Origin: an uncultured Nitrososphaerota archaeon
Lineage (GTDB): Archaea; Thermoproteota; EX4484-205; JAAOZP01
Length of the DNA: 64,000 bases
NCBI GenBank assembly: GCA_964635675.1
Contig: CAZWPT010000004.1
Span: forward strand, 4,744 to 68,743
Direction of reading: 5' to 3'
Shown here in pieces: positions 1 to 64,000 of the stretch. Position 1 is the stretch's first letter. Each line of letters begins with the position of its first letter. The position numbers and the translations under genes are program-made. The notes under the pieces were generated by a model. That model was not told the DNA's origin and searched no databases. It saw nothing but the letters and a program-made list of their open reading frames with translations.

Positions 1-1
1 G

Positions 2-2593
2 GACTTTGAAATTCCCTCCATCATAATGACGCCCAGCATAATAGATCCGAGAGCCGGTGCCTTTGAAATGTGGAGGAGCCCACCTCAACCAGTTTCCATC
101 TTCTCATTCGACTTGTTCGCCAAGGGTCCGCCTATAAGCTATGGATACTATTCTAACGGTTGGGAGCCCGTGTCTATAGTGTGGGTTCAGCCCGGGCTTA
201 GATTTGTTATTGTCAGCCCCACTGGGATACTTTTAACGAATTCCTCGGCAGAGAACACTGAGGGAAGCGGCTTCTCCGTAGAGTATGGAAGTAGGGAGAG
301 GATACGTTTCTCTACTTTTAGTACTGCTAAAGATCTCTACTATGTTTCATACGGAAGGTATCTTGAGCTCGTTAAAAGAAACATGGGTAGCCCGAGTGCA
401 GACGAGACTCTGAATAAGGCTAGAAAATACATAGAGGAGGTTGAGAAAAGTCTGAGCAACAGGGAGTACAGCGGCATGTATGCATACGCGCTTCTAGCTA
501 GGGCTTACGCGAGTAGAGCATACGCCGTGGAAGTCATGCCCCTTATAAATGATTCAGCCAAATCCCTACTCTACATGTTCATACTAGTCATATTCGGCGC
601 CTTCTTCCTGGAGAAGCTTGTCATTCACGCTCATGGATCTAGACGCATAATCTTTCTCGTTGTTCTCGCTGCCGTATTTCTAGCGTTCTTCAGTATCCTA
701 CATCCTGCATTCGGGTTGATGAGCAACATATCACTAGGTATGATGGGCTCACTAATACTGATCGTGATCCTCATAGTTTTCATAATAATAGTCTCGATAA
801 GTGAAGAGGTTAGGAAAGGCATTGAGAAACGGGTTCTGGGTGTTCACAGGGCAGAGGTTAGCAGGCTAGACACGGCGATGATATCTTTTTCGCTTGGAAG
901 CGAGCATATGCGTCGCAGGCCCTTCCGCGCCATACTCGTATTCTTAACTTTGATCACCATGGTTGTGGCTATGACATCCTTCACCTCACTTATGCCCGGA
1001 AGAGTAACCTTGCCCGTAACAAGGTATGGTTACGAGTGTAATTCTTACAGCGATGAAATCCTAATAAAGCAGGGAAGAGGTGTTCCCCCGAACATTCTCT
1101 CAGACAAGGTTTTAGATATAGCAAAAATATTTGCTGGAGACAGATACTACGTTTTCCCAAGGGTATGGGTTTACGGTCCAGTAGACAGGGCTGCATGGAC
1201 CACCTCCTTCAGGGTTTGGAGTGCAACCAATACTACGAGAGTGCCTGCCCTCATGGGTATGACTGTAGAGGAGTTCAACATGTTAGTGAGACGCAGCAGT
1301 ATTGTGAGGGGAGGACTATTATCAGACGACTCGGATCAAGCAGTAATATCGAGGTCATTGGCGACCAATTTGAGTGTAACAATAGGAGACACTATTTACG
1401 TTTCAGGCATCAGGTTCACGATAGCGGGGATAGTGGACTCGAACGAAGTGGATTTCCTCCAAGAGGCTGATGGCTACAACATCTTTCCAGCTAACCCAAG
1501 CTTCTTCCCATCCATAAGCAGGGACATGGCCGTCTCAGCGCAGGCAGGTTCATCTCCTCCAAACCTCGGGGTCTCAACCACCATCATAATACCTTACAAG
1601 AGGGCTTTAATGATCGGAGGATACATTGCCTCCATAGCCATGGTTCCGAAAGAAAACCTTTCCTTCAACGAGATATTCAGCCTAGCCAAAGAGTTGGCGT
1701 ACTCTCTGGACCTTCAAATCTACGTTTCAAAAGGAGGCTCCCCATACCTGCTTTCGACTTTCACCACAGTCCTGCTGGGAGGATGGGAGATAATATGGAT
1801 GATCGTTATTCTAGGAGCTTTAAACATCTTTACAACTGTTCTGGGAAGTCTTAAGGAGAGGGTTAGGGAAGTCCACGTGTTCAGCATAGTCGGGTTATCC
1901 CCGATGGGTGTAACAGTATTCTTCATGACTGAGGTAATAGTTTATGCTATAATAAGCGCTTTAATAGGGTATATTGCCGGATACTTCGCGACGAGAATCT
2001 TCATGCTTCTCGGAGTACTTCCCTCTGAACATGTTTTCAACTTCGCCTCCGCGTTTGCTATCCTAGGCACATTGGTGACGATAGCCGCAGCACTTGCAGC
2101 AGCTGCATACCCGTCTTACATAGCCTCAAAAGTGGCCACGCCCTCGCTTGAAAGAAGATGGAAGTTTAAGACTAAGCCAAAGGGAGACGAGTGGGATATA
2201 CCCCTACTCATAAGTGTTTCAACGGTTGAGGAGGGAAGAGGACTTTTAGCGTATTTACACGAATACTACGAAGGTGCCGGGGCTGTGAAAGAGGGTGTGC
2301 ACATGGTTAAGGAGCTGCAGCCTCCGAACTACGAGGACCTATCGTTAAGCTTGACAGTCAGCCTCTCGCCGTTCGAAGTGGGTGTTTCTCAAAGGGTTGA
2401 TATTGCCGTAAGGCTGAACGAGGAGGTGAAAAGATACGATGCCGTGCTCCACCTGGAGAGGCTTACGGGGCCGCAGAGCACATGGGTAACTTCAAACTAC
2501 AGGTTCGTAAACGACTTGAGGAAACAGCTAATAATGTGGGGATCCTTCTCAGCGGCTGAGAAAGCAAGCTACATATCTATGGCAAAAGCGTAG
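2..2593 (+). CDS. Large FtsX-like (MacB/LolE-type) ABC permease family membrane protein, 5'-truncated by window edge
   Basis: Frame is open from position 2 (DFEIPSII-MTPS). Several TM blocks, the segment SLGSEHMRRRPFRAILVFLTL, an extracytoplasmic MacB-like region and a C-terminal FtsX motif (SLKERVREVHVFSIVGLSP), then a soluble C-terminal tail. Confidence 0.8.
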   Translation, partial: DFEIPSIIMTPSIIDPRAGAFEMWRSPPQPVSIFSFDLFAKGPPISYGYYSNGWEPVSIVWVQPGLRFVIVSPTGILLTNSSAENTEGSGFSVEYGSRERIRFSTFSTAKDLYYVSYGRYLELVKRNMGSPSADETLNKARKYIEEVEKSLSNREYSGMYAYALLARAYASRAYAVEVMPLINDSAKSLLYMFILVIFGAFFLEKLVIHAHGSRRIIFLVVLAAVFLAFFSILHPAFGLMSNISLGMMGSLILIVILIVFIIIVSISEEVRKGIEKRVLGVHRAEVSRLDTAMISFSLGSEHMRRRPFRAILVFLTLITMVVAMTSFTSLMPGRVTLPVTRYGYECNSYSDEILIKQGRGVPPNILSDKVLDIAKIFAGDRYYVFPRVWVYGPVDRAAWTTSFRVWSATNTTRVPALMGMTVEEFNMLVRRSSIVRGGLLSDDSDQAVISRSLATNLSVTIGDTIYVSGIRFTIAGIVDSNEVDFLQEADGYNIFPANPSFFPSISRDMAVSAQAGSSPPNLGVSTTIIIPYKRALMIGGYIASIAMVPKENLSFNEIFSLAKELAYSLDLQIYVSKGGSPYLLSTFTTVLLGGWEIIWMIVILGALNIFTTVLGSLKERVREVHVFSIVGLSPMGVTVFFMTEVIVYAIISALIGYIAGYFATRIFMLLGVLPSEHVFNFASAFAILGTLVTIAAALAAAAYPSYIASKVATPSLERRWKFKTKPKGDEWDIPLLISVSTVEEGRGLLAYLHEYYEGAGAVKEGVHMVKELQPPNYEDLSLSLTVSLSPFEVGVSQRVDIAVRLNEEVKRYDAVLHLERLTGPQSTWVTSNYRFVNDLRKQLIMWGSFSAAEKASYISMAKA

Positions 2594-3236
2594 TGTAAGT
2601 ATACTCTTCTATTTTCTTAAGCAGGCTAATAATGGTGAGGAATGCTCTCTGAACCACTCCTGCAGACTGGAGGCCATACAGCATGTGCATCCTCACGATC
2701 CAAGATATGGATTGAGGAGCCTCCAAGTGTTTTTTAACCAGGCTGCTGATCATCAGCCCTCTGTCTGAAGTCATCAAGTATGTTTCGAATAGTTCGACCG
2801 GTATGATGGATGGGAAGATTTCTATCAAGTCGCCTCCCCCCTTCTTAACCAGTTCCTCAACATCCCTGCTCCCGATGACTCGCATAATTCCCTCCTCCTC
2901 GGGCATGTTTATCCCGGTTAATGATGAGAGTCCACTCCACCTGCTTGCCTTCACGCTTCTTCTTAAAACCCCTTTCAACTCCAGTTCCACGGACTCTGAA
3001 AGCATCCTTCTTAAAAGCTGACGCTTATCGTGTTTTTCAAGCCTTTCTTCAGGGATTTCAAGCACACCGGTTATTTCAAACTTCCTTTCGAAGCTGAACT
3101 GCATCCTTCTCACGAGGATAATCAGCCTTATTTGCGGGTTTTCAACGTGCTTTACAACAAGGTTTCCCTTCCCTGTTTCCTCGAAAGATACTTCGTACTT
3201 TTCAAGCGCCTTCTTCACGCTCTGAACCCAGGACAT
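2577..3236 (-). CDS. Hypothetical soluble protein (about 219 aa)
   Basis: ORF 2577..3383. The N-terminal extension runs into the promoter region of the divergent gene, so the likely start is ATG at 3236 (MSWVQSVKK). No recognisable motif. Confidence 0.65.
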   Translation of the reverse strand: MSWVQSVKKALEKYEVSFEETGKGNLVVKHVENPQIRLIILVRRMQFSFERKFEITGVLEIPEERLEKHDKRQLLRRMLSESVELELKGVLRRSVKASRWSGLSSLTGINMPEEEGIMRVIGSRDVEELVKKGGGDLIEIFPSIIPVELFETYLMTSDRGLMISSLVKKHLEAPQSISWIVRMHMLYGLQSAGVVQRAFLTIISLLKKIEEYTYTTLLP

Positions 3237-3413
3237 TACCCCTATGCCGGTGTATTTTCGCCAAATAAATCTAACTTGGGAAGTAAAAGGGGTTTGCATA
3301 GTCATCCGTGGGTTTATGAACCCATTTTGAAGCCTTGATGCTATGAAACGGATGTTTACATGCGTAAAGTTTAAATTTTGCAAATGTATAACACAAACGA
3401 AGGTGAAAACATT

Positions 3414-5513
3414 ATGGCTACGGAAGTAGAGCTTAGAACAGGTTTAACAGCAAAATCACTCGCCGTCTCCATCCCTCTCGCAATATTCTTCGCATACATG
3501 TCGGTTGTAGTAGGACTTTACACCGACAAGACATCTACATTCGGTACCTTCATCCTACCTATGGTGTACTTAGTCGTGATATTTGAACTTCTAGGGAGAG
3601 CCAACCCCAAGATGAGGCTGACGCCGCAGGAGTTAGTCTTCGTATTCTCAGTCATCTCATTCCTAGGCATGCATTCCTACCTAACGATGCATGCTGCAGC
3701 CCACAACAATCCTTTAAGCATGCCCGTGTACGGTGCCCTAAGCGATTACGAAGCGTTCTCAATAGACGCCTTGAGAGACTACTGGAGCAGGGCTGTTCCC
3801 GCCGTAATAATTGCTCCTGAGCCGATACGCTTCGAGATCGCCACGATGCTGATGAACGGTAAGGCTCCTGGGCAAGCTGTTCCATGGGGCTACATAATGA
3901 ACGCAATAATATACTGGGGCCTAGTCTACATGTTCTACGCCTTCATAAGCATATTCGTGACATTCGTCTTCGGCAAGGTCTGGGTTGAGGAGGAGAGGCT
4001 GATCTTCCCGCTAGCGGTTCCAGCTCTCTACCTGTTCAGGGAAGCGGGTGAGGTGGACCCCACTACCAACAAGTCTAGGCTATTCAACTTCAAGGTTCCA
4101 ACATCAAAGATTTTCTGGGGCATGTTCGTAATAGGCATGATAAGCGGAATACAGCCCTTGATAGCTGAGCTCTGGCCGGAGTTCCCAGCGTCCGCATGGT
4201 GGGGTGAGCAGAATGTGAACCTGCCTTTTCTCGCCGCGCTCTGGCCAGGGATATACGCGTCAGCAATATTCTTCATACCTCAGATAGCCGTGGGACTGGT
4301 CATGCCTAACGATGCTCTGATAACCCTGATACTCGGCTGGATCATCTTCGGCGTGCTCTACCAGGGCATAGGCGTAAGCATGGGCATAGTTGCATACCAG
4401 GCTGGAATGGAGTACGTGTGGCCTTGGGAAGCATACCCGGGAGTATGGATGCCCTTCCCATACAGGTATGTTGCTTCAACCGGCGTGGGCCTTGGAATCG
4501 CGATATGGTGCCTCTACACTCAGAGGAAGAGGTTTGCAAGCGTCTTCTCATCCCTGTGGAAGGGAGGGGAGGAGAGGGGTCTATCCATGAGAACAATTCC
4601 ATTGCTACTACTTATAGGCGCGTTCGGATGGTACGCGTTAATGCTGATTGAAGGAGCAGACCCGTTGATCGCCCTCCTAGTACCCCTATGGGCATTGGTC
4701 TTCCACGTGACCTACGCGAGGGTATACGCGGAGGTGTTCTGGCACGTTGGAACGGGCTGGGGTGCTGGCCCCGCCGCCTGGGACCCAACGTACATCGTAG
4801 GGTCAGCCCTAAGAGGGTGGCCCGCGCCCACAGCCGTAACTTGGGACACGCCCATGACTGACCCAGCCTGGTTCACGATAGCTAGGCATATGGCGAACGC
4901 TGGCCACTGGAACGTTTCCTTCGGCCCACTATCCGGCGGGTTCCAAGTAACGCTTTACAAGCTTGCCTACGAGCTCAGGATGCGGATGAGGGATTTCCTG
5001 ATAGCTTTGATCATCGGCATGGTTGTGCTGTTGTTCGTGTTTGTTCCGCTGGACACCTATTTCATCTTCAACACGCAGGGCGGTGTAAACCAGCTGGGTG
5101 ACCGTGTGTTCACATGGTGGCCCTGGGTGGCTGCAGGCTACTACCACAGAGGCAGGTGGGCTGGGCCGGCGGAGCTGACAGTAGAATACTCTCTTGAAAT
5201 ATGCTATGCCCTGGGAATACTCTTGGCGCTTGTACTCTACATATTGAAGCTTAAGGTTCCGCTCTTCTGGTTCATAAGTGTTCCAGCACTCTACATATCT
5301 ATGACTATACCGACATACATGTGGCTCACCTCGCTGATCGCTTTGATAATAAAATTCGTCGTGATCAGGACTATTGGAATAAAGAGGTATGAGGAGTACG
5401 CTATGCCCATCGTAGCAGGATGGATCCTGGGCTTCGGCGCTATGTGGCTGCCCGCTGCGCTGCTGAACCTTGGAGTAGTATTCCCGAAGATGCAAACCCT
5501 GTTCCAACCTTAA
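3414..5513 (+). CDS. Polytopic membrane protein, OPT-like / DUF6785-type putative transporter
   Basis: About 699 aa with many TM helices. Motifs LTPQELVFVF and WVEEERLIFPLA resemble DUF6785/OPT-like proteins. GGTGA RBS before ATG 3414. Confidence 0.75.
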   Translation: MATEVELRTGLTAKSLAVSIPLAIFFAYMSVVVGLYTDKTSTFGTFILPMVYLVVIFELLGRANPKMRLTPQELVFVFSVISFLGMHSYLTMHAAAHNNPLSMPVYGALSDYEAFSIDALRDYWSRAVPAVIIAPEPIRFEIATMLMNGKAPGQAVPWGYIMNAIIYWGLVYMFYAFISIFVTFVFGKVWVEEERLIFPLAVPALYLFREAGEVDPTTNKSRLFNFKVPTSKIFWGMFVIGMISGIQPLIAELWPEFPASAWWGEQNVNLPFLAALWPGIYASAIFFIPQIAVGLVMPNDALITLILGWIIFGVLYQGIGVSMGIVAYQAGMEYVWPWEAYPGVWMPFPYRYVASTGVGLGIAIWCLYTQRKRFASVFSSLWKGGEERGLSMRTIPLLLLIGAFGWYALMLIEGADPLIALLVPLWALVFHVTYARVYAEVFWHVGTGWGAGPAAWDPTYIVGSALRGWPAPTAVTWDTPMTDPAWFTIARHMANAGHWNVSFGPLSGGFQVTLYKLAYELRMRMRDFLIALIIGMVVLLFVFVPLDTYFIFNTQGGVNQLGDRVFTWWPWVAAGYYHRGRWAGPAELTVEYSLEICYALGILLALVLYILKLKVPLFWFISVPALYISMTIPTYMWLTSLIALIIKFVVIRTIGIKRYEEYAMPIVAGWILGFGAMWLPAALLNLGVVFPKMQTLFQP

Positions 5514-5550
5514 AAAACCATTTTTTTCATCTTTTTCACAATCTTTTCAC
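5514..5550 (+). terminator. Oligo-T archaeal terminator
   Basis: TTTTTTTCATCTTTTTCACAATCTTTTC immediately after the stop codon. Confidence 0.55.
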
Positions 5551-5580
5551 GTATTAGTTGGTTTCAAGTCTGACGGAAAG

Positions 5581-5590
5581 TTTTTAAAAA
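5581..5590 (+). promoter_or_regulatory. TATA box of a probably leaderless GH gene
   Basis: TTTTTAAAAA ends about 20 nt before ATG 5611. Confidence 0.45.
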
Positions 5591-5610
5591 CGGTGGCGTT
5601 AGACCAGTTG

Positions 5611-7050
5611 ATGACGCGGAGTTTTAAGATAATGTGCCTGCTCCTCGTAATCATGCTGATAATCCTTGCGTTTTCACTCTACAACTTATCCGTTTTAACG
5701 CAATCAACCAGGGAGCTTAACCGTCAGCTCGCTGAATACAGTGAAAGCTTCAAAAGCCTGGCAAGCCTTATATCAATCCTCCTCTATGATTCTTACGGTG
5801 GGACGTTGCGTGTTAAAGGTACGGCTACAGGCTTCTTCCACGTTGAGAAGATTGACGGCGTCTGGTGGATCATAGATCCTGAGGGAAACGGCTTCATATC
5901 TAAAGGGGTGAATCATGTTAGCTTCGACGGGGATTACTCTCCTTCTCTAGGATACAGCCCGTACAACAAGGCTGTTCTGAAGAAATATGGCAGCGTAGAT
6001 TCTTGGGCAAGAGCTGCTGTGGAAAGGCTGCGCGGCTTCGGCTTCAACACGATTGGAGCATGGTCCAGCAGAGAGCTATACGGGCTTGGAACACCATACA
6101 CTGTAATTCTCGACATTGCCGCTTCAGCCGGCTCAGAATGGTTGAGCGGCAGCGTCGTAGACTATTTTTCGGAGAAGTTTGAGAAGGTTGCTGACGAGGT
6201 TGCGGAGAAGATGTGCGCGCCCCGGAGGGACGACCCGTATCTCCTGGGTTATTTCACTGACAACGAGCTGAGGTGGGGGCCGGACTGGAGGGCTTCAAAG
6301 CACCTTTTCGACGATTATCTTGCTCTTGAAAAGGATGCTCCGGGTAAAAGAGTGCTAGTCCAGTATTTAAGGGATAAGTATGGGAGCATAGGCGAGCTTA
6401 ACGCTAAATGGGGGTCTGGATTCAAATCATTCGAGGATATTCTGAATATCTACGAGCCTCCTGGCGGAGCCTCCCTGGATTCCGACAGGCTTGGCTTCCT
6501 AGAGGTGGTTTCAAAGAGATACTTCAAGGTTTGCCACGACGCGATAAGGAAGCATGATCCCAACCACCTCATACTGGGATGCAGGTTCGCTTTCAGGCCT
6601 CCAGACGAGGTTTTGAAGGGGTGCGTCGGATACATGGACGTGGTTTCGGTTAACAACTATGGTTGGGAGCCTCCCCTGGAGGACCTTAATGCTATAAACC
6701 GTCTAACGGGCCTTCCAGTAATGGTTACCGAGTTCTCCTTTAAGGCTAGGGACTCCGGCCTGCCTAACACTAGGGGTGCTGGAACACCTTTACCGACTCA
6801 GGGAGATAGGGCTGAGCGTTTCGAAAACTATGTCGGCAAAATCTTATCCGAGCCCTACGTGGTTGGCTACCACTGGTTCCAGTACTCAGACCAGCCTGCT
6901 CAGGGCAGGTTCGACGGGGAGAACAGTAACTTCGGCCTTGTTAACATTGAGGACGAGCCCTGGACGATTCTGGTTACCAGGGTTACGGCGGTTAATCTTA
7001 AAGCTGAGCTTATCCACGCCGGGTCGAAGGTTTTAAAAGGCTCACCGTAG
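5611..7050 (+). CDS. Membrane-anchored glycoside hydrolase, GH50 beta-agarase-like / clan GH-A
   Basis: N-terminal TM helix and short coiled coil. Motifs GFFHVEKIDGVWWIIDPEG, GFNTIGAWS, LLGYFTDNELRW (acid/base NE), PVMVTEFS (nucleophile), VGYHWFQYSDQP..GRFDGENSNFGLV. Confidence 0.8.
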   Translation: MTRSFKIMCLLLVIMLIILAFSLYNLSVLTQSTRELNRQLAEYSESFKSLASLISILLYDSYGGTLRVKGTATGFFHVEKIDGVWWIIDPEGNGFISKGVNHVSFDGDYSPSLGYSPYNKAVLKKYGSVDSWARAAVERLRGFGFNTIGAWSSRELYGLGTPYTVILDIAASAGSEWLSGSVVDYFSEKFEKVADEVAEKMCAPRRDDPYLLGYFTDNELRWGPDWRASKHLFDDYLALEKDAPGKRVLVQYLRDKYGSIGELNAKWGSGFKSFEDILNIYEPPGGASLDSDRLGFLEVVSKRYFKVCHDAIRKHDPNHLILGCRFAFRPPDEVLKGCVGYMDVVSVNNYGWEPPLEDLNAINRLTGLPVMVTEFSFKARDSGLPNTRGAGTPLPTQGDRAERFENYVGKILSEPYVVGYHWFQYSDQPAQGRFDGENSNFGLVNIEDEPWTILVTRVTAVNLKAELIHAGSKVLKGSP

Positions 7051-7099
7051 TGTTTGCGCGCAATCCAACTGTTCGAAAAGGCTCACGCGAATTCTGAAA

Positions 7100-7540
7100 A
7101 TTCGCTGCAGCAGCCTGAAAAACTCTTCCATACCTTCCCTGATAAACTCTTCATCCAAAGACCCGATGAGCGTTTCAGTTTCAACTATTCTCCCAGGTAT
7201 CTTCATGTTCCTATGGTTGAAACCCTCCCTAGCTTTAACACGTGTTTACTCTTAAGCGTCTCAACCCCAATCCTGTTAAAGTCTTCAAGAGTAATATCTG
7301 GATAAAACCCGATGGTCCTCAGGGATTCTAAAGCAATATCAGGCTTGTAGACTCCTCTCGCGAAGAAGCATACCACTAGGCTGGACAGGACCTGCGCCAA
7401 GACTCTTCCTTAAAAAGTGCTTCAGCAACCTGCTTCGGCGTCATCACGACTCCTGTTTTAGCATTATCCTCGTCGACACTATACCCTGCACTATCCAGGT
7501 GACTATGCTGGCGCCCGTGAGGAAGGTGAGGTGTGCAGCC
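7100..7540 (-). pseudogene. Aldehyde:ferredoxin oxidoreductase (AOR/WOR family) C-terminal relic
   Basis: Three frames join to give HSHLDSAGYSVD...EESWR / QVLSSLVVCFFARGVYKP...K / REGFNHRNMKIPGRIVETETLIG, typical of an AOR-family C-terminus. Frameshifts near 7395 and 7230. N-terminus absent. Confidence 0.75.
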
Positions 7541-7655
7541 GGCGCGCGCTATTTTAATTCTAACGGTTTGAAGCCGCAACCCTTTGACTTCGAGCAGTGG
7601 CTGACGGATTGAAAACATAAATATTGAAGAAGAGTGGCTTAATTTGTGAGTAAAG

Positions 7656-9962
7656 ATGGAGGATAAGCCTGTTTACCTTGACTCCTCAGCCCCTGTTGAG
7701 CTCAGGGTTAGGGATCTTTTGAAAAGGATGACGCTGGAGGAGAAGCTTGCTCAACTCCAGTCGGTCTGGCCAAGGGTTTTCGGAGTGGCGGCTATGCCGC
7801 GTGAAAAGCTGGAAGAGCTTCTTAAAACAGGCATAGGGGAGTTGACACGCCTATCAGGAGCCCTGGGGGTTAATCCTGGGGACGGTGCTAGAATGGCTAA
7901 CGAGATCCAGAGGTTCCTGGTTGAGAAGACTAGGCTTCACGTACCTGCTATTGTCCACGAGGAGTGTTTAACAGGCTTCCTAGCGATGGGGGCTACAGTG
8001 TTCCCCCAGGCGATAGGCTTAGCAAGCACGTGGGATCCCGAGCTTGTTGAAAAAGTCGCTTCAGTGATAAGGAGGCAGGTTAGGGCTTCGGGAGCCCATC
8101 AGGGTCTTGCACCTGTTCTGGATGTTCTAAGAGACCCGAGATGGGGCAGGACGGAGGAGACCTACGGCGAGGACCCCTACCTGGTTGCAAGCATGGGGGT
8201 TGCCTACGTTAAGGGTCTCCAGGGAGAGGATTTGAGGAACGGTGTCATAGCAACCGTCAAGCATTTCGCAGCCCACGGTTTTCCAGAAGGCGGGAGGAAC
8301 TGCGCCCCGGTTCACGCAGGTCCTAGGGAGCTAAGAGAGGTTTTCCTGTTTCCCTTCGAGGCCGCGGTTAAGGTTGCCGGGGTCCTATCGGTTATGAACG
8401 CTTACCACGAGATAGACGGGGTTCCCTGCGCCTCTTCCAGAATGCTTCTCACAGATATCCTTAGGGGGGAATGGGGTTTCCAAGGGTTTGTTGTCTCAGA
8501 CTATTTCGCCATCAGGATGCTTGAAAACTTTCACAACACTGCTAAAGACGCTAAGGATGCTGCAGTCCAGGCGATTCAAGCCGGGATTGATGTTGAGCTT
8601 CCCCGTGTAGACTGCTACGGGGAGCCACTGCTACAGGCTGTTAGAGAGGGCAGGGTTTCCGAAGGGCTTGTCGACCTGGCTGTTTCTAGGGTTTTAAGAG
8701 CCAAGTTTCTACTAGGCCTTTTCGAAAACCCGTACGTCAACCCTGAGGAGGCTAAAAGCCAGTTCGACAGGGATGAGGATAGGGCTCTCGCCCTCAGGGC
8801 TGCGAGGGAGTCGATCGTCCTCCTGAAGAACAACGGGGTTCTCCCGATCCGGGAGACAGTTAAGTCGATAGCAGTCATAGGGCCGAATGCCGACAGCAAG
8901 AGGAATCTACACGGGGACTATAGTTTCACGGCTCACATGGATATGGCTAACCCGCCGCCTGGTTACGACGAGGTTTTCAAGGAGGGTGCGGTGAGGACGG
9001 TCAGCATACTTGAGGGCATCAGGAGCAGGGCTTCCGGAAAAGTATTGGTGAAATACGCTAAGGGCTGCGACATCACCGGGGGGTCGAGAGAAGGGTTTGG
9101 CGAAGCTGTTAAAGCAGCCTTGGAATCGGATGTAGTGATAGCCGTGATGGGTGAAAAGTCTGGAATGTTTGAAAGAGGAGTGTCCGGCGAGGGGTGTGAC
9201 AGGTTTTCCCTGGGGCTGCCCGGGGTCCAGGAGGATTTGGTGAGGGAACTCTGCAAAACCGGTAAGCCGGTTATACTGGTGCTTGTTAACGGCAGGCCGG
9301 TTTCCCTAGGCTGGATGGCTGAAAATTGTTCAGCAATACTTGAAGCATGGTACCCTGGTGAAGAGGGAGGTAACGCTGTTGCAGACGTGCTCTTCGGATA
9401 CTATAATCCGGGGGGGAGGCTTCCAGTTTCTTTTCCCAAGGACGCCGGCCAGATTCCGCTGAACTATAACAGGAAGCCTTCGTCGTTCAGGAGCTACGTC
9501 GGGATGGATGCTAAGCCAGCATTCCCATTCGGCCATGGTTTAAGCTACACGGTCTTCGAATACAGTTCTCTCGAGATCGAGCCCCGGGAAGCCAGTTCCA
9601 CAGGCAGTGTTAAAATACGTTTTAAACTTAGTAATACTGGCGGCCTGAAGGGCGACGAGGTTGTTCAGCTTTACGTGAGGGATCCGGTGGCAAGCGTCAC
9701 CAGGCCGGTGATGGAGCTTAAGGGTTTCAAAAGGTTGAGTCTTGAACCAGGGGAGACTAGGATGGTTGAGTTCACGCTCTCCACCGAGCAGCTTGCCTTC
9801 TACGATGAGCACATGAGGCTGGTGGTTGAGCCAGGTGTCTTCGAAGTCTTTATCGGCGGTTCTTCGGAGGACATAAGGCTTAGAGGCAGTTTCAAGGTTA
9901 CGGGTGAAACTAGAACCATAGGCTTTAGAACAGTCTTCTTCAGCAGTGTTCAGGTGAAATAA
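7656..9962 (+). CDS. GH3 beta-glucosidase/beta-xylosidase with Fn3-like C-terminal domain
   Basis: Motifs HEECLTG, RDPRWGRTEETYGED, ATVKHFAAH, GFVVSDY (nucleophile), ESIVLLKN, WYPGEEGG, FPFGHGLSY, GDEVVQLY. No signal peptide. Confidence 0.97.
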   Translation: MEDKPVYLDSSAPVELRVRDLLKRMTLEEKLAQLQSVWPRVFGVAAMPREKLEELLKTGIGELTRLSGALGVNPGDGARMANEIQRFLVEKTRLHVPAIVHEECLTGFLAMGATVFPQAIGLASTWDPELVEKVASVIRRQVRASGAHQGLAPVLDVLRDPRWGRTEETYGEDPYLVASMGVAYVKGLQGEDLRNGVIATVKHFAAHGFPEGGRNCAPVHAGPRELREVFLFPFEAAVKVAGVLSVMNAYHEIDGVPCASSRMLLTDILRGEWGFQGFVVSDYFAIRMLENFHNTAKDAKDAAVQAIQAGIDVELPRVDCYGEPLLQAVREGRVSEGLVDLAVSRVLRAKFLLGLFENPYVNPEEAKSQFDRDEDRALALRAARESIVLLKNNGVLPIRETVKSIAVIGPNADSKRNLHGDYSFTAHMDMANPPPGYDEVFKEGAVRTVSILEGIRSRASGKVLVKYAKGCDITGGSREGFGEAVKAALESDVVIAVMGEKSGMFERGVSGEGCDRFSLGLPGVQEDLVRELCKTGKPVILVLVNGRPVSLGWMAENCSAILEAWYPGEEGGNAVADVLFGYYNPGGRLPVSFPKDAGQIPLNYNRKPSSFRSYVGMDAKPAFPFGHGLSYTVFEYSSLEIEPREASSTGSVKIRFKLSNTGGLKGDEVVQLYVRDPVASVTRPVMELKGFKRLSLEPGETRMVEFTLSTEQLAFYDEHMRLVVEPGVFEVFIGGSSEDIRLRGSFKVTGETRTIGFRTVFFSSVQVK

Positions 9963-10038
9963 AGGTTCTTTCAAGGATTTCACGTCAAGGCCAGCATGAG
10001 AAAGGATAATAAAGGCTTAGAGCCGGTTTTCAAGAAGG

Positions 10039-11316
10039 ATGGCTGAGGAGCAGTTCTTCCAGATGTTCCTAAGCGGGCTGCGTGAATCAGTAAGCAGGCT
10101 GAGCCCACCGGGCTTCAACTCGTCGCCCTTCAAGGCTTCCTATCTTTCAAAATGGTGCCCCTATGATGAAGCATGTGAGCCGGATGGAGCCGTAGCGGCT
10201 TGTGATGGAAGCATCAGCGAATCCAGCTTCTCCGGAGGCTTGGTTGTCTGGGTCGCCAGATCCGTGGCGCATGTTTACTCGAGGGGAAGCGAGCCGACCA
10301 GCCTGCTGGAGGCTGGGGTGGAAGCAGGCTATAGGCTTCAGGGCAGAGAGTTGTTTCTAAGGGCTCTGGAGCTTAGGACGCTGAGACGGGCTTTGGAAAA
10401 GGCTTCCCAGTCGCATGTGAGGGTCCTCGGTATTTTCGACGGAAGCCTCTACCTGACTTTTCTCCACCACAGGGACCGCTTAAGATCTTTTTCAAGGATA
10501 TTCGAAAATTACGTTAGGGAGCTTAGCCTTCTGATGAGGCTTGTTGACGAGGAGAAGATGGTGGTGGGCATTTCAAAGGATAGTGACATTAGTTACCTCA
10601 GGGCTAAGATAATGATTGATATTCTGCGCAGCCTAGATCCTGAGCTTGCTGCCGAGGCAAGGGGAAGAAGCATAAGGAGGATTAGGGAAGTGTTAGGCGA
10701 GAAGGTTAGGGGTTTATCTCCAGACTCAATGTTGAAAACCTGTTTCGAGGAGTTGGAGCAGGATTTTTCAGATGAAGGAGTGTACAGCGAGATAGCCCCC
10801 GGCCCAGGCTTCACGAAGCCGCTTCTCCTCGCGCCGCAGACCATTTTCCTAACAGGGGAGGCTAAGTCAACCAGCTGGTGGGACTCAGGGTTCAGGTCGC
10901 GTCTAAAGCGGGATGAAGAGTTAAAAGGGGTTCTCGAGGCGCTTGACGACTACTTCTCAAATCCTCCGGTAGCGTTAACATACTGGAGGCCTGGTGTGAG
11001 CCCAAGGGTCTACAGGGTCGACGTGCCTTCAAGCATTCTCGGGCACGGTGGCGCGGGTGGAAGCCTTTCAGGTGACTTTTTCATAGATGATTCAGGCGTT
11101 GAAAAAGCGCAAAAGATATTCAGCGTGTTAAACAGGCTGCAGCACGAGCCTCATGTTGTACACCCGCTCGCTGAAGTAGACTCCATCGCTAGGCTTAGTA
11201 GGAGCGTCTACAAGGATGCTTACGAGCCGGTTGTTGTCGAAGAGCTGAGGAGGAGAGGTTTTAAAGCAAGCCCTAGGAGGAGAAGCATTAGGGATGCTGT
11301 GTTGAGGGGATACTGA
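10039..11316 (+). CDS. nurA: DNA double-strand break repair nuclease NurA (divergent)
   Basis: ACDGS, IFDGSL and GISKDS motifs. The ORF abuts herA. Confidence 0.85.
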   Translation: MAEEQFFQMFLSGLRESVSRLSPPGFNSSPFKASYLSKWCPYDEACEPDGAVAACDGSISESSFSGGLVVWVARSVAHVYSRGSEPTSLLEAGVEAGYRLQGRELFLRALELRTLRRALEKASQSHVRVLGIFDGSLYLTFLHHRDRLRSFSRIFENYVRELSLLMRLVDEEKMVVGISKDSDISYLRAKIMIDILRSLDPELAAEARGRSIRRIREVLGEKVRGLSPDSMLKTCFEELEQDFSDEGVYSEIAPGPGFTKPLLLAPQTIFLTGEAKSTSWWDSGFRSRLKRDEELKGVLEALDDYFSNPPVALTYWRPGVSPRVYRVDVPSSILGHGGAGGSLSGDFFIDDSGVEKAQKIFSVLNRLQHEPHVVHPLAEVDSIARLSRSVYKDAYEPVVVEELRRRGFKASPRRRSIRDAVLRGY

Positions 11317-12872
11317 TGGAGCCGCTTGGAAGAGTAATAGAGGAGTCCACCCCATACGGATTCGTTTTTAAAACAGGTATAGATAATCCGGTAGCTCTCC
11401 ACGACTATGTCTTTGTAGAGGTGAATAATTTTGATGATGGAAGGCTGGAGAAGGTTAGGGTTTTAGCAGAGATCGTTGGCCTGGCTTCTAAAAACCCTCT
11501 TGCGACGGAGAGGCTGGCTGCTGAGCAACAGGTGTCACCATATTCCTACAAGCTGGTTTCAACAGAGGTGGTGGGGTATCTTAAGGATGGGCGGATCATG
11601 AGGCCGAAGGTTGCTCCAGACCCTAACGCGCCCGTCTACAGGGCTGACGACGAGCTTCTTCAAACATTCTTCTCAGGAGTAAAGAGGAGAATACCCTTGC
11701 ACGTAGCGATGCTTCTCAACAGGCCCATGGTTAAGGTTCCCATACACCTTCAGGACCTTCAGTTCCATTTAGGCGTTTTCGCAGCCACTAGAGCGGGGAA
11801 ATCCTATTTCGCCGGCAGGTTGATCGAGGAGATTCTTTTGAACACGCCTTTCCCAGTAGTCGTCATAGATATTCATGCGGACTACGTTATGATGGATAGG
11901 CTGGTTAAAGGCGGTAGGCATGGCGGCTTCAACATCGTTGTCTACTATCCACCCGGTGCTCCGAAAGTAGGCGGCGTGACCGCTGAGCAGAGGGAACTCC
12001 AGCTAAGCCCTGAGCAGCTGACGTACGAGGCTATAATCGCGCTTCTCGGAACTACTCTCGGGGAGAGGCAGAAAATAGTTTTGAGAAACATTTTGAGAAG
12101 GCTTAAATCGGAAAGGCGTCCCTTCGGGCTGGGGGATATAACTGGCTTAATCAGGAGCAGGCTGGAAGAGACTGATAGTAATGGTAAGCCAGTGCTTAAG
12201 GGGGAGGACAGAGCAAGGTATGAGGGTCTTCTCGCTAGGCTGGAAGACTTGGGGGAAGAGGTCTCGCTCCCGCCAACCGGGATGAGTGTCTCCGAGCTGC
12301 TGGCTCCTAAGACTCTGAGCGTCATCTGTCTAAACGGGCTGCGTTCAAGAGTTCAAGACGCGTACGCAAGTATAATTGTAGACACCCTGTTTAGACACCA
12401 GGTTTCAAGTAAGAGTGGCGAGAAGAATTTTACCCCTGTCTTCCTCTTTATCGAAGAGGCTCACCGTATAGCTTCTGAGAAAAGCGGGGGCTATGCTGTC
12501 AGAACCATATCGACAGCTATAAGGGAGGGTGCTAAGTTTGGGCTCTTCATAACCCTGATAAGCCAGCGTCCGAGAAACATAGACCCAGACATATTGAGCA
12601 ACGTCGGGAACTACGCGGTGATGAGAATAACCAACCAGCAGGATCAGAGCGTGATAGAGAATGCGAGTGAAAGCTTTTACCATAGGCTTATAGAGGATCT
12701 TCCAGGGCTAAACCAGGGGGAGGCTGTGCTCGTCGGGCCTTTCGTGCCTCTTCCGGCTCACGTGAAGACCCTGGACAGGAGGACTGTCCACCACGGTGTA
12801 ACGCCTGAGCTCAGCAATATCATGGAAAGGATTAATGAGCAGCTTAGGCAAAGGGAAATGGGTAAATGGTGA
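11316..12872 (+). CDS. herA: HerA/FtsK-family ATPase-translocase
   Basis: N-terminal HAS barrel, Walker A AATRAGKS, Walker B FIEEAH, REGAKFG..ISQRP, GLNQGEAVLVG. Confidence 0.92.
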   Translation: MEPLGRVIEESTPYGFVFKTGIDNPVALHDYVFVEVNNFDDGRLEKVRVLAEIVGLASKNPLATERLAAEQQVSPYSYKLVSTEVVGYLKDGRIMRPKVAPDPNAPVYRADDELLQTFFSGVKRRIPLHVAMLLNRPMVKVPIHLQDLQFHLGVFAATRAGKSYFAGRLIEEILLNTPFPVVVIDIHADYVMMDRLVKGGRHGGFNIVVYYPPGAPKVGGVTAEQRELQLSPEQLTYEAIIALLGTTLGERQKIVLRNILRRLKSERRPFGLGDITGLIRSRLEETDSNGKPVLKGEDRARYEGLLARLEDLGEEVSLPPTGMSVSELLAPKTLSVICLNGLRSRVQDAYASIIVDTLFRHQVSSKSGEKNFTPVFLFIEEAHRIASEKSGGYAVRTISTAIREGAKFGLFITLISQRPRNIDPDILSNVGNYAVMRITNQQDQSVIENASESFYHRLIEDLPGLNQGEAVLVGPFVPLPAHVKTLDRRTVHHGVTPELSNIMERINEQLRQREMGKW

Positions 12873-12878
12873 GATGCA

Positions 12879-14138
12879 GTGAAGATAGGGGTTTTTGCCG
12901 ACACCCATATAGGGAGAAACATACCTAGAGAGGTCGGCGAACTCAGGAGAAACGCTTATCGCCACGCCTTCGCTCAGGCTATTAATATTTTCATAAAGGA
13001 GAAAGTGGAATGCGTGTTCCATGCGGGAGACCTTTTTGAGAAACGTAGCATGATATCTGAGGACAGTGTTTTCGTCAAGGAAGAGTTGCAGCGCTTGGTC
13101 AACTCTATTCGCGAGGAACACGGTGGAGAAGTATCCGTATTCCTCATTAGGGGGAACCATGACGGTGCCCTTGACAATAATGCTCTGGATTTCGTTAAGC
13201 ATCCTCTCGCAAAATATCTTAAGGTGGTTGGTGAGGCTGCGATAAAGGGGGAGGAGGAATCCTATTTTTTCAACGGCATCCGGTTAATAGGGCTGCCTTA
13301 CCATCCATACATATCGCGTGTCTTCAAGAATGTCAAGAACGTAATCCAGAGAGGGTTTAAGAAAGAGGGAGAGGTTAAGATTCTCGCAATACACAATTTT
13401 ATTCAGGGGTATCACGAGGTTCCTCCGGGAGTCCCGCCGCATAACTATCTCACAGTAAGGGATTTCGACGAGCTTGGAGTCAATATCGTTTTAGCCGGAC
13501 ACTATCATGGGAGGGTTAACCCGATGGAGAGTACCGGGACGCTTTTCCTAACGCCTGGTGCAACTGAGGCAGTCGACCTTTCTGATGAAGGCCCGTTCGG
13601 CGTCTACGTGCTGGAAGGGAGACAAGTAAAGTTCCTGCCAATAAAGCCTCTGCATGAAATACGCAACATTAAAGTGGATTCAAAGGGCGCGGTGAAACCT
13701 TGTGAATGGTTCATCGAGCAGTCTGCTCGCGAGATAGACGCCTACTCCTCAGATCTTCAGGCGAGGAGTATTGATGGGATGCTTCGCCTAGTTTTAATCG
13801 GGTACACTGAGAATGACCCGCATAACATAGACATGTCTCTCCGGAGGGAGATTGAGAAGAAAACCGTTTCAACCAGGTTGCTGCATGTCGACTTGGTTAA
13901 CCGTGTTGAAGATGTTAGGCAGAGAGCAGTATTCTCCAGGCTTGGCAGTGGTCTCGACTACGCGATGGAGATTTTGAAATCACTCGGGGAGATGTCGGAT
14001 GAAGCGATGAAGATCGTGGATGAGCTAAGTATAACTCTCGATGAAAAGGCAAGTCAGAGAACAGGGCTTCTCACAGACTCCGATAGGAGCCGCTTCGTAA
14101 AACGCTGGGTTCAGATTTTAGATAAGGCGGGTGGTTGA
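12879..14138 (+). CDS. mre11: Mre11/SbcD metallophosphoesterase nuclease
   Basis: All five motifs present: ADTHIG, AGDLFE, GNHD, AIHN, GHYH. Confidence 0.93.
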   Translation: MKIGVFADTHIGRNIPREVGELRRNAYRHAFAQAINIFIKEKVECVFHAGDLFEKRSMISEDSVFVKEELQRLVNSIREEHGGEVSVFLIRGNHDGALDNNALDFVKHPLAKYLKVVGEAAIKGEEESYFFNGIRLIGLPYHPYISRVFKNVKNVIQRGFKKEGEVKILAIHNFIQGYHEVPPGVPPHNYLTVRDFDELGVNIVLAGHYHGRVNPMESTGTLFLTPGATEAVDLSDEGPFGVYVLEGRQVKFLPIKPLHEIRNIKVDSKGAVKPCEWFIEQSAREIDAYSSDLQARSIDGMLRLVLIGYTENDPHNIDMSLRREIEKKTVSTRLLHVDLVNRVEDVRQRAVFSRLGSGLDYAMEILKSLGEMSDEAMKIVDELSITLDEKASQRTGLLTDSDRSRFVKRWVQILDKAGG

Positions 14139-14139
14139 A

Positions 14140-16131
14140 ATGAATGGCTTAATCGAAACGCTTAGACTCCGAAACCTGGAGCGTTACAGGAGTGTTCAGC
14201 TGGATTTCTCAGCTGGGCTTAACCTCATAAAAGGTAGGAATTCAACGGGTAAAACTACTCTGCTCAACGCATTGACGTTCGCGCTTTTCGGCGAAGTGCC
14301 GGAGGCTAGGCCGAAGCTACTGGTTTCAAAGCTGCCGGGCTCAGGGGAGATGAGTATCTACGTAAGGTTCAGGAGCCCGGTTAGCGGCCAGATTGTTGAA
14401 GTTGAGAGGAGGGGTGGTTTAGACAGGAACGGGGATTACAGGACAGGGGAAAGACTGCTCCGGATCGACGGTAAAAACGTGTCTCTGGAGAGCGAGGAGG
14501 ACTTGAGGAGCAGGATTACTGAACTTCTCGGGATGAGTTTAAGGAAGTTTATCAACCTGGTCTATATTAGGCAGGGTGGGTTAACCGAGATACTGGAGCC
14601 GCAGAGAGAACGCATGGATTCAGTACTGGGGATAACGCTGTTAAGAGAGCTGCGTGAACAGTTAGATGGAGCACGGAGAGAGCTCGAGAGGTTTAACGGG
14701 AAGGATGTTGCAACCGAGCTTCAGAATATTGAGGAACGGGTGCCGGAGCTCGATTCCAGCCTAAGACAGATGGATGAAGACATTGGCCAGTTGATTAGCG
14801 AGGTTCAGGATCTTGAAAACCTTTTGAAGAAGGCTGAATCAACAGAGTTAACCGAGCTTCTCAAATGCATTAAGAAGAGGGAGGAGATTGAGGAGGAGCT
14901 GAAGAAGATTTCTTCAAGGAGTCAAGAGCTTCTGGAGCATGCCGGCGTCTCTTCGATTGAGGAGTTGGAGGAAAAAATGAGTCTAAATGGTAAGGAGCTG
15001 GAAACGCTGAAAGCAGCGAGAAACAGTTTGAAGAAGGAGCTTGATGCATCAATGGAGAAATGGTTAAGCGTGAAAAGCCGTGTTGAAAACCTTGCGAGGC
15101 AAGTAAGGGAGCGCGAGTCTCTCGCTGGAAGCGGGGCTTCTAAATGCCCAACGTGCGGCCAAGACCTGCAACCCGCTGTAATCCAGAGGATTCTGGAGGA
15201 GGATCGCGGCTCGTTAGCCAGGGCTAGTCTCGAGGAGGCTGAGGCGAGGAAGGTTTACGAGATGAAAAACGTTGAGCTTCAAAAACTTGTTGAAAAAATA
15301 AACACTGCTGAAGGCGAGTATTCAAGGATGAGGGCCCTGAGAAACCGTCTAAAAGAGTATTTGGATTCCGCTGAAGCCCGCGTGAAAATAAGGAGTGAAA
15401 CCCTAGCTATGATAAAGGAGAAGCTAACAGTCCTTGAACTGCCTTTCACCCACGAGGATCCTGAACTGAAGCTGAAGCTAGCCCAGCAGCTCCCCCTCCA
15501 GCCAGAGGAGTTGGCCAAGAGGAGGAGTGAGCTTGCTGAGAAGAAGAAGATTTTAGAGAAGAAGAAGAGTATTAGAGCGGATACCAGTAAGAAACTAGAG
15601 GACTATAGGAGGCTGCTCAACGAGCTTAAAAGAAGGGTGGAGAAGGCTGGTCTCGCGCACAGGCTTTCTCAACTCTTCGACCAGGCTGTTGAAACTAGAA
15701 GGAGGGAACTGATAAAACGCATAGAGTTTCGAGCATTAGAATACTATAGGGCTATGACGGATCAGCATGTTTACGACGCTATAATCATAAACCCGGAGGA
15801 CTATTCTGTTTCAGTGCATCCGAAAGGATTGACAGATCCTATTCCTGCAAGCAGAGTTGGGGGAGGGCATCAAACTATTTTAGCCCTAGCCATACGCCTC
15901 GCGCTCCTCGATGCGCTAAACCTGAATTCACTGCTGATACTGGATGAACCAACCTACGGTGTTGACTCAGAAAACCTTCCCCAGGTTGCAAGCTACATAG
16001 GCGAAGCATCTAAGCAACTCTCTCAAATGATACTCGTAACCCACTACAATATTTGTGAGGAAGAAGCTTCAAACATTATAGAAGTAACTGTTCAAGAAGA
16101 CGGTTCTTCTAAGGCTGAGATTAAAACATAG
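14140..16131 (+). CDS. rad50: Rad50/SbcC SMC-like ATPase, short coiled coil
   Basis: Walker A GRNSTGKTT, Q-loop YIRQG, central zinc hook CPTCG, signature VGGGHQ, Walker B LILDEPT, H-loop VTH. GGTGG RBS before ATG 14140. Confidence 0.92.
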   Translation: MNGLIETLRLRNLERYRSVQLDFSAGLNLIKGRNSTGKTTLLNALTFALFGEVPEARPKLLVSKLPGSGEMSIYVRFRSPVSGQIVEVERRGGLDRNGDYRTGERLLRIDGKNVSLESEEDLRSRITELLGMSLRKFINLVYIRQGGLTEILEPQRERMDSVLGITLLRELREQLDGARRELERFNGKDVATELQNIEERVPELDSSLRQMDEDIGQLISEVQDLENLLKKAESTELTELLKCIKKREEIEEELKKISSRSQELLEHAGVSSIEELEEKMSLNGKELETLKAARNSLKKELDASMEKWLSVKSRVENLARQVRERESLAGSGASKCPTCGQDLQPAVIQRILEEDRGSLARASLEEAEARKVYEMKNVELQKLVEKINTAEGEYSRMRALRNRLKEYLDSAEARVKIRSETLAMIKEKLTVLELPFTHEDPELKLKLAQQLPLQPEELAKRRSELAEKKKILEKKKSIRADTSKKLEDYRRLLNELKRRVEKAGLAHRLSQLFDQAVETRRRELIKRIEFRALEYYRAMTDQHVYDAIIINPEDYSVSVHPKGLTDPIPASRVGGGHQTILALAIRLALLDALNLNSLLILDEPTYGVDSENLPQVASYIGEASKQLSQMILVTHYNICEEEASNIIEVTVQEDGSSKAEIKT

Positions 16132-16654
16132 AGCATGCGAATGTATTTTTTCAAAAATTCTTTCTACGGCCGACTTTAGAAATTTAAAAGCTCAATCAGC
16201 CAGATGTGATAACGTTAGAAAGTAGTATGCTTATTTAACCCAGACGCTTAGACGCACTATTCGTATTGTTTAATCCCAAAGCTCATCTAGCTTGATCGGC
16301 TTATCGGATAGGATCACTGCCTATTTGTTCTATCCAACAGGATCATTGAGCGAGAAGGGCCGTTGCCGATTTTTATGCGTCGTAGACCGAAACAGACCTC
16401 TGCTTTAAGGTCAGTCAAATCGTAAATCATTGAGGACAATGTCCCGCGCGCTACTCTCCTGTCTTATAGGGCTTCTAGACCTTTTAGAGTACATCTAGTC
16501 AAACAAGTATCATTAAGTCGATTCCCATCCTAAACCACTCAGACTAAGAGTCTCGATAAGGGTTGCAGTGAGTATTGATATCGTGTTCACATAACTTGGA
16601 GCGTGAGATTAAAACTTATATTCCGGAGTGGCCATCGGTTACTGTTGGTTGAGC

Positions 16655-17134
16655 ATGAGGGTGTTAGTAACCTACTACTCTGAAACTGGAAACACGGAAA
16701 GGATGGCGAGAGCCGTAGCCGAGGGGGCGAAGGAGGTTAAGGGTGTTACTGCCTCTCTTAAGCGTGTTGAGGAAACCTCTTTAGGAGACTTGGTGGAGTC
16801 GGATGTTATAATAGTTGGGTCGCCAACCTACTACGGGTTGATGGCGGCTCCTGTGAAAAGGCTTTTGGATGAAAGCGTTAAGATACATGGGAAGCTTGAG
16901 GGAAAGGTTGGTGGTGCCTTCACATCCTCCGGGGGGAGTGCAACAGGGGCTGAAACAACCATCATGTCGATACTGCAGGCCCTGCTTGTCCACGGTATGA
17001 TTATTCAGGGGGACGCGGAGGATAAGCACTACGGGGTTGCCTGCGTCGGGAAGCCTGGTGAAGAGGACTTGGAGCTATGTAGAAGAATGGGTAGGAGGCT
17101 GGCGGAGCTGGCTTCACGCCTGGTTAAGGACTAG
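16655..17134 (+). CDS. Flavodoxin-like WrbA family NAD(P)H:quinone oxidoreductase
   Basis: YYSETGNTERMA, GSPTYYG, GGAFTSSG motifs. Likely start MRVLV at 16655. Confidence 0.9.
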   Translation: MRVLVTYYSETGNTERMARAVAEGAKEVKGVTASLKRVEETSLGDLVESDVIIVGSPTYYGLMAAPVKRLLDESVKIHGKLEGKVGGAFTSSGGSATGAETTIMSILQALLVHGMIIQGDAEDKHYGVACVGKPGEEDLELCRRMGRRLAELASRLVKD

Positions 17135-17139
17135 CTATA

Positions 17140-17601
17140 CTAGGCTTTCTTCGCCGCCAGCTTTTCTGAAATTATTCTCGCAACTTCTTCAAGCAGTACC
17201 CTGTCCTCGTCATCAAAAGCGTTCAACAGGTGACTGTCTACATCAATCTCTCCCGCTACTTTCTTCCCAAGAAGTATTGGAACGACGATTTCGGACCTGG
17301 TGGACGGGAAGCATTCAATATATCTTTCCTCCTTGCTGACGTCTGGAACAATGATCGTCTCGCCTTTCTGAGCAACCAGGCCGCAAACACCCTCCCCAAT
17401 CCTTATCTTTACGTGACTCGTCTCCTCGTCGCCTGAAAAAGCACGCAGCACTAGGAACCCGTTTTCCACCATGTATATTCCGACCCAAGTATAGTGTTTT
17501 CTGAAACTCCTAAGCTTGTCTAAGATCCTTTTCAGGAACTCGTCAATGTTTTCCGACGGCAGCCCCCTGATGTACTCGATGATGCTGGGCACCTCGGTCA
17601 A
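17140..17601 (-). CDS. msrC: GAF-domain protein, free methionine-(R)-sulfoxide reductase-like
   Basis: WVGIY, IGEGVCG, YIECFPSTRSEIVVP, GEIDVDS. Confidence 0.8.
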   Translation of the reverse strand: MTEVPSIIEYIRGLPSENIDEFLKRILDKLRSFRKHYTWVGIYMVENGFLVLRAFSGDEETSHVKIRIGEGVCGLVAQKGETIIVPDVSKEERYIECFPSTRSEIVVPILLGKKVAGEIDVDSHLLNAFDDEDRVLLEEVARIISEKLAAKKA

Positions 17602-17618
17602 TAGACACCCCGTTTTTC

Positions 17619-17807
17619 CTAAGGCTTTATCTTTGAAGCCTGCTGGCCGTTAAGCCCCCAGTTGCTCCTCGGGACATCGTGTATTATTATGTTAAGCCAC
17701 TCCGGCCTAACCCCTATCTCCTCGAAGGCTCTCGTAATCCCTTTTATAAGCTTCTCCTTCTGCTCCTCAGAACGGCCCTCCCACATTTCAACTATAACCA
17801 CGGGCAT
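17619..17807 (-). CDS. 4-oxalocrotonate tautomerase family protein
   Basis: MPVVIVEMWEGRSEEQKEKLI..NWGLNG. The catalytic Pro1 fixes the start at 17807. Confidence 0.92.
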   Translation of the reverse strand: MPVVIVEMWEGRSEEQKEKLIKGITRAFEEIGVRPEWLNIIIHDVPRSNWGLNGQQASKIKP

Positions 17808-17910
17808 CCTAACCACCCTGTACCTCCTTGTGTGAAACATCATATTTAGGTTTTTATCAATTAACAGGTTAAAACCGACAGCCAGGCTCATGAAGGTAAA
17901 TCAGGGTGGG

Positions 17911-18753
17911 TTAGGAGCCTGCCTGCAGTACTAGGACCGTGAGTATATAAGTGCACCTGGTCTCGCTCCACTCAGCATAAGGGAAGAAGGCTTCTAAAAC
18001 ATACGTGCCTGCCTCGTTGAAAGCATAGTTGTACTCGGATTCGACAGCTCCACCTGCTTTTAAAACACGGTTTTGAATAACCTGCACGCATGGTTTTTCA
18101 GGATCGTGGCCAACCGGGTAGAGCTCGATTATCCCGCCGCCCGGGGTCTGAAGACGTATTTTGAAATCCGGGCTACACGGCGTTGGGGCAGCGTAGGTGA
18201 AATCCTCCTGCGCCGGGTTAAAAGCCATTGCAAGTATTTTCAAAGTTTCACCCTTGTTGATGACCAGCTTATCCGTCTTCAAGTAGAAAACTATTTTCGA
18301 GTAGCCTGATGCGAAACTGTTCAATTCTAGCAGCAGGCTGGCGAGGTAGTGGAGTTCTCCAGGCGGTTCTCCGCTGACATCCGTCCAATAATAGGTTACT
18401 GTCCTACCCTTGCTGTAAATAGTCAGGTTGTAAATGAAATAGTCTGCCCCGCTTCCAGGATCAAGTTTTAAGCCATCCGGGTATGCTTCGAGAAGAGTCT
18501 TCATCCTGTGCAGCAATTCGTCGTTTGTTGAAATTGGTACTACTGAGGAGCCGCTCCTGTTCCTAGCAGGGTCGTTAAAGACAATGCTTCTGTTCGAATA
18601 ATACTCGTATTTTTCACGCTTGGCCCAAAAACCGCCTGAAACCGTTAACTCCATTATTTTCTCCGGCTTTCTTTGAAAACCGATTATAATGATTGTTGCA
18701 GCAGCCAGCACCACCAGTACCCCTAGAAAAACCTTCAGTTTCAACCCGTTCAT
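17911..18753 (-). CDS. Hypothetical membrane-anchored extracellular protein
   Basis: N-terminal TM helix. C-terminal Ig-like/BsuPI-like beta domain with two Cys (PTPCSPDF...KPCVQVIQ). Confidence 0.7.
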   Translation of the reverse strand: MNGLKLKVFLGVLVVLAAATIIIIGFQRKPEKIMELTVSGGFWAKREKYEYYSNRSIVFNDPARNRSGSSVVPISTNDELLHRMKTLLEAYPDGLKLDPGSGADYFIYNLTIYSKGRTVTYYWTDVSGEPPGELHYLASLLLELNSFASGYSKIVFYLKTDKLVINKGETLKILAMAFNPAQEDFTYAAPTPCSPDFKIRLQTPGGGIIELYPVGHDPEKPCVQVIQNRVLKAGGAVESEYNYAFNEAGTYVLEAFFPYAEWSETRCTYILTVLVLQAGS

Positions 18754-18865
18754 AATGCTTACTCAACGAGTCTAGGGGTATATAATGCTATTTTTTAGAA
18801 CACTAGCCCATTAGGCTTTAATCGGCTAAAGACTTATTTCCCATATCCGACAATGAATATTCAAA

Positions 18866-19909
18866 ATGTCAGGCCGGAAACAAATGGAGAGGCTTCTCTC
18901 TGCTTTAGAAGGGTTGACAAAGACCATCGCGTTGGAGACCGACGTGGGTTCAGCAATAGTTACAGAGTACGGTGCCAGAGTGCTCGGCGTATTCGTCGGC
19001 GATAGGCAAAACCCCTTCTGGGTTTCGAAGAATCTGCAAGCGGTAATAAGCAGCGGGGAGTGGAACATCGGGGGAAACAGGCTCTGGGTTTCTCCTGAGA
19101 GAAGGTTCTACTATCGGAGGCCTGAATGCTTTGAAGAATGGCTGTGCCAGTCTTCACTCGACCCTGGAGGCTGGTCAATAGCCAGCTCCAGCATAAAAAG
19201 CGTGAATCTCGATGGGGAGGCGGAGCTAGAGGATTTCGCGAGCCAAACTAGGGTGCACATTTCTTTTTCGAGGCAGATCTCAATCCGTGGCGAAAGCATC
19301 AGGAAGGGCTTAGAGTATGTGGGGCTTAGGGTCAGGGACGCTATGGCGGCTAGGGGGGAGGTTAAAAACGGGGTTAACCTTTGGTCTTTAACACAGGTGC
19401 GTCCCGGGGAGAGTAGGAGTGGCACAGTAATTATCCCTACGCGCAGAGGCGCTAAGCCAATACACTACTTCGGGAAAATACCGGGAGACAGGTTGAGGGT
19501 CTCCAGCGACCATGTCTCGTTTAAAATAGACGGTGTCGCCATCTATAAGCTGGGCATAGCTCCGGAGGATATTCTTCAGCCAGGCTGCTCAAGAATAATT
19601 TATTATGTGGAGCACGGGAAGAACGAGGTTTTCCTCATATCCATGGGGACCATGATGGCCCCGGTTAGCCAAGAGGAGTGTCTCGACGCGGCGAAGGCTG
19701 ACCCAGATGGTCCGAAGGGATGTGTTCAGTCCTACAATTCTGGCCCAGACCTGTGTTTCGGAGAGATTGAGCTTCACTTTAAGCCGGCTGTTAGAGTCAA
19801 GGATTTCCACGTATCATACGCTGACTACGATATAGAGGTTTTCGCAGGGAAGCGTGGGGAGGTATTGAGGTTTCTGAAGAGGATTGTTCCAAAGCCTTTT
19901 CTTTTTTGA
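18866..19909 (+). CDS. Hypothetical protein (DUF6786-like, possible galactose-mutarotase-like beta-sandwich)
   Basis: 347-aa ORF with WNIGGNRLWVSPE, beta-rich. Confidence 0.6.
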   Translation: MSGRKQMERLLSALEGLTKTIALETDVGSAIVTEYGARVLGVFVGDRQNPFWVSKNLQAVISSGEWNIGGNRLWVSPERRFYYRRPECFEEWLCQSSLDPGGWSIASSSIKSVNLDGEAELEDFASQTRVHISFSRQISIRGESIRKGLEYVGLRVRDAMAARGEVKNGVNLWSLTQVRPGESRSGTVIIPTRRGAKPIHYFGKIPGDRLRVSSDHVSFKIDGVAIYKLGIAPEDILQPGCSRIIYYVEHGKNEVFLISMGTMMAPVSQEECLDAAKADPDGPKGCVQSYNSGPDLCFGEIELHFKPAVRVKDFHVSYADYDIEVFAGKRGEVLRFLKRIVPKPFLF

Positions 19910-19925
19910 AGCCTACTACTCCTCT

Positions 19926-20738
19926 TTAAACGTTGAAATCCACCACGTCGTGTCTTAATTCTCCACCGTCGACCCAGCATACGAGTAAATTATTGTTTTT
20001 CAACGGAACCCAGTTTCCCCTCACTGTTTTCTCAGACGCGACTACAAGGTGATCAGTGTTAATTTTGAAACACATTTCGTATACCGGGGCATCTCCATAG
20101 CACATTGATGAGCCAGGATTATACAGGTATCTCGTGAAGGCATAGAGCTTGCTGCCGTCTGAGAATATTGTGTTTAAACTTGTGAACGGGGCTTCAAACC
20201 TGCTCACCTTCTCCTCTGCAAATATTTCCATAAGTGTCTGCTCAACCTTTCTGAAGGCGGTGACTACATCCCCCTCTTTCTCGATTAGGCTGAGTAGCAG
20301 GTAGAAGTACACCTCGCTGTCGTTCCGTCCCTTCACCAGCCTCGCGTATGAGCCTAGCCTTCTTGAAACCTCGTCAGGAATATTGATCGTGCCGTTGTGG
20401 GCTAAAACGTATTTCGAGTGGTTGAACGGCTGAGAGTTTTCAAGCGATATAAGCATTTCTCGCGCTAACCCCCTAGGGTTGCTGGCTTTCCTCACGTGCG
20501 CGATGATTATCCGGCCCTTCGCAGCTTTAGCAGCCTTCTCAAAGCTGTCTCTATCCTCGTAAACCGGTTTATCGCTTTTGAAGACTATTGGGTTACTCCC
20601 CCCAGGGTAGAAACCTATCCCCCAGCCGTCTGACTGCCTTCCTTTAAACGCCTGGGTGAAGAGGGAGCATTCCGTGTTTAAAAGATGTTGCTCAACACTG
20701 CCGGTTCCGACGAAAACTGCTCCCAAGAGCCTGCACAT
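19926..20738 (-). CDS. Class II glutamine amidotransferase (YafJ/EgtC-like)
   Basis: N-terminal MCRL, DGWGIG, AHVRKAS, LAHNGTI, NDSE, VVASE. Confidence 0.92.
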   Translation of the reverse strand: MCRLLGAVFVGTGSVEQHLLNTECSLFTQAFKGRQSDGWGIGFYPGGSNPIVFKSDKPVYEDRDSFEKAAKAAKGRIIIAHVRKASNPRGLAREMLISLENSQPFNHSKYVLAHNGTINIPDEVSRRLGSYARLVKGRNDSEVYFYLLLSLIEKEGDVVTAFRKVEQTLMEIFAEEKVSRFEAPFTSLNTIFSDGSKLYAFTRYLYNPGSSMCYGDAPVYEMCFKINTDHLVVASEKTVRGNWVPLKNNNLLVCWVDGGELRHDVVDFNV

Positions 20739-20992
20739 AGCTCATTCTCTACCGGGAGGTGTTTTTAGCTTTTCCTAAAGCGAGGGCTGCATAGAGGCTT
20801 AACGGGCAGGCGCATAATGCCTAGCGCGCTAGGTTTTTCTTAGCAAGCATGGGAGACATTTTTGCAGGATGCTTTGCATCCAGTTTGCCTTGTTTAAAAT
20901 CCTGGCGAGATGAATAGGTTACTGCTAGTGATGGAAGCTGGTTTGACGCAGCCCCTGACCCTGCTTAGAATAGGTTTTTAAACGCGTATCGA

Positions 20993-22519
20993 TTGTTTGA
21001 AACTAATGTGAGCAGCATTAGGCTGAAGTACTCTGGACTGGTCAACTTCGCCTCGAGGATGATTTCAGTCCTAACAGGATTACTTTTTACGATGCTTGTT
21101 ACCAGAAGGCTTACCGAAGAGCTTTTCGGAACCTGGCAGTTTTATGCAAGCCTGCTAAGTTATTTCACAATACCTTCAAGCATCTCAAACTACTGGCTTA
21201 CCAGGTTTACAGGAAGAGGGAAGCCGGTTGCGAAATCAGGAGTTTTATTCAACAGCGTGGTTTCACTGGTTTCAGCAGCGGTCTTCACCGTCCTGTCCCC
21301 GGTTTTCGCATCGAGCGTGAGCGTCGACCCGTTAACGATACTCGCGTTCATAATGTGGATAGTAGCGATACATCACACGTCGAGCTTGGAATCCGTATGT
21401 CACGGGGTTGAGCCCCATGTAGTCGGCTATGGGACAATTATTTTCGAGGCTTCTAAGGTGGTTGTCGGAGCAACGCTAGTCGGGTACTTCAGGCTATCCC
21501 TTTTCGGTGCAGTTCTATCAGTGGACCTAGCCTTAATAATTCAGGCGCTGTACTACTCGCTGAGGCTCTCTAAACATCTTAAGGGTTCATTCAAGCTGGG
21601 AGAGGTTGGCCGATGGTTCAGGATGGGCTGGATTCCTTTAGCATCGATTGCTCCCGGCATCGTGTATTCTCAGGATGCCCTAGTCCTAACGCTGTTAACA
21701 GGGTCTCTGCTTCCAGTAGCATACATTAGGGCTGCGAACATTTTCGCAGGAGTTATACTTTTCGCCGGGGCTTTGGCAATAGGGCTTTACCCGAAACTCC
21801 TGTCTGGTGGAACAGGCAGGGATGTCAAGGAGTCGCTGGAGCTCGTACTGCTCTTCCTGATACCCATGACACTCGGGCAGCTGATACTTGCTGAGCCCCT
21901 ACTATATCTTTTGAGGGAAGGTTATGCGCCTGTGCACAATGTTCTCAGAGTAATGGCTGTGTGCTCTGCAGTTATCGTGATGAAAAGTTTTTTCTCAACA
22001 GTCATACTGGGCGTTGAGAAGACTGATGTTGGTGAAAATGCTTCGTGGAAAAAACTATTGGAATCGTATCTCATAAGAATCCCCCTTATCGACTTAGCTG
22101 GTTCAGTTGCTTACGTAACAGTGGCCGGAGTAGTGTCTAAGATCCTGCAGGATTTGGAGAGCCCGCTAATGCTATTCTCCACGTCTGCAGCTGTATGCTA
22201 CTTGCTGGTTAACCTCTCAATAGCTCTTTACTACATACGGCTCTCCAAGCGTCTAGTCGTCTTCAGTTTAGATTTCAAGAGAGTATTCAAAATCTTTATC
22301 TCGGGGGTTCTTATGTCAGCTGTACTGCTAACGCTGTATCCTGAATCAGCTAAAAGCGGGCAGATAATGGTCGTATTAACGTCGCTGATGCCCGTCATCC
22401 TAGCCGGCGTGGTTGTTTATTTCACCACTCTATGTTTAATAGACCAGGAATCCAGGGAAATGTTGAAAACTGTTTTAAACTGGCTTCTAGCTAAGACCGG
22501 CTTAAACTCTTTATTCTAA
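20993..22519 (+). CDS. Polysaccharide/oligosaccharide flippase (Wzx/MOP superfamily)
   Basis: About 14 TM helices, N-terminal LLFTMLVTRRLTEELFGTWQ. Confidence 0.8.
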   Translation: MFETNVSSIRLKYSGLVNFASRMISVLTGLLFTMLVTRRLTEELFGTWQFYASLLSYFTIPSSISNYWLTRFTGRGKPVAKSGVLFNSVVSLVSAAVFTVLSPVFASSVSVDPLTILAFIMWIVAIHHTSSLESVCHGVEPHVVGYGTIIFEASKVVVGATLVGYFRLSLFGAVLSVDLALIIQALYYSLRLSKHLKGSFKLGEVGRWFRMGWIPLASIAPGIVYSQDALVLTLLTGSLLPVAYIRAANIFAGVILFAGALAIGLYPKLLSGGTGRDVKESLELVLLFLIPMTLGQLILAEPLLYLLREGYAPVHNVLRVMAVCSAVIVMKSFFSTVILGVEKTDVGENASWKKLLESYLIRIPLIDLAGSVAYVTVAGVVSKILQDLESPLMLFSTSAAVCYLLVNLSIALYYIRLSKRLVVFSLDFKRVFKIFISGVLMSAVLLTLYPESAKSGQIMVVLTSLMPVILAGVVVYFTTLCLIDQESREMLKTVLNWLLAKTGLNSLF

Positions 22520-23467
22520 CGCGGCAGCCAAGGCACCGTAGAGAACCGCGTCCTCGCCAAGCGGGGTTATAGTTATCTCCGGCAGTCTGTTTATAGCATA
22601 CTTAGGAATATTTTTCTTAACCGGTTCGAGTATGAGTTCGCTGTTGAAAAGAGCGACTGAGCCACCGACTGTTATTAGCTCAGGGTCATACGTGTTTACT
22701 ATGTTGGCAAAGCCGATTGCGTTAAGCAACCCTATTTCCCCGATGATTCTAAGCGCCATCTCGTCTCCTCCCCTAGCGGCTTCGAAAAGCATTTTGGGGG
22801 CGGCATTCGAAAAATCCTCTTGGAAAAGCTTTCTCAGGGAGCTCTTGTTGAAATCTACGCACCATTCTTTTAAGAGTAGCTTCGCGTAATTGACCATTCC
22901 GGTCCCGCTGCAATAAGCTTCCCAGTGTCCACGTTTTCCACATCCGCACTCGAGAAGCCCTTCCTTATCCACTACTATGTGGCCAACCTCATGCGCGTTG
23001 CCGTCTTTTCCAAGCAGAAGGTGTCCGTCAACTATCGCTCCACCACCTATCCCAGTGCTTATTGTAACGTAAACAATATTCTCCATGTTCCTGCCTGCTC
23101 CAAACCTCTTTTCCCCAAGGACGGCTGCAACACAATCGTTTAAAAGTCTGACTGGTGCGTTAAAATGTTTTTCAATGCCTTCAACAATCGGAATTATACC
23201 CACCCGCAGGTTTGGAGGGTTGACTATCAATCCTTTCTTCAAGTCGAGTGGCCCTATCGACCCTACTCCAACCGCCTTCAAGCTTCTATCCGTTAATTCT
23301 AGAGAGCTGAGGGCATTTCTCCCCATTTCAACAATCTGCCTCACAACATCTCGCCCTGTTCCACCAGTTGTCCTCCCTGTCTTCTTCAGAAGTATCCTTC
23401 CCTCCGCGTCGGATAAGGCGACCCTCACGTTTGTTGCTCCAAGATCTACTCCGAGTACTATGCTCAA
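22511..23467 (-). CDS. ROK family sugar kinase (glucokinase-like)
   Basis: GVDLGATN, LNDCVAAVLGE, ISTGIGGG, EVGH, CGCGKRGHWEAYCSG. Confidence 0.95.
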   Translation of the reverse strand: MSIVLGVDLGATNVRVALSDAEGRILLKKTGRTTGGTGRDVVRQIVEMGRNALSSLELTDRSLKAVGVGSIGPLDLKKGLIVNPPNLRVGIIPIVEGIEKHFNAPVRLLNDCVAAVLGEKRFGAGRNMENIVYVTISTGIGGGAIVDGHLLLGKDGNAHEVGHIVVDKEGLLECGCGKRGHWEAYCSGTGMVNYAKLLLKEWCVDFNKSSLRKLFQEDFSNAAPKMLFEAARGGDEMALRIIGEIGLLNAIGFANIVNTYDPELITVGGSVALFNSELILEPVKKNIPKYAINRLPEITITPLGEDAVLYGALAAALE

Positions 23468-23497
23468 CCTGGTTCAAAAACTAGAGTATAGCCTGAT

Positions 23498-23872
23498 TTA
23501 TCTTTTTAGCATCCTGGTAAAACTCTTTAGTTGCTTCTTCAAATCCTTCAAATCATCTAGGAAAAGCCTGAACCCCACGGTCACGGTGCTTGAACTCAGC
23601 TTCCAAGGGATGCTGGTTAAACCAGCCTCGTATATAAGCATCACCAGGTTTTGAGCTGAAAGCGTTAATACGCCTAGCACGGCAACTATTACTCCAACCA
23701 GCCAATGGTGTATTCTAAGCCCCTTTACTGAGAACTCGTAATTCCTGTTTTTAACCCTGTTTAGAACTATTCTAGTTGCCTTATCCATTGCCCAGAACAA
23801 CGTGATAGACTGGGTTGTGCTAAAGATTATTTCTGGAACACCTGCTGGCAGCATGCTGAAAATTCTCAGCAT
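23498..23872 (-). CDS. Small hypothetical membrane protein
   Basis: RIHHWLVG followed by TM helices. Directly upstream of the ROK gene on the same strand. Confidence 0.6.
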   Translation of the reverse strand: MLRIFSMLPAGVPEIIFSTTQSITLFWAMDKATRIVLNRVKNRNYEFSVKGLRIHHWLVGVIVAVLGVLTLSAQNLVMLIYEAGLTSIPWKLSSSTVTVGFRLFLDDLKDLKKQLKSFTRMLKR

Positions 23873-24017
23873 GCATAGTTAAAAAGCTTTCTAACCTTGT
23901 TCAGTGTTCTAAGTCGATTGCTTGTTTAAACGTCGATGCTTTGCTTCCGAAGTCTTCTAAAAGTCATTTTTATCCCTCTGCCCCCGTCTCTCTTTCTAGA
24001 TAAGATTTCACGAACAG

Positions 24018-24737
24018 TTAATACAGCTTTCTATAGTATCTTTTTTCAGGCGGAACCTTTCTCTTGAGAAGCTCGCTAAAAACGTTGTAAAGCCATTCGT
24101 AGAAGCTTCTGCCGAAACCATACTTCTCATACCTTCTCATGGAGAAGTATACTCTAAGCCCTCCGTCGAACATTATTCTACCGGTTTTTCTCATTCTGAA
24201 CTGAAGCCCGTAGTCGTCACCCGCCCCTACTGCCGGAAAGCCTCTCATAATTATGAATTGCTTTTTCCTGAAAGCTGTGTTAGCGCCGACACTCATGTAT
24301 ATCCTAAACCTGTAAAGGATTTTCACGAAAACATTGTTCAACTCTATCAGGAAAGTGTTTTTAAAACTCCTTTCTATCGGGGTCACCACGCCATACACCA
24401 TAACGACATCCGGGTGGGTGTTAAAATCGTGGATTACTCTCTCAAGCAGATAGGGCGTAGCCATGCAGTCTGCATCGGTTGTGAAAACCAGGTCTGCCTC
24501 AGCATTTTTCACCCCGTCGTTTCTCGCTCCTCCGACTGTAGGGGTCTCTTGCCTCACTATCTTGTCAGCATACTTTCTACATATATCTAGAGTCCTGTCT
24601 CTGCTCCCCCCATCTACAATGATGATCTCGTAATCCGACCTTGGGATGGTTTGCCAGCTTAGCGTCGTGAGCAGTTTCCCAATATACTTCTCCTCGTTGA
24701 ACGTTGGTATCACTATGGATATTTTCCTGTTTCCCAA
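24018..24737 (-). CDS. GT2 family glycosyltransferase
   Basis: ISIVIPTFNEE, IVDGGSRD, GGARNDG, TDAD, GDDY. The ORF extends to 24842, but TTG 24737 follows a TATA box on the minus strand. Confidence 0.92.
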   Translation of the reverse strand: MGNRKISIVIPTFNEEKYIGKLLTTLSWQTIPRSDYEIIIVDGGSRDRTLDICRKYADKIVRQETPTVGGARNDGVKNAEADLVFTTDADCMATPYLLERVIHDFNTHPDVVMVYGVVTPIERSFKNTFLIELNNVFVKILYRFRIYMSVGANTAFRKKQFIIMRGFPAVGAGDDYGLQFRMRKTGRIMFDGGLRVYFSMRRYEKYGFGRSFYEWLYNVFSELLKRKVPPEKRYYRKLY

Positions 24738-24873
24738 TACTGCTTGCTTAACCAAATAAAACCGGGTATTTAAAAGTGGGTTGCCTTGGAAAACATGTTT
24801 TTCCCCGAGAAATAGCCTTAGAAATTGCTTACGCTGGAACATGCAAAACGTCTTTTCAGCCTACTGATAAAAG

Positions 24874-24881
24874 TTTATAAA
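24874..24881 (+). promoter_or_regulatory. TATA box
   Basis: TTTATAAA lies 23 nt before ATG 24904, in a divergent intergenic region. Confidence 0.5.
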
Positions 24882-24903
24882 AACGTTGTTTAAAGTAGGC
24901 AGT

Positions 24904-25965
24904 ATGACGAGTGGTTATAAGAAGGCGTTTTGGGTGAATCCGAAGCCTATTGCCGAGAACCCTGAGAAACATGTTAGAGAAATAGTGGAAATGGGTGCTG
25001 ACGAAATTTTTCTGCTGAGCATAGATGGCGAGGGAGCCCTCTACCCCGCTAAGATTTCAGTTGTTGCAAAGGAGGCTGCTCAAAAGAGCTTGATAGGAGA
25101 CGTTATAAGGGAAGCGAAGAGAAGCGGGTTAAAGGTTCACGCATGGGTGGTTGCTTTAAACAAGCCGAATAGGGAGCTGGCTGCTAAAAGGAAGGACTGG
25201 TTTGTTGTGAGCAGAGAGGGGAAGAGCTGCGTTGACAGCCCGCCTTACGTTGAAGGCTACAAATGGCTCTGTCCCTCGAACGATGAGGTGAAGAGCTATT
25301 TCACTGGCACAGTCCAGGAGCTTATGGAGACCTATGACTTGGATGGTGTTCATCTCGACTATATTAGGCTTCCAGATATCTTCCTCCCTGAAGGGTTAAG
25401 GGATAGATACGGCTTGGAAAGGGAGGTAGACGTCTACAGGGGGGAGTTCGACTTCTGCTATTGTGAAAAATGTAGAAACGGGTTTAAGAAGGAGTTTGGC
25501 ATAGATCCCTTGGAAATCGGGTTCGGGTCGCGAAAATGGTATGAGTGGCACGCGTGGAGAGCTGAAAGGATTACTGAGATAGTTAAAAACTTCCATAGGA
25601 CTGTGAAAAACTATGATAATGCTATTGAGACTTCAGCCGCTGTTTTCGCGACACCGGGATACGCGTATAGGATTGTTTTTCAAAAGTGGTGCGAGTGGCC
25701 GCTTGACAGTTTTGAACCGATGATATACCATGAGTACTATGAGAAAAACATAAAATGGATTGGTGAAGCAGTCATGGAGGGTGTTGCGTGCGGTAAAATG
25801 ATAGTTGCCGGAATCCAGTTTCAATTTTTAAGGAGCAGGAGGGACGTGGAGGAAGCGGTGAACGTTGCCTTGGAAAAAGGCTCGAGCGGAGTCTGCTTCT
25901 TCCTATACCCTTTGCAACATCCAGAGCTTAAGGAGGCTGTGAAAGAAGCGTTTTCAAAATTCTGA
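24904..25965 (+). CDS. GHL10/DUF187 (YddW/DigH-like) glycoside hydrolase-like TIM barrel
   Basis: GLKVHAWV, WLCPSN, YDLDGVHLDYIR, PMIY. Confidence 0.85.
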   Translation: MTSGYKKAFWVNPKPIAENPEKHVREIVEMGADEIFLLSIDGEGALYPAKISVVAKEAAQKSLIGDVIREAKRSGLKVHAWVVALNKPNRELAAKRKDWFVVSREGKSCVDSPPYVEGYKWLCPSNDEVKSYFTGTVQELMETYDLDGVHLDYIRLPDIFLPEGLRDRYGLEREVDVYRGEFDFCYCEKCRNGFKKEFGIDPLEIGFGSRKWYEWHAWRAERITEIVKNFHRTVKNYDNAIETSAAVFATPGYAYRIVFQKWCEWPLDSFEPMIYHEYYEKNIKWIGEAVMEGVACGKMIVAGIQFQFLRSRRDVEEAVNVALEKGSSGVCFFLYPLQHPELKEAVKEAFSKF

Positions 25966-26061
25966 ACGCTTATCGATCGGCTGTTCAGTAAGCAATGTCT
26001 AAGGGTCGCCTAGCTGGTATCAAGTTAGATTAAAATAGGCTTCTCGCCTACACTGTGGAGG

Positions 26062-27423
26062 ATGAGGCTGGAGGAGGCTATGCGGCTTAAACCATATGGG
26101 AGTTTCGACGTAGTGGTGGCGGGGGGAGGTACTGCTGGAGCCGTGGCCGCAATAGCGGCTGCGAGAAATGGTGTGAAAACCCTTGTTGTAGAGCAGTTCG
26201 GTTTCCTAGGGGGAAGCGGGTCAGCCGCCCTCGTCATACCCATGATGCCGAACCATGTGGAGGGGAAACCCTTGGTCAGAGGGATAAGCCAAGAGATACA
26301 GAGTCGTCTTCTAGAACTGGGCTGTGCTGCAACAGATAAAAACGGTAATGAGGGCTGGTTCAATCCAGAGGCCTTAAAATTCGTGTTGGAGGAAATGGTT
26401 TTAGAGGCTGGTGGGGAAATCCTCTATTTCACGCTTGTCGAGGATGTCATAATGGAGGGTGAAGAGCTTAGGGGAATAGTTGTGGCCAATAAGTCGGGGA
26501 GGCAAGCGGTTTTCTCGAAAATCGTCATAGACTCGACTGGAGACGGGGATGTGGCTGCGCTCGCGGGAGTCCCTTTCGAATCCGGAAGAAAGGAGGACGG
26601 TGTTAGTCAACCGATGTCGTTAAGGTTCATGGTGGGGAACGTTGACTTAAGCAAACTGGCTGATTTCCTGCTTGAAAACGACAATAGGAGTTACGTCGAC
26701 CCGCCGCTAATAGAGTTCGCAATAGTTCCAGGCGGAGGCTGGCCTCTTGAAAAATTCTTCCGAGAAGGTGTTGAAGAAGGCTTTCTGAATGATTCTGACA
26801 TAGTCTATTTTCAAGCGTTCAGCGTCCCTGGAATGCCCGGGGTCGTAGCGTTCAACTGTCCAAGAATAATAGGCAACTATAAGGGTTTCGACGCGGATCA
26901 TCTTACGGAAGCAGTGATACAGGGTAGGAGGAGAATTAGTAGGCTTTTCAGTTTTCTCAGGAAGAAAATCCCTGGCTTCGAAGAATCTTACCTCGCCATG
27001 ACTGCGCCGATGGTCGGTGTAAGGGAGTCGAGGAGGATAGTTGGCGAGTACGTTCTTTCTGCACAGGACTATTTCAACGCCAGAAAGTTTGAAGACGCTG
27101 TTTCTCGAAACAGGTATCCGATTGACATACATCTGCCAACCAGCCGCCTGCCAGGCGAGAGGAAACTAGGCCCCGGAGAGTATCATGAGATACCTTACAG
27201 GTCACTGATACCGGTTAAGGTTGAAAACCTGATTGTTGCATGCAGGGCTCTCTCAGCATCCTTCGAAGCTCACGGCGCGGTAAGAATCCAGCCGAACATG
27301 AGGGCAATAGGCCAGGCAGCGGGGGTTGCTGCCGCACTCTGCGTTAAGAAGGGGGTTAGGCCAAGACAGCTAGACGGAAAGGAGCTTAGGGAAAGCCTGG
27401 TTCAACAGGGCGCCTACCTCTAG
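26062..27423 (+). CDS. FAD-dependent oxidoreductase (FAD_oxidored family)
   Basis: VVAGGGTAG, IDSTGDGDVA, GVRESRRIVGEYVL, YHEIPYRSLIP. Confidence 0.9.
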   Translation: MRLEEAMRLKPYGSFDVVVAGGGTAGAVAAIAAARNGVKTLVVEQFGFLGGSGSAALVIPMMPNHVEGKPLVRGISQEIQSRLLELGCAATDKNGNEGWFNPEALKFVLEEMVLEAGGEILYFTLVEDVIMEGEELRGIVVANKSGRQAVFSKIVIDSTGDGDVAALAGVPFESGRKEDGVSQPMSLRFMVGNVDLSKLADFLLENDNRSYVDPPLIEFAIVPGGGWPLEKFFREGVEEGFLNDSDIVYFQAFSVPGMPGVVAFNCPRIIGNYKGFDADHLTEAVIQGRRRISRLFSFLRKKIPGFEESYLAMTAPMVGVRESRRIVGEYVLSAQDYFNARKFEDAVSRNRYPIDIHLPTSRLPGERKLGPGEYHEIPYRSLIPVKVENLIVACRALSASFEAHGAVRIQPNMRAIGQAAGVAAALCVKKGVRPRQLDGKELRESLVQQGAYL

Positions 27424-28586
27424 CAGTATGTCACCCACCCGCAATGCTTCTTTAAGAGCGTAATAAAGTATTTGTAGTTCTCAAGAGGCACATCTGGAGG
27501 CACAGCGTGATCCACCCCGGGGAAATACCCTTTTCTTTTCACCAGCGGATGAACCCTGTAACCGACCTCTTTTTCAACCGACTCTTTATCCTTTGCAAGC
27601 TCTCTCTTATCTATCCCGCCTATCATGATTAAATCAGGATACTTCTCTCCAAGTTTTACCACATCCATGCCTGCTGCTACTTCACACGGTATCACCCCGT
27701 TGAAGCCGAGCTTAAGCCAAATAGGTATCAGAAGCTCAACGTTTCCATCACTGTCTACAATCAAAACCTTTACGCCATGCTCCCTGAAGAACCCGGCTAT
27801 CTCGCTGTACGCTTTACTCATGAACTCTTTAACGGTTTCAGGCCCTATCATCGGCCCATTCTTGTAAGCCATGTCCTCGTTTAAGATCACGAAGTCCAGG
27901 TCCAAATCGTCTACAGCCCTATGCAGAACTCGGGTTTGAAACTCTGCACAGAAATCCATGATCTCCTTTATAAGGCCCGGGTTCCTATGGATTCCGAGAG
28001 CAATACCCTTTAAGCCAACCATGTCCCTAGTCCACCAGAATGGCCCCCTTATGGATACGTATAGTGGATAGTTTCTCTCACGGTGTTTCTTAATCTGGGA
28101 ATCCCAGCTCCCAGGGTATCTCTCAGCGTCAGTCGGGTCGTAACGCTTCTTAATCTTCAAGAAGTCTTCGCGATTCTTAACCGGGAAGTCAACCCAGCTC
28201 CTTGTAGCGAAGCCGCTCCAACCGTTTTTCCAATCATCTTGAAACCCTATCTGCTTTATCCCGAGGCTGTCAACCCAAACCCTGTGTCTCTCGTCCTCCC
28301 TTACCACCCGGTATTCGAACACTGGCCTAGGCCCAAGGTCGATTAAGCCTGGGTCTGGCTTCCACTCGAATCCTTCACTAGGGTAGGATGCTATGTTGAC
28401 GGCTTCAACCTCGCAGCCCTTGACGCCAAGGTATTCAGCTACCGCCGTGTTTTCCGGAAGCCCCTGCTTAACCCATTTTCTCAAAGTGGCTGGCCTAATG
28501 CTTCCAACGCCCCACAACGGTATCTTACTAGGGTTTTTAAACAAGGCTACTTGGAGAAACCGTTCTCGAGGCGTTATCGACTCCAC
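27420..28586 (-). CDS. Uroporphyrinogen decarboxylase (URO-D)/MtaA-like family protein
   Basis: TPRERF N-terminus, EDMAYKNGPMI, IVDSDGN, IGGIDK, VDHAVPPDVP. Likely start GTG 28586, because the longer ORF overlaps the divergent aldolase. Confidence 0.88.
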   Translation of the reverse strand: MESITPRERFLQVALFKNPSKIPLWGVGSIRPATLRKWVKQGLPENTAVAEYLGVKGCEVEAVNIASYPSEGFEWKPDPGLIDLGPRPVFEYRVVREDERHRVWVDSLGIKQIGFQDDWKNGWSGFATRSWVDFPVKNREDFLKIKKRYDPTDAERYPGSWDSQIKKHRERNYPLYVSIRGPFWWTRDMVGLKGIALGIHRNPGLIKEIMDFCAEFQTRVLHRAVDDLDLDFVILNEDMAYKNGPMIGPETVKEFMSKAYSEIAGFFREHGVKVLIVDSDGNVELLIPIWLKLGFNGVIPCEVAAGMDVVKLGEKYPDLIMIGGIDKRELAKDKESVEKEVGYRVHPLVKRKGYFPGVDHAVPPDVPLENYKYFITLLKKHCGWVTYC

Positions 28587-28658
28587 GGGTTTTCCTGCAT
28601 TAACGATACAGGGATAAAAAGCTTTTAGGGCTCTAAGCCGGGTTATCCGTGAGGAAGC

Positions 28659-29423
28659 ATGAGCAGCTTTAAGGAGAGAATGAGAAGCGGGGAGGTTTTG
28701 ATGGGCGCTATGATAGAGACTCCGGAGCCGGATGCTGCGGAGCTCATGGGCACCCTGGGGTTCGACTGGTTCTGGATAGACATGGAGCATTGCCCACTTG
28801 ATTTCAAGGATGTTCAAACGATTCTTCAAGCCATTGGAAGATATGAGGCAGCAACCCTGGTCAGGGTTCCTTGGAACGATCCTGTTTATATAAAGAGGGC
28901 TCTAGACCTAGGGCCTACTGGTGTTATTGTTCCTTGGGTCAACAGTAGGGATGAGGCTGTAAAGGCAGTTATGGCCTGCAAGTATCCTCCGGAGGGGATT
29001 AGGGGCTGTGGCCCAAGGAGGCCGGTTTGGTACAAGGGTTTCACCGAGTATGTTAGGGGGGCTAATGAGAACGTGGTAGTGGTTGTTCAAATAGAAACTG
29101 GCGACGCTTTGAGAAACCTGGGTGAAATACTTTCTGTTCCAGGTGTGGATGGCACGATGGTGGGCCCTGCAGACTTGTCTGCTTCCCTAGGCTACTTGGG
29201 CTACCCTGATGAGCCGAGGGTTGCCGAGGCGATAACGCATATAGCTAATATGCACAAAGGGACGAAAGTGTGCCCGGGAATAGCCTCCAACCCCAAGGAT
29301 GCTGAGAAACACATAGAGCTTGGGTTCAGACTGTTGAACGTGGGCAGTGACCTAGGCTTTATGAGGATGGCTGCCGCCGCGACTCTTAAGGAATTGAAAG
29401 AATTCTTACAGAGGGGCTGCTGA
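28659..29423 (+). CDS. HpcH/HpaI family 2-keto-3-deoxy sugar acid aldolase (RhmA/GarL-like)
   Basis: IDMEH, LVRVP, RALDLG, VQIET, VGPADLSASLG. Confidence 0.93.
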   Translation: MSSFKERMRSGEVLMGAMIETPEPDAAELMGTLGFDWFWIDMEHCPLDFKDVQTILQAIGRYEAATLVRVPWNDPVYIKRALDLGPTGVIVPWVNSRDEAVKAVMACKYPPEGIRGCGPRRPVWYKGFTEYVRGANENVVVVVQIETGDALRNLGEILSVPGVDGTMVGPADLSASLGYLGYPDEPRVAEAITHIANMHKGTKVCPGIASNPKDAEKHIELGFRLLNVGSDLGFMRMAAAATLKELKEFLQRGC

Positions 29424-29468
29424 AATATTCTCGAGGGTTTGAAAAACGCTGAGACCCGACGGTCAGCG

Positions 29469-32400
29469 TCAAGCTACTGTGAAGCTGTAGCATCCGGATA
29501 GGACTCTATACACGACGCAACCCTTTTTCATACCGACTAGCTCCACTCCATCGGATTTTTCAGCCGGCTTCCCGTTTTCCCTCACCCTACCCGGCTCGGT
29601 TGCTGGAACATATACTAGTGCTGAAGTGTTAGCCGGGAGGATGAGCTGCAGGCGGAAAGCCTCGCCGGAGAACCACCATTCGACTGAAACCGTTCCACGA
29701 ATCGACTCGTATCTCGCGTGAACATGCCCTAGTTCCCTCAACGGGTTGGGCTTGATAATGATGCGTTTAAAGCCAGCGTCTTCAGCGTCTATTCCCGCGA
29801 CGGTTGAGAAAAGCCATTCACCCACGCTTCCGAAAGCATAATGGTTGAAAGAGTTCATCCCTGGTTCGTGAATCCCTTCTTCAGTCATACTGTTCCACCG
29901 TTCCCAAATGGTTGTAGCTCCAAGTTTAACCGGGTAGAGCCATGATGGATAGGTTTCCTGCAGGAGAAGCCTGTAAGCCACGTCAGTCCTGCCATACTTG
30001 GTTAGCGCCCGCATGAGGTGCAGCGTCCCTACGAATCCTGTGGTGAGATGCCATCCGCGGTTCTCAACATCCTTAACCAAGTGTTCTAACGCTGTTCTCT
30101 CCATCTCCTCGGGGAGCAGTTTCAAATCAAGTGCAAGGGCGTAACAAGTCTGCGTTTCTCCTTTTATCCGCCCCTCTGGTTGAACATACTCTTTAAGGAA
30201 TGCTGAGCGAACATTTTCGAATAATTCTTCAAAGCGTTCCGCGTCACCAGTTTCCCCTATTTCCCGGGCCATTACAGCCATAAGCTTAACGACGTATGCG
30301 AAATAGGCTGTTGCAAGCACATCTCTCGGCGTTTCAGAGCCTGCTGGAACCCAGTCGCCATACCCTGTTTCCGGCCGGAGGAACCCTCTGCTGTTTTCCA
30401 CAAGATAATTGATGTAGTGCCTCATCTTATCGTAGTAAAGCCGGATTACACGTGTATCCCCGTATGTCCGCCAAAGCACGTGGGGTATGATGATTCCAGC
30501 GTCCCCCCAGCATGGTGTTCCAAACCCTGCTCCAGTCGCGGGTGCGACGTCAGGATAGGCTCCGTCTTCTCTCTGGCTATCGTTCAAGTCGATCAACCAT
30601 TTAGTCATGAAAGCTGAGATATCGGCGAAGTAGGCTGCGGTTCTCGCAAATATCTGCGCATCCCCCGTCCAGCCCTGCCGCTCGTCGCGCTGAGGACAAT
30701 CCGTCGGCACCTCGAAGTAGTTACCTCGCAGGCTCCAAAGAATGTTTTGCACAAGCCTGTTTAAAAGCTGGTTTGAACATTTAAAATCTCCGGTTATCGG
30801 AATGTCTGTATGAATAACGATGCCTATCACCGCGTCCATAGGCGGCCTACTTGGGTAACCGGTGACTTCAACATACCTGAAGCCATGGTAGGTGAAACGT
30901 GGTTCAAAAACCTCCTCTCCACCACCCTTACAAATATAGACATCAGTAGCTCTTGCTCCTCTAAGGTTTGCAGTATGCAGGGTGCCGTCTGGGTTAAGGA
31001 CCTCTGCGAAACGCAGCGTGATCCTCGCGCCTGGCTCCGCGTTTCTAACCCGTAGCCTAACGACGCCAACCATGTTCTGGCCGAAATCGAATATGAAGAC
31101 ACCGGGGCAAATCTCCCTCACTGACCTAGCCGGCAGCTCCATCTCCTTCCTAACAGGCTCCCCCGGATGAGCCGTTGGCCGTAAGCCCACCTCGTAAACT
31201 AAAACTTTCTCCCAACCATTGTCTTCGAACCACGGCTCGTCCCACCCTTGGATCTCGCGCCTAGCATCGTATGTTTCGCCCATATAGTTGTCTGCTTCAA
31301 GAATCGGCCCATATGCTGCTTTCCAAGTCTCATTGCTAACAACAAGCTGTCGTTCACCATCAACATATTCTATCTCCAGCTGCAGCAGCAGGCGTGGTCC
31401 ACTTCCAAACTTGTTCAGCCTACCCCATCCACCCTGATACCCTGAGTACCACTCGCTGTGCAGAATTGCTCCTATCGCGTTTCCTCCGGGGTTAAGAAGA
31501 TCCGTAACCTCGTATGCACGGTAGTATGCGCGTCTCCGGAAGTCAGACCATCCTGGGACGAAATAATCCTCAGTAATACGCTTACCGTTTATGCGGAGCT
31601 CACAACTTCCTAGGGCGCTAACATATAGGAGGGCTCGCCTAACTCGCTTCTTAACGATGAAAGTTTTCCTCAATAGTGGTGGTGGCCGAACATACGGAGG
31701 CTTCGTTGCCAAAACACCCCACGGGGCAGTTCTGAAATCACCCAGCTCAAGCGCTTCCATCCAATCAGCGTCTTGAAAGCCAGGCTCTTCCCAGCCCTCC
31801 TCAACCTGTGCAGAAGCTTTCCAGTGCCGGTCGGTAATCAGAGTTAGCTGTTCACCATCTTCGAACAGAATCATTATTTTTCCAAGAACACCTGCCTGAC
31901 CACCAGTATTAGTGGCCTTTATAGCGAATATGTTCAACCCGGCGTGCAGCAGGCTTGTAACTTCAAATATCTTTGGACGCTGCCAGGCATAGGGTTTTCC
32001 ATCACTCCTCCCCGCTTCGGTTCCATTTACAAAAAGCACGAACTGATCGTCGGCGGTTAGCAAAAAGATTCCCCTCTTTATTTTCCTGTCTGCCGGAAGT
32101 CTTATTGCGCGGCGGAAATAGCGGTCGGCGACAGGAGCCTCTTTAAGAGGCTCACCCTCCTTAAACCATATCCATCTGCAGCCTTTAAAATTCGGTTCCT
32201 CCCATTCAGCATATTCATCATACCCGATCCACTTCGCCTCCCAATCCTCCGGCTTAAGCAAGCCCATTGTCCAATATGCGGACTCGCTCCACTTGGAAGG
32301 TCTTCCATACTTATCCCAAACCCTTACCTTCCACCAGCACTCCATTCTGGATAAAAGTTTCTCCCCATCATACTCGATTTGATTAGTTTCGCTCGACTCT

Positions 32401-32660
32401 ACTTTCCCACTATTCCATAAATCACCAATATCATTCTCTAAATTTAGCCTTGTGCTTGAAACTATAATCTGGTAAGCCGTCTGGAACTGTCCTCTTTCAG
32501 ATGATTCGACAACCCAGCTTAACCTAGGCTTTAAAACATCGATCCCAAGTGGGTTTACCCTATACTCACAACGCAACTTACTCGCTTTTAAACCCGCCGT
32601 TGCATCATACGTAGAATTGCGTAAAATAGTCGTTGATTGCAACGAACCATCCGAGACCAT
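29469..32660 (-). CDS. GH78 alpha-L-rhamnosidase
   Basis: LRCEYRVNPLGID, DFGQNMVG, FTYHGFRYVE, PTDCPQRDERQGWTGD, GATTIWERW, MNSFNHYAFG. No signal peptide. Confidence 0.97.
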   Translation of the reverse strand: MVSDGSLQSTTILRNSTYDATAGLKASKLRCEYRVNPLGIDVLKPRLSWVVESSERGQFQTAYQIIVSSTRLNLENDIGDLWNSGKVESSETNQIEYDGEKLLSRMECWWKVRVWDKYGRPSKWSESAYWTMGLLKPEDWEAKWIGYDEYAEWEEPNFKGCRWIWFKEGEPLKEAPVADRYFRRAIRLPADRKIKRGIFLLTADDQFVLFVNGTEAGRSDGKPYAWQRPKIFEVTSLLHAGLNIFAIKATNTGGQAGVLGKIMILFEDGEQLTLITDRHWKASAQVEEGWEEPGFQDADWMEALELGDFRTAPWGVLATKPPYVRPPPLLRKTFIVKKRVRRALLYVSALGSCELRINGKRITEDYFVPGWSDFRRRAYYRAYEVTDLLNPGGNAIGAILHSEWYSGYQGGWGRLNKFGSGPRLLLQLEIEYVDGERQLVVSNETWKAAYGPILEADNYMGETYDARREIQGWDEPWFEDNGWEKVLVYEVGLRPTAHPGEPVRKEMELPARSVREICPGVFIFDFGQNMVGVVRLRVRNAEPGARITLRFAEVLNPDGTLHTANLRGARATDVYICKGGGEEVFEPRFTYHGFRYVEVTGYPSRPPMDAVIGIVIHTDIPITGDFKCSNQLLNRLVQNILWSLRGNYFEVPTDCPQRDERQGWTGDAQIFARTAAYFADISAFMTKWLIDLNDSQREDGAYPDVAPATGAGFGTPCWGDAGIIIPHVLWRTYGDTRVIRLYYDKMRHYINYLVENSRGFLRPETGYGDWVPAGSETPRDVLATAYFAYVVKLMAVMAREIGETGDAERFEELFENVRSAFLKEYVQPEGRIKGETQTCYALALDLKLLPEEMERTALEHLVKDVENRGWHLTTGFVGTLHLMRALTKYGRTDVAYRLLLQETYPSWLYPVKLGATTIWERWNSMTEEGIHEPGMNSFNHYAFGSVGEWLFSTVAGIDAEDAGFKRIIIKPNPLRELGHVHARYESIRGTVSVEWWFSGEAFRLQLILPANTSALVYVPATEPGRVRENGKPAEKSDGVELVGMKKGCVVYRVLSGCYSFTVA

Positions 32661-32680
32661 TCCTATTTCTCTTTATGATT

Positions 32681-33517
32681 CTATGATTTAACCGTTTCTC
32701 TCTTTTTTTCCACGACGAATTCGCAATAAGGATCTCCCTTAGATATGCAGGTCACTTCTGTAACTTCTGCCTCCACTCCAAAGAGGGAGCTGAAGAAGCC
32801 TGCTAAAAAGCCTCTTAAGAAATGGCTCTGCGGTGCATTACTACCTTTATACATGAGGCACTCCCAATTCTCAAAAATCCTCATCCTTGCTTTCTTCATT
32901 TTTTCATCCAATTCGACGGCTTCTATGAGAGCCCATCCAAGCATCAAGGCTCTTATCTTAAGAAATTCTAAAGCCCTTATTCCTGTTACTCCATATTTTT
33001 CTCTACATGATTCTAAAATATTTTTACCGATCTCCCTCCCCTGGTACCACAGCATTGTTTGAACAACCGGGGCGTCAAAGGTTTTTCTAACACCTACTAT
33101 AAAGCTCTCTAAAACGTTCATAGGGAAAATTACTGCTCGCATATCTCCCATGGTGAGGGGGAAGTGGTAAACATCTGCATCGAAGCCTTCTAAATGTTCA
33201 AATATCCTTATTCCTCTTACAACATCGATTTTCTCCCTTGATATTTCTTCTGTAAGAAGCTTCTCAAGCTCTTCTCGCCCCATTTTAACCGGAGCCTCTA
33301 AAAACATCGAAATCTCGATTTCTTCTTTGCGAGAGATGGTTTCACTGATTATTCCGATCAGATTTAAATTGTGTTTTTTAAGTATTGAAAGGAAGGAGGC
33401 CAGTGCACCGCTCTTATTGGCTATGTTAAGAGTGATGAAGTAGGTTTTCTGATCCAGGTCCATTACGATTCTGGAGAGGTCTAGGGGACGCCGTACTTCA
33501 ACTGATTGAGTCCACAT
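32681..33517 (-). CDS. ACT + V4R domain protein (ligand-sensing regulator)
   Basis: ACT motif NKSGALASFL. V4R motifs ENWEC, FLRGFLAG, EVTCISKGDPYCEF. Confidence 0.88.
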   Translation of the reverse strand: MWTQSVEVRRPLDLSRIVMDLDQKTYFITLNIANKSGALASFLSILKKHNLNLIGIISETISRKEEIEISMFLEAPVKMGREELEKLLTEEISREKIDVVRGIRIFEHLEGFDADVYHFPLTMGDMRAVIFPMNVLESFIVGVRKTFDAPVVQTMLWYQGREIGKNILESCREKYGVTGIRALEFLKIRALMLGWALIEAVELDEKMKKARMRIFENWECLMYKGSNAPQSHFLRGFLAGFFSSLFGVEAEVTEVTCISKGDPYCEFVVEKKRETVKS

Positions 33518-33568
33518 TTCTATTTGGAGGGGAAAATGGATCTAGGCTTCTATTTATTTTTTTGATGT

Positions 33569-34627
33569 TTAGCCAATCATCGCATTCCCACACTGTTCGC
33601 AGCATTTTTCACGGCACTTTTCTATTATATACATAACTTTACGAACACTTTCAGGGGTAACAGGTAGGGATGCTCCTTCACGTAGCGTTTTATAAAGTTC
33701 CTCGTAAAACAGTATTTCTCCAGGCCCAGCATTCTTGTCTAGAACCCATTCCTCTTCTTTCCAAGGTATTTCCTCCCAATTGTAGCTACGGTCCGGAGTG
33801 GGTCTGGTTTCAACCTGCCTTGGAGTAAGGTCCTTAGGGTCAAAATACTTCCATCTCATTGAATTCCCGTTTCCAACGAGGCCTCCCTGGGTCCCCATTA
33901 TCAGCCAATAGTTCTGAGGATAAGCACATGCACGGGTAACCTCTATGTCGACAAGCGTGGAACCTAGCTCTCTAAGGATTATCTTAACATGGTCCTCCGC
34001 ATCGCCAAGCGTTAGGGTTCTCTGGAGGTCACAAAACTTTAATTCAACCTGTTCGCCCACTAGTTGAACAGCCTGGTCTATTAAATGAGAAGCATTATTG
34101 TTAAGCTCCCCTCCTCCAAACTTTCTCAAAGTCTGCCAGTCCCAACGCCTACCAAATGAGTGAAGGAGTATTTTCACAAGGACTATGCGACCCAGCTTTC
34201 CTGATCTAACTATCTCCTTAACCTTTAAGAAGTCCGGGCTGTACCTCTTGTTTTGGAAAACAGTTAGGATCCTTCCAGACTCTTTTGCAGTCCTTATCAT
34301 CTCGTCTGCTTCAGCTAGGCTTGTGGCCATCGGCTTCTCGCATACGACGTTTTTCCCGGATTTCAGCGCTTCTATAGTTTGAGGAGCATGAAGGTGGCTC
34401 GGCGTAGCTACAACTACTAGTTCAACCTCTTCATCTCTTATGAGCGAGTTGAAATCGGAGTATGCTCTGCAACTGAACCTGTTCACAGCCTCTTTCCTTC
34501 TCTCCTCAAGAGGGTCGAAGACTGCAACCACGTTGTACATGCTGGAGCATTTCTCAAGGGCGTTGGCATGAATATCCCACCCGCTTCTCCCGAGTCCAGA
34601 GATCCCGACGTTCACCCGGCTGCTCAT
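33569..34627 (-). CDS. Gfo/Idh/MocA family oxidoreductase
   Basis: GLGRSG, ATPSHLH, VCEKPMA, FQNKRY, GGELNNNASHLID. Confidence 0.95.
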   Translation of the reverse strand: MSSRVNVGISGLGRSGWDIHANALEKCSSMYNVVAVFDPLEERRKEAVNRFSCRAYSDFNSLIRDEEVELVVVATPSHLHAPQTIEALKSGKNVVCEKPMATSLAEADEMIRTAKESGRILTVFQNKRYSPDFLKVKEIVRSGKLGRIVLVKILLHSFGRRWDWQTLRKFGGGELNNNASHLIDQAVQLVGEQVELKFCDLQRTLTLGDAEDHVKIILRELGSTLVDIEVTRACAYPQNYWLIMGTQGGLVGNGNSMRWKYFDPKDLTPRQVETRPTPDRSYNWEEIPWKEEEWVLDKNAGPGEILFYEELYKTLREGASLPVTPESVRKVMYIIEKCREKCCEQCGNAMIG

Positions 34628-34649
34628 TTAAGAATCCCTCCGCAACGGC

Positions 34650-35408
34650 TCAGAACAGCCTTAAAAGATATCTTGCAAACTCGCGGACTCCTGTTTTAGG
34701 ATCCTCCTTCTCCTCGTACTCGATCGAGATAAACCCATTATAACCCTTATCCTCCAGAATCCTCTTAACCTTCTCATAGTCCACTCTAATGTTTTCAGAG
34801 ACGCTTACCTTGCCATGAATATGTACAGCGTACAGGACTGTCTTCGCAATGTCTTCGTACGTAGATTCCCTATAGTTGCCAAGGTCTAGGTTAACCCTTA
34901 GCCATGGAGAATCAACATCCTCAATTATTCTTATCACGCTGTCCGCCCTCGCCGTTATGCCTCCGTGATTCTCCAAGGCTATTACAACACCGTTTTCCTC
35001 AGCGTATTTTACACATCTCCTCAAAGCTCCTATCGTCCACAGTATTGCCTGTTCCTCAGAATACCCCTCTGGCACGTAGCCGCCGAAAACCCTTAGAGCG
35101 GGAGCACCCAGCTCACGGGCAATACCCACTCCTTCCTCCACAGCCTTTATCATTCGCTCCCTTTCCATAGGATCCGGGTTACAGAAGTTCGTCGAGATTC
35201 CGGCACAGGAGATTGGTAGTCCCCGTGAAAGTGCAATCCTTTTTAAATTCCTGAAGTATTGCGGTTCCCTTGAGGGAAGCCAGTAGAGGGTCATCTCCAC
35301 CCCATCCAGCCCAATGTTATGAGCCTCCTCAATGAAATCCTCATAGCTCATTTTCCCGTCCTTAAGATAATCCCTGTAAGAGTAGGCTGCACAACCGATC
35401 TTTATCAT
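34650..35408 (-). CDS. Sugar phosphate isomerase/epimerase (AP_endonuc_2 TIM barrel)
   Basis: Metal ligands in ALENH, NLDLGN, HIHGK, SIEYE. Confidence 0.92.
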   Translation of the reverse strand: MIKIGCAAYSYRDYLKDGKMSYEDFIEEAHNIGLDGVEMTLYWLPSREPQYFRNLKRIALSRGLPISCAGISTNFCNPDPMERERMIKAVEEGVGIARELGAPALRVFGGYVPEGYSEEQAILWTIGALRRCVKYAEENGVVIALENHGGITARADSVIRIIEDVDSPWLRVNLDLGNYRESTYEDIAKTVLYAVHIHGKVSVSENIRVDYEKVKRILEDKGYNGFISIEYEEKEDPKTGVREFARYLLRLF

Positions 35409-35495
35409 TTCTCCTCGTGAACCTGAAAAAGACTATTTATGTTTTTCAAAGACTATAATCCTTCCCTGTTAAATGCCGAGTGTCAGCCTGTTATG

Positions 35496-36245
35496 TTAAT
35501 ACCCGATTTTTCTCAGATAATTCCTGCTCTCCAGCATGCTTTTAAACGGGCTTCCTGGAGTCCAATCCTGTTCAACGACAACCCACTTCACGTTAAGCTG
35601 TGCCGTGAAGCTAAGTATGGCTGGAAACTCTATCGAACCCTTTCCAAGCTCTGAGAACCTCTTGTTCTTCATATCTTCCTCAGAACCATCTTTAAGATGC
35701 AGGTAAACAATCCTCTCCCTATTTGTCTTAATGAACTGAAGCGGGTCTACTCCTCCGAATTTAACCCAGTAAGTGTCAACGCATAGTCCGACTAACTCCG
35801 GCTCAGTGTTCTGAATAATTATTTCTATTCCCCTCTGATTGTCAGCTATTTCGTGCCCGTGATTATGGTAGCAGGTTTTAATCCCGTGCTCCCTGGAGAT
35901 TTGCCCAGCCTTGTTTAAAAACTCTGCACACTTAAAATAATCTTCATCTAAGCCTTTTCCACCGGGGCCGCTAAAAGTCAAATATTCTCCTTCAAGCGTT
36001 TCTAAAAGCCTCGCCGCCTGTTCAACCTGCTCCATGTTTCCCACACCCATGTGCAACGCGACAAGCCTTAAACCGTTTTCCAGCAGAAGCCTTCTTTTCC
36101 ACATGGTGTCTGTAGAAAATATTTCGGGAGAGGCTTCTATACCCTCGTACCCGGCTTCCCTCGCCTCGTCCAGAACTTCTTTAAGGTTTTCCCGCGGTTT
36201 TGCTCCCCAGATGATTAGTTGAGCACCAACCTTCAAGCTGCCCAT
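35496..36245 (-). CDS. Sugar phosphate isomerase/epimerase, IolE-like TIM barrel
   Basis: CYHNH, CVDTYW, HLKD, VVEQD. Likely start MGSLKV at 36245. Confidence 0.9.
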   Translation of the reverse strand: MGSLKVGAQLIIWGAKPRENLKEVLDEAREAGYEGIEASPEIFSTDTMWKRRLLLENGLRLVALHMGVGNMEQVEQAARLLETLEGEYLTFSGPGGKGLDEDYFKCAEFLNKAGQISREHGIKTCYHNHGHEIADNQRGIEIIIQNTEPELVGLCVDTYWVKFGGVDPLQFIKTNRERIVYLHLKDGSEEDMKNKRFSELGKGSIEFPAILSFTAQLNVKWVVVEQDWTPGSPFKSMLESRNYLRKIGY

Positions 36246-36334
36246 GCTTTTTCGCCTAAGCTTAAACGATATAAATCTTTCCAAGGTTTTCATGAGAAAG
36301 CTTAAATAGTTTTTCAAAAGGCTTCCCGTCGACT

Positions 36335-37468
36335 TTGTGCATTGATGTGGAAAAATGGATTAAGAAGGTGAGTTCACAATTAGATCTTAAGAAGATCGAT
36401 GAGGCGAGAAGCAGGATTGCCGCTGCATGGAATTTTAAACAAGTGGAAACACCTCCTTTAATCATTAACTGTCCCCCTCCGGATCCTTGGCCCTCCTTCA
36501 AATATTATGAAACATTTCACGATGTGGATAAGATGCTTTTGTCTCAACTAGCCTCAGTATATTCTCACGCCCTCCTTCAGGATGACGGCATGCCATGCGT
36601 AAGGGCTAATTACGGCGTAGGAATTATTCCGAACGGGTTTGGAAGCGAGGTGATCGTACAGTATGATTCTGACCAGATGCCGTGGGTTAAGGAGCCGGTT
36701 TTAAAGAAGGATCCTCCAGACTTGGGAGAGTTGAAGGATCCCTCGTCTCGTCAAAGCTTGATGACGCGCGTTATTGAAACCGAAGAGTATTTTGTTAAAC
36801 TGCTTGACGGAACCGGGGTGAGAGTATATCTATGCGACACCCAGGGGCCTTTAGATGTCGCCTATCTCCTCAGGGGGCCAAAGCTTCTAAGCGATTTCCA
36901 TCGTCACCCGGACTTTGCAAAGGAGCTCCTTGAAAGGGTTGCTGAAGTATACGTGGATTTCTCGGTTGAGCAGAAGAAAATAGTGGGGGAACCTCTTGAC
37001 CAGGGTTTCCATGGGACGCCTAACGTGTGGATGGATAAAGGCGGTGTCAGACTATGCGAAGACGTGGCTGTTATGATGAACCCGGCTCAATACAGAAAGT
37101 TCTGTATCCCGGTTAACGAGTTTTCACTGAGACCGTTTAATGGAGGCATGGGTCACTTTTGCTGCAGCGAGGCTTCAGACGGCAGACAGGTTCTTGAACC
37201 AATCTTGTCAAGCGGAGCCTTTAAAGCATTCTTCTTCGGAAGCCCAACCAAGTTCTACAGCTTAAGAGAAACCGTCGAATTGTTTCAAAGTAGGCGCGTG
37301 TGCCTAGTGTGGACTGACGGTCCCCAGGAGGGTGAGAAACCCGAGTCCTGGGTTAAACGGGTGTCGAATTCCCTTGAAGATAAAACGGGCATCATATTCT
37401 CTATAAGCGTGGAAAGCTTTAACACTGCACGCGAAATTCTTAACGAATGGAAAAGAGTATTCAGATAG
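36335..37468 (+). CDS. URO-D/MtaA-like methyltransferase-fold protein
   Basis: CDTQGPLDVAYLLRG, RLCEDVAVMMNP..Y.KF, HFC. Confidence 0.75.
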   Translation: MCIDVEKWIKKVSSQLDLKKIDEARSRIAAAWNFKQVETPPLIINCPPPDPWPSFKYYETFHDVDKMLLSQLASVYSHALLQDDGMPCVRANYGVGIIPNGFGSEVIVQYDSDQMPWVKEPVLKKDPPDLGELKDPSSRQSLMTRVIETEEYFVKLLDGTGVRVYLCDTQGPLDVAYLLRGPKLLSDFHRHPDFAKELLERVAEVYVDFSVEQKKIVGEPLDQGFHGTPNVWMDKGGVRLCEDVAVMMNPAQYRKFCIPVNEFSLRPFNGGMGHFCCSEASDGRQVLEPILSSGAFKAFFFGSPTKFYSLRETVELFQSRRVCLVWTDGPQEGEKPESWVKRVSNSLEDKTGIIFSISVESFNTAREILNEWKRVFR

Positions 37469-37513
37469 TTAAATCGTTGGAAAACAGAGTTTAACATTTT
37501 GCCGCCAGTCTTC

Positions 37514-37849
37514 TCAAGTGTTTTCCTCTAAACCGGTTTGTTGAGGAGCTGGCCCTATGCGTATCGGCCTGCCTTCGCTGAGGGCTTGAGCAGTCTTTCT
37601 CCTAGCGCTCTGTAAAAGCCTCCATACGGTCCCTCTTGAGACCCCCATCCTCTCCCCTGCTTCCTCCTGCGAAAGCCCCTCTAGGTCAACGAGCCTCAGA
37701 GCCTCAAGTTCATCAGGCTCAAGGTAAACAGGATCCGGTTTTCCATGTGTTCCAACGGGGTCAAGCCCGGTAATCGGTGGAATAGCCCCCAGCCATACTG
37801 GTTTAGGCATTCTTCCTCTTCGGCCATGCCTATGTCTCCTCCCATACAT
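37514..37849 (-). CDS. DUF134 family (UPF0251) HTH protein
   Basis: GRRGRMPK, ELEALRLVDLEGLSQEEAGERMGVSRGTVWRLL. Confidence 0.93.
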   Translation of the reverse strand: MYGRRHRHGRRGRMPKPVWLGAIPPITGLDPVGTHGKPDPVYLEPDELEALRLVDLEGLSQEEAGERMGVSRGTVWRLLQSARRKTAQALSEGRPIRIGPAPQQTGLEENT

Positions 37850-37949
37850 TGCTCATTAGCTTCCGAGCCGCAATATTTATATATTTGTGCACAGTCTCGT
37901 TATTCATGGAAAATGTGCATAATCACAAAAAGGGAGGTGAGTTTGAAAA

Positions 37950-38219
37950 ATGAGGTATAGGCACAGGAATCTTTTCTACTTAACCGGTCTCCCCGGGTGC
38001 GTCAGGCTCGGCTTCTACCCAAGATGGTTTGGGGCAGCTCCTGGAGGCATTCCGCCTGCACCTGCTCCACCTAGAATACCCTTCCCGCCGGCTTATACCA
38101 GGGAGCAGGAGCGAATGATTCTTGAGCAGCAGATTAAGATCTTGGAGTCTCAGCTGGAAGCCGTTAGAAAACGGCTTGAAGAATTAAGCGGTGAAGGAAG
38201 TCAGCGAGTAGGGGAGTGA
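37950..38219 (+). CDS. DUF5320-like small protein
   Basis: FYLTGLPG, Pro-rich linker, C-terminal coiled coil EQERMILEQQIKILESQLEAVRKRLEEL. Confidence 0.8.
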   Translation: MRYRHRNLFYLTGLPGCVRLGFYPRWFGAAPGGIPPAPAPPRIPFPPAYTREQERMILEQQIKILESQLEAVRKRLEELSGEGSQRVGE

Positions 38220-38422
38220 TAATATGCCAAGCGGGTTCTGCTGGTTCTGGTGGCTGGCACCGTCCTACTGGCATCCTTATTCTCAGTGCTTCTGAAGGCT
38301 ATACCCATGGTTTCCACGGGCGCGCTAGGAGAATCGGTGAAAACCCTAGGGAATGGTCGATTAACAGTAAGACGTATATAGACATCATGTATAGTGCAGG
38401 TATCTAAGCATGGTGATTCGGA

Positions 38423-38794
38423 ATGAGGATTATAATACCTGTGGAGGATGATCGTGGCTTGGATTCACGCTTATCCGAACACTTCGGCAGGGCTCCCTTC
38501 TTCATAGTCTTTGAGCTGGATGATGAGGGGAAAATCTTAAAGCAGGAGACTGTGCGCAATGAGGGTGAACATTTCGGAGGAACAGGACGGCCTGCTGACC
38601 GTATACTGCAACTTAAGCCTGACGCAGTAATCGCCTATGGGATGGGACCGAGGGCACTGGCCATGTTCCAGCAAGCGAAGATAGCTGTCTTAAAAGCTAA
38701 TTCAAACATCGTCAGAGACTTGGTTTCATCCTATGTTAAAGATGAGCTTGAAGAGTTGACTGAAGGTTGTCATCAAGCCCGTCATAAACATTAA
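38423..38794 (+). CDS. NifB/NifX family dinitrogenase Fe-Mo cofactor-like protein
   Basis: SEHFGRAPFF, GMGPRA, C-terminal GCH. Confidence 0.92.
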   Translation: MRIIIPVEDDRGLDSRLSEHFGRAPFFIVFELDDEGKILKQETVRNEGEHFGGTGRPADRILQLKPDAVIAYGMGPRALAMFQQAKIAVLKANSNIVRDLVSSYVKDELEELTEGCHQARHKH

Positions 38795-38850
38795 TCCGCG
38801 AGTCTTCTGCTAAGTTTATAAGTTGAAACCGTGGGCTATGTTAAGCAGCA

Positions 38851-39426
38851 ATGCGGGAAGACTATGCTTGGAACCGTATTATTCTGGAGGCTTACGGTGT
38901 CTCTAAGGATCTAGGGGTTCCTGCAATAGAGATGGATGACGGCTGCGTGCTTTTCTCAACAGCCTTTCTGACAGCTATACGGTTTGGATGTTTGAAAGCC
39001 ATGGACGCTGGTGCGGGCATAGGTTTTTCAACAGTATGGATTGCTAAAGCTCTTTTAGAGTCAGGGGTTGATGGTAACGTCTACGCTGTTGAGAAGAATA
39101 TTCGAAGATTTAGAAGGCTCAAGGAGCTTGTTGGCAAGCATCGTTTGGAGCATCTAATCACGCCGGTTAACGGAGACGCGTTGGAGTACGTCAGGAAGGT
39201 CGATGAGCTGAATCTAGTCTTCATGGATATTGAAAAGGAGCAATACTTAGAGTTTTTCAACCTGATTAAGAGCAAGATTCTTAGAGGCGGAGTGATGCTT
39301 GCACACAACGTTAAGCACCCGTATGGCACCATAGCGGGCTTTCTAAACGAGACTTCTGGCGGAATGTGGAGAACCGTTATAGTGCCTACTGGAGCAGGAG
39401 TCTCTATAAGCATTAAAATGGGTTAA
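38851..39426 (+). CDS. Class I SAM-dependent O-methyltransferase
   Basis: DAGAGIGFST, GDAL, FMDIEK, AHNV. Confidence 0.88.
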   Translation: MREDYAWNRIILEAYGVSKDLGVPAIEMDDGCVLFSTAFLTAIRFGCLKAMDAGAGIGFSTVWIAKALLESGVDGNVYAVEKNIRRFRRLKELVGKHRLEHLITPVNGDALEYVRKVDELNLVFMDIEKEQYLEFFNLIKSKILRGGVMLAHNVKHPYGTIAGFLNETSGGMWRTVIVPTGAGVSISIKMG

Positions 39427-40292
39427 GACTGTAAGACAGGTTTTCTGGATGATTCCCCAATGCTTTCCTCAATTGCTTTAACGACGGCTACTGGCTCAAG
39501 CATCTCTTCGCCTGAAAGGATCCACCGCTTGTTGTCAAGCATCTCCTTAATCCTCATCATCCCCCTCTTGTAGCAGTCCTTGGAGTCAACCTTGGCTGAG
39601 AAATGGGTTTTCTTAGTTAGGCCTTCCAGTGAAAAAACATAGGGCATTTCAGGGGCGATCTTTACTGTTCCAATCTGTTTCTCGTGAACCAGCGTCGCAA
39701 CTATGTTTTTATTCTTCACGGTTGCATAAATCTCTCTCACCCCTGTTCCCGCAACCTCGTTAAAAATCTCTGCACAATGCACTCCATAAAAGATTAATCC
39801 GCCATACTCGCTTTCAAGGTCTCCCGGGCCTAGTACGCTTAGGAAAACCGGCTCCTCATTCTTAAAAATTTTTTTAAGCTCTTGCACAGCGTCCGTAAAC
39901 CTCAGGGTCGAAAAGCTCGTTAAAAGGGTTTGTTTCTCCTTCGCTAACTCGATGATTTTTTCAGCGTCTGCTACCGTGGCTGCTAGAGGCTTATCCACGA
40001 AAACCGGAATCCTGTTTTCTATGAACGGCTTAGCGTATTCCAGGTGTAGCCCGCCGTGTCTAAACTCTACAAACGCGACATCAATGTTTCCAATCATCTC
40101 GTTTACATCTGAAACAATGTTTTCAATACCGCCTTTTTCCGCAACCTCTCTATTCCTCGTTTCGTCGAACCCGAAGAGGTGGGTTGCTTTGAAACCCGGG
40201 ACGTAATTTTCCCTGTCTATGCCGTTCGCGATCTGTGAAAAAGTTATCGCGTGAGAATTGTCGGACCCAACTATTCCTATCCTGTAAACCAT
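39423..40292 (-). CDS. Gfo/Idh/MocA family oxidoreductase
   Basis: RIGIVGSDNSHA, FVDKPLA, FYGVH. Confidence 0.88.
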   Translation of the reverse strand: MVYRIGIVGSDNSHAITFSQIANGIDRENYVPGFKATHLFGFDETRNREVAEKGGIENIVSDVNEMIGNIDVAFVEFRHGGLHLEYAKPFIENRIPVFVDKPLAATVADAEKIIELAKEKQTLLTSFSTLRFTDAVQELKKIFKNEEPVFLSVLGPGDLESEYGGLIFYGVHCAEIFNEVAGTGVREIYATVKNKNIVATLVHEKQIGTVKIAPEMPYVFSLEGLTKKTHFSAKVDSKDCYKRGMMRIKEMLDNKRWILSGEEMLEPVAVVKAIEESIGESSRKPVLQS

Positions 40293-40332
40293 GTGGGCGG
40301 GTGAGTGGAACGACTTTATAAGTTTTTCAGAA

Positions 40333-40767
40333 TCACTGTTTTTTCAGCTTGAACAGGAAGTGGCAGCATTCATCTCCTCTCATTAAAAGCTTGTCTCTAA
40401 CCAGTTCTATCCCATGGTTAAATCCTTTCACAACATAGTGGTCGCCGCTGCAGATCATTTTTTCACCCACGTCGGATGCGTTGAACTTTTTAAAGACTTC
40501 CGCGTGGACGCACTTCTTAACGATAACTTCCAAGGCTTCTTCGCTCTCCTCTAGAACCTCGAATTCATGAGCCTCCTTACTGAATAATGTTAAAAAGTAT
40601 CTGGGAGTTTTATCCTTTGCCTCTATGCCTCTCTTCCTCCATTCCTCCTCTATCCTTCTGTTCCTCCAGTCTACCAAAACGTCCAGCGCCTCTTTACCAA
40701 ACTCTTTCTCAAGAATCCGGCTCATCATAATTAAAGAAAAATCTCTATAATATCTTAACTCGCTCAT
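40333..40767 (-). CDS. L-2-amino-thiazoline-4-carboxylate hydrolase-like (V4R-related) protein
   Basis: KCVHAE, ICSGD, LMRGDECCHF. Confidence 0.8.
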   Translation of the reverse strand: MSELRYYRDFSLIMMSRILEKEFGKEALDVLVDWRNRRIEEEWRKRGIEAKDKTPRYFLTLFSKEAHEFEVLEESEEALEVIVKKCVHAEVFKKFNASDVGEKMICSGDHYVVKGFNHGIELVRDKLLMRGDECCHFLFKLKKQ

Positions 40768-40952
40768 TTCTAAGCCTAAACGGCTCTTCTCACTATTAAA
40801 TCTTTCCTAAGGGGAAGCATGATTCCCGACAATATTTCTTAAGGATGGTTTCCTGGAAACCCTGCGAAACTTTAAACCCGTTCGATCGGCTTTTTCCCAT
40901 CCCCTTATGCGGAAGAATTAAATAGTTTTTCTCTCCCAATAGACGTGGATTC

Positions 40953-41687
40953 GTGATGGGAGCTGAAAGCATAGTTGCAGTCAGAAACCTTGTTAAACGC
41001 TTCGGGGATCTGGCGGCTGTAGAGGGGGTTTCGTTAAGAATTGAGAAGGGTGAAGTATTCGGGTTGATAGGTCCAAACGGTGCTGGCAAGACTACTATTC
41101 TAAGAATAATGGCGACACTCCTCCTGCCGACAAGCGGCTACGTCAACATACTTGGGTATGACGCTGTCAAGGAGGCTGGTAAAATCAGGCCTTTCATCTC
41201 GTACTTGGCTGAGGACGCTGGGACATATAGAAACCTGAGCGGCCGCGAATACTTGTCTATAGTGGCAAGGATATACTTTGATTCGGATATTGAGGCGTCT
41301 AAAGCTGTTGAGGAGGCGATAGGAATCTCAGGGCTGGGTGACAGGGTGGATGATAAGATGAAGACTTACAGCAAGGGGATGAAGAGGAGGCTCCAGATAG
41401 CTAGAGCATTAATGACAAAGCCGAGGCTAGCGATATTAGACGAGCCTACTGCAGGCCTAGACGTTTTTCACGCGAAACACATAAGGGGGGTTGTGAGCAG
41501 ACATGTCAAGGAGGGTGGGACAGTGGTTCTTTCAAGCCACAATATGCTTGAGGTCGAATACTTGTGTACTAGAGTTGCTTTTATACATCGTGGGCATGTA
41601 CTTTTTGAAGGAGCACCGGAGGAGATTAAAAATAAACTCGGGGCTTCGAATCTTGAAGAGGCATTTATCGAGGTGACCAGTAGATGA
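40953..41687 (+). CDS. ABC-2 type exporter ATP-binding subunit
   Basis: GPNGAGKTT, YSKGM, ILDEPTAGLD, SSH. Confidence 0.96.
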   Translation: MMGAESIVAVRNLVKRFGDLAAVEGVSLRIEKGEVFGLIGPNGAGKTTILRIMATLLLPTSGYVNILGYDAVKEAGKIRPFISYLAEDAGTYRNLSGREYLSIVARIYFDSDIEASKAVEEAIGISGLGDRVDDKMKTYSKGMKRRLQIARALMTKPRLAILDEPTAGLDVFHAKHIRGVVSRHVKEGGTVVLSSHNMLEVEYLCTRVAFIHRGHVLFEGAPEEIKNKLGASNLEEAFIEVTSR

Positions 41688-43018
41688 GAAAGCTTGTTTC
41701 ACTGGTTGAGAAGGAGGTTAAGGATCTTCTAAGAGACCCCAGGATATACATTGGCCTGGTTGTTCCCGTGGTACTGATGCCGTTACTGGGTTTTCTCATG
41801 TCCACATCGATGAGCAGCTCTATTGAAGCCGGGGCTAAGGGTTTGAAAATAGCTGTACTCGACTACGATAAGACCGTGTTAAGCAACGCCTTCCTAAACC
41901 TTTCTGGGAGCCTAGGGGCGGATGTTAAGAGTATTGACGTTGCTGACATTGAAACCGCGGTCGGTGAAGCGAGAAACCTCGGTTCAACCGCTTTGATAGT
42001 TATAGGGAGAGGGTTTGAGAATGATCTGGTTAACTTCAGGAGGGCAAGCGTTGAAGTATACGTTGTAATGGAGACCATGAGCCTAGGCTCAATAGGCGCA
42101 TACTCTGCCGTTGAAGGATTATTGAGCGTGTCCTCGAAGATTTTCAGCAACATGTTGATCTCTAAACTTAACCCAAACATTTCTCCCGATGTTGTTCGAG
42201 AACCGTTCAACATTTCGACGCGCTCAATACTCAAGGATAAAATAATCGAGATTCCTCCTCAAGTACTTTTCAACCAACTCTTAATGGGGTACAGCATTAT
42301 GATTCCGCTGCTGCTTTTAATGCTGTCAATTACTGTCGTCCAGTTTGCTGCTACTGCAACCGCGGTTGAGAATGAGGAGAAAACCCTGGAGACTCTCTTG
42401 ACTTTCCCGGTGACGCGCTACGACATCCTTCTGGCTAAGCTGCTAGGCTCATCTATCCTGGCTGTAATCGGGAGCATCCTGTTTACAGGAGGGTTCATCC
42501 TATACTTTAACAACATGCTCACCATGTCTGGTTTCAATTTTCCAGTGGGAGATGTTTCCCGGCTGCTTCCCTCACCCCCGCCTGAGAGCTTCATTCTTCT
42601 CGCTGTCAGCCTGATTCTTGCGATACTTTTCGTAACGTCTCTCGGAGTGGCGATCGGAGCATTAAGCAGCGACGTCAGGATGGCGAACTCTCTCCTCGGA
42701 GTGGTAATAGTTCCGATAATGGTGCCCTCATTACTGATGATGTACGGGGACCTCAGCACACTGCCTCTATCTCTTAAACTTCTAGTGTACGCTCTGCCCA
42801 CATCCTACCCCATAATGATCGCTAAAGACATGGTTATGACGCCAATATCCTTGGAAGCCATTCTCGGAATCCCGTATTCTGCAGCCCTAACGGTTCTCGT
42901 CCTCTACGCTACGAGCATGCTACTGGCGCCGGAGAAGCTCTTGACGATTCAATACAGGCTGAGGCTCAGGGGTTCTAGGAGACGGCAGATCAAGGAGCTT
43001 GAAACCAGTCTACAGTGA
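41684..43018 (+). CDS. ABC-2 type exporter permease (NatB-like)
   Basis: KEVKDLLRD, ENEEKTLETLLTFPV, multiple TM helices. ATGA overlap with the ATPase gene. Confidence 0.93.
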   Translation: MRKLVSLVEKEVKDLLRDPRIYIGLVVPVVLMPLLGFLMSTSMSSSIEAGAKGLKIAVLDYDKTVLSNAFLNLSGSLGADVKSIDVADIETAVGEARNLGSTALIVIGRGFENDLVNFRRASVEVYVVMETMSLGSIGAYSAVEGLLSVSSKIFSNMLISKLNPNISPDVVREPFNISTRSILKDKIIEIPPQVLFNQLLMGYSIMIPLLLLMLSITVVQFAATATAVENEEKTLETLLTFPVTRYDILLAKLLGSSILAVIGSILFTGGFILYFNNMLTMSGFNFPVGDVSRLLPSPPPESFILLAVSLILAILFVTSLGVAIGALSSDVRMANSLLGVVIVPIMVPSLLMMYGDLSTLPLSLKLLVYALPTSYPIMIAKDMVMTPISLEAILGIPYSAALTVLVLYATSMLLAPEKLLTIQYRLRLRGSRRRQIKELETSLQ

Positions 43019-43131
43019 CTTTTTTAGTCGCCCCTTCCATCCAGCATTTTTCTAAGCGACGCGTGGGAAACCGGTGGTTAGCGCCTCGTTGCGCCAGATA
43101 ATCTTAAATCGGTGTTTGCAAAGCGCCAAAT

Positions 43132-44019
43132 GTGGGAAAACCAAGCATAGTCAAGCTCGGCACCATTGATTGCGGCATGGTGGAGACGACGCCAATAGTC
43201 TTTCAGAATAGGCTTTACCGCTTCGAATATGTGCGTCCAAACTACAAACCGAATAAAACAGGCATCCCGTTCTTCCGTTTCATCGACGTCGACTCCGGAG
43301 AATCGACTCCAGCTTTTGCACACGGTTTCCACTTGGGTAGTGCTTATGTGGATGATGATAGGGTTTTCGTCTACGGTGTTGACGCTTGGGGCGGTTCGAA
43401 GATTAAGGTTTTCTGGAGCAGGGATTTGAAGGAGTGGCGCTCGGAAGACGCGCTCATCCTTCCCGGGTGTGGAATCTACAACAACTCTGTCTGTAGGAGT
43501 CGCGATCACTACATAATGGCGATCGAGCTGGGGGAGCCTGCGGGGCTAGTTGGCGTTAGGTTCACGATCTTCTTCGCCGAGTCGGATGATCTGCTTAAAT
43601 GGAGTATGCGCCCGTTTAACGAGGCCTTTTCAAAAGACCGGTATACTGCTTGTCCTGCAATCCGCTGGCTAGATGGATACTATTATATGGTTTATCTTGA
43701 GCAGACACTGGGATTGACGTATGAGCCGTATACTATCCGTTCGAGAAACCTTGTTGACTGGCAGAGCAGTCCTTTTAATCCAGTTATGCGTCCCTCAGTC
43801 GAAGACAAGAAGATTGCTAGCGAAAGGCTTACTACTGAGCAGAGGAACAGGATTGCTAATGCTGTAAACATTAACAACTCTGATCTGGATTTCTGCGAGT
43901 TAAACGGGAAGACAATTATATACTATAGCTGGGGGGACCAGAGGGGCACAGAGTTCCTAGCCGAGGCTGTTTACGAAGGCGGGCTGGAAGACTTCTTCAG
44001 ATACTTTTTCAGACAATAG
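43132..44019 (+). CDS. Hypothetical five-bladed beta-propeller glycosidase-like protein
   Basis: Repeated blade-like segments (VETTP, SRDLKEW, ESDDLLKW, YTACP, SRNLVDW, NNSDLD). Confidence 0.65.
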   Translation: MGKPSIVKLGTIDCGMVETTPIVFQNRLYRFEYVRPNYKPNKTGIPFFRFIDVDSGESTPAFAHGFHLGSAYVDDDRVFVYGVDAWGGSKIKVFWSRDLKEWRSEDALILPGCGIYNNSVCRSRDHYIMAIELGEPAGLVGVRFTIFFAESDDLLKWSMRPFNEAFSKDRYTACPAIRWLDGYYYMVYLEQTLGLTYEPYTIRSRNLVDWQSSPFNPVMRPSVEDKKIASERLTTEQRNRIANAVNINNSDLDFCELNGKTIIYYSWGDQRGTEFLAEAVYEGGLEDFFRYFFRQ

Positions 44020-44119
44020 TTAGGTTTCAAAGATAGGGAAAGCATTCTCCTACAAAACTTAATAATGGGCATCGAAATTATTAAATTCAGGGAAATAGTG
44101 CGGAGGAGGCGTATGCTGC

Positions 44120-45385
44120 ATGAAGGCTGGTTATGCGAAGAGAGACGTGACGCCTCCCATAGGGTTGCGGCTGGGTGGTTATGCGCACAGGTTCGGCCGT
44201 TCTTCTCAAGCTGTCCACGATCCCCTTATGGTCAGCGCCATACACATCGGGTCGTATGGTGAGGATGTGCTCCTAATACATTGCGACGTGCTCGGAGTCT
44301 ACAGAAGCTTCGCAGACAACATTAAGAGGGCTATTCAAGAAAAGGTTGGAATAGGCTCAAGCCGAATATTTTTGACAACAACCCATACTCACTCTGGGCC
44401 TGAGACAATCACTCCTATGTGGCCGAACACATTCCCCTACACTAATGAGGAGAAAAGGGTTTTAAGCCAATGGGAGGCTTTCTTCGCGGAAAGCATTATC
44501 GAGGCTGCGATAGAGGCATGTGAAAAGTCTACGCCTGCCTCCATCAGATTCGAGACTGCTCTAGTCCCAGGCCTAACCTATAATAGGACGCATAAGAATG
44601 GTGTTATAGATGAATGCATGCCTTTCATGCTGATCAAGAATAGGGATTTTAAGATTGTTTTGACGAATTATTGCTGCCACCCTGTTTGCAACACCGATCT
44701 CGGTGTCTCTGCAGACTACCCTGGGGAACTGTATGCTAGGATGCTTGGAAACGGGTTTGAAGTTTTTTTCACAACGGGTTCAGCAGGGGACATTGATCCT
44801 GTCGAGAAGGGCAGGGTTTTCATATCGAAAATAGGTTTAAGCATGCAGCACGCGTTGGAGAATGCTTTGGGAGACGCGGTTGAACCAGCCCACGATGGGG
44901 TTAATGTTCAGAATAGAATTCTCAGGCTGAAGCTTAGGGATCCGCCTTTTTTCAGCGAAGCTAGGAGAAAGTTCTTAGAGCAGTATGAGCTTTGCAGGAA
45001 CCGGCTGGATAACCAGGAGTGTGTCACCAGCCTTCTTTACGCGGATGAGGAATACGAGGTTGCCAAAGAAGGTAAGAAGTCGGTTGAAACACTTATTCAG
45101 ACTTTAACCATAGGGGGTGAAGTTGTTTTAATATCTATCCCCGGAGAACTATTTGTGGAATTCGGGTTGAGGATGTGTGAGGCGGCTTGTTCGATGGGGT
45201 ATAGGTCTGCAATAATATCTACTTATTCAGAGGATTATATTGGCTACATTCCTGATAAAGAGGCTTTTGAAAAAGGATCTTACGAAGCCCGGCTCGCACG
45301 CTGGAGTAGAGTAACGCCTGACGCTGGCGACCAGGTTTTTCAAACCGTTTTGGACTGCTTCCTCTCATCTATAAAGAGTATGTGA
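44120..45385 (+). CDS. Neutral/alkaline ceramidase N-terminal-like hydrolase
   Basis: GLRLGGY, HDPL, THTHSGP, NYCCHP, GSAGDIDP, PGELF, YIGYIPD, GSYE. Confidence 0.85.
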   Translation: MKAGYAKRDVTPPIGLRLGGYAHRFGRSSQAVHDPLMVSAIHIGSYGEDVLLIHCDVLGVYRSFADNIKRAIQEKVGIGSSRIFLTTTHTHSGPETITPMWPNTFPYTNEEKRVLSQWEAFFAESIIEAAIEACEKSTPASIRFETALVPGLTYNRTHKNGVIDECMPFMLIKNRDFKIVLTNYCCHPVCNTDLGVSADYPGELYARMLGNGFEVFFTTGSAGDIDPVEKGRVFISKIGLSMQHALENALGDAVEPAHDGVNVQNRILRLKLRDPPFFSEARRKFLEQYELCRNRLDNQECVTSLLYADEEYEVAKEGKKSVETLIQTLTIGGEVVLISIPGELFVEFGLRMCEAACSMGYRSAIISTYSEDYIGYIPDKEAFEKGSYEARLARWSRVTPDAGDQVFQTVLDCFLSSIKSM

Positions 45386-45396
45386 ACCCTCTGTTT

Positions 45397-46749
45397 TCAG
45401 AGTAGCCATCCTAATCTCAAATCATACTGTGAACCCGTTTTCCTTAACCTTTTAGGGTTAATCCTAGCTAGTTTACCGTAGTATTCCCTGTCAAACCTCT
45501 CTAACTCCTCCGGCATTTTAGACCATGCTTGCGCGGTTCGCCATATCCGAACATGGTTTCTAAGAGCTGCATCAATATCTTGGGAGGTTGGGACAACATT
45601 ATGATATCCAGGTAATCCCATCGAACCATAGTAACACCAGAGGCCCACAGCATTATGAATCTGATAACCACTGACCGTGTAGCGAAGGAATTCTTCACGC
45701 TCCAAACCTTCACGTCCAGCTTCTCCTCTCAACACATAGTCTGCATAAGCGTGTGCAAACGGCAAGTATACGCGGCAGGTGCCGAATGGTTCGGTGCTTG
45801 AGTGTAGATAGAGCAGTCGGTCGCCAAGAATAGATCGAGCTCTTCGAATCAAGTAATATCCTGGGCGGAAATCCTCCCTGTGGCCACACCATCCGTCGAA
45901 GTAAAGACCATCTACTCTATACTCCTTCAGAATCCTTCTCATCTCCGAGAACAAGTCTGGAGCATTCGAGTAATACGGGCTGAAATAAACTAGAAACTTC
46001 ATACCGTTTCTCCTGGCTTCCTCCCTGACTCTTGCAAACTCCGTCGGGTCCGCTGGCACAGGATGATCAGTTTCCCACGGCTTAGGATGCTTGTAATCCG
46101 AGCCAGGTGGATCCTCAGCCCATTCAGGAGCGTCAGAAGCCCAGCCTTCATGCATAGTGAACACCCTGCAATATTTCGCGTCGCTTCTAATAATCTCGTC
46201 AGAGGGATATGGCTCCTCCAAGGTTCCTTCATGAGCCAATAATTCCGAAAGCCTTTTCAAATCGATTTCTCTGGGTGGACATATCGAGACCCAGAGTTCA
46301 TCCCACCTGGCTAAATGCGTCTGCACCATCCACGACTCGGATCTTAGACCTGTTGCCTCTGTCCGCCGTGTCGGAATGCTGAAAAAACCGCATCCACCTA
46401 AGGGGTCTAAAAGGAGTCTATTACCATTAATTTCTTGAGCGTAATGTGGGAGAAAATGACCGTCGAAAGCAAGCTTAAGATGCTGCTTTAGAGAAAATAT
46501 GATTAAAGAATCACCTTGTACAGTCAGCTCGAGACCCTTTCCTTCGAAAGTGCATCTGAACTTGGTTTTTCTAGAGACCCTCCATGGAGACAGGTGATCC
46601 GGCAGTCTACAGCTTAACAACTTACGTTCAACACCGATGCGTTGCTCAACTTTAAGCCGGCCCCTGTCTTCCAGCGTTAGACGCATCCCTGGAGTTAATA
46701 CCTCAAACCCTCCACAGGTGCTTTGTAAACTCTGAATACCCATCCCCAT
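45397..46749 (-). CDS. Hypothetical GH-like TIM-barrel protein
   Basis: MKFLVYFSPYY, VDGLYFDG, LYLHSS. GAGG RBS before ATG 46749. Confidence 0.6.
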   Translation of the reverse strand: MGMGIQSLQSTCGGFEVLTPGMRLTLEDRGRLKVEQRIGVERKLLSCRLPDHLSPWRVSRKTKFRCTFEGKGLELTVQGDSLIIFSLKQHLKLAFDGHFLPHYAQEINGNRLLLDPLGGCGFFSIPTRRTEATGLRSESWMVQTHLARWDELWVSICPPREIDLKRLSELLAHEGTLEEPYPSDEIIRSDAKYCRVFTMHEGWASDAPEWAEDPPGSDYKHPKPWETDHPVPADPTEFARVREEARRNGMKFLVYFSPYYSNAPDLFSEMRRILKEYRVDGLYFDGWCGHREDFRPGYYLIRRARSILGDRLLYLHSSTEPFGTCRVYLPFAHAYADYVLRGEAGREGLEREEFLRYTVSGYQIHNAVGLWCYYGSMGLPGYHNVVPTSQDIDAALRNHVRIWRTAQAWSKMPEELERFDREYYGKLARINPKRLRKTGSQYDLRLGWLL

Positions 46750-46918
46750 AAGAACCTCGTCCCCCGCATCGAAATCCATGGCTGTTTTCCTCGCGGTCTT
46801 TAATTAAAGGTTGCTCGCGGCAAACATGCTACGGCTTCTGATGGAAGCCTTCACACGGGTTGAAGCAGACCCTCACACTTCAACAGTGCATCAAGTGTTT
46901 TAATCGTCTCCCGGCTAC

Positions 46919-48142
46919 TCAGGCTCCAGGCAACCCCTTCTCCATCTTCTGCTCAAGCTCATCCCAGAGATACGTGATCGTCTCACGCTTGCCGAGGGCT
47001 ACTTCAATAGCTTGCCGTATATCCGGGTCATAGGCTGGGCAATAGTCGACGAAGACCCCCCTGTCCCTGTAATCTTGAAGACACCTGCCTATGATAACGT
47101 TTATCCTGCCCTCTACGGGTTTAGCACCCCTGCCGATAACAATCGCCATCTTAGGTCCTTTCGCAATATTCTTCACGCCAATCTTTTTTATCGCTATGGA
47201 TAGCTTTTTCTCACAGCCTGAACAGACATCCCCCTGGACTAGCTTAACGTTCCTAGCCTGTTTAAGAAGCCTTGCGGGTTTCGCGAGCGGCATTACAAAT
47301 ATTTTTCTCGCGGCTTTTCCGTCTTTAACAAGCTGGTCGAGAGTTGTTCCAACAAGCTCTATTTTCTTTGGATCTATCTCTCCCAAGCCAAGTTCATGGG
47401 CATATCGAATATGCTCGATACTCGTCGAGTTGAAACCCATTCTAAGGCAGGCTACAGCATCTGTTGCAACAGGATCGTCGCCAGCTATTATAAGTCCTAA
47501 GGGGAAAGCCTCACTGTAGCCAACTCCTATTAAACCATCTATAATAGTCAGTCTCACTCGTAGGATTCTGTTTAATTCCGCAAGCGTCCAATTCAGGCTG
47601 TTAAGGTGGCCGAGCCGCCGTTGAGATGGTCCTATGACGCCCCACATGTTTTTTAATCCCAGCGTAACGTTGCATAATCCATGATGCTTCATAACTGGAA
47701 GACTAATTATGAGGTCAGCATCCATTACTGTTTTAGCGATTCTTAACGTGGGGCAGCCTCTTGCGTTCGGAACATCGACAGTTACCTGCTCATCCTTACG
47801 GAAATCGACAAATCTGACTCCGGCTTTCTCAGCGATTTCTCTCATCCGCATCTTTTCAAAGACTTCGCTGGATATTGTTCCAACAAGAGGGTTCTCACCA
47901 ATGGTAACGTCACATCCAATATCTCTAAATATTTTCGAGACGACGTATATTACACGGGGGTCTGTTGTCTCAATATCACTAACGTTTAAAACGTTAGGTT
48001 TTACAACTACCTTGTCACCGCTTTTCGCAAAGGCCTCCGGCCCTCCTAGTAGTTCTATGCTACGCCTCACACCATTGAATACATCTTCGTCGAAACATTT
48101 TCGCGGAATCTTTACAACTGAAACTTTTGCCAATGTTTGCAC
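46919..48142 (-). CDS. DUF362 domain protein with C-terminal Cys-containing domain
   Basis: VVVKPN, IGE, LPVMKHH, TLGLKN, IIDG, DPVATD, then VCSGC. Confidence 0.9.
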   Translation of the reverse strand: MQTLAKVSVVKIPRKCFDEDVFNGVRRSIELLGGPEAFAKSGDKVVVKPNVLNVSDIETTDPRVIYVVSKIFRDIGCDVTIGENPLVGTISSEVFEKMRMREIAEKAGVRFVDFRKDEQVTVDVPNARGCPTLRIAKTVMDADLIISLPVMKHHGLCNVTLGLKNMWGVIGPSQRRLGHLNSLNWTLAELNRILRVRLTIIDGLIGVGYSEAFPLGLIIAGDDPVATDAVACLRMGFNSTSIEHIRYAHELGLGEIDPKKIELVGTTLDQLVKDGKAARKIFVMPLAKPARLLKQARNVKLVQGDVCSGCEKKLSIAIKKIGVKNIAKGPKMAIVIGRGAKPVEGRINVIIGRCLQDYRDRGVFVDYCPAYDPDIRQAIEVALGKRETITYLWDELEQKMEKGLPGA

Positions 48143-48230
48143 TGTTAAAAAGTCTTTGTAAGCATTATTTAAAGATTTGTTAATAATTCTTAAAAGTAAG
48201 CCTTAATACTGGGCTGGCTTTATTATTCAG

Positions 48231-50224
48231 GTGATGTTATCAAGAAGACAGGATGTTTGGAATCTAGTGAAAGATAGTTTTAATGAGAAGCTGCCCAGGC
48301 GTACCGCCATCCTTGTGAAGGAGAATGACTTCTCTATTTCCTTTGCATATCCTTCTGACTTCGGTTCTATCGGTTGGTTCCTAGACAACAGGGAAGAGAC
48401 AACTTATGAAGAAGCCCCGGTCGCTGCTCTAAAATTCGGAGAGTATAGTTTTCCGGATTTGTCAGGTAGGAGGCTATCTAGAAACGTTTTTCACTTTAGG
48501 ACGATGGAGTATCAACCGTCCCTCGTCAAAAGGAAAATTGTTTTCTCAAACGTTGGGATTGGGGCTACTGAACTGTTCGGCCAGTGTCCGAAAGGAGGAT
48601 CTTCTGGAGGATTACACTTGAAGCTAGGTGTCATCCGCCATTCTGCGTGAACAGGAAATTCTACACTATTGTCACTCTTGAATGTTCCTCAGCAAAGGTA
48701 AGCAAACACAGTTCTGGCAGTATTCTAAAAATCCATCTTGGGAAGAAAAGCTTGTTCATAGCCTCTGAGTCTAACCGATACGGTGTCTACTCGTGTATAG
48801 AGGAGTACCTTGACGACTTGGAGAAGGGTACTATTAATGCACGCAGGAAAACTGGGCGTCACGTTATTTTTGAAAAAGATGTTGCTTTGAAATCTGGAGG
48901 ACAGGTTAGCCTTCTGTTCGGCATAAGCTTCCAGTCACCCGACAAAGCAGCTGGAGCACTGAGACTGAAGAATCCTGTTTCAAGCATTAGGGTGAAGTGG
49001 AATAAATGGTTCAACTCTCTTCCAGCACCAAGCTTCGAAACAGAGGCAGATAGAAAGGCATATTATAAATGCTGGTGGATAGTCAGGCTAAACTATTATA
49101 GGCATCCAAGTCTAGGAAAAACCGTGCTCGAGGCTCTACCGGTTTACCGTGGCTATTGGCAATGGTCTCTTCCTGCTGTCGAATGGCATTCGATGCTTAA
49201 CCCCGAAATAGGACGTGTCTTTGTTAAAAACCTTCTAAACCTGTTTCTCAAACACCAGAGGGAAGATGGTTATGTTACACACGCGATATACCTAGTTGAG
49301 AAAACTCCGGGTGAAACATGGAGTAGTAGAAACATCATTCAGACTCCTCATCTCCCATGGGTCGCGTTGAGATACTACTATGCTACGAAAGACCTTAAAA
49401 GCATTAGAGCATGGTACCCTAAGCTGGTTAAGTATTACAACTATCTTAACGAGTCTCGGGATGCTGGGCTACTTAGGCTGGGCCTCTGGGCTATTCTCAC
49501 CTCTTTCGACACCGGGCTGGATACTTTCCCAGCGTTCCAGAAAGTGACCTATGGCGACTCTGGAATTAAAGAGGATTTCTGCTATCCTGCAATCTTTGCA
49601 GCTGAAAAATGCCGTTTTGAGCAGGCAATGGGCAGAATGTCCAGAATCCTTGAGAACGGTGAGGAAGATACTTGGTTTAGACTGGCTGAGGAAACCAGGC
49701 GTGCCATGGATCACATCCTCTGGGATGAAGACCTACACTGGTACGGTGTTCTTCACCAGGACGGTTCGCTGGACACTAGGATAGGTGTGGATGGGCTTTT
49801 CCCATTTGCATACGGACTGGTTGATCCGGAGAAGGCTCGACAAGCTAGAAAGAATTTTCTCAGGCTGATCGGCGACTACGGGGTTTTTACGCTCGCTCCT
49901 GGCCAGCCTGGTTTTGAGGAAGAAGTTTATTGGAGAGGTCCAGCATGGGCAAAATCGTGCTCTCTAGCAATGGCTGCAGCGCTCAACTACTATCCTGATC
50001 TTTTAAAGGCGGTAAAAGATTCGACAGTAAAGTTTCTCCTGAAGTATCCGAGCGTCTGGGAGTGTATGAGTGCTGCGACGGGAAATATTGCTCGCGGGGA
50101 TATTGGGATTATGGCTACGCCTGTCGTCTCTTCGAACGTGGGGGCTGGTGAAGCCATAGGCGCTCTTCTAACATACTATGGGAGGAACATGTTTTCAATA
50201 GAGCCTAAACGAGGTTCTTTTTGA
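48231..50224 (+). pseudogene. Frameshifted GH63/MGH1-like (alpha/alpha)6 glycoside hydrolase (ORFs 48231..48650 and 48584..50224)
   Basis: Overlapping ORFs offset by -1. The second frame opens at 48572. The downstream part has YRGYWQW, QTPH, DTGLD and YWRGPAW. May be a sequencing error rather than a true pseudogene. Confidence 0.65.
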
Positions 50225-50979
50225 TCTAAGCCTAGGAGGCTGCACGCATTCCTCCATAGTATTTTCTCAATGGTTCCCTCCGGCTTCTTAATAAGTTTAG
50301 TTTTTAAGATGGCACTCTGCAAGTATTTCAATGGAAACCCGGATCCGAAAACCACCCTAGAATCACCAACCTGTTCAATCAACCTGTCAATCTCGCCGAA
50401 AGCAGCATTCATCCTAGATATTTCGAAATACACGTTGGAATAATTGGTTAATGGGGAGTCGACGATCCTCCTTGCCTCTAGAACCACTATCTTTGTTTCC
50501 GGAGATTTCTCCGCAAGCTGTTTTAACTCGTCTAGACTAATATCTCTCGCCAAGTCCATCCAATGACGTCCCCTACCGTCTCTAAGCCTAACCGGTATCG
50601 AGACGACAAGATTCTTCTCAGAGGCTTTTTTAACAAGTCTTAAACAATCTTCATCCGTCAACGAATAGTTATGGTACTGCGGGTATAGCCTCAACCCTCT
50701 GAAACCGAGGCCGACGCATTCCTCTAAATCATTCTCCCAACCCGGGTATTTGGGGTTAAGAACAGCAAGCGGAACAAATCTTTCACCGTATTGTTCAACC
50801 TCCTCTAAGAGTTCATAATTCCCGTCGTGCGAATCCATGTAGAGCACAGAGTTGAGAGATGAGACTACTGCAATGCTTATCCTGTTCTTATCCATCCACT
50901 TTAAGGCTTCAAACGCTGTTCTAGCGCAAAACTTTCGGAATGGCCACTGCCCAAGATACATGTTGAAGTCTATAATCAT
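50176..50979 (-). CDS. Amidohydrolase family 2 protein
   Basis: IIDFNMY, GLRLYPQYH, VVFGSGFP. Several usual His ligands are replaced. Confidence 0.85.
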   Translation of the reverse strand: MIIDFNMYLGQWPFRKFCARTAFEALKWMDKNRISIAVVSSLNSVLYMDSHDGNYELLEEVEQYGERFVPLAVLNPKYPGWENDLEECVGLGFRGLRLYPQYHNYSLTDEDCLRLVKKASEKNLVVSIPVRLRDGRGRHWMDLARDISLDELKQLAEKSPETKIVVLEARRIVDSPLTNYSNVYFEISRMNAAFGEIDRLIEQVGDSRVVFGSGFPLKYLQSAILKTKLIKKPEGTIEKILWRNACSLLGLDQKEPRLGSIENMFLP

Positions 50980-51746
50980 TTAAACCTCGCCTCTAGGATC
51001 TGCCGCATGTTTTCACCAAATATAAGGCTCCTATCATGCTCACTTATTTCGGCGTCCAATATTTTACCAATTCCTTCTTCCATGCTTAAATCAGTGCCGA
51101 ATAGTAGTCTTTCCGCACCCAAGAGTTTAACTGCTTTCTCTATCATCCCGCAATCTATTACGCTGCCGCTCGTATCAACGTAAACGTTACGAGTGTTTCT
51201 CAAAACCTTCAAAGCCCACTCCCAGTCTCCCCCTCCACCAAGATGAGCCTCTATTATCACTGCTTTCGGAAACAGAGAGGCCAAGTAGGAGATGTCGCGA
51301 GCATTAGAAATATTCGGCTGCCTAGCAGCTTCAGCAGGATCTGTAAGATACCCTGCATGCTGCAGGATTGGAACCTTAAGCTCTATAGTCTTTTTAACAA
51401 TTGGGAAAACAATCGGATCGGAACATTTATACTGGTTGTACAGTTTTACGCCGATCATCCCTTCTTCAAGAATCCTCTTCTCAACCTCTTCAAGAGATTC
51501 CTGTTGATAACCTGGGTTAACGAAACAGTAACCGAGAATCTTATCAGGATATTCCTTCATCGCCTTAATCATCTCGTCATTACAGGTTTTAAACTCACTG
51601 GGTGTAGGCATACCTTCAACGAAGGGTATTGAGCAGCACAGTTTATCGATACCCAGTTTATCAGCAGCCTCTACGAGATTTTTCAACTCCACCTCGCATT
51701 TAAAGAACCTGCCGCTAATGTGAGAATGACAATCTATCTTCAACAT
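50976..51746 (-). CDS. Amidohydrolase family 2 protein
   Basis: IDCHSH, GVKLY, ILQHAG, AHLGGG, YVDTSG, LLFGTD. Confidence 0.92.
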   Translation of the reverse strand: MLKIDCHSHISGRFFKCEVELKNLVEAADKLGIDKLCCSIPFVEGMPTPSEFKTCNDEMIKAMKEYPDKILGYCFVNPGYQQESLEEVEKRILEEGMIGVKLYNQYKCSDPIVFPIVKKTIELKVPILQHAGYLTDPAEAARQPNISNARDISYLASLFPKAVIIEAHLGGGGDWEWALKVLRNTRNVYVDTSGSVIDCGMIEKAVKLLGAERLLFGTDLSMEEGIGKILDAEISEHDRSLIFGENMRQILEARFK

Positions 51747-51838
51747 TCAGCTGCTTGTTTTCTTCTTAGTGAGCTTAAAAATTTTAGCGTTCGCCAGCCG
51801 GGAAAAACATTTATGCTCGACGAGTTTTTTAAAGAAGC

Positions 51839-54028
51839 ATGGTTTCCTCGAACGATGAAAAGGAGGATCACGATATAATTCTAAGCAACGGTAAGGTTAA
51901 GGTGGTGTTCAACACTGAAAGCGGAGGGATAAGACAGATTCTAAACAAGACGGTTTCAACTACATATCTAAAACATTCCAACGACCAGCTGGTTTACATT
52001 TGGCTTCTTCAAAAAGGGAAGAAATCATCAGTCTACGCGAATGACGACGAGCCGTTTAGAGTTGTTTCATCTGGACCTGAAACCCTAAAGGGAATCCGTT
52101 TAAGCAATGATGGTTCACGTTCTTCAGTAGAGATCCTTCATAGGATTGAGTCAGTAGATGTTAAATGCAGTTTTATGCTTGAAGGCGAAAGTCAGCTTAT
52201 AAGCTGTGATGTTGAAGTGGACAACACTCTTAATCCAAGCTGTTCAGATGATGTTGTCGGAGTAGGCTTTCCACAGTTAAAAGGAATATGCATAGGCAAT
52301 TCTAGTGAAGACGATATACTGGTTAGGCCAAATCGTTTCGGAGAGAAAATCAAGAATCCTGTCGAGAAATGTGGGACCTACCATAGAACATTGCTTTACG
52401 GCGGCTTTGCTTCAATGATGTGGATGGATATTTATGATGAGAAAGCGGGCCTCTATATTGCTAGTTATGATAAGGAGTTGATACTTACTGCTTTAGAATC
52501 GATTCCTGACTGCTCAAGAGGGGCGATGAACCTTAGCATGAGGAAGTACGCATATGTTCCTGCTGGAAGCTCTTGGAGGTCAAGCCCGTTTGTAATAGGG
52601 GTGCATGAAGGAGATTGGCACTGGGCTGCCGACAGATATAGGGAATGGGCTGAGTCATGGATGATAAAGCCCAATATTCCTGAAAAACTGAAATGGAGCG
52701 ACGGATGGTATGGTGTGCATTTTAAGGCTGGGGGAGAGATAAAGTTCAAATTCAAGGATATTGAAGATTTTTTCAGGGATGCCCAATATCTCGGTTTAAA
52801 CCATGTTCAGCTATGGGGCCAGATGGTTGGAGACGGATGTTGCTACAGATTCTACTATCCTGATCCAAGACTGGGGACTGTTGAAGAGCTTAAGAAAGCA
52901 ATATCCTCAGTTAAAAGTAAAGGTGGTATAGTAGGCTTCTACTTCAACATTCAAGCATTCTCACCCTCCGTAAGAGAATATCTTTCTGCGAGAGGCATCA
53001 GGATTCCCGAATCCGAGAAGACCCCGGACTGGATGGGCGAGTTCAGGAATTACGCTCAAACGAACTTCGACGGGTCGACGACCGTGCAGTATCCTGGAAG
53101 AGAGTTTGAAAATGATGGTTTCAGAATAATGTGCACGTATTCTGAGGGATGGCAGAAATACTTGGTTCACTGGGTTGTGGAAAAATACTTGAAGGAGTAT
53201 GGTGCAGACTTCGCCTATATAGATCAAACTTTTTCCCCACCTGTTTCCTACTGTTTCAACTTTGCGCATGGTCATAAGCATCATGGTTGTTCAGCTCAAG
53301 GAAGAGTTAAGATAATACGGAGACTCTCTGAAGAAGGTAGGAAGCATAACCGAGAATTCTCACTGTGTATCGAGGGAAACGGGGATTCCGTGGGACAATA
53401 TTGCAGTCTTCATCTCTACACCAGTTTCTCAAGCCAAACCATGTATCCTGCCCCTGAAGTTTTTGCATACACCTTCCCAGAGTATATTATAATTGACGGC
53501 TTCGCTAACCTGCCCGTTGAGTGGATAGGCAAGTGCTACTATCCGGACATGGGTGGTGAAGTTGGCTTGGAAGACCTTATAAACAGGGTATACCTGCTCG
53601 GATTCAGGTTCGACGTGACACCACTTCCACTGGGATCAAGGATTAGCAGGGGTGAGCCGTTAACTGAGCATGTGAGAAGATTGATAGCTCTCAGGAAGAG
53701 GGTTAAATGGCTACAGTATGATTCAAGGTTCATGGATGACTTGGGATTAAAGTGTTACTCTGAGAAGGTGGTTGCGAAAGCGTTTAAAGGTTCTGATGGA
53801 AGAAGCTTGTTGATAAACATTATTGACTACAGGTCTGAGAAAAACAGTTTTCTAATAGAGGTTGACGCTGATTTCTATAGCTTTACTGGTGAAGTGGAAT
53901 GTAAACTCTACGCTGTTGACGGTCAGGATGCTGATCTAAATGCTAAGCTGGTACATGGAAAGCTGCTGGTTGAAATACCGTCTTTCAAAGGTAAGGTTGC
54001 AAGCATTATTCTGAAAAAACGTCAATAG
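51839..54028 (+). CDS. Large hypothetical GH-like protein (DUF6259-like)
   Basis: N-terminal beta-sandwich, GDWHWAADRYREW, TIM-barrel region with FAYIDQ, C-terminal beta domain. Confidence 0.7.
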   Translation: MVSSNDEKEDHDIILSNGKVKVVFNTESGGIRQILNKTVSTTYLKHSNDQLVYIWLLQKGKKSSVYANDDEPFRVVSSGPETLKGIRLSNDGSRSSVEILHRIESVDVKCSFMLEGESQLISCDVEVDNTLNPSCSDDVVGVGFPQLKGICIGNSSEDDILVRPNRFGEKIKNPVEKCGTYHRTLLYGGFASMMWMDIYDEKAGLYIASYDKELILTALESIPDCSRGAMNLSMRKYAYVPAGSSWRSSPFVIGVHEGDWHWAADRYREWAESWMIKPNIPEKLKWSDGWYGVHFKAGGEIKFKFKDIEDFFRDAQYLGLNHVQLWGQMVGDGCCYRFYYPDPRLGTVEELKKAISSVKSKGGIVGFYFNIQAFSPSVREYLSARGIRIPESEKTPDWMGEFRNYAQTNFDGSTTVQYPGREFENDGFRIMCTYSEGWQKYLVHWVVEKYLKEYGADFAYIDQTFSPPVSYCFNFAHGHKHHGCSAQGRVKIIRRLSEEGRKHNREFSLCIEGNGDSVGQYCSLHLYTSFSSQTMYPAPEVFAYTFPEYIIIDGFANLPVEWIGKCYYPDMGGEVGLEDLINRVYLLGFRFDVTPLPLGSRISRGEPLTEHVRRLIALRKRVKWLQYDSRFMDDLGLKCYSEKVVAKAFKGSDGRSLLINIIDYRSEKNSFLIEVDADFYSFTGEVECKLYAVDGQDADLNAKLVHGKLLVEIPSFKGKVASIILKKRQ

Positions 54029-54034
54029 TACGTG

Positions 54035-55372
54035 CTATGAATATTCGCTTATCTTCTGTATGTCCAAATGGTTTGCCACGTTTCTTATAGCATCGTCCAT
54101 GTTAATATACTTGAACTCTGCAAATCTTCCAACAAGCTCTACACCCATCCTGTTAAAGAAGGATCTTATTCTTTCAGCGCATTCTTGATAATTCGAATCT
54201 AGAATAGGATACGCATACTTGTGTTGAAAAACATTCCTACAGATAATCTTGTTCTTAGAAAGAATCTTAAGCCTATCGAGCTCATCAATCACTATGCTCG
54301 CAACCTCATCGCTATTAGTCTTAAGGAGAGGATCATCAGGCTTGACAGTTATCTCTGCAAGGATGGACGACTTGCCTTCAGGAGCGTTTTCTGGACTGAA
54401 GTTGGAAGGAAAACTAACCCTATGCGGGTGAATATCCCTGTCAGGAATGTACATCCAGCTTAAACCCTTAACGTTAAGCTCCTCCAGCCCTATTGCAACC
54501 GTCACGAGAGAGTTGAACCTTAATCTCTCAACATCCCTCTTCACATCCTGGGGAACATCGAATATTCTGACAGCATCATGTAAAGGAATTGTAGAGATGA
54601 TTCGGTCGAAAACCTTCTCTACACGACCGTTTGAAACAACCCATTCACCTGATTCTTTTTCGACACGCCTTACCTCGAAGCCTGTTAAAACATCGCCTTG
54701 CATCCTGTTTCTCAAAGATTCTATGAGTGCTTGAATCCCTCCCTTCCTAGGATAGTGGAAGAAAAGCTGATGAACATATCCCTCAGAACCTATTCCAAGA
54801 GAAGCCTTAACAACATCCATTACGCTAGGATTAGGAATTCTGCCTATAAAACCGAGAGACATATCATCTATGCTCATTTTCCAGATTTTCTCATTATATG
54901 GGATCAAGTATTTCTCGGAAATAGCGCTTCCAAGAGAACTGTAGAAAAATTCTCTAAGGTTTCCGGCATCGCGTTTTCTCCGCATCCTGGCATAGAGAAA
55001 ATGCAGGAGGCACGAAAGGTTTTCCAGAAATGGTAAGTCAGATAAACCGTTTTCAAAAGGATATTTTACAAGCCTGCCTTTATAGAGTATTGCAGTATTC
55101 CTCTTGTTCTCAATCCTGTTATTTCCTAAAAGGCTAAGCATAAAGCTTAGAACGTCAGTGTCCTTTGAGAAAATTATGTGTGAACCGCCAGTGTCGAAAG
55201 TAAACCCCTCTTCAACAATGCTTCTCATCAAACCACCGGGAGCAACGTTTTTTTCCAGCACAGTAGTGTTGAAACCAATTCTGGAGGAAAAGTAGGCATA
55301 AGTCATTCCGGAGAGCCCGCCACCTAGAATACCAATTCTGACACCTTCATGTTTAGCTGCCTTAACGCTCAT
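54035..55372 (-). CDS. FAD-dependent oxidoreductase, UDP-galactopyranose mutase/protoporphyrinogen oxidase-like
   Basis: GGGLSG, GGL, FDTGGSHIIFS, KYPFEN, AYP, GRFAEFKYINMD. Likely start MSVK at 55372. Confidence 0.85.
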   Translation of the reverse strand: MSVKAAKHEGVRIGILGGGLSGMTYAYFSSRIGFNTTVLEKNVAPGGLMRSIVEEGFTFDTGGSHIIFSKDTDVLSFMLSLLGNNRIENKRNTAILYKGRLVKYPFENGLSDLPFLENLSCLLHFLYARMRRKRDAGNLREFFYSSLGSAISEKYLIPYNEKIWKMSIDDMSLGFIGRIPNPSVMDVVKASLGIGSEGYVHQLFFHYPRKGGIQALIESLRNRMQGDVLTGFEVRRVEKESGEWVVSNGRVEKVFDRIISTIPLHDAVRIFDVPQDVKRDVERLRFNSLVTVAIGLEELNVKGLSWMYIPDRDIHPHRVSFPSNFSPENAPEGKSSILAEITVKPDDPLLKTNSDEVASIVIDELDRLKILSKNKIICRNVFQHKYAYPILDSNYQECAERIRSFFNRMGVELVGRFAEFKYINMDDAIRNVANHLDIQKISEYS

Positions 55373-55394
55373 CTTTACCATTCCATCGTTATCT

Positions 55395-55727
55395 TTAAAC
55401 GTAATAGCCTGAGTGAGGCTCTCTACGCTGGCTTGGTTGAGGTGGATACTGATCCTTAATCTCTCCAATAATTTTTTCCAGCTCATTCAAGTGTTGATTC
55501 AACCATTTAGTAAGCTGTTTTAATGCAACTGGTGTAAGAATTACCTCAACCTTAATCTCCCTCGTAACAGTAGGAGGTTGAGTCGGCTCCTCAGGATGAT
55601 TCACAACATCGTTAAAGAAAGATACCCGAAAGTCGATGCCATTAAAGCCGCCCAGCGCCCCTGTTGCATATATCCTCTTGAAGTCCTCAGCGTACTTAAT
55701 CTTAACCGGTATTCTTATCTCGGTCAT
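55395..55727 (-). CDS. DUF3467-like small protein
   Basis: YATGALGG..DFRVSF, VEVILTP.ALKQL..WL..HL..LE. Confidence 0.75.
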   Translation of the reverse strand: MTEIRIPVKIKYAEDFKRIYATGALGGFNGIDFRVSFFNDVVNHPEEPTQPPTVTREIKVEVILTPVALKQLTKWLNQHLNELEKIIGEIKDQYPPQPSQRREPHSGYYV

Positions 55728-55837
55728 CGTCGATCATATCTGACAACGTTGAGGCTTATAAGAATTTTTACATGATCCATGTCTTGCGGGCGCTATAGCT
55801 TTAACGTGCTCCAGTCTTTCTTCTTCAACCTCAACCA

Positions 55838-55999
55838 TTAGCGCGCGCTTTCCTCGGGATTTCTGGAGGAAACTTTATTAAAATCCAATTCCCATCCTTC
55901 TAGAATCGCGTGCTCTCGTTTTGAAAAATTAACTCCTCTTTCCCTCATCTGATTAGGGTCCATGTTAGAGCCATAGGCGAAATACTTCAGATTCCTCAC
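55838..55999 (-). pseudogene. Gamma-glutamylcyclotransferase (AIG2-like) N-terminal fragment
   Basis: Hand translation: VRNLKYFAYGSNMDPNQMRERGVNFSKREHAILEGWELDFNK...stop after 53 aa. Not in the ORF track. Confidence 0.8.
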
Positions 56000-56312
56000 C
56001 AATTAACTATATTCCATGAATCTTTATAAGCCTTTTAAAAAGCTCATAAAGGCATGCGCCATTTTTCCAGCATCCTTTCAAACCCTCTAGAATCAAAACT
56101 TAAAATACGACGAATATTTATGCATTCTCTCTTTTCGGCAACTCAAATAACGAGCGTTAAGCAGCATTAATTGAAATCAGGCTTGGAATGCCCCAAATTT
56201 CGGAAATCAAAACTCTGTTATCCTTATTCTGCACTTTGAGCCTCTTCAGCAAGTTTTTGTTATCCGAGCAGACTATAACTTTAGCGCGCTTAAGGTTTAG
56301 GGATACATGCTT

Positions 56313-56516
56313 TTACTCTTCGCCTATGAATCCTTCTTCAATCAGGATTCGCCTACAATCCTTGCAGAGGGTTCTCAGCCACTTCGCGAGCAGCTTTCTC
56401 TCCTGCTCCGCGGACTCTATCTTCACGCTGAAGATCGTGTCGAACTTCCTCCTACACTCTTTGCACACAAGATCATACTCTGAGGAGCACATTCCTTTGT
56501 AATAGCGAGAAGGCAT
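56313..56516 (-). CDS. Small CxxC..CxxC putative zinc-binding protein
   Basis: CKEC and CKDC pairs in a 67-aa ORF. Confidence 0.5.
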   Translation of the reverse strand: MPSRYYKGMCSSEYDLVCKECRRKFDTIFSVKIESAEQERKLLAKWLRTLCKDCRRILIEEGFIGEE

Positions 56517-56977
56517 GATTTAAGCGTTTGTTGTCGAAAACAACAACATGTTACAATGAGCATCATAAGCCCCTTTTTCAACGCGGTTTGGATTGAAACT
56601 TAGTATAGTCATTGTGAAGAGACGATCCGGGGAAATGCCTTCAAGCATGATAGCCTGAAAGGGAGTTTAAACATGTTTTTCGAAGGATACCGTATCCAGC
56701 CAGTTGATGCTCATTCACACAACCCTCCCTCTCAAATGTTTTTCCGTACTAAACCCTCGGTCTTAAGCATGTGCTCACTTTCACCCCACCCTCTCCCTCA
56801 AGCGTTTGCCTCATCCTACTTTTTAAAGAAGGGCTTTTTCACAGGAATGTTGAGGGTGTGGACATGCAACAGCCAAAAAGCTTGGGGAGAGGGGGTAACC
56901 AGGTGAGGCGGGTCCTAGCCTTAAAAGATTCGGCAGCCGGAAAGCCTTATCTAAAGCCGCTACATACCGTATTCAGA

Positions 56978-58123
56978 ATGGTCGGGTACATCAGGCTTAT
57001 AAGCCTGGTTGTTCTACTCATCCTTCTTTCAGGTTCTCTTAAGGCTTCCGCAACACCCTTCGAGCTTGCTTACGATGATGGTGGTGCTGACTACGGCTGG
57101 TCGGACTTCTACCCCTATGCTGCAGCGGTAAGGTTCTCCCTGCCCTCTGCGAGCTGGAGGATAACGGGGATAAGGCTTCACGCCACATGCATCCTTAAGG
57201 GTTCTCAAGTATTCTACGTTCAGATATGGGATGCTGGTTTAAACACTGTTTACTGGTCAGCGTTCCTCCCCAGCAGTGTCTTCAAGAACGCTACGCTAGA
57301 GTGGTACACCATCAGGCTTCCAAACGTCGTCGTAAAAGGCGTGTTCTACGTCGTCATCGTCCCGATGCTCACCCTCGACGGCTCTCAGCTATGGATAAGC
57401 GTCGACGATGATCCTCCTTTTTCAAACAACAGCTTCACAGTGAACGTTGACGACCATGCGATCCATGCTTCCCTAAACGCCACTGGCAAGAGGCCGGTAG
57501 ACTTCATGATTAGGGTCGTGGGGGAGCCCGTTCCAACGCTTCCCGAGCTTAAACCGTCTTCAATAGAGTTCAGAGAGGATGAGACCATCGTGTTTTTCAC
57601 ATACCCGGGTGAATCGCTGAGCTTCGGCGCCAGGCTTGTTAAGCCAGACGGGTCTTCGGTTGAGGAGAACGCAACCAGGGTTGGCAACAGCCTCATCGTA
57701 AGGGTTAGGGATGAAGGCTTGCTTAACGTCTTCGTGGTCACGCCCAGCTATGAGACGGTCGGCTCCAGCGTAAGGCTTGAAACCGGCCTGAGGAGCCTTT
57801 ACAGGGATTTATTGGCCAACTACACCGTTCTTAAGCACAGTATCGAGGACATGCTTAGGCAAATCGATTCTTTAAAGAAGGATAACGGGGAACTCAGGCT
57901 CCAGCTCAGCCAGAGCCAAGCCCTTATAAGGATTCAGAACGAGAGGATCAACGAGCTCCTAACTAACATTTCTTCTCTGAGGAGTGAGTTGGAGAAAGTT
58001 GGGGCTGAGGCCTCTGGGCTCAGGGGCGAGAACGCTCTACTCAAAATAGGACTCGCCTTAGCGATAATCGTTTCCCTCTTTCTAGGCTTCATCGAGGTGA
58101 GAAGAAGGTGGAGGAGAAAGTAA
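56978..58123 (+). CDS. Exported, C-terminally anchored coiled-coil protein (accessory to downstream giant protein)
   Basis: Signal peptide ending ASA, beta domain ELAYDDG..AVRF, heptad coiled coil, C-terminal TM plus RRRWRRK. Likely start ATG 56978. Confidence 0.75.
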   Translation: MVGYIRLISLVVLLILLSGSLKASATPFELAYDDGGADYGWSDFYPYAAAVRFSLPSASWRITGIRLHATCILKGSQVFYVQIWDAGLNTVYWSAFLPSSVFKNATLEWYTIRLPNVVVKGVFYVVIVPMLTLDGSQLWISVDDDPPFSNNSFTVNVDDHAIHASLNATGKRPVDFMIRVVGEPVPTLPELKPSSIEFREDETIVFFTYPGESLSFGARLVKPDGSSVEENATRVGNSLIVRVRDEGLLNVFVVTPSYETVGSSVRLETGLRSLYRDLLANYTVLKHSIEDMLRQIDSLKKDNGELRLQLSQSQALIRIQNERINELLTNISSLRSELEKVGAEASGLRGENALLKIGLALAIIVSLFLGFIEVRRRWRRK

Positions 58124-61100
58124 CCGGGATACTGTTAATCCTCCTCACTCTAAGCCTTGAGTTCAACAGCATCCTTCTCGTAAGGTTCATCAGGGTCTCC
58201 GCGCAGCCAGAGGAATTCGCGAAGAAGCTTGAAGAATACCTTGGTAAAGCCATACCGGATGACCTTCTCGCCGAGGAGTGTGAGTACGTTGTTCCAGAGG
58301 GCTTTAACAACACCTTTGCCGAAAGGCTCTGGAAAGACCTAAGCTTCTACGTTAGTGCAGGATGTACCACCGAAGAGCTAAGGGACGAGCTTAAGAAGGT
58401 ATATGGAAATTCTTCACTGGTTAACGCAACGCTTTCAAACGGAGCCATGGTGACACTGAACATTAGCGGCGTAGCTGTTGAAAGAGAATGGGATGGGAGC
58501 GTCAGCATAAAGATACCCGTGGCCTCAAAGAACAACCTGAGCTACTCGCATTACAACTTCACTAAGCAAGCTGGGTTCTACGAGGCCTGGAACAAGACTC
58601 TGGTCAGGGAATACAGGGTTTGGAGGAGGGAGCAGGGATGGTACACTTATGTTTTCGAGGACCTTGAATCTAGCAGGAGCTTCACCATAGTCTCAAGGAT
58701 CTGGGGTGAAGCGTCTGTGGTTGAGGAAGCATGGCTCGGAGGCTTGAGGAAGCTGGGCGGAGGAGCTTGGAACGAGCCAGTCCGTTATCTCCCATCCTTC
58801 GAGTACACGTTGTGGGGCTGGATGCGCGTGAAAGGGCCTGTCGTAGCGGTGCCCGGCCATTATGAGGACGTTAGGATCATCGTTCCACAGCAGGAGAGAA
58901 GCTTCAAAGTATTGTTCCCAGCCTACGACCCCTTTTGGTATGAGGGCTGGACCATAAGCATCAACTTTTCCTCAACAAGCCTAAGCATTGGCGAAACCCT
59001 TGAGATAAGCTACCTTGCTGAATACTGCTCGCCCTTCGGCGGAGAGCCAGAGCCGTTAAACGCTACGTTAACGCTCAACGCTCCAGACTCTTTCCAACCC
59101 TTGGACAGCGTTGAGAGAAGGCTTGATGAAACCCACATCGCCGGGGTGTTCAGGCTCAAAGCAGCTAAGCCCGGGACCTACAATATTACTCTCAGGCTCG
59201 ATGGGAACGCTGTGTTCTCAAACACCCTCAGCAACATGGAGACGTATACGGTTCAGGTTGTTTCCCCGCCGGCCCCGTCGCTAGGCATCGAGATAGTTAG
59301 CAGGGACACCTCTGTTCTGAAGCACGCCAGGCTCATATTGAGGCTGAGGAATAATGGCGGCGGGGCTGCGAGAAACATAACCATGGTGATAACCGGCAGC
59401 CACTTGGAGAGCGTGGTCAGAAGCGTTGGAAGCGTTGAGGCGGGGGAATCCAGGGATGTTGAGCTCAGCCTGAGGCTCCTCCAGCCCTCCTCCATGGCTA
59501 GGATAAGGGTCGCTTACAGCGATGACGACGGCAACCCGTATCTCGTCGGGCTTGAGACGATGGTTTCGACAGAGACCTTCTGGGTTCCAGAGCATTTCGA
59601 AACCTACACCGTCACAGTGCCTGAGCACGAGGAAACCCACAGAGTCTTCGTCCCTGGGTTTGAGAGTGCTACTCACATAAGGCTCTACGCTCTCTGGGAC
59701 GAGAGGATAATCGGCGAAGCAATATTCCACGGTGAAAAGCTTGGAAGACAAGTATACGACGTGGAGTACCTTCAATGGCTCCTCTACAACCGGACCGCGT
59801 TGAGCCTTGGCCTAGTGCCAATACCCGTGCCAGGGCTTGGTGTTGAGCTAAGCATCAGCACAGGCAGAGAGGCTTTGACTGAAGCAGGAGTCAAGATGAT
59901 GATAAAGAGCATAGAGCCACACTACGAATACATCGGAATCCTTAAGGAGGACGATGCATTAAGGCTTGTCAACGCGGATAAAGAATCCCTGAGGAACGGG
60001 AATGTTTCCTCGGACTTCAAGATTGAGCCGTTGAAGCCATACTGGGTCAAGGGCAAGCCCATAGTGTTAAACTCGACGCAGTTCGCCCTCTACCAAGCTA
60101 CGATGGAGGGTTTGAAGAAGAAAAACCCCGACTTGGATTATGAGTTCAGGGAGACCATTGCTGACGTTAGGACTAGGGTTGGGGAAGCTGAGCTAGGATA
60201 TATTGTTCTTATCTCCCACCCGTTGAAGGTCGTTGGGGAAGGACCCCTTAAAACAGTCAGGGTGAGGAACTTCGCAGCAATAGGCTTCGAATACACGGTT
60301 AACGTTGAAACATCCCAGCTAACATTTCTCGGGAATGCGCCTGGCGAGAAGGCTTGGAAAAAACTGTATCTCGACGGGAAGGAGGACGCTGTCCTGCTCT
60401 CATCCTCGTTAGACGCTCGCGAGCAGGAGGTTAAGGTAAACCTTACTCTTAATGGCAGGCTCGTCGCAAAAACAATTTTCAGGCTTGAGCCCGAGTCCTC
60501 GGTGTTCTGGAGGGGCTTCTGGGAAGGCTTCAGGGGCGAGCTTTGGAGGATAGTCCTCACCGGGGCGGTGATGGTTGTCCTCACAGTGGCTAGCAAGGGC
60601 ACTGTTGGAGCAATGGCATTGAAGCTGAGCGAGCTAGCATTCCTCTCAACAATGATCCTGTTTAACGCGGTCACCCAGTATGCGGAGCTAGGCCAAGTGT
60701 TTTCAAGGGCCTTCACGCTGAGGGAGGTGGGCAATGTTATCCGCGACGAAGCAAGGCAGTTCAGCAACATAGGCTACCACGGGACGGCTAGTTTCTTGAA
60801 TGATGCGGCGGACGAGATTACGCACGTCGTAAAATCAGTCGAGGCCAACTTCTCCTCCATCCTTGACTTCCTCTCAAGGGTAGGCACTGACATGAGCCTG
60901 CAGGAGTGGGAAGTATTGCTGGGGCTTAGAAAAGCGGAGCCTTATGAGAACGGCAGGGTGTGGGGCAAGGTTACCGGCATCGCGGTAAGCCTCGCAGTAT
61001 TCGTCGCAGGATTCTGCAACCTAGCTGCCAGCGGAGCTACTCCAGCGTCCCTAGGGGCTAAGGCCAAGGCTGTTCTGCACGGCCTGTATAACTGGCTAAC

Positions 61101-63465
61101 CCCGGCGATGACCGACGCCATCCACGTGGCTAGGAACGTGCCTAAGTTGGCGAAGGGCTTCGGAATGCTCGTATCGACAATCAGCAGGATGAAGAAACTG
61201 GGCATCCCAGTCATCAAAGCGTTGAAGATGGATGCGGAGGGCGCGATCGACCTAGCCGGCATCTTCGGAAAGGTCTTGGACGCAGCGGGAGAGAGGAAGA
61301 TCAGCGACGAAGCCGTCCAAGCCATAAGGGAGCTATGCGCAAGGGCAACTGAACTTGGGGAAGAAGAAGTCAAGAAGCTAGCGGGAAGCATCGACACCCT
61401 GCTCTCAAAGAACACGAAGTTCACCGACGGGTTCGCAACCTGGGCCCGGAAGGCAAACCCAAGCGTGGAATGGGTGGTTAAGACCACGGGGAAGCTCAGT
61501 AGCCTTGATGCCAATGAACTTGAGGGCCTGGGTAAAGCGTTAGCAAGAATAGGAGATAGCTTCGGACTAAAAATATTCGATACTTACTTCTTGGCCCTTG
61601 AATCGAAGCAGTACGGTAAAGGCATCGCAGACGCATTCGTCGAGGCGGTTTCGAAGAATTTAAACTTATTCAATGACTTCGTCCGGGCAATAGAAGAGGA
61701 ATATCTAATATACTTTGAAAAGGCTCCAAGCACTTATGAGGTTCCTATTTCAGGAGACCAGAGCAAGATCCAAGGGAAGGTAGTTTACGTGTACGTATTG
61801 GATCGAAATACAAAGGATATCGTAGCAGAGGGTCCGAGAAAGGTCAAGCAACCCGCCCCAAGTGAAGAACCTCAAAAGAACTTTGCATTCCCAGATAGCA
61901 ACATAAAGCATGGTGATGAATATCTAATCCTGACAAGGGGTTTCACAGCCGAGGATTTCTATAACAAGTATGACGTAAAAGGCAGGCTCGTAATGGAAGG
62001 TGGGAATGTATACTATAGGGATTCCAACGGCAAGGTCCTTAAGCAGCTCGGTCCGGGTACCTTAGATGGATATAGAGAGAGGGTATGGGTAGACTTCATA
62101 TATAAGGACCTCACTAAGGTGTCTAAACCAGAAGATGCACGCGAGTTTAGACTTCGCGTATCCAGTTCCGGAGGGCTGAAATTGGTATATCCCTCTCCTG
62201 AATATGAAGGTTGTCCTCTAATGGGAGCGGAGCTGAAGTCCATCAAGGATGATTCTGGCAACGTTGTGGCTGAGCTGTTGTTCCTGCGGGTTACGGAGGA
62301 AAGTAGAGTCATACACCTCTTGAGCAGGAACATTCCACAGGCACAGATGTTATGCTTAATCGACGCTGAGAATGCCCTTGGGTTTAAGATCGGGCAAGAG
62401 ACGCTGAAGATCAACGGATTCCTTGAGAAGATTCTCGATCCCGATGTTTACAGCAAGCTCCTGATGGACCTTGACAACGGTAAGGCAGCAGTTGCAGCGT
62501 TTTTCGAGACCTACGAGGGGAAGGAAGCTAAGTGGACGGGTTCCTCTCGTATGGAACTTTACATTCCACAGGAGGCAACTAAGGTATCAAAGTATTACAT
62601 CGTCTGGGCGAACGGCATGGAGCAAAGGGTTGACAGGACCACTTTCAAGTTCTCGGACCAAGGCGTGCTGATCAGCGGACCCGAAGGGACTAAATTGCTA
62701 CAGGTTGACTATGGATTCAAGGAACCTCGCGGGAAGGAAATCTCACTCGTTATGGGCTTTCCGTTTAGGGATACCAGAGAAATAGGCTTCGTGATGGACG
62801 TAGATAAAGATGGAAACCTAAAGTTTGATGTCAAGCTAAGGAAGATAGATGAGGGAGAGCTTAAGAAGAGCTGGAGGATAGCTGGATGCGAGTATCAGAA
62901 GACCGAGTACACTTTGAAGATAGATGGCGAAGACGTCCAGCTTAAGGAGGTTTTAGTCATCTATAGGGATGATGGAGGGAAGGAGATAATAGGTCTTGCC
63001 AGGCCGATTCCAGGAAAAATAGATACTGAGCATGTCATAGCTGTGATACATGGCGAGGATTACATTGAGAAGATGGGGGGCAAGGTAATTGGGTGCGAGA
63101 TCCTAGAACTAGATGGAGCTCGAAGAATAGATATTCTTGCAGAAATAAATGGCAGGAAAGCCATCGTTGAGGCTAAGACGGGAATAGAGAGTCCGCTCAG
63201 TAAGGGTGCACGTGAGCAACCTGAAAAAGATATGTTGCTCCTCCTCGGTAAGGGTAAAGAGAAGGACTATGAGAAAGCGTATTACTTCTTCAGCAAGAAA
63301 CCTTCAAGTGAGGGAGCAAGAGAATACCTTAAAATTATAAGGGAGGTTTATGTTAAATATTGTAAGGAGTATCCAGAGCTAGAGAACAGGGTCTTCGTTA
63401 TCATTGAAAATGGAAGCCCGGTATTACCGACGGATCCCTTTTTAGATTCATACGTAAATCCGTAG
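58108..63465 (+). CDS. Giant exported protein with Ig/CARDB-like domains and C-terminal PD-(D/E)XK nuclease-like domain (putative polymorphic toxin)
   Basis: N-terminal hydrophobic signal, CARDB-like NNGGGAARNI..GSVEAGES, hydrophobic helices at aa about 812-860 and 952-990, C-terminal RIDILAEINGRKAIVEAK (D1675, E1688, K1690). GAGGTGA RBS; overlaps the upstream gene by 16 nt. Confidence 0.75.
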   Translation: MEEKVTGILLILLTLSLEFNSILLVRFIRVSAQPEEFAKKLEEYLGKAIPDDLLAEECEYVVPEGFNNTFAERLWKDLSFYVSAGCTTEELRDELKKVYGNSSLVNATLSNGAMVTLNISGVAVEREWDGSVSIKIPVASKNNLSYSHYNFTKQAGFYEAWNKTLVREYRVWRREQGWYTYVFEDLESSRSFTIVSRIWGEASVVEEAWLGGLRKLGGGAWNEPVRYLPSFEYTLWGWMRVKGPVVAVPGHYEDVRIIVPQQERSFKVLFPAYDPFWYEGWTISINFSSTSLSIGETLEISYLAEYCSPFGGEPEPLNATLTLNAPDSFQPLDSVERRLDETHIAGVFRLKAAKPGTYNITLRLDGNAVFSNTLSNMETYTVQVVSPPAPSLGIEIVSRDTSVLKHARLILRLRNNGGGAARNITMVITGSHLESVVRSVGSVEAGESRDVELSLRLLQPSSMARIRVAYSDDDGNPYLVGLETMVSTETFWVPEHFETYTVTVPEHEETHRVFVPGFESATHIRLYALWDERIIGEAIFHGEKLGRQVYDVEYLQWLLYNRTALSLGLVPIPVPGLGVELSISTGREALTEAGVKMMIKSIEPHYEYIGILKEDDALRLVNADKESLRNGNVSSDFKIEPLKPYWVKGKPIVLNSTQFALYQATMEGLKKKNPDLDYEFRETIADVRTRVGEAELGYIVLISHPLKVVGEGPLKTVRVRNFAAIGFEYTVNVETSQLTFLGNAPGEKAWKKLYLDGKEDAVLLSSSLDAREQEVKVNLTLNGRLVAKTIFRLEPESSVFWRGFWEGFRGELWRIVLTGAVMVVLTVASKGTVGAMALKLSELAFLSTMILFNAVTQYAELGQVFSRAFTLREVGNVIRDEARQFSNIGYHGTASFLNDAADEITHVVKSVEANFSSILDFLSRVGTDMSLQEWEVLLGLRKAEPYENGRVWGKVTGIAVSLAVFVAGFCNLAASGATPASLGAKAKAVLHGLYNWLTPAMTDAIHVARNVPKLAKGFGMLVSTISRMKKLGIPVIKALKMDAEGAIDLAGIFGKVLDAAGERKISDEAVQAIRELCARATELGEEEVKKLAGSIDTLLSKNTKFTDGFATWARKANPSVEWVVKTTGKLSSLDANELEGLGKALARIGDSFGLKIFDTYFLALESKQYGKGIADAFVEAVSKNLNLFNDFVRAIEEEYLIYFEKAPSTYEVPISGDQSKIQGKVVYVYVLDRNTKDIVAEGPRKVKQPAPSEEPQKNFAFPDSNIKHGDEYLILTRGFTAEDFYNKYDVKGRLVMEGGNVYYRDSNGKVLKQLGPGTLDGYRERVWVDFIYKDLTKVSKPEDAREFRLRVSSSGGLKLVYPSPEYEGCPLMGAELKSIKDDSGNVVAELLFLRVTEESRVIHLLSRNIPQAQMLCLIDAENALGFKIGQETLKINGFLEKILDPDVYSKLLMDLDNGKAAVAAFFETYEGKEAKWTGSSRMELYIPQEATKVSKYYIVWANGMEQRVDRTTFKFSDQGVLISGPEGTKLLQVDYGFKEPRGKEISLVMGFPFRDTREIGFVMDVDKDGNLKFDVKLRKIDEGELKKSWRIAGCEYQKTEYTLKIDGEDVQLKEVLVIYRDDGGKEIIGLARPIPGKIDTEHVIAVIHGEDYIEKMGGKVIGCEILELDGARRIDILAEINGRKAIVEAKTGIESPLSKGAREQPEKDMLLLLGKGKEKDYEKAYYFFSKKPSSEGAREYLKIIREVYVKYCKEYPELENRVFVIIENGSPVLPTDPFLDSYVNP

Positions 63466-63540
63466 GAGAATGAGCTTGGCTTCCCTCCTTCACGTAAGCT
63501 TATATGGGTTGGAAAGGTTGTAAAACGTGAGGTAGCGAAA

Positions 63541-64000
63541 ATGGTAGAGAGACATATGTTGATTTGGGTTCCCTCAAGGGTTCGGGGTAAAAAGAGGAAA
63601 ATGGTGGAGATGGGGTTAGAGGAGCTATGGGAAAAGAAAAAGGCTTCTAGTATTGTCCTTAGTGACAGTTGGAAGTTTTACACCACGGGTGACTCTTGGC
63701 TTATGATGCAAAGAGGCCTCACGTACCTACCTGAAATAATAGACTCAACGACGTTCGCGTTCTACAGGCTTTCAGATCATTACAACGTCCCCGTCGAGCG
63801 TGGGGCATATCTCTTCATGAGGAACGAGAATATGGTGAAGGAAGGATTGAGGGAGATGTATCCACATGCTGCAAAGCTGGCGGAAAAAGTGGATGTAAGA
63901 GTTAAAATGATTAGGAACATCGGCTATGGTAAATATTATTTCTGTTGGCCCGTCGAGGTCGTTGGCCTGGAGGAGGTTAGAGAGGAAGTCAAAAGGCTGC
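63541..64000 (+). CDS. Hypothetical protein, candidate immunity protein (3'-truncated by window edge)
   Basis: Hand translation: MVERHMLIWVPSRVRGKKRKMVEMGLEELWEKKKASSIVLSDSWKFY...EEVKRL, no stop up to 64000. GAGGT RBS before 63541; alternative start at 63601. Confidence 0.75.
   Translation, partial: MVERHMLIWVPSRVRGKKRKMVEMGLEELWEKKKASSIVLSDSWKFYTTGDSWLMMQRGLTYLPEIIDSTTFAFYRLSDHYNVPVERGAYLFMRNENMVKEGLREMYPHAAKLAEKVDVRVKMIRNIGYGKYYFCWPVEVVGLEEVREEVKRL

Follow-up and report, generated by a model that had tools for sequence, protein, structure and literature searches.

Does the gene that is cut by the end of this DNA encode an immunity protein for the nuclease-like domain that closes the gene before it? 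The window, which is the whole stretch of 64,000 nt analysed here, ends inside an open frame on the forward strand. The stop codon TAG of a giant surface-protein gene is at 63463–63465 and the ATG of the next frame is at 63541–63543, with a gap of exactly 75 nt. A Shine-Dalgarno-like motif, GAGGT (63529–63533, + strand), is read 7 nt upstream of the ATG. The frame then runs open through 153 codons up to the window edge. These 460 nt (63541–64000, + strand) correspond to the 5' part of a 237-codon gene, as delimited from the sequence, a family alignment and an AF2 model. The first-pass annotation had described a frame of at least 153 codons that starts 75 nt past the toxin stop, is preceded by a GAGGT ribosome-binding site and runs off the window edge, and the sequence agrees on each of these points. 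The gene, which the annotation proposed as a candidate immunity gene, is called IMM here.

A contig of 19 kb from a hot-spring metagenome (L001) supplies the missing 3' part. From 60402 onwards, its sequence is identical to that of the window, and it adds about 10 kb beyond the window. On this contig, IMM occupies 3140–3853 and encodes 237 aa, with the stop at the window-equivalent position 64254. Extension of the sequence, which had been recommended as a check, therefore completes the gene. The window's own product is also present as a complete protein (P0001) in a search of 5.8 billion proteins. IMM is a true gene and not a chance frame, since it is completed on the contig, has homologues with conserved motifs, and has a confidently predicted fold (pLDDT 90.6).

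The start of IMM chosen by the gene caller is Met6 (63556), which gives 232 aa. A start at the first ATG (63541), which gives 237 aa, is more likely, because the N-termini of homologues are conserved (MVERHM, MVEMH or MEAH in L003, L009 and L005), as is the start of the family consensus, M-x-E-x-x-hydrophobic. About 36–45 nt upstream of this ATG, the alignment of five loci reveals a BRE/TATA-like element, AAGCTTATAT (63496–63505, + strand). The sequence AA.CTTA is invariant in the five intergenic regions before IMM, which are otherwise diverged and have a mean column identity of 54%. The element is probably IMM's own archaeal promoter, by which IMM could be made independently of the toxin. The sequencing runs that contain the window's own sequence are hot-spring DNA metagenomes only, with no RNA runs among them.

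As the annotation stated, IMM has no signal peptide, and it has no TM segment either. Kyte-Doolittle means over 19 residues peak at 0.46, and the N-terminus, MVERHMLIWVPSRVRGKKRK, lacks hydrophobic character. N-glycosylation sequons are seen in IMM proteins at the chance rate (14 observed against 14.7 expected), as expected of a cytoplasmic protein.

The absence of a recognisable family, also noted at first pass, was borne out by Pfam, PADLOC, NCBIfam and PHROGs, none of which matches the IMM family. Weak similarities to Csx23 (12.9 bits, PADLOC), FecR_C and FlhC are limited to single members and were dismissed as chance. With IMM as query, a word-indexed search yields just two further clusters, which are 60% and 48% identical to it. 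When 1.84 billion cluster representatives were searched exhaustively with a profile, 48 proteins reached E ≤ 1e-3, and 19 of them reached E ≤ 1e-10. The members are mostly 190–240 aa long, and some shorter fragments are included. They share the motifs KGLKYIPxI, WPxEVLDLKEVxDE, LSKDxPxDR and EIHxKYPxxKFWF, and W131, E144 and D161 are invariant in the family alignment.

The AF2 model of IMM, built from a 26-sequence alignment, has a pTM of 0.88 in addition to the high pLDDT given above. The predicted fold is mixed alpha/beta. A small sheet, made up of two central strands and the strands at either terminus, is packed against long helices. Foldseek finds no match to this model in PDB or BFVD (best E 1.7, TM ≤ 0.21). 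KMP-11 and MCM2, obtained by a sequence profile against PDB (E 0.017–0.08), align to a helical stretch only and were rejected. Compared with PDB, BFVD, Pfam, PADLOC, NCBIfam and PHROGs, both the IMM family and its predicted fold appear to be undescribed.

Scanning JGI metagenomes and a genome set with a single representative of each species recovered about 60 IMM-family loci. All the genome matches are archaeal MAGs labelled Brockarchaeota, Thermoproteota, Crenarchaeota, Thaumarchaeota or Nitrososphaerota, and several of these MAGs contain more than one IMM locus. The window is part of a chromosome, and its genes include an operon for NurA, HerA, Mre11 and Rad50. The HerA encoded there is 92–97% identical to HerA of exactly those MAGs that carry IMM. 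On this evidence, and across the genomes scanned, the IMM family is confined to one narrow Brockarchaeota-type lineage.

Against this 92–97% identity of HerA, the between-genome identity is only 25–60% for IMM and 16–62% for the C-terminal tail of the preceding protein. Between the window and L003, IMM is 58% identical and the tail is 62% identical. The corresponding values are 48% and 55% for L005, and 34% and 44% for L028. IMM diverges faster than the preceding tail. A housekeeping family had been named by the annotation as one outcome that would speak against immunity. IMM is lineage-restricted, multi-copy and hypervariable, and a housekeeping gene is rejected. Strong divergence within a lineage, together with several copies per genome, would be conflict-type evolution.

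The tail is the C-terminal PD-(D/E)xK-like domain of the giant protein, at approximately aa 1636–1785 (63013–63462, + strand), and was delimited by alignment, AF2 topology and Foldseek and profile matches. Among 13 tails that are 16–62% identical to that of the window, H, E, D and ExK are invariant. These correspond to H1642 (63031), E1664 (63097), D1675 (63130), E1688 (63169) and K1690 (63175). The AF2 model of the tail, based on five sequences, is of medium confidence (pLDDT 75, pTM 0.70). It starts with a beta-hairpin, followed by alpha-beta-beta-beta-alpha-beta-alpha-beta, and E, D and ExK lie on the first three core strands. In model numbering, these strands are 74–83, 86–95 and 98–105, and the helix 55–70 precedes them.

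The best Foldseek matches of the tail are two XisH-family proteins, with probabilities of 0.95 and 0.90, E-values of 0.02–0.03 and TM scores of 0.33–0.47. The sequence profile against PDB places NucS first (E 0.088) and then the same XisH entry, 2inb (E 0.2). These proteins (PDB 2okf, 2inb and 2vld) share the topology of the catalytic core with the tail and are its nearest solved folds and sequences, at marginal similarity. They differ from it in being free-standing cytoplasmic proteins rather than toxin tips, and in having no IMM-like partner. The tail is acidic, with a pI of about 5–6. An acidic pI is unusual for a DNase toxin.

Pfam contains no match for the window's own tail. One member of the tail family, that of L046, reaches 23.9 bits (E 5e-5) on Tox-REase-7 (PF15649), whose gathering threshold is 25. 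Other tails of the family show weak matches to Tox-REase-3 and PDDEXK_1/2/10, all below the gathering scores. By these scores, the tail is not assigned to any named family. Its motif pattern agrees with the published signature of Tox-REase-7, which is GxxxE, IxD, ExK and Q (PMC3482391). The window tail is at most a distant relative of Tox-REase-7. The PD-(D/E)xK fold is well supported as a prediction, with sub-threshold matches and a model of medium confidence behind it. Given that the catalytic E, D and ExK are intact here, the tail is likely to be an active nuclease. The nuclease domain of the first-pass annotation had been inferred, and it has gained the E/D/ExK residues, the AF2 core and the XisH and NucS matches; with scores below threshold, these fall short of proof.

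The word-indexed search with the tail alignment (2 proteins) misses divergent tails. For this reason, every locus that had been retrieved was scanned with local HMMs for the IMM family and for the final 200 residues of the giant protein. Of the 51 solid IMM-family genes, 32 have the C-terminal domain, or a 3' remnant, immediately upstream on the same strand. This count covers genes with at least 250 nt upstream, many of them on short metagenome contigs, and duplicates were removed by eye. Most of the remaining 19 genes either come second or later in a tandem of IMM genes or stand alone. In the close homologues (L002–L009 and L028), IMM is located 65–220 nt downstream of a homologue of the giant-protein C-terminus. 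In distant relatives, the stop of the big gene and the start of IMM often overlap or are directly contiguous. Homologues of the giant protein, up to 1830 aa long, are found directly upstream of IMM in L013, L015, L016, L018, L020, L023, L028, L033, L045 and L046. A second gene family of no assigned function, with the tail sequence EKIEFLKEDFPEMFK, also recurs at IMM loci.

The two partners also vary together in charge. Over 17 pairs, which are related sequences and small in number, the net charge of the tail anti-correlates with that of its own IMM (Spearman -0.63, permutation P 0.004). In the usual pattern, the tail is acidic and IMM is neutral to basic. In L017, the pattern is reversed, with a basic tail and an acidic IMM. 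The least acidic tail and the most acidic IMM are both those of L015. Such an anti-correlation would be expected if the two partners evolved in compensation for each other at a common interface. IMM may bind the tail directly and partly by electrostatic contacts.

It could be argued that IMM has no functional relation to the giant protein and that both merely travel together on a variable island, possibly a mobile element. The loci are indeed rearranged, as seen in P0054, a chimera in which an ATPase fragment is joined to the tail at the catalytic D. The second gene family mentioned above accompanies the loci. The flanks lack synteny between genomes, and comparison of the window locus with the loci of relatives gives no DNA match outside the module. 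Yet the association is specific to the last 50–200 residues of one domain family, and the stop and start overlap in many loci. The charge anti-correlation points to a physical relationship, and no integrase or transposase is consistently nearby. Mere co-travel is therefore very improbable.

Several relatives contain more than a single pair. The array BIG-CT > IMM > [CT remnant > IMM] x 2–3 is seen in L033, L010/L032, L035, L016 and L018. The tail remnants in these arrays begin at about positions 104–143 of the CT profile, at or after ExK, and do not contain the catalytic E and D. Where the remnants are compared with the matching end of the main gene, in L033 and L018, the identity is 66–92%. 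The IMM genes of the arrays are intact and full length, and their mutual identity is only 39–57%. By analogy, this is the pattern of old tip-plus-immunity cassettes that were displaced by new ones, with the old immunity genes retained. It can be speculated that these relatives collect old IMM genes and so stay immune to the toxins of their kin.

The annotation had suggested that further orphan pairs may follow. They are present in relatives, and this genome differs: downstream of IMM on L001 are genes for a GFO/IDH/MocA oxidoreductase, a serpin and a C25 peptidase, and no further toxin/immunity cassette follows IMM at this locus.

The arrays also bear on the idea that IMM is an accessory factor, such as a chaperone, adaptor or activator, that serves to fold, export, process or load the C-terminal domain. 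Adaptors of bacterial effectors, such as the Eag/DUF1795-type and the DUF4123-type, would be comparable. Strict adjacency and the joint divergence of the partners in sequence and charge would suit such a factor, and so would the size of IMM, which at about 200–240 aa is larger than many immunity proteins. The strongly conserved family motifs suggest a conserved interface or activity. With W131, E144 and D161 invariant, IMM could have an activity beyond simple binding. What this idea does not predict is the persistence of intact IMM genes behind dead remnants and as solitary copies. Bacterial adaptors are normally encoded upstream of the effector and are not kept after the effector is lost. A better candidate for an accessory protein is the conserved gene upstream of the giant gene. 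An accessory role of IMM has a small probability.

This upstream gene of 450 aa (56771–58123, + strand) overlaps the start of the big gene. Its product has a signal peptide, a sequon-rich and beta-rich ectodomain, a coiled coil and a C-terminal TM anchor, and no Pfam family matches it. The gene is kept directly upstream of big-gene homologues in L013, L023 and L045, and it adjoins an orphan module in L005. Because of this conserved position, the 450-aa gene, the big gene and IMM are probably a three-gene module, of which the 450-aa gene is the first.

The giant protein (58108–63465, + strand, 1785 aa) was divided by sequence analysis. It begins with an N-terminal signal/anchor, which is followed by a sequon-rich ectodomain of about 780 residues (approximately aa 30–800). 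Hydrophobic TM segments at about aa 810–860 and 951–979 (60535–61044, + strand) separate the sequon-rich half from the sequon-poor half. The C-terminal half, about 800 aa long and ending in the tail, contains almost no N-x-S/T sequons. In eight divergent homologues, the parts before the TM segments contain about three times more sequons than shuffled controls. The halves after the TM segments of eight big proteins contain one sequon against 18.2 expected, a count taken over related sequences and a small N. In the window's enzymes, sequons are at expectation. Since the sequons of the C-terminal half are below chance, selection against glycosylation is suggested. This depletion fits a polypeptide that crosses the membrane and yet needs to stay unmodified.

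The search for domains in the big protein finds no RHS/YD, filamentous-haemagglutinin or other known stalk, and no pre-toxin or secretion domain. Judged by its sequence, the carrier is unlike known stalks. Distant homologues are about 20–35% identical over the whole length. When close relatives are compared, no part of the protein is better conserved than the nuclease tail, at 55–73% identity, and the tail is not hypervariable. No sharp junction before a hypervariable tip is seen in the comparisons of big proteins. A classic constant stalk with swapped unrelated tips is ruled out by the single tail family, the even divergence and the high conservation of the tail.

The topology of the giant protein is ambiguous, and either one or three TM segments would place the tail in the cytoplasm. 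This leads to the main rival explanation, a membrane-anchored defence nuclease that acts in cis. In such a system, the ectodomain would sense a virus or an event at the cell surface, the cytoplasmic tail would kill or arrest its own cell as in abortive infection, and IMM would be an antitoxin or regulator that silences the tail until the trigger comes. The TM segments between the ectodomain and the C-terminal half allow for this arrangement, and IMM would be in the same compartment as the tail. Free-standing pairs of tail and IMM, of toxin-antitoxin size, exist in L010 (minus strand), L021 and L041/P0053, and the nuclease tail is conserved rather than swapped. A cis-acting nuclease explains the TM architecture but explains poorly the arrays, the solitary IMM genes and the depletion of sequons. 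Truncated tails in arrays with diverged and intact IMM genes, and solitary IMM genes, are the signature of immunity to kin toxins and not of a single self-inhibitor. Sequons below chance are not expected in a resident cytoplasmic domain, and PADLOC finds no match. This explanation is considered unlikely, and an adaptor or chaperone role and mere co-travel are less likely still.

The best reading is that IMM is the cognate immunity protein of the nuclease tip of the giant surface protein, in an archaeal system that is polymorphic-toxin-like or CDI-like. It is preferred because of the adjacency, the remnant arrays with solitary copies, the divergence and the charge anti-correlation, and its probability is put at roughly 0.7. 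The functional assignment draws on predicted structures, motifs and genomic context. Points that speak against it are the single tail family with its conserved tail, the acidic pI of the tail, the ambiguous topology, and the invariant residues of IMM, which could reflect another activity. The annotation had drawn the same proposal from position and cytoplasmic character, and the 32 of 51 adjacent genes, the arrays, the divergence and the charge now lend it support. Under this reading, IMM, a cytoplasmic protein of 237 aa, would bind and block the PD-(D/E)xK tail of the upstream protein. The C-terminal half of the giant protein would be exported and delivered to neighbouring cells, and the scarcity of N-glycosylation sequons is the reason to consider it exported yet unmodified. 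To our knowledge, there is no known archaeal route for the delivery of such a toxin.

A bolder version can be put forward tentatively, and it is less probable than the immunity reading itself. The three-gene module might be a self-contained archaeal machine for contact-dependent inhibition that works without a bacterial-type secretion system. With its own TM segments, the giant protein could span the membrane and stay fixed there. The C-terminal half, of about 800 residues, could be spared glycosylation because it passes out of the cell and into an adjacent archaeon. The PD-(D/E)xK tip would then cut the nucleic acid of the neighbour unless the matching member of the new-fold IMM family is present. 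If this version is true, both the delivery route of the toxin and the immunity fold have not been described before.

The locus is a compact predicted toxin/immunity pair from an uncultured hot-spring lineage. It combines a nuclease-like domain of roughly 150–200 aa, which has clear catalytic residues, with a 237-aa partner of a confidently predicted and unmatched fold. We know of no interference competition system in the TACK-related lineage of this archaeon. A literature search, which did not cover the 2019 archaeal survey, found no paper that links Brockarchaeota to a polymorphic toxin system. If the immunity reading is true, IMM represents an immunity family not seen before, its interface with the nuclease is probably new as well, and warfare among kin shapes genomes whose housekeeping genes are about 95% identical. 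The lack of sequons in the C-terminal half may also serve as a simple sequence signature for exported and unglycosylated archaeal effectors. If the cis-acting explanation is true instead, the locus would be a new transmembrane sensor-nuclease defence system.

Polymorphic toxin/immunity systems with tips of the restriction-endonuclease fold are already well known in bacteria, with Tox-REase-1 to -10 described by Zhang et al. (2012, PMC3482391). As in the window, a large secreted or surface protein ends in a C-terminal PD-(D/E)xK domain with the E, D, ExK and Q signature, and a small leaderless gene is immediately downstream. These systems and the IMM loci also share displaced or orphan C-terminal fragments, each with an immunity gene, in arrays, as well as solitary immunity genes and fast divergence between close relatives. 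The partners of Tox-REase-7 (HEAT repeats and Imm23) are unrelated to IMM, and IMM matches no Pfam Imm family or solved fold. Archaea generally lack polymorphic toxin systems, with exceptions in some methanogens and haloarchaea (PMC3482391). Predicted archaeal systems had not been characterised experimentally as of 2021 (PMC8416519).

Several hallmarks of polymorphic toxins are seen here. The last ~150 aa of the 1785 aa are a C-terminal toxin-like domain of a large exported-type protein, a gene follows on the same strand, and orphan cassettes exist, though in relatives only. Polymorphic toxins use diverse tips, whereas one toxin family is found here, and a constant N-terminal part with exchanged unrelated tips is not observed. 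Known stalk, pre-toxin and secretion domains, which are typical of polymorphic toxins, distinguish them from the big protein. The locus is classified as a variant and not as a classical polymorphic toxin, because diversification occurs within one tail family only.

In the single-type systems of colicin E2/E7/E8/E9 DNase-Im and CdiA-CT/CdiI, one nuclease family is paired with one immunity family, and specificity arises by divergence. The IMM loci resemble them in that one-to-one families diversify within and immunity genes are kept in tandem. The differences are substantial. E colicins use an HNH nuclease rather than PD-(D/E)xK, their immunity protein has a different fold and is smaller than IMM, and the translocation and receptor domains of the colicin type are absent here. 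The charges are also reversed relative to colicin DNase and Im, with the nuclease acidic and IMM neutral to basic.

The VARTIG module of Thermococcales, which is based on hypervariable Ig domains, has been likened to polymorphic toxin systems (PMC8416519). Both it and the present module are archaeal, lineage-restricted and hypervariable, and in both a very large surface protein leads variable small genes (PMC8416519). VARTIG is centred on Ig domains, whereas the big protein here has no Ig match and only a chance-level match to CARDB. The word "nuclease" does not occur in the text of the VARTIG paper (PMC8416519), whereas the big protein here ends in a nuclease-like domain and is followed by a dedicated partner family.

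The 450-aa gene at 56771–58123 of the window runs into the 5' end of the big gene (58108–63465, + strand), which encodes the 1785-aa giant protein with its predicted nuclease tail. The product of the 450-aa gene, for which a Pfam search returned no family, carries a signal peptide and an ectodomain rich in sequons and beta structure, together with a coiled coil and a TM anchor at the C-terminus. The gene is kept immediately 5' of the big-gene homologues in the contigs L013, L023, and L045. In L005 it adjoins the orphan module. The 450-aa gene is therefore probably a component of the system.

N-x-S/T sequons were counted in eight proteins: the giant protein of the window (58108–63465) and its homologues in L013, L015, L016, L020, L023, L028, and L052. 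They are enriched about 3-fold in the half preceding the TM region and are nearly gone past it (1 observed against 18.2 expected over the eight proteins). The sequon frequency in cytoplasmic control proteins is at the chance level. As read from the sequences, this pattern may be the signature of an exported polypeptide that needs to remain unglycosylated.

In the sequencing runs X1 and X2 from the source metagenome, positions 56958–61400, which take in the 450-aa gene and the part of the big gene that encodes its N-terminal two-thirds, are broken up into numerous short variant contigs, with depths of 100–220. The tail, the candidate immunity gene, and their flanks (61387–64000) are on single clean contigs at a depth of ~55. 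The fragmentation upstream of the tail in these runs is caused by the ectodomain being present in several forms, either as co-existing strain variants or as paralogues. In X3 and X4, runs from 2025 hot-spring metagenomes, contigs at 2–3x join position 62956 to 63923 with CGCGC between them. Given as it is by low-depth contigs (2–3x), this junction would be a putative variant missing both the core of the nuclease and codons 1 to ~127 of the candidate immunity gene.

P0054, a 238-aa protein from a Logan contig, is a chimeric ORF, whose residues 1 to ~130 are a fragment of an archaeal AAA ATPase (Pfam nSTAND1/Arch_ATPase/AAA_16). The fusion point is exactly at the catalytic D ("..KWLDIVAEI.."), and from there the C-terminal part of the tail is identical to that of P0005. 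This ORF arose either by recombination or as a chimera in the assembly. L006 contains a 45-aa ORF (2389–2526) between the tail and the candidate immunity gene, and a second, very divergent paralogue of that gene (31% identity; 3371–4021) follows the first one with no tail remnant between them.

A second gene family of ~400 aa, with the C-terminus ...KLPKFPLEKIEFLKEDFPEMFK, recurs among these loci as both full genes and fragments. It is seen at 3967–5151 and 5607–5816 of L005, at 4533–5762 of L052 between the big gene and the candidate immunity gene, and at 233–469 of L009 (minus strand) as a fragment abutting a truncated tail. Pfam contains no family for these proteins, which could represent a further cassette or a recombination partner.

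The GC content of the big gene (0.52–0.53 at 58000–62000) is above that of the metabolic genes just 5' of it (0.42–0.48 at 50000–58000), which suggests that the history of the module differs from that of the neighbouring genes. The window also contains a NurA-HerA-Mre11-Rad50 operon (10039–16131) of the type usual for thermophilic archaea. The HerA of the window is 92–97% identical to that of several MAGs labelled as Brockarchaeota, Thermoproteota, Nitrososphaerota, Thaumarchaeota, or Crenarchaeota, which are evidently one lineage with inconsistent labels.
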